Source of the DNA: Cereibacter sphaeroides 2.4.1
Lineage (GTDB): Bacteria; Pseudomonadota; Alphaproteobacteria; Rhodobacterales; Rhodobacteraceae
NCBI RefSeq assembly: GCF_000012905.2
Contig: NC_007494.2
Coordinates: 480,001-512,000 of the forward strand
Direction: 5' to 3'
DNA: 32,000 bases
This document shows, one piece after another, positions 1 to 32,000 of the stretch. The translations under genes and the position numbers were made by a program. Under the pieces are notes generated by a model that did not search any database, had not been told where the DNA came from, and saw only the letters and a list, made by a program, of their open reading frames with translations. How positions within the stretch are numbered: position 1 is the first letter of the stretch; every line of letters begins with the position of its first letter.

Positions 1-319
1 GCGGGTGGCGGCCGCGGCTCACCAGATCGAGCACGGTGATGCCGTCGGGCGCCAGCGGCGACTGCGGCAGGAGCCCCATCCGGCGGGCAAGCTCGCGCGG
101 GGGGATGCGATGGACCGAGCGGCCGTCGAGCAGCACCTGCCCCTCGGCGGGCGAAAGGAGCCGCGACAGCGTCCGCAGTAGTGTGGACTTGCCGCAGGCA
201 TTCGCGCCGACGATGGCGGTGATCCGGCCGGGCGCCACCGCGAGATCGAGCCCGCGCAGCACTTGCCGGTCGCCGTAGCCAGCGGCAAGCTCGCTGACCA
301 CCAGCGCATTGTCGGTCAT
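1..319 (-). CDS. Iron-siderophore ABC transporter ATP-binding protein (FepC/FhuC/FecE family); 3' part cut off by the window edge
   Basis: Hand translation of the reverse strand from ATG 319..317 gives MTDNALVVSELAAGYGDRQVLRGLDLAVAPGRITAIVGANACGKSTLLRTLSRLLSPAEGQVLLDGRSVHRIPPRELARRMGLLPQSP..., including Walker A GANACGKST. An SD GGAGG lies 6 nt upstream. ATGA start/stop overlap with the upstream permease. Absent from the ORF track because it runs off the window. Confidence 0.9.
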   Translation of the reverse strand, partial: MTDNALVVSELAAGYGDRQVLRGLDLAVAPGRITAIVGANACGKSTLLRTLSRLLSPAEGQVLLDGRSVHRIPPRELARRMGLLPQSPLAPDGITVLDLVSRGRHP

Positions 320-1356
320 ATGGTGCCTCCGGCCCGGTTCACCCGGACGATGAGATAGATGAGGTAAGGCGCGCCGAGGGCGCCAGTGACGATTCCGACC
401 GGATAGCGGCCGGGCAGAAGCACCTGCCCTGCGAAATCGGCCAGAAGAACGAGAAGCGCGCCGATCAGCGCGGCCGGCAGCAGGATCGGCCGACCCGGCA
501 TGCCCAGACGCGCGGCGATGGGGCCTGCGAGGAAGGCCACGAAGGCGATGGGGCCCGCGACGGCGGTCGCCACCGCGATCAGCCCGACCACGCCCACGAG
601 GATCAGAAGCCGCGTCCGCGCGATCCGCACGCCGAGCGCCGCCGCCTTGTCGTCGCCGAGCCGCAGGGCCTCGAGCTCGCGGCTCCGGCACAGGAGGAGG
701 GTTCCGAACAGGGCGAGCGCCAGCAGGAGGGGCGGTGCGTCCGACAGCCGGGCGCCGTTCACGCTGCCTGTCATCCAGCGCAGCGCCTCCTGCAGGCTCC
801 AGTCCGGGGCGCGCAGGAGGAGATAGGCGGTCACGCTCTGCAGCATGGCCGAGATCCCGATCCCCACGAGGATCAGCCGCGCGCCCGCCACCCCGTCCCG
901 CCAGGCCAGGAGATAGATCGCAAGCGCGGTGGCGAGCCCGCAGAGGATGGCTGCGCCCGAGACGGCAGGCCCGCTCCAGCCCAGGACCACAATAGCGAAG
1001 ACGGCGGCGGCCCCGCTGCCTGCCGAGATGCCGATGATGTCGGGGCTGGCCAGCGGGCTGCGGAGCAGGGTCTGGCAGGCGGCGCCGCCCAAGCCGAAGC
1101 AGAGGCCGGCCAGAAGGGACAGCACCGCGCGCGGCAGCCGCAGCCGCTCGACGGTGAAGGAGGCCCCCGGCACCTCCTGCCCGGCCAGCACGCGGAGCAC
1201 GTCGAACGGCGCCACGGGCGTCGAGCCGACCGAGAGCGTCACCGCCACGGATGCGAGGATCAGGAGGACGAGGCCGAGCACGAGGGCTGCGCCCCGGCGC
1301 AGGCGACGGCGACGGTGGGCCGCGACCTCGGCGGCAAGGGAAGGTGCGGGGGTCAC
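316..1356 (-). CDS. Iron-siderophore ABC transporter permease (FepG/FecD-like)
   Basis: These are the last 346 codons of the 316..2382 ORF: VTPAPSLAAEV...LVLGLVLLILASVAVTLSVGS...LRSPLASPDIIGISAGSGAAAVF...LGDDKAAALGVR...GIVTGALGAPYLIYLIV. This is the typical FecCD-family polytopic permease pattern. GTG start 1356..1354 forms a GTGA overlap with the stop of the upstream permease. The N-terminal 340 aa of the track ORF is out-of-frame read-through. Confidence 0.85.
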   Translation of the reverse strand: MTPAPSLAAEVAAHRRRRLRRGAALVLGLVLLILASVAVTLSVGSTPVAPFDVLRVLAGQEVPGASFTVERLRLPRAVLSLLAGLCFGLGGAACQTLLRSPLASPDIIGISAGSGAAAVFAIVVLGWSGPAVSGAAILCGLATALAIYLLAWRDGVAGARLILVGIGISAMLQSVTAYLLLRAPDWSLQEALRWMTGSVNGARLSDAPPLLLALALFGTLLLCRSRELEALRLGDDKAAALGVRIARTRLLILVGVVGLIAVATAVAGPIAFVAFLAGPIAARLGMPGRPILLPAALIGALLVLLADFAGQVLLPGRYPVGIVTGALGAPYLIYLIVRVNRAGGTI

Positions 1357-2528
1357 AGCTCGCGGATCCTTCGTTGCCGCACGATCCAGATGAAGACCGG
1401 TGCACCCACGAAGGCCGTGACGATGCCCACGTCGAGCTCTCCCGGACGGGCGAGGATCCGGCCCAGCACGTCGGCGAGCATCAGCAGAAGCGCGCCTCCC
1501 AGCGCCGCGAAGGGCAAGAGCCAGCGGTGATCGACGCCGCAGAGGAGGCGGCAGAGATGCGGCACGGCGAGGCCCACGAAGCCGATGGGGCCGCAGATCG
1601 CCGTGACGGCGCCGCAGAGGAGAACCGCCCCCGCCGCCGCGACGAGGCGGCTCCGCGCGACGGAGAGGCCGAGGCCCGCCGCTGCATCGTCGCCGAGGGC
1701 GAGGATGTTCAGGGTGCGCGCGGAGAGGAGGCTCAGCGCCAGCCCCGCGAGGAGGACGGGCAGGAGAGCGAGGATCGCGTCGGGCGTGGCCCCGCCCACG
1801 CCCCCCACCTGCCAGGCCTGCACGCTGCCCGCGATGTCGTTGCGCGGCAGCAGGATCGCCATAGTCAGCGAGGAAACCGCGATCGAGGTGGCAGCCCCGG
1901 CCAGCGCGAGCTTGAGCGGCGTGGCCCCGCCGCGCCCGAGCGACCCCATCGTGTAGACGAGCGCCGCCGCGCCGCTCGCGCCGAGGATCGCCGTGCCGAG
2001 ATAGGCCGAAAGGGTCTCGATCCCGAACCAGGCCATGCCCACGACCACTGCCATGGCAGCACCTGCATTGACGCCGAGGATGCCCGGATCGGCGAGCGGG
2101 CTCCGCGTCACGCCCTGCATGACGGCGCCGGAAAGCCCCAGCGCCGCGCCCGCCAGCGCGGCGAGGATCGTGCGCGGCACCCGCACCGCCACCACCGCCT
2201 CGCCGATGGTGGCCGTGCGCCCGGCGAGCCCGCCCGCGATGTCCGCCCAGCCGACTTCGCGCGTCCCCACGCCCACCGAAAGCGCCGCCGCCACCGCCAG
2301 AGCCCCGAGGAGCAGGGCGAGCCCCGCCCAGCGGAGACGCGCCGGCCGCCGGAGCACGGGCGGCGCACCCGCCCTGCCCCATGTCGATGCGCGAGACAGC
2401 GGTGCGTCCGCACCGACCCGGCCCGGGCCGGAAGGCGGATCCCCGGCCGCATGTGCCAGGGCTGCGCGCGGGGCACGGGCCGAAGCTCCGCCCGCTGGAG
2501 CGTCAGGGCTGGGGAAGGGCCGGTTCAT
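1353..2528 (-). CDS. Iron-siderophore ABC transporter permease (FepD/FecC-like)
   Basis: FecCD-family signature along the ORF: RVPRTILAALAGAALGLSGAVMQGVTRSPLADPGILGVNAGAA...LGDDAAAGLGLSV...GIVTAFVGAPVFIWIV. ATG 2528..2526 makes an ATGA overlap with the binding-protein stop. The first ~57 aa are an A/P/G/R-rich extension, so an internal in-frame GTG at 2357 is an alternative start. Confidence 0.82.
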   Translation of the reverse strand: MNRPFPSPDAPAGGASARAPRAALAHAAGDPPSGPGRVGADAPLSRASTWGRAGAPPVLRRPARLRWAGLALLLGALAVAAALSVGVGTREVGWADIAGGLAGRTATIGEAVVAVRVPRTILAALAGAALGLSGAVMQGVTRSPLADPGILGVNAGAAMAVVVGMAWFGIETLSAYLGTAILGASGAAALVYTMGSLGRGGATPLKLALAGAATSIAVSSLTMAILLPRNDIAGSVQAWQVGGVGGATPDAILALLPVLLAGLALSLLSARTLNILALGDDAAAGLGLSVARSRLVAAAGAVLLCGAVTAICGPIGFVGLAVPHLCRLLCGVDHRWLLPFAALGGALLLMLADVLGRILARPGELDVGIVTAFVGAPVFIWIVRQRRIREL

Positions 2529-3502
2529 GGCACCCGGCGCGCGGCTTCGGCCAGCCGCCCGACATAATCCTCGAGCACCCAGGAGATCGAGAGCGGCGTC
2601 GGATTGGCGGCCGTGCCCACCGGATCGTTGCCGAGCAGCACGAGCGCCCCTTGCGACACCGCCTTCATCCGCGAGGTGAGCGGGTTCTCAGACACGCGCT
2701 CGCGCAGCGGCTCTCCGCCGTAGGTCACGAGAATGTCGACATCGTCGAACCGGTCGATCCGCTCGGCGCTGGCCTCGGCGGCATAGGTTCCGCCGGACGA
2801 GGCTTCGCGCACACTCTCGGGCGTCACCAGGCCCAGATCCTCGAAGAACTTCACCCGCGTGTCGGTCGCGGAATAGAAGCGGATCACGCTCAGATCGCGG
2901 ATGTCGAGATGGGTGGCGAACATCGCCGTCCTGCCGCGGATCTCGGGATGGCGCGCGACCGTCTCGGCGATCTCGCCCTCGATGCGCCCGATGAGCGCCT
3001 CGCCCTCGGCGGCCATCCCCATCGCCGCGCCGTTCAGCCGGATCATCTCGCGCCAGTCGGTGGCCCAGGGCGCCTCGCGATAGGGCACCACCGGCGCGAT
3101 CTCGCTCAGCGTCTCGTAATCGGCGCGGCTGAGGCCGGAATAGGCGGCGAGGATCACGTCGGGGGCGCTCGCCGCCACCGCCTCGAAGTCGATCCCGTCG
3201 CCCTCGTCGAAGAGCGGCGGCGCCTCGGCGGCCAGCTCCTCCAGCCGCTCGGCGACCCAGGGCAGCAGCCCGTCCCCGTCGTCGTCGCCGAAGTTGGCGC
3301 GGGCGAAGCCCACCGGCACCACGCCGAGGGCGAGCGGCACCTCGTGGTTGGCCCAGGCGACCGTGGCCACCCGGACGGGGCGCTCGGGGATCACGGTGCG
3401 GCCGAAGGCATGGTCGATGGCCAGCGGAAAGTCCTGTGCCGCTGCGGCGGGCGCGAGGGCCAGAAGCGCCAGGATGAGCGGGCGCAAGAGGATGGATGAC
3501 AT
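2525..3502 (-). CDS. Periplasmic iron-siderophore binding protein (FhuD/FepB-type, cluster A-II SBP)
   Basis: Start chosen at ATG 3502..3500, giving MSSILLRPLILALLALAPAAAAQD (signal peptide) with a strong SD GAGGGAGG upstream. The body (RVATVAWANHEVPLALGVVPVG...PDVILAAYSG...) fits periplasmic binding proteins that sit next to FecCD permeases. It is the first gene of the coupled 4-gene operon. Confidence 0.85.
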   Translation of the reverse strand: MSSILLRPLILALLALAPAAAAQDFPLAIDHAFGRTVIPERPVRVATVAWANHEVPLALGVVPVGFARANFGDDDGDGLLPWVAERLEELAAEAPPLFDEGDGIDFEAVAASAPDVILAAYSGLSRADYETLSEIAPVVPYREAPWATDWREMIRLNGAAMGMAAEGEALIGRIEGEIAETVARHPEIRGRTAMFATHLDIRDLSVIRFYSATDTRVKFFEDLGLVTPESVREASSGGTYAAEASAERIDRFDDVDILVTYGGEPLRERVSENPLTSRMKAVSQGALVLLGNDPVGTAANPTPLSISWVLEDYVGRLAEAARRVP

Positions 3503-3625
3503 GTCGGACCTCCCTCGGGACGGAGCTGCGTTGGGCCGGCCTTTCCATCCCGACCCGCCTCCGTCAAGGCGCAGAGGGCCTGTTTTCAGGCACGAAATCG
3601 CCATGAGGGCGAAGTTTCCAGAGAA

Positions 3626-3644
3626 TCCGACAAGAACAGTCGGA
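3626..3644. promoter_or_regulatory. 19-bp dyad TCCGAC-N7-GTCGGA in the divergent promoter between the siderophore ABC operon and the TonB-dependent receptor; candidate iron-regulator operator
   Basis: Read directly from the sequence as tccgacaagaacagtcgga, with perfect 6-bp arms. It lies in the lowest-GC part of the 327-bp divergent intergenic region. One such dyad is not statistically strong on its own. Confidence 0.25.
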
Positions 3645-3829
3645 ATCTACAATACAGCGGCCTCTCCGCTCCGCTAGGGCTGCCGCCGATCGCACCGGCC
3701 TCGTGAGGCCGGAGCGGTCCCTCGCGCCCGTGCCGGGCGCGGCGGCCCCCGGCGGTGCCGGGAGATCAGCCAGCGGATGGGGCAGCCCGTCGGGCCAGCG
3801 CGCAGAGACCCTCAACCAGTGGAACGCCC

Positions 3830-5977
3830 ATGACCCCCCGACACGCGGACAGATCGCGCCTCCTCCTCCGTCATCCCTGCCTCAGGGCGCTCCTGCTCGG
3901 AGGGTCGGCACTGGTGGCCTTGCCCACGGTCCTCCGCGCCCAGGATGCGGCGGACGACGCGGCCGCGGGCGCCTTCCGCCTCTCGCCCATCATCGTGGAT
4001 GCGGCCGCCGCGGCCGACGACGATGCCCGTTCGGTCGTGGCGCAGGAGCTCTGGGTCGGCGGCAAGGTCGCGACCAGCCTGCTCGACACGCCCGCCTCGG
4101 TGTCGGTCGTGACCCAGGCCGAGATCCGGGCGCGCGCCGCCACCACCACCGAGGAGGTGCTGCAATACTCCGCGGGCATCGTCACCGACTATTACGGCAG
4201 CGACGACCGCAACGACTATTTCCTCGTCCGCGGCTTTCAGGCCTCGACCTACCGCGACGGGCTGACGCTGGGCTCGATGCGCGGCGTGCGCGAGGAGCCC
4301 TATGCCTACGAGCGGATCGAGGTGCTGAAGGGCGCGAACTCGACCCTGTTCGGCGTCTCCGATCCGGGCGGCTCGGTGAATTTCGTGACCAAGGTGCCGC
4401 AGTTCACCCGCTTCGGCGAGGTCTACGGCCAGATCGGCACCAACGACCACAGGGAACTGGGCTTCGATCTGGGCGACGTGCTGAACGAGCAGGGGACGCT
4501 CGCCTACCGCTTCACCGGCAAGGTGAAGGACAGCGCGCTCGACTATGACACGTCGCGCGACGACGACGCTTTCCTGATGGGCGGTCTCACCTGGGCGCCG
4601 ACCGAGGCCACCACGTTGACGCTGGTCTACGACCATCTGAAGCGCGACGGCACGCCGAACAGCGGCGGCTATCCGCTCGACCGCGAATACGATCGCGGCG
4701 ACTTCTTCGGCGAGGCCGACTTCAACGATCATGATGTCGCGCGCGACACGCTGACGGCCATGCTGCGCCACGATTTCGGCGGCGGGCTGAGCCTGACCGC
4801 GAACCTGCGCTACAGCGACCTCGCCGACGATTTCGGCTATATCTACCTGTCGGATTCGGCCTCTCGCGTGGGCACCGAGCTCTCGCGCTTCTATTTCGGC
4901 ACCGACAGCACGGCCGAAGAGCTGATCGGCAACGCCATCCTGCAATATGACACGAGCTTCGGCAGCACCGACAGCAGCACGCTGGTCGGGATCGAGTATC
5001 GCGACGCGGCGCTCTCCTCGGCGTCGTTCTACGGTGGGGCGGGCACCATCGACATCGCGACGGGGATCGCGACCGGCGTGCCCTCGAACCTCGCGCCCTA
5101 CGAGACACGCAAGAGCGACTACACGACGAAGTCGGTGTTCCTGCAGCAGAACCTGTCCTTCGCCGACCGGCTGGTGGCGACCGTGGGCCTGCGGCACGAC
5201 TGGCTCGACCTTAGGTCCCGCGGCACAGCTTCGGGCACGGCCTTCGACGACAGCGACGATTTCTCGGAGACCTCAGTCCGCGGTGCGCTGACCTACAAGG
5301 TCACCGACGAGGTCTCGGCCTATGCGAGCTATGTGGAATCGGTGGCGCCGCCCTCCATCGGGGTCGAGCCCGAGCGCGGCGAGCAATATGAGATCGGCGT
5401 GAAATACCAGCCCGCAGGCAGCCGGGCGCTCCTGTCGGCGGCGATCTTCGACCTGACCCGGCAGGACATGACGATCCCGGTCGTTCTCGGCGACGGCACC
5501 ATCGTGCGCGAGGTGGTGGGCGAGACGCGCGTGCGCGGCTTCGAGATCGAGGGCAAGGCCGAGATCGCCGAGAACTGGGACGTGATCGCGGCCTATTCCT
5601 ATCAGGATGCCGAGCTCACGCGGGCGGTGGTGCGCGGCACCGACGTGTCGGGCAACCAGTTCGCCAACGTGCCGAAGACCATGGCCTCGCTCTGGGTGAA
5701 CTACACCCTGCCGGGACGGGCGCGCGGCGGCGATATGACCTTCGGCCTCGGCGCCCGCTACATCGGCAGCTATCAGTTCGCGGAAACGAACGCGACCGGC
5801 GAGAGCGACGCCACGACGCTCTTCGACGCGGCCTTCAGCTACGACATCGCCGAGAACACCGGCCTGTCCGTCAATGTGAGCAACCTCTTCGACGAGCAGC
5901 ATGTCGTGGGTCGCGGCACGGCCGACTATTACAACCCGGGCCGCACCGTTACGGCCACGCTGCGCCGCACCTGGTGA
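3830..5977 (+). CDS. TonB-dependent siderophore receptor (FhuA/FhuE/FoxA-like outer-membrane transporter)
   Basis: From ATG 3830: MTPRHADRSRLLLRHPCLRALLLGGSALVALPTVLRAQD (signal). A TonB-box/plug region follows (FRLSPIIVDA...VSVVTQAEIRARAATTTEEVLQYSAGI...ERIEVLKGANSTLFG). Then a long beta-barrel with alternating pattern and a C-terminal ...GRTVTATLRRTW. Adjacent to siderophore ABC genes. Confidence 0.9.
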   Translation: MTPRHADRSRLLLRHPCLRALLLGGSALVALPTVLRAQDAADDAAAGAFRLSPIIVDAAAAADDDARSVVAQELWVGGKVATSLLDTPASVSVVTQAEIRARAATTTEEVLQYSAGIVTDYYGSDDRNDYFLVRGFQASTYRDGLTLGSMRGVREEPYAYERIEVLKGANSTLFGVSDPGGSVNFVTKVPQFTRFGEVYGQIGTNDHRELGFDLGDVLNEQGTLAYRFTGKVKDSALDYDTSRDDDAFLMGGLTWAPTEATTLTLVYDHLKRDGTPNSGGYPLDREYDRGDFFGEADFNDHDVARDTLTAMLRHDFGGGLSLTANLRYSDLADDFGYIYLSDSASRVGTELSRFYFGTDSTAEELIGNAILQYDTSFGSTDSSTLVGIEYRDAALSSASFYGGAGTIDIATGIATGVPSNLAPYETRKSDYTTKSVFLQQNLSFADRLVATVGLRHDWLDLRSRGTASGTAFDDSDDFSETSVRGALTYKVTDEVSAYASYVESVAPPSIGVEPERGEQYEIGVKYQPAGSRALLSAAIFDLTRQDMTIPVVLGDGTIVREVVGETRVRGFEIEGKAEIAENWDVIAAYSYQDAELTRAVVRGTDVSGNQFANVPKTMASLWVNYTLPGRARGGDMTFGLGARYIGSYQFAETNATGESDATTLFDAAFSYDIAENTGLSVNVSNLFDEQHVVGRGTADYYNPGRTVTATLRRTW

Positions 5978-6088
5978 GCCGCCGCGCGGGCCCTCCTCGG
6001 ACCTGTGGCGACGGTCCCGCATCAGACCGGGCCGCCGCCTTGGTGGCTGCTGCGCGGACGGCCTCGGACCCGGGGCGGCGCTCCCGCC

Positions 6089-7008
6089 TCAGGCCCGGCG
6101 CGCCGCCCCGCTTTCGGGCGGCGCCGCGCAGAGCCGGGCGCGGCGCCAGGCGCCCGGCGGCTGGCCTGTCACCTGACGGAAGACGCGCGTCAGATGCGCC
6201 TGATCGCTGAAGCCCAAGCGGTCGGCGATCTCGGCCACGCTGAGGTTCTCCTCGAGAAGGGTCTGCGCCAGCTCGACCCTCTGGCGTAGCTGCCATTGCA
6301 GCGGCGTGACCCCGGTCGTGTCCCGGAAGAGCCGGGTGAACCAGCTCTCGGACAGGCCCACCACCTGCGCCATCTCGGCCACCGACTGGCCGCGCCCGCC
6401 CCCGCCCGGAAGGCGCGCTCGAGCTTGCGGATCTGGCCCTGCGTCAGCCGCGTGCGGCTCATGGCCTCCTCTCCCGACGCGAGATCCAGAAGCCCGGTGA
6501 CAAGGCCCGCGGCCAGCGTCTCGGCATGGATCCGATGATGCGCAGGCGCGACCGTTTCCTCCACCAGAAGCTCCGCCAGTGTCAGAAGGGACCGCGTCGC
6601 CTCGCTCTCGACCGGACGGGCGAGGACATCGAGCGCGGCGGACCGGCCGAGGGCCGGGGTCAGCATCTTCAACAGCCGGTCGCGGTGCAGATGCAGGTCG
6701 AGATGGGCAAAGCTGTGGTCGCAGGTGAAATGGGTCCACATCGGCAGCCCGGCAGGCACATAGAGCACGCGCGGCAGCGCCCGGCCCAGATGCGCCCGGC
6801 CGCCGGAGTCGTTCGACAGCCGGATCGAGGAGACCTCGTCGAGAAAGACCATGATCCGCGGATGCTGCGAGAGATAGTAGCCCCGTCCGCCCCGGACGCC
6901 GCGGGCCTGCCAGAAGACGCTGGTCGCGCCCTCCATCCGGCGCCACCGCACCGGCGCGGTGCGATCGATCCCGTCCGTCTGTCCGATGAAGTCGCTGTGA
7001 AAGCTCAT
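6089..7008 (-). pseudogene. AraC-family transcriptional regulator (siderophore-locus type), reading frame broken near a C5/G5 run at 6399..6403
   Basis: The N-terminal sensor part MSFHSDFIGQTDGIDRTAPVRWRRMEG...RLTQGQIRKLERAF is in the frame of ORF 6190..7455. The AraC HTH part GQSVAEMAQVVGLSESWFTRLFRDTTGVTPLQWQLRQRVELAQTLLEENLSVAEIADRLGFSDQAHLTRVFRQVTGQPPGAWRR is in the frame of ORF 6089..6946. The two frames meet at about 6385..6410. The span is 920 nt, one short of a multiple of 3. Confidence 0.6.
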
Positions 7009-7806
7009 CCAGCTCCGGGCTCCCGGTCGAGGTGACATGAGGATGCTGGCTGGCAGGACGAGAGTGTCCGGATGGCTGCGCGGGCGCGAGGCCCCTGCGG
7101 GCCGGGCCAAGGCCGCCCCGCAGGAAACACCTGCCGCAAGAGGAGAGGTGAGGTCAAGCTGCCCGAAGGCCATCCGAGGGCGGCGCGCCCGCCTGAAGCC
7201 GCCCGATGGGGTGCCTTCCGCTTCGGGGGCCGCCCGCAAGGGGCGGGGTCCCCGCGGCCATACGGAGACCCCGGAGCTGCCGCTCCGGCCGCAAATCACC
7301 GAAGCCGCAGATCCTCCCTTCGGAAAGCTAAACCACATTCCCGTCTCCATAAAAAGATCATCATGCAATCGGCCTTGCAGAGGTCCGATGGTGGCCGCGC
7401 GTCCCTTTCCCTCAAGGCGCCCGCATCCGTCCTCCTGGTTGAAAAAGACCTTCACCCCGGGGTTGCGGCAGCACCCGGAGCCGCCGCAGCCCTGTCAGCG
7501 CCGCATGTTGGAGCGAATCGACAGCGCGCATCCAGCAGCCACTGGGAGGCCGTGCCTGCCCGACGCTCACCCCGCTTGGGAAGCGTCCGTGCCCTCTCGG
7601 CACGCCGAAAGCCCGCGGAGCTTCCGATGCGCCATGACTGCCCTTGCGACGGTCCGAGGTGCGGGAAAGGCTTGCGCCCGGCGGCGGAGGCGTCTCTGGT
7701 TGGGGCAACGGCAGATGGCTCTGCCTCCCGGCGCGGGCCGCGATCCCGCGCCTGGAACCCGTCAGATACCGCCGGCCCGTGTCCGGCCCCACCCGGAGGA
7801 GACCCC

Positions 7807-8385
7807 ATGACCGACACGGCCGAGCTGCCCGTCAGCCGCTTTCCCGTTCCGCGCCTTTCGGATCTGCCCGACGACATCCGCAGCCGCATCGAGGCCGTCC
7901 AGGAGAAGTCGGGCTTCGTTCCCAACGTCTTCCTCACGCTCGCCCACCGCCCCGACGAGTTCCGCGCCTTCTTCGCCTACCACGATGCGCTGATGGACAG
8001 GCCCGGCGGCCTGAGCAAGGCCGAACGCGAGATGATCGTCGTGGCCACGTCGACCGCGAACCAGTGCCAGTACTGCGTGATCGCCCACGGGGCGATCCTG
8101 CGCATCCGGGCCAAGAACCCGCTCGTGGCCGATCAGGTGGCGATCAACTACCGCAAGGCCGACATCACCCCGCGCCAGAAGGCCATGCTCGATTTCGCCA
8201 TGAAGGTCTCGACCCGGGCGCACGAGGTGGGAGAGACCGATTTCGATGCCCTGAAGCAGCAGGGATTCGAGGAGGAGGATATCTGGGACATCGCCGCGAT
8301 CTCGGCCTTTTTCGGCATGTCGAACCGGCTGGCCAATGTCACCAGCATGCGTCCGAACGCCGAATTCTACGCGATGGGGCGCTGA
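7807..8385 (+). CDS. Peroxidase-related enzyme, carboxymuconolactone decarboxylase/AhpD-like (CMD) family
   Basis: ATG 7807 is preceded by SD GGAGGAG. The sequence [63 protein letters not shown]...[31 protein letters not shown] carries the CxxC(H) motif typical of AhpD/CMD proteins. Only the last 192 codons of ORF 7072..8385 look protein-like. Confidence 0.85.
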
Positions 8386-8605
8386 GGAGGGCCTTGGACC
8401 ACGAGCCGAGGCGGCCCGCCGCACGCTGAGCGCCTGGAGGTGCGGCGGCGGTTGCCGTTCTGTCAGACAGAGATCCGTTTACCGTTCGTTCAAGTTCCGC
8501 ACGCAAGATTGCGGCCGGACCCTGACGCTGCCGGCCGCCGGAGGTGCAGGGGTCCGTTTCTGCCCGCGCACGTCTGCTGCTCAGTTCACTCGTTTGGTTC
8601 GGACC

Positions 8606-10180
8606 ATGATGCTCTCCCTCAAGGCCAAGACGGCCCTCACTTTCGGCCTCGTATTGACGGGGGTTGCAATCACCGTGGCGCTTGCCATCGGCAGTCTCAA
8701 CCAGGTGGCGGGAAATCTCACGCGGTTGACCCGGCTGGAGCTTCTGGCGCTCGAGGCTGCGCATGAGTTCGCCCTGTCGCAAAGCCGCGCCGAGACGCTG
8801 GTGGCCAGATACGGGCTGGCGCTCTCCCGGGGTGGCGAGCTCTCCGGTGTCGACCGTCACTTGCGACGGCTGGAAGAGGATCTGGCGAAAGCGCTCCACA
8901 GCCAGCGGCAGGCCGTGGCAGACCTGCAGGCGCATGTGACGTTGCAGGAAGACGTCGCAAGTATCGCGGTCCTTCAGAGCTACGGCTCGCTGGTGGAAGC
9001 CGCGTCGACGAAGAGCCTCCGCCGAGCGACGGCCGGCGATCCGGCGGGGGCTCAGGCGGCGCTGGCCGACCCGTCCCTCCTCATGGCCCGCGCCGCGGGG
9101 GAGCAGGCGCTTGCCGACATCACCCGCAGGCAGTGGGACACCGTGGGCCGAACCGCCGCCCGGACAGTGGATCTGGCCACGCGCCGAGGATGGATCATGC
9201 TGACCGTCGTCGTCAGCGCCTGCGCCACCGCCGGCACACTCGCGGTCTGGATCGTGCTCTCGATCGGGCGGGGCTTGTCCAGCGCGCTGGCGCTGTCGAG
9301 CCGTCTGGCCGAGGGCGATCTCAGCGCCACCGTCCCCATCACCGGACGGGACGGAATGGCCCACCTCCTGCAGTCGAACAACGAGGTGGTGCTTCAGCTG
9401 CGCACCGTCGTCGAGGCCGTGACCGCCTCGTCTGGCGCCCTCACGGGCCTGAGCGCCCGGGTTGCGGCCACGTCCGAGCAGATGTCGGTGAATGCCATGG
9501 AGCAGATCTCGGCCACGGGCGAGGCCGCTTCCGCGGTCACGGGCATCCAGAGCAGCCTCGAGCAGTCGGTCGAGCGCGCCGCCGCCTGCGAAAGCGTGGC
9601 GGCGCGCGCCGCGCAGGATGCGCGCGCCTCGGAGAAGGTCGTTGGAGAGGCGCTCCGCTCCATGAAGAAGATCGCGGAACATATTCTCGTCATGCAGGAA
9701 ATCGCGCGGCAGACCGATCTTCTCGCCCTGAATGCGGCGGTGGAGGCCGCCCGCGCGGGCGAGCGGGGCCTGGGCTTTGCAGTCGTGGCCAGCGAGGTCA
9801 GAAAGCTCGCCGAGCGCAGCCAGGACGCGGCCAAGGAAGTCTCGACCCTCTCCCACTCGACGTCGCAGGCGGCCGTGGCGGCGGGCGATATCATCGGGCG
9901 CCTCATCCCGGATATCGAACTCACCTCCACGCTCGCGACCGAGATTGCATCCGTGGCACGGGATCTGAGCGGCGAGATCCGCTCGGTGACCGGTTCGATC
10001 GACACGCTCGACACGCTCAGCAAGCAGAATTCCTCCGTATCGGACGAACTCTGGAACGGCTCTGCCGAGCTCTCAGGCCAGGCGGAGATCCTCGCAAACG
10101 CGATCCGCTACTTCGACGCATCGGACAGGAGCGGGCCTTCGGACGAGCCCGAGGAGGGGCTGCAGGCCGCGGCAGCATGA
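8606..10180 (+). CDS. Methyl-accepting chemotaxis protein (two TM helices, periplasmic helical sensor, HAMP, MA signalling domain)
   Basis: Start at ATGATG 8606/8609: [29 protein letters not shown] (TM1). TM2 plus HAMP: [49 protein letters not shown]. Highly conserved MCP hairpin: [40 protein letters not shown]. Confidence 0.9.
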
Positions 10181-10752
10181 AGACCGTCCGGCGCCCCGGC
10201 GTCCGGAGGCCTATCCGCAGCAGCGAACACGGAAACGATGGCAAGGGAATGGATCCAGCGTCAGCACACACCACTGCCGAGGCCCCAGGCGCGACCGCCG
10301 CCTCTGCCTGCCGGTCCGGGCCCCTGGAGTTCGGCCAGCAGTCCTTCCCGCGCGAGGGTGCGGCGCCGCTCCGCGCCTCGTGCCGACCGGTCAGCAGGCG
10401 CAGCGCTCCCGTTCCCGGACAGCCCGATCTTTTCATCGACCTCTGGCTGCGCAAGAGGGGCGGCTTCGTGATCGCCCACAGCCTGCTCGGCGGATGCGGG
10501 ACGGGAAAGACGGCAACGGGCGCAGGAGACCTCGAGGAAGCCATGTCCGTGATCGAGGCCTATTGCCGGACGCTCTCGACCGCGCCCGCCGGCCATCCAC
10601 CCGGCCCGAAGGCCTGCGCGTCGGATCTGGCGGAGGCGATCATCGAACTTGCGCGCTTCCGCGACCGACGGCGGATCTTCCTCGGTCTGGCCGGGGAGGC
10701 TCTCGACGATTGGCAGGCCTGTCCCGCCTGCCGGCCGCACGCTCCATCTTGA
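10177..10752 (+). CDS. Hypothetical protein (Cys-containing, no recognisable domain), translationally coupled to the MCP
   Basis: ATG 10177 overlaps the MCP stop (ATGA). 191 codons with GC-rich third positions. Translation: [12 protein letters not shown]...[32 protein letters not shown]...[35 protein letters not shown]. No family recognised, so coding status is uncertain. Confidence 0.4.
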
Positions 10753-10763
10753 AGAGGACTTCC

Positions 10764-11330
10764 ATGGACGAGCCGAACCACTTCAGGCACCGCAGCAGCA
10801 GCGTCCGGGCGAATGCCCGCGCGCAGCTGGCAGAAATCAGGCGCAAGAGGCTTGCGCGGCGCACGGAGGCCGCCTCCACAGGCGGTTCAGGCGAAGCAGC
10901 CGGCTCGTCCGCACCCCAGAACGGCCCCCTGCCCGATCTTCCTCCCGAAGAGGCGGGAACGTCCGGGGCTCGGCATGCTCGGGCGGGTGCGGGGCACGCC
11001 CCTCTCCCGGGAGGGCCTGACGTTCAAGAGGACACCGTGACCTCCTCCCCGAAATCTGCGGCCACCGGCTCCCCATCGCCCCTCAAGGCCGCATGCACCG
11101 CCGGAGCCGGCCCGACCGCGGCGGACAGCGATCTCTTCGCGCTTCCGGGCGCGGGCGTCGGTCTTGTCTGGATGCTGAACAGGGCCGGCGTCCGGAGCCT
11201 GCGAGATCTTGCGGATGCCGACGGGCCTCAGCTCACGCGCGATCTCGGCCTCATCGGTCAGATCATGGATGTCGGGGACTGGATCGTCTTCGCGCGCAAG
11301 GCCTGCGAGCGGCCCGATGTCGCCCCATGA
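10764..11330 (+). CDS. Hypothetical protein with low-complexity N-terminal half and C-terminal helix-hairpin-helix-like motif
   Basis: ATG 10764 with SD GAAGAGGA. The C-terminus DLFALPGAGVGLVWMLNRAGVRSLRDLADADGPQLTRDLGLIGQIMDVGDWIVFARKA resembles the LPGIG...L...GI...IA...L...G.I....W HhH-type tail seen on various alphaproteobacterial proteins. Confidence 0.6.
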   Translation: MDEPNHFRHRSSSVRANARAQLAEIRRKRLARRTEAASTGGSGEAAGSSAPQNGPLPDLPPEEAGTSGARHARAGAGHAPLPGGPDVQEDTVTSSPKSAATGSPSPLKAACTAGAGPTAADSDLFALPGAGVGLVWMLNRAGVRSLRDLADADGPQLTRDLGLIGQIMDVGDWIVFARKACERPDVAP

Positions 11331-11520
11331 CGCGTGCCAAGGGGGCAGGCTTGACATCATCATGTGCGAAAAGCGCCAGGCAGACGTCAGGGCAATCGTG
11401 CCGTCAGCGGAAAGCCTTGCCGTCCGGGGATCAAGGTCCTGCGCATCAGCGCAGCGCTTGCCGCTCCCGCCTGCCGCTCCAAGCGACCGGGACAGAGCCA
11501 GCGCCCGCGAGAGAGGGCCG

Positions 11521-12288
11521 TCAGTCAATCGCGATCCAGACCGGAGCGTGATCGCTCGCCTTCTCCCAGCCGCGGACATGCCGGTCGACCCCCGCCCCCT
11601 TCAGACGGGTCAGAAGGGACGGGCTCAGCAGCAGATGGTCGAGCCGCAGACCGGCGTCCCGCTCCCACGCATTTCGGAGATAGTCCCAGAACGTATAGAT
11701 CCGATCCTCGGGATACAGATGCCGGATGCTATCTGTCCAACCCTGCGCGAGAAGCCGGGCAAAGGCTGCCCGCACCTCAGGGCGGCACAGCGCGTCCTCG
11801 CGCCAGCGCTCGGGACGATGGACGTCGAGATCGGTCGGCATCACGTTGAAGTCTCCGGCGAGAACGACCGGCACGTCGTGGCGCAGAACCTCCTCGGCAT
11901 GATTGAGAAGATGGTCGAACCACGCGAGCTTGGCGGCAAACTTCGGGCCCGGGGCCGGATTGCCGTTCGGCAGATAGAGGCAGCCCACGAGAACGCCCTC
12001 CACCGCCGCCTCGATATAGCGGCTTTCACCGTCCTGCACGCCCGGCAGATCCTGCCGCGTCTGCACCGGCTCGGCGCCGCGCGCGAGGATCGCCACGCCG
12101 TTCCAGCTCTTCTGCCCGTGCCACACCGCTCCGTAACCCGCAGCTTCCAGCGCGGCGGCCGGAAAGCGCGCGGAGGCCGCCTTCAACTCCTGCAGGCAGA
12201 CGACGTCGGGGCGCGCCTCCTCGAGCCAGCGCAGCAGCACCGGAAGCCGGCCGTTCACCCCGTTCACGTTGAAGGTCGCGATCCTCAT
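11521..12288 (-). CDS. xthA: Exodeoxyribonuclease III (AP endonuclease)
   Basis: Full-length ExoIII pattern: MRIATFNVNGVNGRLPVLLRWLEEARPDVVCLQELK...GQKSWNGVAILAR...LAGDFNVMPTDLDV...YTFWDY...LRLDHLLLSP...SDHAPVWIAID. Confidence 0.95.
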   Translation of the reverse strand: MRIATFNVNGVNGRLPVLLRWLEEARPDVVCLQELKAASARFPAAALEAAGYGAVWHGQKSWNGVAILARGAEPVQTRQDLPGVQDGESRYIEAAVEGVLVGCLYLPNGNPAPGPKFAAKLAWFDHLLNHAEEVLRHDVPVVLAGDFNVMPTDLDVHRPERWREDALCRPEVRAAFARLLAQGWTDSIRHLYPEDRIYTFWDYLRNAWERDAGLRLDHLLLSPSLLTRLKGAGVDRHVRGWEKASDHAPVWIAID

Positions 12289-12470
12289 GTTCCGGATGTA
12301 GCTTCCGCCGGACGGGAGTCCGCAGGAAAATGCGCTCCAGTCCGGGCATCCGCATCGCGGCAGGATGTGGCGGGGCGGGCTGTGCGCGGCCGGTTGATCC
12401 TGCCGGGGCGGATGGGTCAGGATGGGCGTCGGTCGGCGAAGTGCGGGCCGCGGCAGGCAGGGAGGGTGGA

Positions 12471-13124
12471 ATGCGCAGCCTCATCGTCGGGGCCTCCGGC
12501 GGGATCGGAGCCGCGCTGCTTGCCGCCTGCGGCGAGGGGGCGGTGGGCCTGTCGCGGCGGGACCACGGCCTCGATGTGGCGGACGAAGCCGCGGTCGAAC
12601 GGCTGCTCGCCGCCCTCGATTCGCCCTTTGACCGGGTGATCGTGGCCACGGGTGCGCTGGAGATCGGCGGCGTGGCTCCTGAAAAGACCCTGCGCGCGCT
12701 CGACCCGGCAAATCTTGCGCGGCACTTCGCCCTCAATGCGATCGGCCCGGCGCTGGTGCTGAAGCACGCCCTGCGCCTGCTGCCGCGCGATCGGCCTGTG
12801 CGGTTCGCGGCACTCTCGGCGCGGGTGGGCTCCATCGGCGACAACCGGCTGGGCGGCTGGTTCGCCTATCGCGCGGCCAAGGCGGCGCTGAACCAGATCG
12901 TCCATACCGCCGCGATCGAGATCGCGCGCAGCCATCCGCAGGCGGTGGTGGTGGCGCTTCATCCGGGCACGGTCGAAACCGGCCTGACGGCGCGCTACAG
13001 CGCGACCCATCCTGTCGTGACGCCCCAGCGCGCGGCGCTCAACCTGCTCTCGACGCTCGACGCGCTCGGGCCGGAGGAGTCTGGCGGCTTCTTTGACGCC
13101 ACCGGAGCACGGATCCCATGGTAG
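12471..13124 (+). CDS. Short-chain dehydrogenase/reductase (small CsgA/C-factor-like SDR)
   Basis: ATG 12471 with SD GGAGGGTGGA. MRSLIVGASGGIGAAL is the TGxxxGxG-type Rossmann motif, and YRAAKAALNQ is the YxxxK catalytic motif. Upstream codons of ORF 12330.. are not protein-like. Confidence 0.85.
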   Translation: MRSLIVGASGGIGAALLAACGEGAVGLSRRDHGLDVADEAAVERLLAALDSPFDRVIVATGALEIGGVAPEKTLRALDPANLARHFALNAIGPALVLKHALRLLPRDRPVRFAALSARVGSIGDNRLGGWFAYRAAKAALNQIVHTAAIEIARSHPQAVVVALHPGTVETGLTARYSATHPVVTPQRAALNLLSTLDALGPEESGGFFDATGARIPW

Positions 13125-13443
13125 CCGTCTGTTCAGGTTCCAGAAGGGCCGCGGCTCTTGCGGGGCAGCGCCCGATGTGAGCGCCGGATTGATGAGCCGT
13201 CTGCCTGCCGCTCGCCCGTGCCGACCTTCCCGGTCCGCCACTGCTCCGGCGGCTTCCTGTCGACGGGCCCGCGCGGGGCGCCTCACCGTCTCCGCGGGCG
13301 GCCGGGACCCGGCAACCGCTGTTCAAGCAGTTATCCGTGACCCCACGGGCTGCGCATCCCGTCCGGCGGAGGCCGACAGGACCTGAGCCTGCCCGCCCCC
13401 TGTCCCTGCGCTCGGGCAGCCGGGCGGTCTCTTCGACCCGGCC

Positions 13444-14022
13444 CTAGCCGCCAAAGCCGCGCGAGGCGCCGGTGCTGCCGAAGCCGCCGCGCGAGGCGGG
13501 GCTCGCGACAGACATCGGCGGCTTGCCGATGGTGGAGGGCGGCCGGGCAAAGGTGCTGGTGCCGAGGCGCGCCGAGCCCGTGTTGCTGGAATAGGTGCTC
13601 GTGCGGGCGGCATTTGTGAACTTGCCGTCCGCGGTGCGGTAGAGGGGCTGCGCGGAAGCCACGCCCCGGCCGCTGAGCATGCTGCCGATCAGATAGCCGG
13701 TGAGCAGCGGCATGAAGATGCCGCCCATCCCGCTGCCGCCCGTCACCTCGCTCTCGCTGCCGCAGCCGCCCGCGCCATGTTCCGCCTCGCAGGCGGCGAC
13801 GCTGTCGTAGCGGGGCGCGGATTCGACATGGAGCTGCTGCGCCTCGGCAAAGGATTTGTCGCATTCCTCGACGCTGAAGAGCCCGCCGTTGCTCGCCGCG
13901 GCGCGGCAGCTCTCGACATCGGGGAAGGCCTGGGCCTCGACCTCCTCCTCGCGGCAGCCGGCCAGCGCGAAGGAGGCGGCGCCGAGGATGACGAGGGCAA
14001 CGGTGCGCGAGCGGCGTCTCAT
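13444..14022 (-). CDS. DUF1190 (UPF0441) lipoprotein, YgiB-like
   Basis: MRRRSRTVALVILGAASFALAGC carries a lipobox. Downstream: ...ESCRAAA...APRYDSVAACEAEHGAGGC...GGIFMPLLTGYLIGSMLSG...QPLYRTADGKFTNA...RGGFGSTGASRGFGG. This mirrors E. coli YgiB as I recall it. ATGA overlap with the upstream ygiC-like gene. Confidence 0.8.
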   Translation of the reverse strand: MRRRSRTVALVILGAASFALAGCREEEVEAQAFPDVESCRAAASNGGLFSVEECDKSFAEAQQLHVESAPRYDSVAACEAEHGAGGCGSESEVTGGSGMGGIFMPLLTGYLIGSMLSGRGVASAQPLYRTADGKFTNAARTSTYSSNTGSARLGTSTFARPPSTIGKPPMSVASPASRGGFGSTGASRGFGG

Positions 14023-15221
14023 GCTTTCTCCTCCCGGACGAAATGCGGCTTGAACCGCGACAGATCCTGCGTGATGCGCGAGCGATCCTCGCGCAGCCCC
14101 ATGCCCACGCAGGTCTCGCCCACGATCCAGGCGCCGACGACGGGGCGGAAGCCGCCGAAGACCGGCAGGGGATGATAGGCCTGAACGATCCGCGGATGCC
14201 CGGCATAATCGTCGCGGGGCGAGGCCTCGGTGACCTGCCCCTCCTCGAGGATCGAAATCGAGGCGCCCTCGCGCGAGAAGAGCGGCTTGAGGACATGGCC
14301 CCGCCGCAGCGTCTCTGCCGCGCGGTCGACCGCCGGTCCGCCCGCCGCGACCTCGGCCTCGAAGAAGGCCGGCAGCAGGTTCGGATGGCCTTCGAACATC
14401 TGCCAGAGCACCGGCAGCAGGCCCTTGTTCGACAGGACCGCCTTCCAGGCGGGCTCCAGCATCAGGCAGTTCGAGCTGCGGATGTGGCGCGCATAATCGT
14501 CGCGCAGCAGGTCTTCCCAGGGGTAGAGCTTGAACAGCGTCCCGATCACCCGGTTGTCGGCATCGAGGAACTGGCCCTCCCGACTGAGCCCGATTTTCTC
14601 GAGATCGGAATAATGCGCGCCGAGGCCGGCGGCGCGGGCGGCCCAGCCCATGCATTCGACCGTGGCATAATCCTCGGGATTGCCGCCCACGGCGGTGAAA
14701 TGCAGATCGGTGTCGGGCGGGAAGAGGCTGCGGAAGCGCTCGACCAGGGCTTCGTGGATGCCGTTGAACTGGTCCGATCGCGCGGGGAGCACGCCCGCCT
14801 CGATCTGGTCCTGCAGCCAGCTCCACTGGAACGAGGCGCTTTCATAGAGCGAGGTCGGCGTGTCGGCGTTGTATTCGAGGAGCTTCGACGGCCCCTGCCC
14901 GTCATGGGCCAGATCGAACCGGCCATAGATCTCGGGATCGCCGCGCTGCCAGCTTTCCGCGATCAGGTCGCGATGCTCCGCCGGAATGGCCAGCCGGTCG
15001 AGCAGCTCCTCGCTGCCGATGATGTGGCCCGCCGCCTCGCGGCACATCGCGTGGAGCGCCGTCGCGGGATCCTCGATCATCTCCTCGACCTCGGCCAGGC
15101 CGAAGCCGTAGGCCGACGTCTCATCCCAATAGGGCTCGCCGTGCATGTCGGCGAAGGTGAAGCCGAGTTCCTCGGCGCGGTCGCGCCAGCCGGGGCGCTC
15201 GGGCAGGTCGATCCTCTCCAT
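14019..15221 (-). CDS. Glutathionylspermidine-synthase-like ATP-grasp protein (YgiC/YjfC family)
   Basis: 400-aa ORF: MERIDLPERPGWRDRAEELGFTFADMHGEPYWDETSAYGF...LLEYNADTPTSLYESASFQWSWL...GWAARAAG...LMLEPAWKAVLSNKGLLPVLWQMFEGHPNLLPAFF...VLKPLFSREGASI. This is characteristic of the GSP-synthase pre-ATP-grasp/ATP-grasp family. Confidence 0.9.
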   Translation of the reverse strand: MERIDLPERPGWRDRAEELGFTFADMHGEPYWDETSAYGFGLAEVEEMIEDPATALHAMCREAAGHIIGSEELLDRLAIPAEHRDLIAESWQRGDPEIYGRFDLAHDGQGPSKLLEYNADTPTSLYESASFQWSWLQDQIEAGVLPARSDQFNGIHEALVERFRSLFPPDTDLHFTAVGGNPEDYATVECMGWAARAAGLGAHYSDLEKIGLSREGQFLDADNRVIGTLFKLYPWEDLLRDDYARHIRSSNCLMLEPAWKAVLSNKGLLPVLWQMFEGHPNLLPAFFEAEVAAGGPAVDRAAETLRRGHVLKPLFSREGASISILEEGQVTEASPRDDYAGHPRIVQAYHPLPVFGGFRPVVGAWIVGETCVGMGLREDRSRITQDLSRFKPHFVREEKA

Positions 15222-15590
15222 GACCCCTCACCTATGCGTTCGCGCGCCCCGGCGCCAGTGGCTGCGGTGGCATTCCCGGCCGCGACGAGAGGTGCCGGAT
15301 CGGCCGCCCCGCGTGGAGGGAGGCCGGCGGCATGGCGCGCATCGCCCGAGGCGCGGTAGAGGGAATCGGTTTGCACGCTTTCAAGTTGTGTTACCATCGC
15401 CTCATTCGAGCAGATGGCCGCCTTATTCATCCGGCCAAAGACCCCTCTTGCGAACGCTACGCTGACACGAAGCCAATGGGCGGCCCCTGCCGCCCCATCG
15501 CATGGTCATTTTCATTTGGAGTATTGCCGATGCTGTTCAAGCTGGGCCACGGCCAGAACATTCGTATCTATCCGCGCAGCAGAAGCCTCC

Positions 15591-15597
15591 GGGGGGG
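15591..15597 (+). repeat. G7 homopolymer separating an SD-preceded 24-codon ORF (15530..15604) from the peroxidase reading frame
   Basis: Read directly as cctccgggggggcgggtga. Loss of one G would fuse the MLFKLGHGQNIRIYPRSRSLRGG frame to the peroxidase frame. Confidence 0.9.
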
Positions 15598-15674
15598 CGG
15601 GTGACACCGCCACCGACAGCGTCCCCATCGACACGGTCTGCGCGGAAGCCTCGGACGAGGCGGACCCGCACGGC

Positions 15675-17399
15675 ATGAGGCCCGCCTATCCGCTTCCCAA
15701 CCCCGACCCGCAACCCTCTCCTGGGCTCGAGCCGCGCGAGGTATTCCGCTTCTACTTCCGCAATGCCCCCGAGGTGGCGGCCGATCCCGAGATCGAGGGC
15801 AGGATCCTCGCGCTGGCCGACGCCATGGCCGAGGCGAGCCTGACCCAGGCCGATCCCGAAGGAGAGTCCAGCATTCCGGCGGTCTTCACCTACTTCGGCC
15901 AGTTCATCGACCACGACATCACGGCCAATACCGACCGCGACGAGCCCGGCTTCGACATCGACCGGGCCGGCATCGACCCGCAGCCGCGCGATCTGGTGGA
16001 AAAGGAGAAGCTGAACCTGCGCAACGGCCGGCTGAACCTCGACAGCCTCTACGGGGACGGCCCCGGCCAGTCGCCCGCGGCGGCGAAGATGGAAGCGGCG
16101 ATGCGCGACCCCGCCGATCCCGCCAAGATGCGCCTCGGGCCGGTGCAGCCGGTCAGCAACGGATCGCCGGGCTTCATCCGGCCGGATCTGCCCACGGACA
16201 ACCTGGCCGACATCCCCCGGATCGGCGCCGCCATCGACGACGGCAGCCTGACACTGGAGGAGGCCCGCGAACTGATCGGCGAGGCCGACGACGCCAAGCT
16301 GCGCCTCTCCGCGCTGATCGGCGACGGGCGCAACGACGAGAACCTGATCGTGGCCCAGCTGCACCACAGCTTCCTGCGGCTGCACAATGCGCTGGTGGAC
16401 AAGCTCCGGGCCGACGGCGCGGCCGCGGGCGACGACGCGCTCTTCGCTCTGGCGCGGCAGCACACGACCTGGATCTACCAGTGGATGGTGGTGAACCTCT
16501 TCCTGAAGGCGGTCTGCGACCCCTCCGTCGTGGAGGATGTGCTCGAGAAGCGCGCCCCGCTCTACCGGGGCTTCTTCGAGGCGCACAAGGCCTCGGTGCC
16601 CGAGGGAGCCCTGCCGATGCCGCTCGAGTTCAGCGTGGCGGCCTTCCGCTACGGCCATTCGATGGTGCGGGGCGACTACGACTACAACCGCAGCTTCGGC
16701 GTGGCGGCCGACGGCACGCCGCAGACCCGCGCCAGCTTCGAGCAGCTCTTCGCCTTCACCGGCGGGGGCAACATGTCGGGCTTCGGGCTGACCTCGCTGC
16801 CCGACAACTGGATCATCGAGTGGGATCGGTTCATCCGCGCCGATGGCCCGCCCGGACGGACGGCCCGCAAGATCGACAGCCGGCTCGCGCTGCCCTTGAA
16901 GGAGATGCGCAACCCCGCCCCGGGCGTCAGCGGGATCATGCGCCATCTGGCGGCGCGCAACCTGCGCCGGGGCTATGTGTTCAATCTTCCCGACGCGCAG
17001 GCCATCCTTTCCGAACTGGCCTATCAGGGCACGCGGATCGAACCGCTCACGGCGGATGAGATCGCCTCGGGCGCGACCGGTGCCGCGATCCGCGACGGCG
17101 GCTTCGACAGCTCGACGCCTCTGTGGTTCTACGTCCTGAAAGAGGCGGAGGTGAGGGCCGAGGGCAACCATCTCGGCCCGCTCGGCAGCCGTCTGGTGGC
17201 CGAGACGCTGATCGGCCTCCTCGTGACCGATCCGTCGAGCTACCTCCAGCAGGGAGCCTTCGGCAGCTGGACACCGGACGAGGCGGCGCAGCCGAAGGGC
17301 GAGCCGATCACGAGCTTTGCCGCCATGCTCGTGGCCTGCGGCCTGCTCGCGCCCGTGCCTGCGGCGCCGGCGGCGCCCCAGCCGGCCGCCACGTTCTGA
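15675..17399 (+). CDS. Animal-type heme peroxidase (peroxidase-cyclooxygenase superfamily, MPO/LPO-like active site)
   Basis: Distal motif FGQFIDHD (His codon 15912..15914). GDGRNDEN carries the catalytic Arg (16338..16340) and Glu (16347..16349). Proximal motif AAFRYGHS (His codon 16656..16658). The start is uncertain: ATG 15675 is used here, the ORF is open from 15414, and a frameshift-fused start at 15530 is possible. No signal peptide is visible with any of these starts. Confidence 0.88.
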   Translation: MRPAYPLPNPDPQPSPGLEPREVFRFYFRNAPEVAADPEIEGRILALADAMAEASLTQADPEGESSIPAVFTYFGQFIDHDITANTDRDEPGFDIDRAGIDPQPRDLVEKEKLNLRNGRLNLDSLYGDGPGQSPAAAKMEAAMRDPADPAKMRLGPVQPVSNGSPGFIRPDLPTDNLADIPRIGAAIDDGSLTLEEARELIGEADDAKLRLSALIGDGRNDENLIVAQLHHSFLRLHNALVDKLRADGAAAGDDALFALARQHTTWIYQWMVVNLFLKAVCDPSVVEDVLEKRAPLYRGFFEAHKASVPEGALPMPLEFSVAAFRYGHSMVRGDYDYNRSFGVAADGTPQTRASFEQLFAFTGGGNMSGFGLTSLPDNWIIEWDRFIRADGPPGRTARKIDSRLALPLKEMRNPAPGVSGIMRHLAARNLRRGYVFNLPDAQAILSELAYQGTRIEPLTADEIASGATGAAIRDGGFDSSTPLWFYVLKEAEVRAEGNHLGPLGSRLVAETLIGLLVTDPSSYLQQGAFGSWTPDEAAQPKGEPITSFAAMLVACGLLAPVPAAPAAPQPAATF

Positions 17400-17449
17400 G
17401 GCCCGGCCGTGGCGCCGGAAGGCGCCACGGCCCCTGCCGCCGCACCGCC

Positions 17450-19408
17450 ATGGCCCCCGTCCCAGCGTCCCCCGGCGCCGCTCCGATCCGGCGCGACCCC
17501 TCCGACCTGCGCGATCAGGTCTATCTGCCCTCGCTGAGGCCGCTCGCGCCCCGGACGGAGCTGCCGTCCTGCCTTTCAGGCGGCACCCTCCTGCCCCGCG
17601 ATCAGCAGGAGGCCGAGAGCTGCGCCGGTCAGGCCCTCGCGGCGCTGATCGATCTGCAGCACCAGAGCGCGGGCGCGGCCACGGCGCGCGTGTCCGCGCG
17701 GATGCTCTACCGGATGGCGCTGGTGCAGGACGGAAGCGCGGGCGGCGGGGTGGCCTCGCTCCGCTCCGTGCTGAAGGGCTTCTACCATTACGGCGTCTGC
17801 CCCGAGAGCCTCTGGCCCGACGGGAGCGGTTCGGATGCGCTGACCGCCGAACGGGCGAAGGCCGCGCGCGGCGTGACGCTCGGCGCCTACTATCGCGTGC
17901 TGCCCGGCCTGAACGACTGGCATGCGGCGCTGACCGATGTCGGCGCGCTCCTGGTTTCGGCCGAGATCCACGAGGGCTGGGACTGCCCCTTCGATCCGCA
18001 AAAGCCCCGCGACCGGCAGGGCCTCATAGTGCCCGTGCGCAGCGGCGGCACCGGCCACGCCTTCCTTGTGGTGGGCTATACCGAGGCGGGCTTTCTGGTC
18101 CTGAACTCCTGGGGAGCTGCCTGGGGCGGTTACGACGGGCGGCCCGGGATCGCGCTCTGGCCCTACGAGGACTGGGCCGAGACGGTCATGGACGCCTGGG
18201 TGCTGAGGCTGGGGGTGCCCGCGCCTGCCGCCTTCGCGCAGGCGCGCGGGCTCCATGGCCTCGGCTTCGACACAGGCCCCCTCGGCGCGTCGCAGGCCGC
18301 CTGCCACCGGCTGCTGGGCCATTTCGCCCATCTCGACGACGGCCGGCATGTCGACAGCGGCAGCTACGCCTCGTCCCGCGCCTCGGTGGAGGAGACGGCC
18401 CGCTGCCTCGAGGCGCGGCCGCGCCCCGTGCTCCTGTCGGTGGCAGGCTCGCTCTTCGGCCTTCAGGCCGGCATCGCGCACGAGATCCGGCGCCGCCCGA
18501 CCGTCGAGGCCGTCGGTCTCTATCCCTACACAGTCTTCTGGTGCAACGACGCCTTCGACAGCACGAGCCTCGTGCTCGATCACCTCTTCGAGAAGGCGGT
18601 CCAGAAGGTCGGCCCCTTCGACCCGACCCTCGATGACACGATCGAGCGCGATACCGCCCCGATCGGCCGCGCCTTCTGGCGGGACGTCAAGGCCGCGGCA
18701 TGGCGCGCGGGCAGCCACCGCCGCGACGGCCGCGAGGGCGATGCCGCCCATCTCTTCGACCGGCTGGCCGCGACGGGCGCGCCGCTGCATCTCCTGACCG
18801 ACGGCGCCGGGGCGATCCTCCTCGGCCGGTATCTGCGCTCGCTGGAAGAGGGCGCTCTTCCGCCCGATGAGGCCGCCCGCAGGCAGAGGCTGCGCGAGAG
18901 GTTCTTCGCCGCCACGGCCTCGCTCACCCTCGTCACGCCGCCCCTCACGCTCGCGGCCTTCGACGAGGCCTTCGGGCCGCTTATCGACCATCTGCCCGAG
19001 GGCCGCGCGACGCTCTGGGTGCCGTCGCGGGGCCTCGATGCGAAGCTGCATGTCGGCGCGTACGCGCGCTCGATCCTGCATCTGATCTGCCACGGGTTCG
19101 AACGCGGCGAGGAGGATGGCACGGACGCGCCCACGCGGAGCTTCGTGGGCATGCCGCAGCATGTGACGGGGCTGCCCGGCCGGCTGACGCCGCGGCTTGC
19201 CAAGCTGGCCGTCTGCCGGATCGCGCAGCCCGACGCGTCCCGGCCCCGCTTCACGCAGGCCGACGTCAGCCTGAGTGCCGACTGCCACCGGCGGACACTC
19301 GACAGGATCCGGGCCATTGAGGCCCAGCGACAGGGAGGAACGGATGACGGAGAAAATCACGCTCGAGCAGCTGCAGGAGATGGCGGCCGATCCCGGAACG
19401 CGTCCTGA
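17450..19408 (+). CDS. Papain-like cysteine protease (peptidase C1 fold, residues ~15-255) fused to a ~390-aa C-terminal domain of unknown function
   Basis: From ATG 17450. Q(52)..ESC(58)AGQA supplies the oxyanion Gln plus catalytic Cys (codon 17621..17623). GH(203)AFLVVGY has the His codon at 18056..18058. LN(219)SWGAAWG has the Asn codon at 18104..18106. This is the complete papain triad context. There is no signal peptide, and I do not recognise the C-terminal 390 aa. Confidence 0.85.
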   Translation: MAPVPASPGAAPIRRDPSDLRDQVYLPSLRPLAPRTELPSCLSGGTLLPRDQQEAESCAGQALAALIDLQHQSAGAATARVSARMLYRMALVQDGSAGGGVASLRSVLKGFYHYGVCPESLWPDGSGSDALTAERAKAARGVTLGAYYRVLPGLNDWHAALTDVGALLVSAEIHEGWDCPFDPQKPRDRQGLIVPVRSGGTGHAFLVVGYTEAGFLVLNSWGAAWGGYDGRPGIALWPYEDWAETVMDAWVLRLGVPAPAAFAQARGLHGLGFDTGPLGASQAACHRLLGHFAHLDDGRHVDSGSYASSRASVEETARCLEARPRPVLLSVAGSLFGLQAGIAHEIRRRPTVEAVGLYPYTVFWCNDAFDSTSLVLDHLFEKAVQKVGPFDPTLDDTIERDTAPIGRAFWRDVKAAAWRAGSHRRDGREGDAAHLFDRLAATGAPLHLLTDGAGAILLGRYLRSLEEGALPPDEAARRQRLRERFFAATASLTLVTPPLTLAAFDEAFGPLIDHLPEGRATLWVPSRGLDAKLHVGAYARSILHLICHGFERGEEDGTDAPTRSFVGMPQHVTGLPGRLTPRLAKLAVCRIAQPDASRPRFTQADVSLSADCHRRTLDRIRAIEAQRQGGTDDGENHARAAAGDGGRSRNAS

Positions 19409-21209
19409 GGATCTCGCCCCCTATTTCCGCACGCGAGATGCGGCCTCGCCGTTCGATCCGCAGATCGAGATCGACGAGACGCGGGTCATGGTGCCCGACA
19501 CGGCCGAGGCGGCCAGCCGCTCGGCGCTCGTGCTCAACAGCGCCAACTGGATCGAGCGGATGAAGCGGCAGACGCGCTTTCACCGCCGCCTGTCGGAAGG
19601 CAACTACACCGGCCCGATCATCGTCGAGGAGGGCGACAGCTGGTTCCAGTATCCGCTCCTGCTGCGCGACGTGATCGACGTGCTGATGGACCGCTATGCC
19701 ATCTTCTCGCTGAGCGCCGGCGGCGACACGCTGGAAAACATGGCGACAGGGGCGCAGTATCGGAAGGCGCTGGAAGAGACGCAGGCCAGCATCCTGCTCC
19801 TGTCAGGGGGCGGCAACGACCTTGTGGCCGACGGGCAGCTGGCCGACCATCTGCGCCCCTTCGATCCGAACCTCCGCCCCGCCGACTATCTGCTCGGCAG
19901 CTTCGACCAGCTGATCGCCCGGTCGATGGCGCTCTACGACCGCATCTTCGCCGATGTGGCGCGCCGCTTTCCGAAGGTCGATGTGATCTGCCACGGTTAC
20001 GACTACACCCTGCCCCGCATCCGCGGAAAGTGGCTGGGCCAGCCCATGCAGGCGCGCGGCATTGCGGATCCGGCCCTGCAGGCCTCCATCGCCGTGGTCA
20101 TGGTCGACCGGCTGAATGCCGAGCTGGCCCGCCTCGCCCGCCGGCATCCGCGGGTGCATCACCTCGACCTGCGCGGCCGCGTGGAGCGCGATCACTGGAA
20201 CGACGAGCTCCATCCCGACGACAGCGGCTATGCCGCGGTCGCCGCCGTCTTTGCCGAACGGATCGACGCTCTGACGCGCCGCCCGCGCGGGGTCCCGCGC
20301 GGCGCGGCGGCAGGCGGCCCGGCGCCGGAGGCCGCGCCCGCCCTCGTCCAGCCGCGCCCGATGGCCCTCTCGCTTCATGTGGGGGTGAACAGGGTCGATC
20401 AGGCGCATTACCGCAACTTCGTGCAGGATCTCGAATTCTGCGTGAACGATGCCGAGGCGATGCGGGATCTGGCGGTCCAGCGCGGCTACGAGACCCGCTT
20501 GCTGACGGACGCTCAGGCCACGCGCGAGGCGCTGCGCGGGGCGATGACCGATGCGGCGCAGCAACTGGAACCGGGCGGGATCTTCCTGATGAGCTATGCC
20601 GGGCACGGTGCCCAGATCGGCGACTTCAACGGCGACGAGGGCGACGGCCCGGACCGGGACCGGCTGGACGAGACGCTCTGCCTGCACGACGCCATGCTCG
20701 TCGATGACGAGCTCTACCAGCTGTGGGCCGCCTTCCGCGAAGGCGTGCGGGTGGTGGCGGTCTTCGATTCCTGCCATTCGGGCAGCATCCTCCGGGCGAG
20801 CGCCAATCGCCGCACCGACCGTGCCGGCCGCACGGGCCGCGTGCGCACCATCTCGCTTGGGGCGAGCGTCCAGATCTACCGCGCGAACCGCGCCTTCTAC
20901 GACGGGTTGCCCTCCTCGATCCTGCCCTCCGACAGCGCGGTCCTGACCAAGGAGCTCACCTATCCCGTCAGCGCCTCCATCCTCCAGATCTCGGCCTGCC
21001 AGTCGAACCAGACCGCCGAGGAGGCCTTCGGCAACGGGCTCTTCACCGAGCGGCTGATGGCCACTCTGGCCGAGGGCAGCGGCCGGCTGGGCTACAGCGG
21101 CTTCACCGACCGGATTGCGGCGCGGATGCCGCCCGAGCAGACGCCGAAGTTCTGGCGCGTGGGGCGGCCCGATCCGGTCTTCGAGGCGCAGACCGTCTTC
21201 TCCGTCTGA
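19344..21209 (+). CDS. Fusion protein: N-terminal SGNH/GDSL hydrolase domain + C-terminal caspase-like (peptidase C14) domain
   Basis: ATG 19344 with strong SD GGGAGGAA.
- SGNH blocks: VEEGDSWF (Ser99, codon 19638..19640), LLSGGGNDL, and DELHPDD (Asp287/His290).
- Caspase dyad: LMSYAGHGAQ (His421, codon 20604..20606) and VAVFDSCHSGS (Cys477, codon 20772..20774), plus LSLHVGVNRVD...CVNDAEAM at the domain start.
The gene overlaps the upstream gene by 65 nt. Confidence 0.85.
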   Translation: MTEKITLEQLQEMAADPGTRPEDLAPYFRTRDAASPFDPQIEIDETRVMVPDTAEAASRSALVLNSANWIERMKRQTRFHRRLSEGNYTGPIIVEEGDSWFQYPLLLRDVIDVLMDRYAIFSLSAGGDTLENMATGAQYRKALEETQASILLLSGGGNDLVADGQLADHLRPFDPNLRPADYLLGSFDQLIARSMALYDRIFADVARRFPKVDVICHGYDYTLPRIRGKWLGQPMQARGIADPALQASIAVVMVDRLNAELARLARRHPRVHHLDLRGRVERDHWNDELHPDDSGYAAVAAVFAERIDALTRRPRGVPRGAAAGGPAPEAAPALVQPRPMALSLHVGVNRVDQAHYRNFVQDLEFCVNDAEAMRDLAVQRGYETRLLTDAQATREALRGAMTDAAQQLEPGGIFLMSYAGHGAQIGDFNGDEGDGPDRDRLDETLCLHDAMLVDDELYQLWAAFREGVRVVAVFDSCHSGSILRASANRRTDRAGRTGRVRTISLGASVQIYRANRAFYDGLPSSILPSDSAVLTKELTYPVSASILQISACQSNQTAEEAFGNGLFTERLMATLAEGSGRLGYSGFTDRIAARMPPEQTPKFWRVGRPDPVFEAQTVFSV

Positions 21210-21296
21210 AGCCGCCCCTCCGTCCCCCCGCGGCGCAGATCGCCATTCGCCCCGCGCGCGGCGCGTGCTAGCTCCGGGGCAACGGAAGGGGCGGTG

Positions 21297-21959
21297 ATGC
21301 GGATTCTGATCGTCGAGGATGATCCGGTGCTGGCGGACGGGCTGCAGGTGGGCCTCCGGCTGGCGGGCTTCGTGCCCGAAGCGGTGGGCACGCTGGAGGA
21401 TGCGCGCGCGGCGCTGGATGCCGGCCGGTTCGAGGCGATGGTGCTCGACCTGATGCTGCCCGACGGCTCGGGGCTCGAGCTTCTCGCCGAGCTTCGGGCC
21501 GCGCGCGAGGCGGTGCCGGTGCTGGTGCTGACGGCGCGCGACCGGCTCGACGACCGGGTGCGGGGGCTGGATCTCGGCGCGGACGACTATCTTGGCAAGC
21601 CCTTCGAGCTAGAGGAGCTGGCGGCCCGCCTGCGCGCCCTCGGCCGCCGCCCCGCGGCGCTGGCCACCACCCGGCCCGAATGGAACGGCGTGGCCCTCGA
21701 CCTCGCGGCGATGGAGGCCTCGCGCGATGGCCGGCCCGTGGCGCTCTCGCCGCGGGAGTTCGCGGTCCTCCGCGCCCTCATGGCCCACCCCCGCGCGATC
21801 CTGAGCAAGGCCCAGATCGAGGAGCAGCTCTACGGCTGGCAGGAGGAGATCGAGAGCAACGCGATCGAGGTCCATGTCCACAAGCTGCGTGCCAAGCTCG
21901 GGCACGGCTTCATCGAGACGGTGCGCGGCGTGGGCTATCGGCTGGCGGAGGCCTCGTGA
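21297..21959 (+). CDS. OmpR/PhoB-family response regulator (QseB/BasR-like)
   Basis: MRILIVEDDPVLADGL...MVLDLMLPDGSGLELL...VLVLTARD...GADDYLGKPF is the receiver domain. The winged-helix C-terminus is ...LSPREFAVLRALM...IEVHVHKLRAKLG...IETVRGVGYRL. ATG 21297 (GTG at 21294 also possible) follows GGAAGGGG. Confidence 0.92.
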   Translation: MRILIVEDDPVLADGLQVGLRLAGFVPEAVGTLEDARAALDAGRFEAMVLDLMLPDGSGLELLAELRAAREAVPVLVLTARDRLDDRVRGLDLGADDYLGKPFELEELAARLRALGRRPAALATTRPEWNGVALDLAAMEASRDGRPVALSPREFAVLRALMAHPRAILSKAQIEEQLYGWQEEIESNAIEVHVHKLRAKLGHGFIETVRGVGYRLAEAS

Positions 21960-23308
21960 GTTCGATCCAGCGCCGCCTGTTTCTCGTCCTTCTCGCCGCC
22001 ACCGGAGCGATCTGGCTCTCGGCCGCGCTCTGGGTCCATTCCTCGACGCGGACCGAGCTGAACCGGATGCTGGACAACCGGCTGGCCGAGGCCGCGCGCA
22101 TGGTGGGCAGCCTCGTCGACGGCGACGGGCTGCCGCTCGACACGGCGATGCAGATGGCGGCCCCCGCCCTGCCCGGCGACACGGCCCACGGCTACGCCCA
22201 CCAGCTCTCCTGTCAGGTCTGGGGACTGGACGGCACGCGGATCGCCGCCTCGTCGCAGGCCCCGGCCGAGGCGCTCTCGACCGTCCCGCAGGGCTTCAGC
22301 GAGCACGCGGCCGAGGGCATCGTCTGGCGAGTCTACACCCATTTGGACGAAGCGCGCGGCATCCGCGTGATGGTGGGCGACAGCCTGCGCATGCGCGAGC
22401 GGCTGCTGCACGACATGGTGCTGGGGCTCATGTGGCCTGCGCTCGTGGTGCTGCCGCTTCTCGCCGGCGCGATCTGGCTCAGCCTGCGCAGCGGCCTTGC
22501 GCCGCTCCGGCGCATCACCCGCGAACTCGCGCATCGCGGGGCCGACGATCTTTCGCCCCTCCATGCGCCCGCGCCGGGCGAGGTGGCGCCGGTGGTCGAG
22601 GCGCTGAACGGGCTCTTCCGCCGGGTGCAGGCGGCGCGCCAGCATGAGCAGGATTTCACGGCCTATGCCGCGCACGAGTTGAAGACCCCGCTCGCGGGCC
22701 TGAAGATGCAGGCCGAGGTGGCGAGGCGGGCGCCGGATGCCGCAACGCGCGACCATGCGCTGGCCCAGATCCGGCGCGCGGTCGACCGGTCGGACCGGCT
22801 GGTGCACCAGCTCCTCGACATGGCGGCGGTGGATCAGGGCGCGGCCGAGAGCCCGCCCCGCCCGCTCGGCCGGATCGGCGCCGAGGTGCTGGAGCTGACC
22901 CTGCCCGCCGCCCGGGCGCGCGACGTGCGGCTGACGCTCGACTGCGCGCCGGCCCTCGCCGACCGGCCGCAGCGCGATCCTGCCCTTCTGGTGGTGGCCC
23001 TGCGCAACCTCGTCGAGAATGCGGTCCATGCCAGCGCCGAGGGCGGGCGGGTGGAGCTGGCCTTCCGGCCCGACGGGGCGGGCTGGCGGGCCGAGATCCG
23101 CGACGAGGGCCCCGGCATTCCTCAGGACATCCGGGGACGGATCACCGAACGCTTCTACCGCGGCCCCACCGGCGGCGAGGGCAGCGGCCTCGGACTGGCC
23201 ATCGTCGAGGCGGCGGCCCGGCGGCTCGGGGCGCAGTTCGCGCTCCGCCCGCAGAGCCCGCGCGGCGAGGTGGCGACCCTGCTCTTTCCCGCTTCCGATC
23301 TCGCCTGA
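21956..23308 (+). CDS. Sensor histidine kinase (QseC/BasS-like, two TM helices, HisKA + HATPase_c)
   Basis: GTG 21956 forms a GTGA overlap with the regulator stop. TM1 is RRLFLVLLAATGAIWLSAALWV and TM2 is LGLMWPALVVLPLLAGAIWLSL. H-box FTAYAAHELKTPLAGL, N-box LRNLVENAVHAS, G-boxes RDEGPGIP and GSGLGLAIV. Confidence 0.9.
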   Translation: MSSIQRRLFLVLLAATGAIWLSAALWVHSSTRTELNRMLDNRLAEAARMVGSLVDGDGLPLDTAMQMAAPALPGDTAHGYAHQLSCQVWGLDGTRIAASSQAPAEALSTVPQGFSEHAAEGIVWRVYTHLDEARGIRVMVGDSLRMRERLLHDMVLGLMWPALVVLPLLAGAIWLSLRSGLAPLRRITRELAHRGADDLSPLHAPAPGEVAPVVEALNGLFRRVQAARQHEQDFTAYAAHELKTPLAGLKMQAEVARRAPDAATRDHALAQIRRAVDRSDRLVHQLLDMAAVDQGAAESPPRPLGRIGAEVLELTLPAARARDVRLTLDCAPALADRPQRDPALLVVALRNLVENAVHASAEGGRVELAFRPDGAGWRAEIRDEGPGIPQDIRGRITERFYRGPTGGEGSGLGLAIVEAAARRLGAQFALRPQSPRGEVATLLFPASDLA

Positions 23309-23485
23309 GCCGAGAGTGCGCCCTGCTGCCGCACCGCTTCGGCCGTTTCCCGGTCGGCCGGACAGGCCCTCCATCCGAAAGATCCTGTAAATCCGTCCGA
23401 TGGATGATGCCCGCCACCGGCGCCAAGGTCTATGGGTTCCGCAGTGGCTTCCGGCGCAGCAACCATGCGCGAAAGGGATGGATGT

Positions 23486-25045
23486 ATGAGGGTGACGATC
23501 AGAACCAAACTGGCCGCGGCATTCACCGTGGTTTTCGTCATGGCGGGGTTGGCGGTGGCGCTCGCCCTGGTCCAACTGGGGCGTGTCGACCAGCGCATGA
23601 CCGAGGTCATCGACGAGCATGTGCAGGAGGTGGTGCTCGCCCAGCGGCTCAGCATCGGGCAGTATCGCGTGATGGCCAGCATCCGCGCGCATCTGCTCGA
23701 CCGGGACTCGGACTCCGCGATCCAGATCGAGACGAGCGTGCAGGAGGGCCGGATGATCCAGCGCCGCGCCCTGCGTGCCCTGCGCGACAGACCGCAGGAT
23801 GCGGCGACAGCCGATCTCCTGATCCGCTACAACGATCTCAGGAAGCAGATCCAGCGGGTGAACAACCGCGCCATGATCCTGTCGCTCGGGGGCAACCCGC
23901 AGGGCGCGGCCGCCTTCCTCCGCGAGGCGGGCGCGGCCGGCCTCGAACGGTCGCTCGAGGGCCTGTCCGAAGATCTGGTAACCCACAAGCTCGAGCTTCT
24001 CGAGCGTGAGAAGGCCGAGGCGAATGCCGAAGGGCGCTCCGTGCTGGCGCTCGTGATGCTGATCGGGGCCCTGTCCGCAGTCGTGGGCTCGGCAGCGGCG
24101 ATCTGGATCACGCTCTCGATCGGCCGCGGGCTTCGCCGGGCCCTCGCACTCACGCGGCGGGTCGCGGCCGGCGACCTCACGGAGGGCGAAGAGGTCAAGG
24201 GACGCGACGAGATCGCCGATCTGCTCGGTGCCAGCAACCGGATGCTCGAGAAGCTGCGCGAGGTGATGGACGAAGTGTCGGGCACCGCCCGCGATGTGGC
24301 GGCGGCGAGCGGCCGGATGGCCACGGCCGCCGGGCAGCTCAAGTCCGGCACGGAAGAGCAGGCCTCGGCCACAGTCGAGGCCTCGGCCGCGGTCGAGCAG
24401 ATGGTGGGCAACATCACCCAGTCCGAGAGCAATGCCGGCGTCACCGCGCAGATCGCGGGCTCCTCGGCGGACGATGCGCGGCGCTGCGGCGTGGCGGTGG
24501 CCGAGGCCGTGCGGTCGATGCAGGAGATCGCCGAGCGGATCGGCGTGGTCCGCGAGATCGCCCGGCAGACCGACCTTCTGGCGCTGAATGCGGCCGTCGA
24601 GGCCGCGCGGGCGGGTGAGCAGGGACGCGGCTTTGCCGTCGTCGCGGCCGAGGTGCGGCGGCTCGCCGAACGCAGCGCCGAGGCCGCGGCCGAGATCTCG
24701 ACCCTCTCCGCCGGGACGGCGCGGGCCGCGGCCGGGGCCGGCGAGATGATCGACCGGCTGGTGCCCGAGATCGAGCGCACGTCGGAGCTCGTCACCGACA
24801 TCTCGGTCGCCTCGCGCGAGCTGTCCGAGGGCGCGCGGCAGGTCTCGCTCGCCATCGATGCGCTCGACCGGGTGACGCAGCAGACCGATGCGGCCTCGAA
24901 GCTGCTCGACGAGGATGCGGAGGATCTGGCGGCGCGGGCCCGGCGGCTTCTGACCAGCGCGACCTACTTCCGCACCGGACCCGCGACCGAAGGCGGTGAG
25001 GCAGAAGAGGCCGCGGCCCCCGAGGACTGGCGCGCCGTGGCCTGA
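23486..25045 (+). CDS. Methyl-accepting chemotaxis protein (paralogue of 8606..10180)
   Basis: From ATG 23486: [31 protein letters not shown] (TM1). TM2/HAMP: [54 protein letters not shown] hairpin: [40 protein letters not shown]. An alternative ATG lies at 23465. Confidence 0.9.
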
Positions 25046-25109
25046 CCCGCGCCGTTGTCGTGGGGGGCGGGCGCGGCTAGGCTTGCGGCAAGTCTCAGGA
25101 GAGCGCCGC

Positions 25110-25583
25110 ATGATCCGCACGACCATCACCCTCGACGAGGAACTCGCCGCCGAGATCGACGCCCATGTGGCGCGCTCGGCGGTGCCGAACCGCTCGGAGG
25201 CGATCCGCGATCTGGTGCGCCGCGGGCTGGCGGCCGGGCCCGCGAAACCTGCCGACACGCTCTGCATCGGCGTGATCTCCTGCGCGATGGAGCAGACCCT
25301 GCCCGAGCTTTCGCGCCGGGTGCGGGAGGCGCGTCTGGCCCGGCACGACGAGATCCGCTTCGTCACCAGCGTGCCCCTCAATCACCGCGAGACGATCGAC
25401 CTCATCGTCCTGCAGGCCAGCGTCTCGCGGATCGAGGATCTTGCGGCCCGGCTCTCGCTCGAGCGCGGGGTGCGCCATGCCACGGTCGGGCTGATCCCGA
25501 TCGAGGAGGAGGTCCAGATCCACGCGCATGACGACGAGGAGCCGCACAGCCACAGCCACCTGCGGGTGCAGCAGAACTTCTGA
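25110..25583 (+). CDS. NikR-family (ribbon-helix-helix + ACT-like domain) transcriptional regulator, atypical metal site
   Basis: ATG 25110 with SD CAGGAGAG. MIRTTITLDEELAAEIDAHVARSAVPNRSEAIRDLVRRGL is the RHH/CopG motif, close to NikR MQRVTITLDDDL...NRSEAIRDILR. The C-terminal domain contains ...ERGVRHATVGLIP (NikR has QRGVRHGHLQCLP). The tail HAHDDEEPHSHSH is His-rich. Confidence 0.8.
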   Translation: MIRTTITLDEELAAEIDAHVARSAVPNRSEAIRDLVRRGLAAGPAKPADTLCIGVISCAMEQTLPELSRRVREARLARHDEIRFVTSVPLNHRETIDLIVLQASVSRIEDLAARLSLERGVRHATVGLIPIEEEVQIHAHDDEEPHSHSHLRVQQNF

Positions 25584-25874
25584 TCCCCGGCGGGTCCCGC
25601 CCGTCCGTCGGCAGGTTTACGGGTCGCCTCGCCCGGGTGACCTGCACCCTGCCCTTCGGAAGGGGCGACCTCACCGCCCGGAAGGACCGGTAATGGCCGA
25701 GGTGCGCTCTCCCCGGCCCCGCCAGCGCTGGGGATCCGGCCCTGCTCAGACACCGATGCCGAGGTCGACCCGATCTTCCCCGAGGCTTCCGGCAGGGCGT
25801 AAGCCGGGACGTCCCGTCGCCCGAGCCGGTGCGGGGCCTTCCCGCTCCGAGGCGGGGCGCGTCTTCGCGCCGCC

Positions 25875-26075
25875 CTATTCGGCGGGCTGAGCGGTGCGGG
25901 ATGCGGCGGTGCGGGCGATGGCCCTCTCCTCGGACCGGCGCGCGAGGTAGAGCGCAGCCCCAAGGCCTGCGAGAAGCGCGAGGATCACCGGCGGCGCCGC
26001 CGTGGCCGCCATCAGCCCGAGGAACAGCACGGCGGCGGTCGCCAGCGCCATCATCGTTTCCAGCAGGATCAGCAT
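25875..26075 (-). CDS. Small (66 aa) predicted two-helix membrane protein, unknown function
   Basis: ATG 26075..26073 is preceded by a very strong SD (GGAAGGAGGGGACG-ATG). Translation: MLILLETMMALATAAVLFLGLMAATAAPPVILALLAGLGAALYLARRSEERAIARTAASRTAQPAE. It is hydrophobic with a basic tail. No family recognised. Confidence 0.55.
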   Translation of the reverse strand: MLILLETMMALATAAVLFLGLMAATAAPPVILALLAGLGAALYLARRSEERAIARTAASRTAQPAE

Positions 26076-26294
26076 CGTCCCCTCCTTCCTGTGTCTCGCG
26101 GGCCCGGATGCCCTGCGCCCGCCCGCGGGCCTGTGCCTTTCTCGGCCGCCCGGGCGGCAGGAGCAACCGTGCCCCCCTGCGGCGCAGGGTCGCCGTCGGC
26201 TGCCTCGGCGGGCGCCGGTGTCCTGCGCCTGACGCTGCGGCATCTCCCCCTTCCCGCAGGCGGACCCGTGCCCGCGCGCAGGGCCGCCCTCCAC

Positions 26295-26320
26295 GGAACC
26301 GGGCTCCGTCCGAACCGGTT
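26295..26320 (+). promoter_or_regulatory. Candidate ECF (EcfG-type general-stress) promoter GGAAC-N17-GGTT upstream of the DUF3140 gene
   Basis: GGAAC at 26295..26299 and GGTT at 26317..26320 (spacer 17 nt). The published alphaproteobacterial EcfG consensus is GGAAC-N16/17-CGTT. The -10 element lies 23 nt upstream of ATG 26344, leaving room for the SD GAAGGAG. Confidence 0.3.
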
Positions 26321-26343
26321 CTGCCCCGACGAAGGAGATCCAC

Positions 26344-26676
26344 ATGACCAAATCGCACGACGAGATCTGGGACGACTGGCAGTCGCTCGTGAACATGGCG
26401 CCCGCCGATCTCGACCGCTGGCTCGAGACCGAGGAGAGCCGGAGCGTCGGCGACAGCTCGGACGGCGGCGAGAGCACCGGGCACCGGTCGGGGCGGCGGA
26501 TCGTGGAGATCCGGCGCAAACGGAAGGCGGATCTGGCCGAGCAAGACTGGGACCACATGGGCCGCGTGGTGGGCTACATCCGCCGCCATCTGGCGCAGGG
26601 CGGGCCGTCCTCGGACAAGGAACATTCGCGCTGGCGCTATTCGCTGATGAACTGGGGCCACGATCCGCTGAAGTGA
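26344..26676 (+). CDS. DUF3140-family protein
   Basis: SD GAAGGAG. MTKSHDEIWDDWQSLVNMAPADLDRWLETEESRSVG...GESTGHRSGRRIVEIRRKRKADLAEQDWDHMGRVVGYIRRHLAQ...HSRWRYSLMNWGHDPLK matches my recollection of the DUF3140 pattern (WL.T.ES..VG...GES.GH.SGR.IV......DL...D..HM..V..Y..RH.AQ....S.WR.SLMNWGHDP). Confidence 0.8.
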   Translation: MTKSHDEIWDDWQSLVNMAPADLDRWLETEESRSVGDSSDGGESTGHRSGRRIVEIRRKRKADLAEQDWDHMGRVVGYIRRHLAQGGPSSDKEHSRWRYSLMNWGHDPLK

Positions 26677-26762
26677 CACCGTCTCCGGGGGGCATCGCGA
26701 GGCGGCGGAAGCCGTCTTCACTGCCGGAGAACGGGCTGCCAGTTCGCCGGCCCTGCCCGGCC

Positions 26763-27644
26763 TTAAGGCCCCGGCGCCGGCGCGCCGCGCGCGCGGCAGG
26801 CCTCGACGAAGGCCTGCATGGCCGCGATGCGCGCGCCCGAGAGGTTCCACAGCACCCCCGTCTGCCGCCCGCCCGCATCCGGCAGGGCGATCTTGCGCAG
26901 CCTCAGCCCCTCGGGCCAGGGCGGCGCCCAATCCGGCACGATGGCCACGCCGAGGCCCCGGCTCACGAGGCCCGCGATGGCATCGAGCGCATCGAGCTCC
27001 AGCCACTCGCGGACCTTCAGCGTGTTCTGGCGCAGGTAGCGGTCGACGATCTGCCCGCCCCACTGGTTGCGGTCGTAGCGGATGAACGGATGGCTCTGGA
27101 GGATGGCGAGCGGATCGGTGCCCGGCGCCTCCTCGGGCACCAGAAGCACCAGCGGTTCCTCGCGCAGCGTGAGCCAGCCGGTCGATTTCGGCACCGGAAA
27201 CTGCGGGCGCACGATCACCGCCGCATCGAGATCGCCCGCAATCACCCCGTGATAGAGGTTCACCGAGGAATCCGGCCGGATGTGATATTCGATCCGCGGA
27301 TGGCGCGCGCGCAGCCGGGCGACGATGCCGGGCAGAAGCCCGGTCAGCGAGGTGGCGATGGCGCCGAGGCGCAGCTGACCCGCGGGCTCGTCCTGCGCCG
27401 CGATGGCGCGGAGATCGCGCGCGCCCTCGATCAGCGCGCGGGCATGGTCGAGCACGGCCAGCCCCGAGGCCGTGGGCCGCACCCGCCGCCCCGCGCGCAT
27501 CACGAGGGAATGGCCCAGATCCTGCTCGAGCGTGCGCAGCCGCTGCGACAGGGCCGCAGGCGTCAGGTTCAGCCGCCGCGCGGCCTCGGCGATGGAGCCG
27601 CAATCGGCGACCGCCACGAAGCTCTCGAGAAAGCGGATGTCCAT
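26763..27644 (-). CDS. LysR-family transcriptional regulator
   Basis: ATG 27644..27642 with SD GGAGG. MDIRFLESFVAVADCGSIAEAARRLNLTPAALSQRLRTLEQDLGHSLVMRAGRRVRPTASG is the LysR wHTH, followed by a LysR substrate-binding-type C-terminal region. Divergent from the aminotransferase cluster. Confidence 0.9.
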   Translation of the reverse strand: MDIRFLESFVAVADCGSIAEAARRLNLTPAALSQRLRTLEQDLGHSLVMRAGRRVRPTASGLAVLDHARALIEGARDLRAIAAQDEPAGQLRLGAIATSLTGLLPGIVARLRARHPRIEYHIRPDSSVNLYHGVIAGDLDAAVIVRPQFPVPKSTGWLTLREEPLVLLVPEEAPGTDPLAILQSHPFIRYDRNQWGGQIVDRYLRQNTLKVREWLELDALDAIAGLVSRGLGVAIVPDWAPPWPEGLRLRKIALPDAGGRQTGVLWNLSGARIAAMQAFVEACRARGAPAPGP

Positions 27645-27763
27645 GGCGCCCTCCGTGACCCACGGCTTTCCTATCTTCTCAAATAACAAAAAGCCATTTT
27701 TTCTTTCGCCTCACCCGGCGTAGACCATGCCCGAAGCGAGGGCCTGCGCGAGAGGAGCCAGAC

Positions 27764-28984
27764 ATGTCGATCGAGGCGAAATTCAAGAAACTCGGCACCG
27801 ACAACGCCCCCGGGCAGGAGGTGCGCCAGTCGGCGGCAGGTCTCGAGGCGCTGATACGCGGGGCCCCGATCGAGGGCCGGCCGGTCGATTTCTCGCATGG
27901 CGACGTGGATGCGCACGAGCCGACGCCGGGCGCCTTCGACCTCTTCTCGGCGGGCGTGCAGTCGGGGGGCGTGCAGGCCTATACGGAATATCGCGGCGAT
28001 CTGGGCATCCGCGACCTGTTGGCCCCGCGGCTCGCGGCCTTCACGGGCGCGCCCGTCGATGCCCGCGACGGGCTCATCATCACGCCCGGCACACAGGGGG
28101 CGCTCTTCCTCGCGGTGGCGGCCACGGTCGCGCGCGGCGACAAGGTGGCCATCGTCCAGCCCGACTATTTCGCCAACCGCAAGCTCGTCGAATTCTTCGA
28201 AGGCGAGATGGTGCCGGTGCAGCTCGATTACGTCTCGGCCGACGAGACGCGGGCGGGCCTCGATCTGACGGGGCTCGAGGAAGCCTTCAAGGCCGGCGCC
28301 CGGGTCTTCCTCTTCTCGAACCCGAACAACCCCGCGGGTGTGGTCTATTCGGCCGAGGAGATCGGCCAGATCGCGGCGCTGGCCGCGCGCTACGGCGCGA
28401 CCGTGATTGCCGACCAGCTCTATTCCCGGCTGCGCTATGCGGGGGCGAGCTACACCCACCTGCGCGCCGAAGCTGCGGTGGATGCCGAAAATGTCGTCAC
28501 CATCATGGGCCCGTCGAAGACAGAATCGCTCTCGGGCTACCGGCTGGGCGTGGCCTTCGGCTCCCGCGCCATCATCGCGCGGATGGAGAAGCTGCAGGCC
28601 ATCGTGAGCCTGCGCGCCGCGGGCTACAGCCAGGCGGTGCTGCGCGGCTGGTTCGACGAGGCGCCGGGCTGGATGGAGGACCGCATCGCCCGGCATCAGG
28701 CGATCCGCGACGAGCTTCTGCACGTGCTGCGCGGCTGCGAGGGCGTCTTCGCCCGCACGCCTCAGGCCGGCAGCTACCTCTTCCCGCGGCTGCCGAAGCT
28801 CGCCGTGGCGCCGGCCGAGTTCGTCAAGATCCTGCGGCTGCAGGCAGGCGTGGTGGTGACGCCGGGCACCGAGTTCAGCCCGCACACGGCCGACAGCGTG
28901 CGGCTGAACTTCAGCCAGGATCACGAGGCCGCCGTCGCCGCCGCCCGGCGGATCGTGACGCTGGTCGAGCGGTATCGCGCATGA
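27764..28984 (+). CDS. PLP-dependent aminotransferase, class I/II
   Basis: SD GAGAGGAG. Class-I fold motifs: ...[11 protein letters not shown]...[12 protein letters not shown]...[15 protein letters not shown]...ADQLYSRL...[14 protein letters not shown] (PLP-Lys)...VRLNF. Confidence 0.9.
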
Positions 28985-29406
28985 CGGCCGCCCTGTCCCA
29001 GCCGATCCCGCAGGGCGACTACATTCCGGCCCGCCGGGCAGGGGCGCTGATCTTCACCTCGGGCATGACGCCCCGCCGCGAGGGGGTGCTCCAGTTCACC
29101 GGCCCCGTGCGCCGCGACCAGCCGCTCGAAGAGCAGCGCGAGGCCGTCCGGCTTGCCTGCGAGAATGCGCTGGCGGCCGCGCGCGGCCTTCTGGCCGAGG
29201 GCGAGAGCCTTTCGCTGATCCTCTCGCTCACCGTCTATGTCGCGGCCGAGCCCGGCTTCGAGGCGCATTCGAAGCTCGCCGATTTCGCCTCGGCGCGGCT
29301 GCGCGAGGAGCTGGGGCCCGCGGGCATCGGCGCCCGCGCCGCGGTCGGCGTGGCGACCCTCCCCGGCAATGCCCCCGTCGAGATCCAGCTCATCGCCTCC
29401 GTCTGA
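28981..29406 (+). CDS. RidA/YjgF/TdcF-family (reactive enamine/imine deaminase-like) protein
   Basis: ATG 28981 makes an ATGA overlap with the aminotransferase stop. Translation: [35 protein letters not shown]...[13 protein letters not shown]...[25 protein letters not shown]. This is the YjgF/RidA fold pattern (ends ...LP....VEI). Confidence 0.82.
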
Positions 29407-29454
29407 CAGAACCCGGGCCGGTCCGGCCCTCCAGCCCCTCGGAACGCTCCCCAG

Positions 29455-30663
29455 ATGACCAGCTCCCGCCTCTCCTCCCGCCTTCAGGCCGTGCAGCCCT
29501 CGCCCACCATCGCCATGACGCGCCTTGCAGCCCAGCTCCGCCGCGAGGGCAAGGACATCATCGGCCTGTCGCAGGGCGAGCCCGATTTCGACACGCCCGT
29601 CCATATCCGGCAGGCCGCGGCCGCCGCCATCGAGGCAGGCCAGACCCGCTACACCGACGTGGACGGCACGCCCGAGCTGAAGGCCGCCATCGTCGAGAAA
29701 TTCCGCCGCGAGAACGGGCTCTCCTACGAGACGAACCAGATCAGCGTCGGCACCGGCGGCAAGCAGGTGCTCTACAACGCGCTGCTGGCCACGCTCGACG
29801 AGGGCGACGAGGTGATCGTGCCCGCGCCCTACTGGGTCTCCTACCCCGACATGGTGCGGCTCGCGGGCGGGGTGCCGGTCACCGTTTCCTGCCCCGAGGA
29901 GGACGATTTCCTGCTGACCGCGCCCGCGCTGCGGGCCGCGATCACGCCGCGCACCAAATGGGTGATCCTGAACTCACCCTCGAACCCGACCGGCATGGGC
30001 TATTCGGCCGCCCATCTGCGCGCGCTGGCCGACGTGCTGCTCGAGTTCCCGCATGTGCTGGTGATGACCGACGACATGTACGAGCATCTGCGCTACGACG
30101 GCTGGGAATTCGCCACCATCGCGCAGGTCGAGCCGAAGCTCATGGACCGGGTGCTGACCTGCAACGGCGTGTCGAAGGCCTTCTCGATGACCGGCTGGCG
30201 CATCGGCTATGCCGGGGGTCCGGCCGACATCATCAAGGCGATGGCCACGCTCCAGTCGCAATCGACCTCGAACCCCTCCTCGGTGAGCCAGGCCGCGGCG
30301 CTCGCGGCCCTGACGGGGCCGATGGAGTTCCTGGCCGAGCGCAACGAGATCTTCCGCCAGCGGCGCGACCTGTGCCTCTCGGCGCTGAACCAGATCGAGG
30401 GGCTGAGCTGCGTGCGCCCGAACGGCGCCTTCTACCTCTTCCCCTCCTGCGCGGGCATGATCGGCCGCACCCGTCCCGACGGGCGCAAGATCGAGACCGA
30501 CACGGATTTCGTGATGTATCTCGTCGAGGAGGCGGGCGTGGCCGCGGTGCCGGGCAGCGCCTTCGGCCTCGCGCCCTACTTCCGCATCTCCTTTGCCACC
30601 GACACCGAGCGGCTGCGCACCGCCTGCGAGCGGATCCGCGCGGCCTCGGCCCGGCTGACCTGA
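29455..30663 (+). CDS. Aspartate aminotransferase (class I, AatA/AspC-like)
   Basis: [42 protein letters not shown]...[14 protein letters not shown]...[13 protein letters not shown]...[13 protein letters not shown]...[13 protein letters not shown]...[16 protein letters not shown]...[10 protein letters not shown]...YFRISFA. Near-textbook bacterial AspAT motifs. Confidence 0.92.
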
Positions 30664-30728
30664 GGCCGGGCCCCACAGCGGCCCTGCCGGCAGCGGCGGG
30701 CCCCAACCACGACAAGACGGAGACCGAC

Positions 30729-31514
30729 ATGGATCTGGGCATCAGAGGCAAGACGGCGCTGGTTCTGGGCGCGGGCGGGGGCCTCGGCGGCGCCATCGCC
30801 CGCTCGCTCGCCCGCGAGGGCGCGCGGGTGGCGCTCGGCGACATCGACCTCGCCGCGGCCGAAGCCACCGCCGAGGCGATCCGGGCCGAGGGCGGCACGG
30901 CGCTGCCGCTCGCCTGGGATCTGGCCGACCTCGGCGCCATCGAGACGAACGTGAGCCTGATCGAGGCCGAGCTGGGCCCGGTCGACATCCTCGTGAACAA
31001 CACGGGCGGGCCGAAGCCCTCGCCGATCGCCGGGCAGGAGGCCGCGCTCTGGCGCGCGAGCTTCGAGTCCATGGTGCTCTCGGTCATCTCCATCACCGAC
31101 CGCGTGCTGCCGGGCATGAAGGCCCGCAAATGGGGCCGCATCATCACCTCGACCTCGTCGGGCGTGGTGGCGCCGATCCCGAACCTCGGCCTGTCGAACG
31201 CGCTGCGCATCTCGCTCGTGGGCTGGTCGAAGACGCTCGCGCGCGAGGTGGGCCGCGACGGCATCACGGCCAACGTCGTGCTGCCCGGCCGCGTCGCCAC
31301 CAAGCGCATCACCTTCCTCGACGAGCAGAAGGCCGCGCGCGAAGGCCGGGCCGTGGCCGAAGTGGCCGCCGAGAGCGTGGCCTCGATCCCGCTCGGCCGC
31401 TATGGTCAGCCCGAGGAATATGGCGATGCCGTGGCCTTCCTCGCCTCGGCCCGCGCCTCCTACATCACCGGCAGCACCATCCGCATCGACGGCGGCCTGA
31501 TCGCCAGCGTCTGA
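30729..31514 (+). CDS. Short-chain dehydrogenase/reductase (FabG-like 3-oxoacyl reductase family)
   Basis: ATG 30729 after [32 protein letters not shown] is the Rossmann motif. Also NNTGG; the usual SDR Ser...YxxxK triad region is represented here by SSG...[13 protein letters not shown], which diverges. C-terminus: [34 protein letters not shown]. Confidence 0.88.
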
Positions 31515-31530
31515 CCCCAAAGGAAACAGA

Positions 31531-32000
31531 ATGACCACCGACACCGCCAAGGAACAGGCCCTGATCGAGGCGCTGCGCGGCGTGACCACCGCGACGCTCA
31601 CCACCGTCCTTCTGAAGAAGGGCCTGCGCAACGTCTGGATGCGCGGCGCCATGCCGCTCGAGCCCGGCCAGCCGCGCATCGTGGGCCGCGCCTTCACCCT
31701 GCGCTTCGTGCCCGCCCGCGAAGACCTCGCCACCCCGGCCAGCTGGTCCTCGCCGATCTCGACCCGCGCCGCCATCGAGGCGATGCCCGAAGGCTGCATC
31801 TGCGTCGTCGATGCGATGGGCATCACCGATGCGGGGATCTTCGGCGACATCCTCTGCGCGCGGATGAAGAAGCGCGGCGTGGCGGCCCTCGTGACCGACG
31901 GGGTCGTGCGCGACGTGGCGGGCGTGCGCGGCACGGGCCTGCCGGTCTGGTGCGCGGGCGTGGCCGCTCCGCCCTCGGTCGCGGGCCTGACCTTCGTGGC
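31531..32000 (+). CDS. RraA-family protein (RraA / 4-hydroxy-4-methyl-2-oxoglutarate aldolase-like); 3' end beyond the window
   Basis: Hand translation from ATG 31531 (AAAGGAAACAGA upstream): MTTDTAKEQALIEALRGVTTATLTTVLLKKGLRNVWMRGAMPLEPGQPRIVGRAFTLRFVPARED...VVDAMGITDAGIFGDILCARMKKRGVAALVTDGVVRDVAGV... This is the RraA-family signature (G.a.T........D........GD.l......G..G.V.DG..RD). Open to the window end. Confidence 0.85.
   Translation, partial: MTTDTAKEQALIEALRGVTTATLTTVLLKKGLRNVWMRGAMPLEPGQPRIVGRAFTLRFVPAREDLATPASWSSPISTRAAIEAMPEGCICVVDAMGITDAGIFGDILCARMKKRGVAALVTDGVVRDVAGVRGTGLPVWCAGVAAPPSVAGLTFV

Follow-up and report, generated by a model that had tools for sequence, protein, structure and literature searches.

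A run of three same-strand genes in Cereibacter sphaeroides 2.4.1, encoding a heme peroxidase, a papain-fold protease and an esterase fused to a caspase-like protease, raises the question of which of these genes belong together and what they do. The locus lies within a stretch of 32,000 nucleotides (contig NC_007494.2, positions 480,001 to 512,000), termed here the window. A preliminary description had proposed the trio as a module of cell death or conflict. Here, we compare the locus with its relatives and weigh this proposal against other explanations.

Organization of the cassette

The three open reading frames (15414/15675-17399, 17450-19408 and 19344-21209, + strand) are packed as had been described, with a gap of 50 nt between genes 1 and 2 and an overlap of 65 nt between genes 2 and 3. 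Their features are as follows.

15222..15529, +, spacer and presumed promoter region, from the divergent glutathionylspermidine-synthase-like gene to the ancestral peroxidase start
15530..15604, +, remnant of the peroxidase N-terminus, MLFKLGHGQNIRIYPRSRSLRGGG*, now a 24-codon open reading frame in another frame
15591..15597, +, run of seven G, one more than in C. johrii (+1 frameshift)
15675..17399, +, gene 1, An_peroxidase-family heme peroxidase (PF03098, E = 3e-18; 574 aa, ABA81031.1)
17450..19408, +, gene 2 (652 aa), C1 cysteine protease of the xylellain type with a fused orphan domain X
17486..18214, +, gene 2 C1 (papain-fold) domain, aa 13-255, matching 3OIS (Q52, C58, H203, N219)
18296..19369, +, gene 2 domain X, aa 283-640 (AlphaFold2 pLDDT 92, pTM 0.90)
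19344..21209, +, gene 3 (621 aa), metacaspase-type C14 protease with an N-terminally fused SGNH hydrolase
19611..20258, +, gene 3 SGNH esterase domain, aa ~90-305 (S99, G127, N158, D287/H290)
20361..21206, +, gene 3 C14 (metacaspase/orthocaspase-type) domain, aa 340-621 (PF00656; dyad H421/C477)

The GC content at 15364-15592 is 0.48-0.55 and ranks third to fifth lowest in the window; the cassette does not follow the most AT-rich intergenic stretch, as had been stated, since GC is lower at 27665-27724 and 7309-7368. The spacer at 15222..15529 contains no sigma-70-like match, no CtrA box and no LexA-like box above chance. Downstream, the ATG of a response regulator lies 87 nt 3' of the cassette and a search for a terminator-like site in between found none, both in agreement with the first reading; among the loci compared, this two-component system adjoins the module in Cereibacter only. 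Codon usage is native (GC3 0.84-0.89, typical of the window), and dS relative to C. johrii is 0.14-0.15, compared with 0.12 for the neighbouring response regulator, which bears out the view that the genes are not a recent import. The dN/dS values for the same comparison (0.15, 0.21 and 0.22 for genes 1, 2 and 3) indicate that purifying selection still acts on all three genes. A hydropathy scan, which is a crude check other than SignalP, found no N-terminal signal, Tat motif or transmembrane (TM) helix in any of the products, as had been noted, and all three are apparently cytoplasmic.

A truncated heme peroxidase

The assignment of gene 1 to the An_peroxidase family holds in Pfam, and the motifs picked out earlier (FGQFIDHD, GDGRNDE and AAFRYGHS) are invariant across orthologues, as are D166-H167, R306/E309 and H415 (numbering of the 661-aa open reading frame). 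The distal His/Arg, proximal His and Asp/Glu positions are common to bacterial members of the peroxidase-cyclooxygenase superfamily; the Asp/Glu positions are those that form ester links to heme in chordate peroxidases. Gene 1 belongs to a large alphaproteobacterial subfamily (2997 matches) that is cytoplasmic by sequence and has a conserved start, ML[FL]xxGHG; a literature search found no studied member of it.

The start at 15414 that had been assigned to gene 1 is strain-specific and gives a longer extension of the deposited protein, which is identical to the 574-aa form from 15675. Orthologues and the wider family begin instead with ML[FL]xxGHG, and the family-wide start corresponds to the ATG at 15530, with a GGAG ribosome-binding site just 5' of it. 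The remnant that begins there matches the N-terminal sequences of orthologues and of more distant members of the family, and its DNA can be aligned to C. johrii. The extra G in the run creates a stop at 15602-15604 in the 15530 frame and detaches the N-terminal 48 aa, while an intact 622-aa peroxidase is found in C. johrii and in C. sphaeroides strains other than 2.4.1. As judged from these reading frames, strain 2.4.1 has lost the conserved peroxidase N-terminus, and with it the start that marks the subfamily.

Two proteases, an esterase and an orphan domain

The N-terminal domain of gene 2 had been expected to match a Pfam C1 family; no match was found at E <= 0.01, but its identity as a C1 protease stands through xylellain (3OIS), a Xylella fastidiosa C1A protease of the 'short bacterial C1A peptidases' and the top match in both sequence (PDB phmmer E = 1.3e-5) and fold (Foldseek E = 4e-14, target-normalised TM-score 0.74). 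The predicted catalytic residues are invariant in 55 homologues, as anticipated. Xylellain and gene 2 have in common this Q-C-H-N set, an N-terminal 'D(L/I)RD..Y.P' segment and the absence of a signal peptide, whereas xylellain is a stand-alone protein of ~290 aa and gene 2 extends into domain X (370 aa) and has an SGNH-C14 protein as its coupled partner. Xylellain-type short C1A peptidases are rare in Alphaproteobacteria according to a 2023 survey (PMC10380794).

Domain X is an orphan, as first described: the C-terminal ~370 aa have no match in Pfam, PDB or BFVD at E <= 1e-3. Structure searches of PDB and BFVD return weak matches to alpha/beta-hydrolases and lipases, and the model predicts an alpha/beta, lipase-like topology in which a glycine (G452) occupies the presumptive nucleophile position. 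G452 is invariant in a 16-sequence alignment; in a 55-sequence alignment it is not among the columns conserved at >=90%, and G454 is invariant. Among 1.84 billion proteins, domain X is rare, forming only 171 representative clusters, and is almost always C-terminal to a C1 domain. It is a family-specific domain with pseudo-hydrolase-like features.

The start of gene 3 at 19344 has a good Shine-Dalgarno sequence, AGGGAGGA, and agrees with the N-termini of homologues. Its C14 domain is confirmed by Pfam (Peptidase_C14, E = 6e-19); the expected Lipase_GDSL/SGNH match falls below the cut-off in gene 3 itself (E = 0.009) but PF13472 is found in homologues, and SGNH blocks I, II, III and V are invariant in 18 of them. 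The catalytic positions reported as intact, GDS(97-99), GGND(155-159), D287/H290 and the H421/C477 dyad, are likewise invariant. A profile search of the PDB found no solved structure close to the SGNH domain. The C14 domain can be aligned along its entire length with GSU0716 of Geobacter sulfurreducens (3BIJ; profile E = 3e-111) and with the yeast metacaspase Yca1 (profile E = 3e-24), and it has the His-Cys dyad; its relatives are metacaspases and orthocaspases such as Yca1, MCA2 and MaOC1, and an Arg/Lys specificity is assumed. GSU0716 is a single-domain protein, whereas gene 3 adds an N-terminal SGNH domain and its homologues often a C-terminal M15 peptidase. A metacaspase operon of G. sulfurreducens is reported to include an amidase (PMC3501461).

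The conserved unit

At 64 of the 73 species-level loci with enough sequence to judge adjacency, gene 2 is followed directly by an SGNH-C14 gene on the same strand, and the two genes are often translationally coupled. They are also fused: locus L023 encodes a 1332-aa fusion of both, two further proteins carry both end to end (P0407, 1322 aa; P0469, 1783 aa), and locus L017 has a C1-X'-SGNH protein beside a stand-alone C14. Because of this adjacency and the fusions in several lineages, the pair is taken as the functional unit. Sequence identity in the gene 2 domains correlates with identity in C14 (r = 0.7-0.8, 65 loci). The two genes are co-inherited, and their domains have been shuffled among themselves. 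Gene 2 occurs without gene 3 at six loci, and gene 3 without gene 2 in Xanthobacter. No sensor domain, NTPase domain or holin is conserved with the pair.

The proposed trio does recur in other genera (Actibacterium, Loktanella, Roseovarius sp. Pro17, a plasmid of Palleronia) and on metagenome contigs; throughout Alphaproteobacteria, however, it is the gene 2-gene 3 pair that is conserved. The peroxidase lies beside the pair in only 3/72 species-level loci and is a lineage-specific add-on, confined to one Rhodobacterales subclade.

The third component varies and is usually a predicted signal-less peptidoglycan hydrolase. Such a gene is found on the same strand within 2.5 kb at 47/80 loci: Peptidase_M15_3 in 41, mostly fused to gene 3, a GH19-like protein in five, and in others Amidase_3 plus M15_3 or TIGR02594. 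The N-termini of the GH19-like, Amidase_3+M15_3 and PG_binding_1+TIGR02594 partners look signal-less by eye. In Actibacterium and Loktanella, the peroxidase cassettes retain a wall hydrolase as their fourth gene (PG_binding_1 plus TIGR02594-like), and some members of the subclade add a cytoplasmic S8 protease (no export signal was found), a soluble PAP2-like enzyme, a 3-TM protein and a SARP-like regulator. Since the trio sometimes lies within such a cluster of 7-8 genes, Cereibacter carries a reduced form. The module of strain 2.4.1 has no wall hydrolase, so lysis by that route cannot proceed there.

These partners bear on the suggestion that a lipase and an oxygenase form a pathway for oxylipin-like signals. 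The locus does encode an SGNH esterase together with a protein of the An_peroxidase family, but the third enzyme is usually a wall hydrolase and the peroxidase is absent from 69/72 loci that have the SGNH protein's partner. The gene 1 motifs (D-H-D distal, R-x-x-E heme-linking, AFRYGH proximal) are of the peroxidase type, and gene 1 lacks the Tyr-His-Trp-His motif of cyclooxygenase/dioxygenase members. The pathway is very improbable.

Genomic context and alternative roles

The module is accessory in Alphaproteobacteria, with varied housekeeping flanks and copies on megaplasmids and plasmids, and the window holds a reduced version of it. An anti-phage abortive-infection system, in which infection activates the proteases and the cell is destroyed before phage release, would suit the patchy distribution, plasmid-borne copies and swappable effector, as well as the Roseovarius copy, which has a phage integrase and a Cap15-like gene next to it, and the Sinorhizobium meliloti pSymA copy near VapBC and an FGE-sulfatase-type protein. 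Gene 3 also matches the generic 'caspase' model of PADLOC (E = 6e-11), although no PADLOC system fits. The expected defence islands did not appear: PADLOC matches were found for 2/125 flanking proteins at 32 loci, the flanks being ordinary metabolic and housekeeping genes. There is no recognisable sensor, C. sphaeroides strains and C. johrii keep the same chromosomal context, and the module is absent from the phage and viral collections searched, so that there is no sign of arms-race exchange. We consider abortive infection unlikely. A literature search likewise found no described system of this gene content, in line with the first reading, which suggests that the module is undescribed.

The enzymes could alternatively be a lytic set with which to attack other bacteria or to feed; they would reach the outside when a few producer cells lyse, in vesicles or by holin/wall-hydrolase-type export. 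The combination of protease, esterase/lipase and PG-binding wall hydrolases resembles antibacterial effector sets, a 3-TM protein (L003, L086) or a 352-aa multi-TM protein (Aliiroseovarius) adjoins some clusters, and one flank has a Tle1-like phospholipase. These membrane proteins are lineage-specific, however; there is no conserved immunity gene and no signal peptide, and secretion-system genes (VgrG, PAAR, T1SS) are not linked to the pair, which leaves this explanation at a low probability.

A non-lethal cytoplasmic role on soluble substrates, in regulated proteolysis with turnover of wall fragments or lipids, or in an oxidative stress response, draws on the vertical, species-wide inheritance and purifying selection in Cereibacter; given this inheritance, a housekeeping role fits as well as a death module. 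The housekeeping neighbourhoods, the dedicated SARP-like regulator of large clusters and the wide occurrence of the peroxidase family in Alphaproteobacteria outside the module agree with it. GH19-type, Amidase_3 and PG_binding_1-bearing hydrolases, however, act on the polymeric wall and not on cytoplasmic muropeptides, and the patchy distribution, domain shuffling and plasmid copies also speak against such a role, which we judge improbable overall.

Relation to lysis systems and proposed mechanism

A precedent is a metacaspase-Amidase_2-Lipase_GDSL fusion of Chitinophaga pinensis, which joins a caspase-like protease, a lipase/esterase and a wall hydrolase in one protein and was read as a possible 'weapon' of lysis or cell death (Asplund-Samuelsson et al. 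2012, PMC3501461); fusions of metacaspases with an amidase and a GDSL lipase were listed there as candidate lysis proteins. The C. pinensis fusion belongs to another phylum, contains an amidase of another family and lacks a C1-X partner, and it was reported as a single sequence, whereas the module here is a conserved operon. Phage lysis cassettes share with the module signal-less, endolysin-type hydrolases (M15, GH19, Amidase_3, PG_binding_1) that need a membrane breach to reach their substrate. Unlike these cassettes of endolysin, holin and spanin, the module has no holin or spanin; its proteases and esterase stand where the membrane-lesion proteins would be. Bacterial gasdermin-protease and other protease-gated death modules, for which death or lysis is proposed, also place a caspase-like protease beside possible targets, but here there is no gasdermin or pore-forming gene and no defence-island context, and cleavage is hypothetical.

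The association of the pair elsewhere with signal-less cell-wall hydrolases suggests envelope demolition. Our best reading, tentative at a probability of about 0.35, is that of a cytoplasmically stored, protease-controlled self-lysis module with swappable effectors. The enzymes would be made and held latent in the cytoplasm until some trigger activates the proteases; purely by conjecture, C14 and/or C1 may then cleave the linkers between domains or lift an inhibition exerted by domain X. The SGNH esterase would attack membrane lipid or de-O-acetylate peptidoglycan, and the wall hydrolase, or in Cereibacter the peroxidase, would finish the destruction of the envelope or cell. The outcome would be regulated self-lysis, serving as altruistic death or as a release of cell contents.

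The cassette and its surroundings

The three genes lie on one strand of a window with a GC content of approximately 70%, and are separated by a 50-nt gap and then joined by a 65-nt overlap, as in the preliminary description of the cassette.

Genes of the cassette and their neighbours
15675–17399 (+), gene 1, heme peroxidase
17450–19408 (+), gene 2, C1 protease with an orphan domain, X
19344–21209 (+), gene 3, SGNH hydrolase fused to a C14 (metacaspase-type) protease
14019–15221, opposite strand to the cassette, glutathionylspermidine-synthase-like gene, upstream neighbour
farther upstream, chemoreceptor, nuclease/phosphatase-family gene, short-chain dehydrogenase and iron-uptake set
from ATG 21297, downstream, OmpR-type response regulator, followed by histidine kinase, chemoreceptor and NikR

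The translation of 15675–17399 (574 aa) is identical to ABA81031.1, a 'peroxidase' of Rhodobacter/Cereibacter sphaeroides, while gene 2 shares a 90%-identity cluster with ABA81032.1 (cysteine protease) and gene 3 with ABA81033.1/Q3IWQ1 (peptidase C14). Each of the three families has a database annotation, namely 'peroxidase family protein' for gene 1, 'C1 family peptidase' for gene 2 and 'caspase family protein' for gene 3.

No defence gene is found among the window neighbours of the trio, which are instead chemotaxis, two-component, NikR and metabolic genes. A tie to the downstream two-component system was considered and dropped, the adjacency being seen in Cereibacter only. The spacer upstream of the trio had been called the most AT-rich of the window; its GC content is low, yet other stretches are lower. 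The window contains no CtrA box (TTAA-N7-TTAA), LexA-like GAAC-N7-GAAC motifs occur in it at chance-level frequency with none upstream of gene 1, an Rfam search gave no match, and promoter and terminator scans detected nothing. The NikR-type open reading frame (ORF), listed as 24954–25583, overlaps the 3′ end of the chemoreceptor gene (23432–25045) by approximately 90 nt, and its true start probably lies farther downstream than 24954. Two very long antisense ORFs, 21935–25381 (−; 1148 aa) and 15537–17171 (−; 544 aa), lie opposite real genes and have GC1 below GC2, as is to be expected of artefacts when the GC content of a genome is 70%.

Active sites of the three enzymes

The assignment of gene 3 to the C14 proteases holds, with a Pfam match of 69.1 bits (cut-off 21.4, E = 6e-19) and a His-Cys dyad (H421/C477) that is invariant in homologues. 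The acidic residues D442/E443 and D454–E456, which may bear on a presumed cleavage after Arg/Lys, are conserved, and the closest solved relatives of the domain are GSU0716 (3BIJ, E = 3e-111) and metacaspases. A basic residue is conserved in the linker that joins the SGNH and C14 domains. The protein is not a member of the EACC1-associated caspases (NCBIfam NF047832; 23.5 bits, cut-off 140). Its SGNH region is itself below the Pfam cut-off (16.6 versus 23.6 bits); the SGNH call nevertheless stands, as homologues score above the PF13472 cut-off and the four blocks show no variation (I, G97-D98-S99; II, G127; III, G157-N158-D159; V, D287…H290).

Gene 2 matches no family in Pfam, NCBIfam or PADLOC. 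The preliminary call of a C1 protease is borne out by fold and catalytic residues, but the PF00112 hit predicted with it is absent: the gathering score is not reached and Pfam gives no match at E ≤ 0.01, while some homologues do carry PF00112. The first approximately 255 aa form a papain-fold protease, with a sequence match in the PDB to xylellain (3OIS, E = 1.3e-5). The AlphaFold2 model is confident (pLDDT 89, pTM 0.88) and in Foldseek matches 3OIS at E = 4e-14, as well as cathepsins. The Gln-Cys-His-Asn set (Q52, C58, H203, N219) is invariant in homologues.

Domain X is rare: a set of 1.84 billion proteins contains 171 representative clusters with it, and X almost always begins at about position 300 in a C1 protein; a local HMM search of all fetched loci found it only in gene 2-type proteins. 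Its predicted structure (pLDDT 92) is alpha/beta with a lipase-like topology, and searches of the PDB and of viral structures returned no relative at E ≤ 1e-3. A glycine, G452, occupies the position where a nucleophile would sit; it is invariant in an alignment of 16 sequences and is not among the columns conserved at ≥90% in an alignment of 55 sequences, in which G454 is invariant.

Gene 1 belongs to the An_peroxidase family, as previously proposed: it matches PF03098 with 66.1 bits (cut-off 25, E = 3e-18), the aligned part covering aa 300–425 only, and PF03098 is present in all of its homologues. The catalytic motifs reported earlier are likewise intact, the distal D-H-D (D166-H167-D168), R-x-x-E (R306…E309) and proximal AFRYGH (H415) being invariant across the four orthologues compared. 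We take these residues to be the distal His/Arg, the proximal His and the Asp/Glu that form covalent heme links, all predicted roles. The start of the gene requires correction from the 15414 previously assigned. The N-terminus ML[FL]xxGHG is common to orthologues from three genera and to remote family members from Sphingomonas, Caulobacter, Labrenzia and Aureimonas; in the window it corresponds to ATG 15530, preceded by a GGAG site. A run of seven G (15591–15597) has one extra G relative to C. johrii, so that the frame from ATG 15530 runs into a stop and the 2.4.1-type protein is left without the family-wide N-terminal segment. Gene 1 is therefore incomplete in the window, with ML[FL]xxGHG out of frame, while other C. 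sphaeroides strains encode an intact 622-aa peroxidase. The conserved start and first 24 codons persist as a short out-of-frame ORF (15530–15604).

A hydropathy scan agrees with the earlier statement that none of the three proteins has an N-terminal signal or transmembrane (TM) helix. The last approximately 30 aa of gene 1 (17309–17399) are unusually hydrophobic in Cereibacter (Kyte–Doolittle 19-residue mean 1.86), and the equivalent segment contains arginine in other genera. The oxylipin pathway offered earlier as an alternative would draw on the SGNH hydrolase and the peroxidase, which are encoded together here; the peroxidase is seldom linked to the pair (see the table), and we regard this reading as highly improbable.

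A conserved pair with an occasional peroxidase

The conserved core is the pair formed by genes 2 and 3. An alignment scan with gene 2, taking one genome per species, gave 251 relatives, of which the best 80 loci were analysed. Nearly all of these best 80 loci are alphaproteobacterial (Rhodobacterales, Hyphomicrobiales, Stella, Roseomonas and Amaricoccus), and a few are from gammaproteobacterial genomes.

Genes adjoining gene 2 homologues, counted at the 73 loci where 2.2 kb or more of sequence is available on the downstream side and, for the peroxidase, at the 72 with room upstream
SGNH and C14 directly downstream, same strand: 64/73
C14 only downstream: 2/73
SGNH only downstream: 1/73
Neither SGNH nor C14 downstream: 6/73
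Peroxidase upstream: 3/72

The two genes form a single protein of 1332 aa in an Amaricoccus genome, and fusions occur in at least two representative clusters (P0407, 1322 aa; P0469, 1783 aa). P0233, a 'methyltransferase fusion' that looks like a chimeric contig, was left out. Elsewhere the four domains are rearranged, as C1-X′-SGNH with a stand-alone C14, or as gene 2 with a stand-alone C14. The domains of gene 2 have diverged in step with C14 (r = 0.7–0.8). In Paracoccus aminovorans plasmid IV (locus L084, 5119–7650), an 843-aa trypsin-C1-X′ protein retains the first third of X. Trypsin-like, gene 2-type C1 and partial X domains are also combined in Roseivivax marinus (H15), a second protease–protease build on the C1 scaffold. 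In a Mesorhizobium genome (L089, 4362–5968) the pair is decaying: gene 2 is fragmented, with C1 starting from aa 136 and X in pieces, and gene 3 is intact downstream. A Xanthobacter locus (L088, 6001–11581) has gene 3 without gene 2, followed by a 642-aa protein of no family and a metallo-beta-lactamase-fold protein, possibly an alternative partner.

The peroxidase belongs to a large family (2997 hits) whose members also stand alone (Geminicoccaceae) or occur in other contexts. In Caulobacter segnis (L082, 2285–6255 and 6448–11025) a homologue with 48% identity lies in a different arrangement of four genes, encoding a 168-aa protein, the peroxidase, a 474-aa lipoprotein and a Peptidase_M10. 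The 474-aa neighbour was considered as a relative of gene 2 and proved unrelated. This arrangement adjoins divergent TIR_2, pNTSase1 and TPR-S genes, families of conflict-system type.

The trio is nonetheless co-localized beyond Cereibacter, as the preliminary description required: peroxidase and pair occur together in Actibacterium, Loktanella, Roseovarius sp. Pro17, a 90-kb Palleronia plasmid and metagenome contigs. The linkage holds down to approximately 53% peroxidase identity, with 4-nt gene overlaps in some cases.

Exchangeable partners and larger clusters

The most frequent companions of the pair degrade the cell wall. At 47 of the 80 loci a peptidoglycan hydrolase is encoded on the strand of the pair, no more than 2.5 kb away; Peptidase_M15_3 is present in 41 loci, in most of them as a C-terminal extension of gene 3, with fused proteins of 850–1190 aa. 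Other partners include a GH19-like gene just upstream (Sinorhizobium/Ensifer and Tropicimonas), an Amidase_3 + M15_3 gene, a TIGR02594 protein on S. meliloti pSymA and, in one flank, a PF11860 muramidase. Inspection by eye revealed no signal peptide in the partner N-termini examined (GH19-like, Amidase_3 + M15_3 and PG_binding_1 + TIGR02594). Long forms of gene 3 have an extra tail of approximately 270 aa, of no family, after M15 in 30 loci, and in 13 loci a long gene 3 is followed by a multi-TM protein of 352–366 aa, also of no family (Aliiroseovarius and relatives; L020, 12780–13592 and 13589–14689). Beyond genus level the flanks of the pair share no further gene family.

Cassettes with the peroxidase have a wall hydrolase as well: in Actibacterium and Loktanella a fourth gene combines PG_binding_1 (E = 1.5e-14) with a TIGR02594-like domain (E = 1e-17, 7e-12). 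The trio is central to a tight cluster of seven to eight genes at three locations.

Clusters of seven to eight genes containing the trio
Loktanella, L003, 1137–12443
Roseovarius, L086, 2772–14099
Palleronia, L090, 71–8363, with L091, 5312–5995

The extra genes encode a SARP-like winged-helix/TPR protein, a soluble PAP2-like phosphatase, a signal-less S8 protease and, in two of the three clusters, a 229-aa protein with three TM helices. A PG_binding_1 + TIGR02594-like gene is also among them. The PAP2-like protein was considered as a relative of vanadium haloperoxidases and rejected, its PDB matches being acid phosphatases only. None of the extra genes is present in the window, which suggests that the trio of Cereibacter is what is left of a larger cluster after reduction. 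It is still under purifying selection, with dN/dS values against C. johrii of 0.15, 0.21 and 0.22 for genes 1, 2 and 3, respectively, and dS similar to that of the neighbouring regulator.

Comparison with known systems

A phage or prophage origin was considered and rejected, as searches of 50,697 phage records and of IMG/VR viral contigs returned no match to the module. Copies are found on rhizobial megaplasmids or chromids and on one small plasmid, in varied neighbourhoods that are mostly metabolic. One locus lies beside an integrase and a Cap15-like gene, and another beside VapBC.

No anti-phage system of PADLOC-DB 2.0 is represented with all of its components: gene 3 matches a generic 'caspase' model only, and genes 1 and 2 match nothing. 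Location in defence islands, suggested by the conflict-type interpretation, is unsupported, as only 2 of 125 flanking proteins (32 loci) match PADLOC, both in one locus. We consider it unlikely that the module is a dedicated anti-phage suicide system, to which the caspase match would be suited and the PADLOC results for the flanks would not.

The likeness to a phage lysis cassette consists of endolysin-type domains in relatives; the window has neither wall hydrolase nor holin, in addition to the absence of matches in phage records and IMG/VR. A gasdermin–protease module is not indicated, as neither the cassette nor the flanks of 32 loci contain a gasdermin or pore-forming domain. Nor do the loci resemble an effector–immunity pair (e.g. 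of the T6SS), no flank family being conserved beyond genus; of the 120 flank families matched, the 25 listed as most frequent include no VgrG, PAAR or adaptor family. That the enzymes are directed at other bacteria appears improbable alongside these flanks and the signal-less N-termini.

Since the anti-phage, phage lysis, gasdermin and effector–immunity comparisons all failed, the module is rated as a variant of the metacaspase-centred, protease-associated death or lysis modules. The nearest published statement is a 2012 survey in which metacaspases fused to amidase and GDSL lipase were regarded as possible lysis proteins (PMC3501461). Literature searches by accession, domain combination and organism found no description of the pair or cassette; together with the lack of a matching PADLOC system, this upholds the earlier view that no named system has the trio's gene combination.

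Proposed function and significance

The pair is a conserved, self-contained set of multi-domain hydrolases with intact active sites and no export signals; its partners, wall-degrading or oxidative, are interchangeable, and its distribution is of an accessory type. The reading we favour, with a probability of roughly one in three, is that the module carries out demolition of the cell's own envelope: the enzymes of genes 2 and 3 and their partners would be held latent in the cytoplasm and freed by proteolysis. A non-lethal role in the cytoplasm would accord with the purifying selection and the mostly metabolic neighbourhoods and leaves the recurrent wall hydrolases to be accounted for; we give it little weight. 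More tentatively than the envelope-demolition reading itself, the pair may be the core of an unrecognized class of regulated cell death or lysis that is protease-gated and holin-independent. In such a class the C1-X and SGNH-metacaspase pair would use domain X as a latch or sensor, and its exchangeable killing modules would be either endolysin-like wall hydrolases of several kinds or a cytoplasmic heme peroxidase, which may produce oxidants.

Bacterial metacaspases are numerous and, to our knowledge, hardly any of them has been assigned a substrate or a role. The gene 3 metacaspase comes with a partner protease, to which it is sometimes fused, and with recurring wall-degrading companions, and so allows concrete predictions of who cleaves whom and what is lysed. 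The module is widespread and is present in a genetically tractable model, C. sphaeroides; as the version in this organism appears reduced, the fuller cassettes of Loktanella and Actibacterium are the better test objects. Should the module prove to be a device for self-lysis, it would represent a route of programmed lysis independent of both phage holins and gasdermins, and a large family of bacterial heme peroxidases of the cytoplasm would be given its first physiological setting.

Follow-up and report, generated by a model that had tools for sequence, protein, structure and literature searches.

A widespread, uncharacterized family of predicted SGNH hydrolase-metacaspase fusion proteins represented in Cereibacter sphaeroides

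The fusion protein and its parts

The window analyzed here, a stretch of 32,000 nucleotides of Cereibacter sphaeroides 2.4.1 DNA, contains an ORF whose product is predicted to be a soluble protein without a signal peptide that consists of four parts, an N-terminal module denoted N90, an SGNH domain, a linker and a metacaspase domain (see the table). The protein is 98% identical to the C. sphaeroides 'caspase family protein' P0001, the GC3 of the ORF (0.89) is in the range of the real genes in the window, and the ribosome-binding site is strong. A longer version starting at GTG 19275 is not needed because the homologues share, in the alignment, the start point M..KITLEEL that matches ATG 19344.

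Table. Coordinates of the fusion gene, its parts and its upstream neighbors in the window
Feature	Position	Strand	Remarks
Animal-haem-peroxidase-family gene	15414..17399	+	Pfam An_peroxidase, E=3e-18; true start uncertain; possible accessory operon member
Partner gene, xylellain-like papain-family C1 protease + C1ct	17450..19408	+	652 aa; overlaps the fusion ORF by 65 nt
Shine-Dalgarno GGGAGGA	19333..19339	+	4 nt 5' of ATG 19344; read directly in the sequence
Fusion ORF, N90-SGNH-linker-metacaspase	19344..21209	+	ORF list; 621 aa plus stop
N90 module, residues 1-90	19344..19613	+	Helical; long basic helix 56-84
SGNH/GDSL hydrolase domain, residues 91-312	19614..20279	+	Ser99 (nt 19638), Gly127, Asn158, Asp287/His290
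Pro/Ala/Gly/Arg-rich linker, residues 313-340	20280..20363	+	Disordered; candidate protease cleavage region
GSU0716-type metacaspase domain (Peptidase C14; p20 plus p10-like)	20364..21206	+	His421 (nt 20604), Asp475, Cys477 (nt 20772)

In a sequence-only reading, the first ~90 residues matched nothing recognizable, but a profile search finds this region in 314 protein clusters and, among the 150 matches listed, the SGNH domain comes after N90 in the complete proteins. The module, modeled by AF2 with a pLDDT of about 67-88, contains seven invariant residues (L10, P39, V48, N68, R75, G86 and G90; alignment A1) and is internal in many architectures. N90 is a conserved and integral component of this SGNH subfamily that always precedes its SGNH domain.

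The SGNH blocks that the same reading recognized, GDS with Ser99, GGGND and D287-x-x-H290, are borne out by the comparison of 24 diverse homologues, in which GDSWF (S99), G127-D128, G157-N158-D159 and D287-x-x-H290 are all invariant although the sequences are only about 42-60% identical overall; in a larger set of 120 homologues, all have GDS[WY]F and 119 have D[EG]LHP. Profile support for the two domains is uneven: Peptidase_C14 is well above the cut-off, whereas for the SGNH domain the window protein alone scores below the threshold against PF00657 (E=0.0089, 16.6 bits, cut-off 23.6) but homologues pass the PF13472/PF00657 thresholds. In the AF2 model of the complete protein (pLDDT 82), the SGNH part resembles the GDSL esterases 8IK1 and 7E16 (Foldseek, target TM about 0.70-0.72, E=1e-7 to 3e-6). 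The SGNH esterase/lipase is predicted to be catalytically intact; the SGNH unit also occurs as a stand-alone protein.

The assignment of the C-terminal part to the C14 fold, with a His421/Cys477 dyad, is upheld by the Pfam Peptidase_C14 match over residues 353-604 (E=5.9e-19, 69 bits, cut-off 21.4), by the end-to-end alignment of residues 339-621 with GSU0716 (PDB 3BIJ, E=1e-53; Foldseek TM of the AF2 model 0.87) and by the invariance of H421 (YAGHG) and C477 (DSCHSG) in the homologues. The type of the protease has to be revised, however: it carries DxCHSG and an acidic cluster resembling a Ca site (D427/D431/E432/D442/E443) and is predicted to be metacaspase-like rather than an Asp-specific caspase. 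Metacaspase-type proteases are Arg/Lys-specific. The acidic cluster aligns with the Ca-binding region of the yeast metacaspase, and DSCHSG together with the acidic GDFNGDEGDGPDRDRLDET segment aligns with Yca1 (GHGGQTEDLDGDEEDGMD ... DSCHSG); the protease is probably Ca2+-dependent. The domain also contains two flexible loops, 479-495 and 525-539. In the classification of Choi and Berges, GSU0716 is a type I metacaspase of bacteria that lacks a prodomain (PMC3734836).

The linker RRPRGVPRGAAAGGPAPEAAPALVQPRP was correctly placed between the two domains, its residues coinciding with a stretch of pLDDT<50 (314-336) in the AF2 model. Across 111 homologues, the linker is 9 to 86 aa long, enriched in K/R (21% vs 10.6% elsewhere) and depleted in D/E (4.4% vs 13.4%). 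Every one of these linkers has at least one K/R, and 109 contain a [KR][GSA] dipeptide; no fixed cleavage motif or single site conserved across them emerged. Linkers rich in A, P, G and R are a generic feature of high-GC genomes.

The C1 protease partner and the spread of the family

The fusion protein is not self-contained: its gene belongs to a conserved operon and is predicted to be translationally coupled to the upstream gene for a C1 cysteine protease. In 64 of 81 loci, the C1 gene lies directly upstream on the same strand, and in several cases (L065, L071 and L073; P0258, P0273, P0283 and P0344) the two are fused; the pairing is conserved across Alphaproteobacteria, at times as one polypeptide. 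A C1-C1ct gene also immediately follows stand-alone N90-SGNH genes. The best structural match of the N-terminal domain of the partner is xylellain, a C1A cysteine protease of Xylella fastidiosa (3OIS; Foldseek TM 0.77, 23% identity), the Cys/His/Asn triad of which is conserved as Cys58, His203 and Asn219, all invariant. Unlike xylellain, the partner carries an additional conserved alpha/beta domain of ~370 aa, C1ct (motifs HLDDG, WCND, GRAFWRD and DGAGA), for which no match was detected in Pfam or PDB. The fusion-type gene lacks the C1 partner in beta- and gammaproteobacteria and in Desulfobacterota, where it is solitary, and therefore a cascade of the two proteases would not be obligatory. 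The peroxidase gene is clade-specific, being co-located with this gene type in only 6 loci (Actibacterium, Loktanella, Palleronia clade).

The fusion architecture is found in >400 protein clusters from hundreds of species genomes, which is at odds with the initial description of the fusion as unusual. In line with the sequence-only reading, no functional study of the family and no characterized protein of such architecture were found, and the database annotation is only 'caspase family protein', with PF00656+PF13472 matches already precomputed. The fusion is common, indeed widespread, but uncharacterized. An M15 peptidoglycan peptidase is appended in about a third of the relatives. The N90-SGNH unit adjoins or is fused to C14, C1, clostripain C11, Trypsin_2, S8 subtilisin and myroilysin-type metalloprotease, at least six unrelated protease families, and is also paired with Amidase_2/3, M15, GH46 and EEP domains; EEP and PLD domains, of the nuclease or phospholipase type, are among its neighbors. 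The family has a patchy, accessory distribution; the insertion site varies, and some copies reside on plasmids and chromids.

Possible modes of action

Regulation of one domain by the other through linker cleavage is plausible and is indirectly supported by the K/R-rich, D/E-poor linkers, by the metacaspase type of the protease and by the recurrent coupling of the SGNH unit with proteases of unrelated families. The reading that we tentatively prefer, while assigning it somewhat less than an even chance, is that the protein is a cytoplasmic, zymogen-like (latent) multi-hydrolase in which cutting of the basic linkers would set free an esterase directed at the envelope, as a self-lysis module of the producer. 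The fused, probably Ca2+-dependent metacaspase or else the partner C1 protease, which would then be an upstream initiator or sensor, would cleave the basic tether(s) and possibly the N90 segment too. Cleavage would free or unmask the SGNH esterase and, in longer relatives, also the peptidoglycan peptidase, and the freed enzymes would attack membrane lipids or cell-wall esters. Because the gene is linked to neither an export signal nor secretion machinery, the producer cell itself would by default be where the enzymes act, with regulated self-lysis or dismantling of the cell that may be abortive-infection-like or damage-triggered.

Several observations count against self-lysis. It is not obvious how a cytoplasmic M15, GH19 or GH46 enzyme would reach peptidoglycan without a prior breach of the membrane, and the location of one relative beside eCIS_core-domain proteins suggests delivery into other cells. 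The absence of a conserved cleavage motif and the generic occurrence of such linkers in high-GC genomes weaken the case for a proteolytic switch, as do the lack of an attached sensor and of the C1 partner in several lineages. The flanking genes are mostly metabolic or housekeeping, which gives no support to an association with defence islands; PADLOC yields a generic caspase match only.

A rival reading, unlikely but of appreciable probability, is that of a lytic toxin that is exported or injected and acts on competitor bacteria or other cells in the manner of a polymorphic-toxin-like 'enzyme cocktail'. Such a toxin would travel through a contractile injection system, vesicles or another non-classical path, the proteases would be releasing or processing peptidases switched on by high external Ca2+, with the SGNH, M15, amidase, GH46 and EEP domains as toxic payloads. 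A Ca2+-dependent protease would be silent in the cytoplasm and active outside, the degradative domains are shuffled combinatorially around a constant unit, and peptidoglycan hydrolases make most sense outside the cell or in the periplasm. Furthermore, rhizobial megaplasmids carry copies, the gene for the relative P0276 directly follows those for three eCIS_core (PF13699) proteins and has a Tn3 transposase next to it, and a similar fusion was termed a 'destructive weapon' in a 2012 survey (PMC3501461). However, the eCIS context was seen at the P0276 locus only, a hydrophobic signal or transmembrane segment is absent in all 120 homologues, and the internal position of N90 in many architectures argues against a simple N-terminal trafficking tag. 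Neither T6SS, eCIS or T1SS genes nor a conserved small immunity gene were found among the 106 flanking ORFs or in the window, and these ORFs show no secretion-system, phage or immunity-gene pattern.

Less probable still is an independent bifunctional enzyme of degradation or housekeeping, in which esterase and protease work side by side without a proteolytic switch, for instance, to turn over or recycle envelope components or to scavenge nutrients, the fusion and the operon only co-localizing the activities. The nature of the flanking genes, the solitary gene in several lineages, the conservation of both active sites as in working enzymes and the lack of a defence or secretion context in the window all fit. 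Against this stand the patchy, accessory distribution of the gene, its varying insertion sites and its copies on plasmids and chromids, the repeated and independent coupling of the SGNH unit to six protease families and to EEP/PLD neighbors, which has the look of an effector system rather than of a pathway, and the fact that metacaspases are normally regulated by processing. Finally, it is highly improbable that the SGNH-like region serves the metacaspase as a prodomain or sensor that is non-catalytic and devoid of esterase chemistry, or that the fusion is an artefact of assembly or annotation. Type I metacaspases do bear N-terminal prodomains, and the Pfam SGNH score of the window protein itself is sub-threshold, but all four catalytic blocks are invariant in divergent homologues and the unit exists on its own; the artefact is refuted by conservation, with hundreds of independent genomes carrying the fusion.

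Relationship to known systems

With GSU0716-type metacaspases or orthocaspases and eukaryotic type I metacaspases (Yca1, TbMCA2), the protein shares the His/Cys dyad, DxCHSG, the Ca-site-like acidic cluster and the p10-like C-terminal part, but in place of a short or missing prodomain it has a 310-aa N90-SGNH region, predicted to be catalytically intact, with a basic tether, and its gene shares an operon with that of a C1 protease. No function has been assigned to GSU0716, a structural-genomics protein. MARTX and TcdA-B, with their clan CD cysteine protease domain, and polymorphic toxins with 'releasing peptidases' are autoprocessing multi-effector toxins; they likewise combine a clan CD protease, flexible linkers and enzymes that cleavage would free in one polypeptide. 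However, the protease described here belongs to C14, not C80, and secretion or translocation domains, an InsP6-type CPD, repeats and an immunity gene are all missing.

The 2012 survey of prokaryotic metacaspase fusions by Asplund-Samuelsson et al. included a Chitinophaga pinensis protein that similarly combines lipase-type, peptidoglycan-hydrolase-type and metacaspase domains (Lipase_GDSL + Amidase_2 + metacaspase), but this is a single, unrelated Bacteroidetes protein, and the conserved family, the N90 module, the C1 partner and their recurrence were not described there (PMC3501461). 'System 3' of Kaur, Burroughs, Iyer and Aravind (2020), multiple peptidases with a NucA endonuclease, is mostly alphaproteobacterial; for such systems, in which several peptidases accompany effectors that attack peptidoglycan, proteolytic cascades were proposed (PMC7159879 section 32). 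The alphaproteobacterial bias, several peptidase types per operon or polypeptide, accessory effectors attacking peptidoglycan and, in one locus (L093), a relative of the SGNH unit beside a Trypsin_2+Endonuclease_NS protein are all reminiscent of System 3. Yet its defining NucA + trypsin core is absent in the window and most loci, no EAD1 or STAND component was detected, and SGNH, C14 and C1-C1ct are not part of the described system.

In the antiviral protease-effector zymogen modules (pro-nuclease + trypsin-like/caspase protease, Tuck et al.), as in the N90-SGNH family, a hydrolytic effector is paired, in cis or via a neighboring gene, with proteases that are interchangeable and belong to the trypsin, caspase and S8 classes; under the proposed mechanism, the logic of latent death effectors would also be shared. 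In those modules, a linked protease of the trypsin, caspase or S8 type activates a latent effector; one such effector is a lipase-like alpha/beta-hydrolase that a caspase-like protease cuts twice (PMC12642450; PMC12799240). The fusion protein differs in its SGNH effector fold, with 0 occurrences in those papers, and in carrying protease and effector on one chain; nothing recognizable as an infection sensor or as part of a defence system, such as STAND, Avs, CRISPR or Hachiman, is attached to it. The family would add the C1, C11 and metalloprotease classes, as well as peptidoglycan hydrolases, to this repertoire. The N90-SGNH/protease set matches the recently described logic in which latent effectors are switched on by a linked protease.

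Domain composition of the SGNH-metacaspase protein

The 621 amino acid protein analyzed here consists of a conserved N-terminal module of ~90 residues (N90), an SGNH hydrolase domain (together, the N90-SGNH unit), a linker and a metacaspase domain. The ORF has a GC3 value of 0.89, as in the genuine genes of this ~70% GC window, a GGGAGGA Shine-Dalgarno site precedes its ATG at 19344, and the homologs in the alignment share this start position. Among 24 homologs at only 42-60% identity, block I (GDSWF, with the nucleophile Ser99), block II (G127-D128, assigned by alignment position only) and block III (G157-N158-D159, with the GxND Asn of the oxyanion hole) are invariant; in the larger set of 120 homologs, GDS[WY]F is found in all sequences and D[EG]LHP, the block V DxxH motif (D287-E-L-H290 in the window protein), in 119. 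The AlphaFold2 model (mean pLDDT 82) has the three-layer alpha/beta/alpha SGNH fold and matches the GDSL esterases 8IK1 (TMt 0.72, E=1.4e-7) and 7E16 (TMt 0.70). The Lipase_GDSL profile (PF00657) hits residues 101-301 of the window protein with E=0.0089 and 16.6 bits, under the cut-off of 23.6. Despite this sub-threshold score, the SGNH assignment appears secure because the catalytic blocks are invariant in the 24 sequences and essentially so in the 120, the orthologs exceed the thresholds of PF13472 (45.8-48.2 vs 32.9) and PF00657 (30.8 vs 23.6), and the model superposes on both esterases.

The C-terminal half is matched by Peptidase_C14 (PF00656; residues 353-604, E=5.9e-19, 69.1 bits vs a cut-off of 21.4) and adopts the caspase/hemoglobinase fold (TM 0.87 to 3BIJ). 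It aligns end to end with Geobacter GSU0716 (PDB 3BIJ, E=1e-53), and the alignment spans residues 2-277 of the 285 amino acid chain, so that the p10-like C-terminal region is present. Yeast, plant and trypanosome metacaspases are more distant matches; metacaspases are nevertheless the best ones, true caspases being only distant structural matches (TM about 0.6-0.7, 10-12% identity). His421 and Cys477, in the HG and DxCHSG motifs, are invariant, and D[STC]CH[SA]G is found in 119 of the 120 homologs. In the active site, D475-S-C477-H-S-G, the aspartate two residues ahead of the cysteine is invariant too, as are D427, D431, E432, D442 and E443, and the acidic cluster aligns with the GDEEDGMDD segment of the yeast metacaspase Yca1. 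In metacaspases, the aspartate at this position lines the acidic S1 pocket, which confers Arg/Lys specificity, whereas an acidic cluster binds the activating Ca2+; by analogy with TbMCA2 and Yca1, D475 and the acidic cluster of the window protein are candidate S1 and Ca-site residues. The QACxG pentapeptide and the basic S1 pocket of C14A caspases are absent from this protein, the site of which is DSCHSG, and membership in the NCBIfam family ‘caspase_w_EACC1' is rejected by its score (23.5 bits vs a cut-off of 140). In the classification of Choi & Berges (PMC3734836), proteins of the GSU0716 type are bacterial type I metacaspases that comprise p20 and p10 regions and no prodomain; the place of a prodomain is taken in the window protein by the N90-SGNH enzyme. 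Accordingly, the protease can be called caspase-like only in the wide sense of clan CD; it is not an Asp-specific caspase.

The linker, residues 313-340, is the sole long inter-domain stretch with pLDDT below 50 in the AlphaFold2 model. In 111 homologs, its length varies from 9 to 86 amino acids (median 34), and it is rich in Lys and Arg (21%, compared with 10.6% in the remaining protein) and poor in Asp and Glu (4.4% vs 13.4%). Every linker contains at least one basic residue, and in 109 of the 111, such a residue is followed by Gly, Ser or Ala. No single conserved cleavage motif was found; the frequency of Lys and Arg shows only diffuse peaks at both linker ends, one right behind the final SGNH helix and one three residues ahead of the caspase domain. 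The composition fits an Arg/Lys-specific protease, but this is suggestive rather than decisive because linkers in high-GC genomes often have such a composition.

The sequence-only reading, which described an SGNH hydrolase joined to a caspase-like C14 protease, had placed the residues of both domains correctly. The His421/Cys477 dyad lies exactly where it was put, and the linker quoted there coincides with the low-pLDDT stretch. Its term ‘caspase-like' holds in the clan-wide sense but not in that of an Asp-specific enzyme, and the profile support it called for is above the cut-off for Peptidase_C14, whereas for SGNH it is sub-threshold in the window protein and passes only in the orthologs.

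The C1 protease partner and the N90-SGNH unit

In 64 of the 81 loci, the gene immediately upstream, on the same strand, encodes a protein of ~650-750 amino acids, which in the window is the C1-C1ct gene. The N-terminal domain is a C1 protease of the papain family; its Cys58/His203/Asn219 triad is invariant, and its best structural match is xylellain (3OIS, TM 0.77). The ~370 amino acid C-terminal alpha/beta domain (C1ct) contains the conserved motifs HLDDG, WCND, GRAFWRD and DGAGA; a profile search of PDB yielded nothing for it at E<=10, Pfam yielded only one non-significant hit (DUF900), and the Foldseek list was saturated by the papain domain. At three loci (L065, L071, L073), the partner and the SGNH-metacaspase protein form one ORF of 1,400-1,800 amino acids, and four independent database proteins show the same Rosetta-stone fusion. 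Where an N90-SGNH gene stands alone, with no caspase attached, a C1-C1ct gene comes immediately after it, which makes the pairing of the SGNH unit with C1-C1ct the deeper one and the metacaspase an addition to it. Genomes such as those of Thauera, Lamprocystis and Zoogloea carry the SGNH-metacaspase gene alone among unrelated neighbors; in Thauera, Zoogloea, Limnobacter and Rubrivivax, the upstream genes (hybrid kinase, M13, tannase-like, CHAT) are related neither to one another nor to the C1 partner. In Rhizobium ruizarguesonis (L004), the partner is cut down to a remnant of ~180 amino acids (9245-9790).

A Peptidase_M15_3 peptidoglycan peptidase extends the protein in 34 of the 81 loci, and about 30 add a further domain of ~280 amino acids (Cext). 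Cext is conserved at the C-terminus, after M15_3, in versions of ~1,130 amino acids (L022:9956-13384 and about 30 other roseobacter loci), occurs as a separate gene beside solo copies (L059:3869-4630; L049:4133-5125), and has no match in Pfam or PDB. In Aliiroseovarius-type loci, the long SGNH-C14-M15 gene is translationally coupled at its 3' end to a conserved ORF of ~350 amino acids, with overlaps of -3 to +10 nt. The ORF, which lacks a family match in Pfam and PDB, may be a third member of the operon, for example, a regulator or an immunity-like protein. A Desulfobacterales metagenome-assembled genome has a second, stand-alone caspase-family gene (285 amino acids, PF00656 E=9e-32; L041:11947-12804) after the SGNH-metacaspase gene. 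In R. leguminosarum bv. viciae 248, a gene for a ‘YEATS-associated helix-containing protein' (L088:8165-8875) lies immediately upstream of the homolog, and genes for EEP (endonuclease/exonuclease/phosphatase) and PLD-like proteins lie downstream.

A profile of residues 1-90, compared with 1.84 billion representative proteins, retrieved 314 clusters, and in the complete proteins among the 150 matches listed, N90 is followed by an SGNH domain. The N90-SGNH unit occurs alone (~340 amino acids); with C14, with or without M15; before or after Trypsin_2, with or without an EEP domain; with clostripain C11; together with DUF2272, Amidase_2, Trypsin_2 and EEP; with a GH46-like domain and S8 subtilisin; and with a myroilysin-type metalloprotease. 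The unit is found repeatedly with proteases of interchangeable classes (C14, C1, C11, Trypsin_2, S8 and myroilysin-like). On annotated plasmids, its fusion partners are amidase, DUF882, S8 and trypsin-like domains, and it also lies beside Trypsin-EEP and Trypsin-PLD proteins; Amidase_3+M15_3 and Trypsin_2+Endonuclease_NS proteins stand in one row with a metagenomic relative (L093), and genes for GH19-like, GH46, PG_binding_1 and Amidase_2 proteins are neighbors in several clades. These forms and neighbors indicate that what stays constant is an SGNH unit with a protease of one kind or another, to which hydrolases directed at the wall or the membrane are often added.

Distribution and genomic surroundings

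One relative is a Cereibacter sphaeroides ‘caspase family protein' with 98% identity. More than 400 full-length relatives exist at the 90% cluster level, most with precomputed PF00656 and PF13472 hits, and a scan in which each species was represented by one genome located at least 548 loci that encode a relative, in Alpha-, Beta- and Gammaproteobacteria, Desulfobacterota and Myxococcota, some of which may lack the caspase because the scan patterns were derived from the SGNH motifs. A 2012 survey of prokaryotic metacaspases already included a Chitinophaga protein that combines Lipase_GDSL, Amidase_2 and a metacaspase (PMC3501461). Given these clusters and this survey, the fusion, which had been called unusual, is not so in databases. 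The companion statement that it is not known from characterized proteins stands: searches of the literature on orthocaspases or metacaspases with GDSL/SGNH and on Peptidase_C14 with Lipase_GDSL_2 found no characterization of the family. Of the prospect that the architecture would turn out to be both common and functionally annotated, only the first half came true; it is common and functionally blank, labeled only ‘caspase family protein'. Copies reside on rhizobial megaplasmids and chromids. A plasmid or phage origin of the window is rejected, with no near-identical plasmid match found and none of the searched phage genomes carrying the fusion.

Regulatory genes also surround the cluster in the window, along with iron-uptake and chemotaxis genes. 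The heme peroxidase adjoins the cassette only in the clade of Cereibacter, Actibacterium, Loktanella and Palleronia, that is, in 6 of about 81 loci, and is rejected as a core component; the protein has no signal peptide and a single 19-residue hydrophobic window (KD 1.86), and one idea is that it performs oxylipin-type chemistry on lipase products. The glutathionylspermidine-synthase-family gene is divergent from the peroxidase gene. The two-component system downstream is rejected as a regulator, a response-regulator homolog being nearby in 3 loci only. EEP domains are fused to or adjoin N90-SGNH in two database proteins (P0276, P0291) and two loci (L088, L094); the proximity of an EEP gene in the window may be a coincidence.

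Features of the window and a conserved ORF of related loci
Feature	Positions	Strand	Remarks
Iron/siderophore uptake cluster	1353-5977		
FecCD permease	1353-2528	-	
Periplasmic binding protein	2525-3604	-	
TonB-dependent receptor	3755-5977	+	
Methyl-accepting chemotaxis protein	8336-10180	+	flanks the region
EEP family gene	11521-12288	-	7 kb upstream of the SGNH-metacaspase gene
Glutathionylspermidine-synthase-family gene	14019-15221	-	DNA similarity to annotated plasmid genes
Animal-heme-peroxidase-family gene	15414-17399	+	directly upstream of the C1 gene; start probably downstream of 15414
C1-C1ct partner	17450-19408	+	stop overlaps the SGNH-metacaspase start by 65 nt
SGNH-metacaspase gene	19344-21209	+	621 aa
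OmpR-type response regulator (Response_reg + Trans_reg_C)	21294-21959	+	85 nt downstream of the SGNH-metacaspase gene
Histidine kinase	about 21956-23308	+	H-box HELKTPL; adjoins the response regulator
Methyl-accepting chemotaxis protein	23432-25045	+	flanks the region
~350-aa ORF, Aliiroseovarius-type loci	L021:11984-13036; L027:13444-14514		8 further loci

None of the 120 homologs contains a transmembrane segment or a hydrophobic core like that of a signal peptide. In a Pfam census, the 106 ORFs that flank the module have mostly housekeeping functions, with no sign of a secretion system, of phage or of a recurring small ‘immunity' gene, and the marks of polymorphic toxins or injection cargo (secretion genes, an N-terminal trafficking domain, an immunity gene) are absent from the window and these ORFs. 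No STAND, Avs, CRISPR or Hachiman sensor or defense component was found attached to the protease, and PADLOC returned a generic caspase hit only. CBASS-type genes (Cap15_CD_rec, Prok-JAB, ThiF) located about 5-7 kb upstream of the cassette in R. ruizarguesonis (L004:2731-4518) and a weak NACHT hit (E=0.019) at locus L086 are isolated hints of a defense link. A bacterial gasdermin in S. meliloti, suggested by a ‘faint' precomputed Pfam mark, was not reproduced at E<=0.1. Only locus L095 (1-5836) hints at contractile injection systems: an N90-SGNH-Trypsin-EEP protein is encoded there between a Tn3 transposase, on its downstream side, and a row of three eCIS_core (PF13699) proteins directly upstream, one of which has an Endonuclea_NS_2 domain.

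Possible mechanism and significance

Bacterial immune effectors employ trypsin-like, caspase-like or S8 proteases (PMC12799240; PMC12642450), and the pattern described here fits their recently demonstrated logic. Proteolytic cascades have been proposed for alphaproteobacterial multi-peptidase systems with peptidoglycan-attacking effectors (Kaur et al., PMC7159879). A term search for SGNH/GDSL domains in the 2025 preprint PMC12642450 and in Kaur et al. 2020 (PMC7159879) found no mention of them. The core of System 3 of Kaur et al. 2020, NucA (Endonuclease_NS) with a trypsin-like peptidase, is absent from the window and is seen only beside one distant relative (L093).

On the strength of the fit to immune effectors and of the cascade proposal, we tentatively commit to a reading, itself short of probable, in which we infer cleavage with its direction and trigger, an esterase substrate and a cellular outcome. 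The protein would be a cytoplasmic, zymogen-like multi-hydrolase, the basic tether or N90 of which would be cut either by the fused metacaspase, probably gated by Ca2+, or by the C1-C1ct partner acting upstream, and the cut would release the esterase, and in relatives also the M15 peptidase, for an attack on the envelope from inside, resulting in regulated self-lysis. The chief rival, an exported or injected cocktail of toxins, accommodates the shuffling of degradative domains among relatives, the logic by which peptidoglycan hydrolases act from outside, and the eCIS_core neighbors at one locus (L095), but we consider it unlikely given the absence of export features and of secretion and immunity genes, and the fact that N90 lies internally in many proteins. 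Housekeeping enzymes that merely sit side by side, with no switch between them, seem less plausible still. It is highly improbable that the SGNH region is a non-catalytic prodomain or that the fusion is an artifact, considering that the catalytic blocks are invariant and that hundreds of independent genomes encode the fusion.

A more specific and rather doubtful version of the zymogen reading is that N90-SGNH represents an unrecognized class of latent death effectors. The C1-C1ct protein would be the cognate sensor-protease of a lipase/esterase zymogen, and the metacaspase, in many species together with the M15 peptidase, would be a co-executioner freed from one ‘polyprotein' by cuts in the basic tether. 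Infection, or Ca2+ influx following envelope damage, could trigger this bacterial initiator-to-executioner cascade, which would dismantle the membrane, the wall and the proteome.

Prokaryotic metacaspases are abundant, and to our knowledge, a substrate or a role has been established for almost none. The SGNH-metacaspase family comes with a built-in candidate substrate, its own tether and the attached esterase; a second protease is conserved alongside it, and gene fusions that arose naturally tie the parts together. The conserved C1-protease partner, these fusions and the recurrence of N90-SGNH as a protease-coupled module are new from this analysis and of more interest than the two-domain fusion itself. 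If the zymogen reading is true, SGNH lipases/esterases, and possibly peptidoglycan hydrolases, would join the few latent effectors unleashed by proteolysis, and a protease cascade would be encoded as one operon or one polypeptide in common, genetically testable model organisms, such as Cereibacter sphaeroides, Rhizobium and Sinorhizobium. If the protein is instead a delivered toxin, it would represent a new modular toxin family. Under either reading, the annotation ‘caspase family protein' conceals half of the protein.
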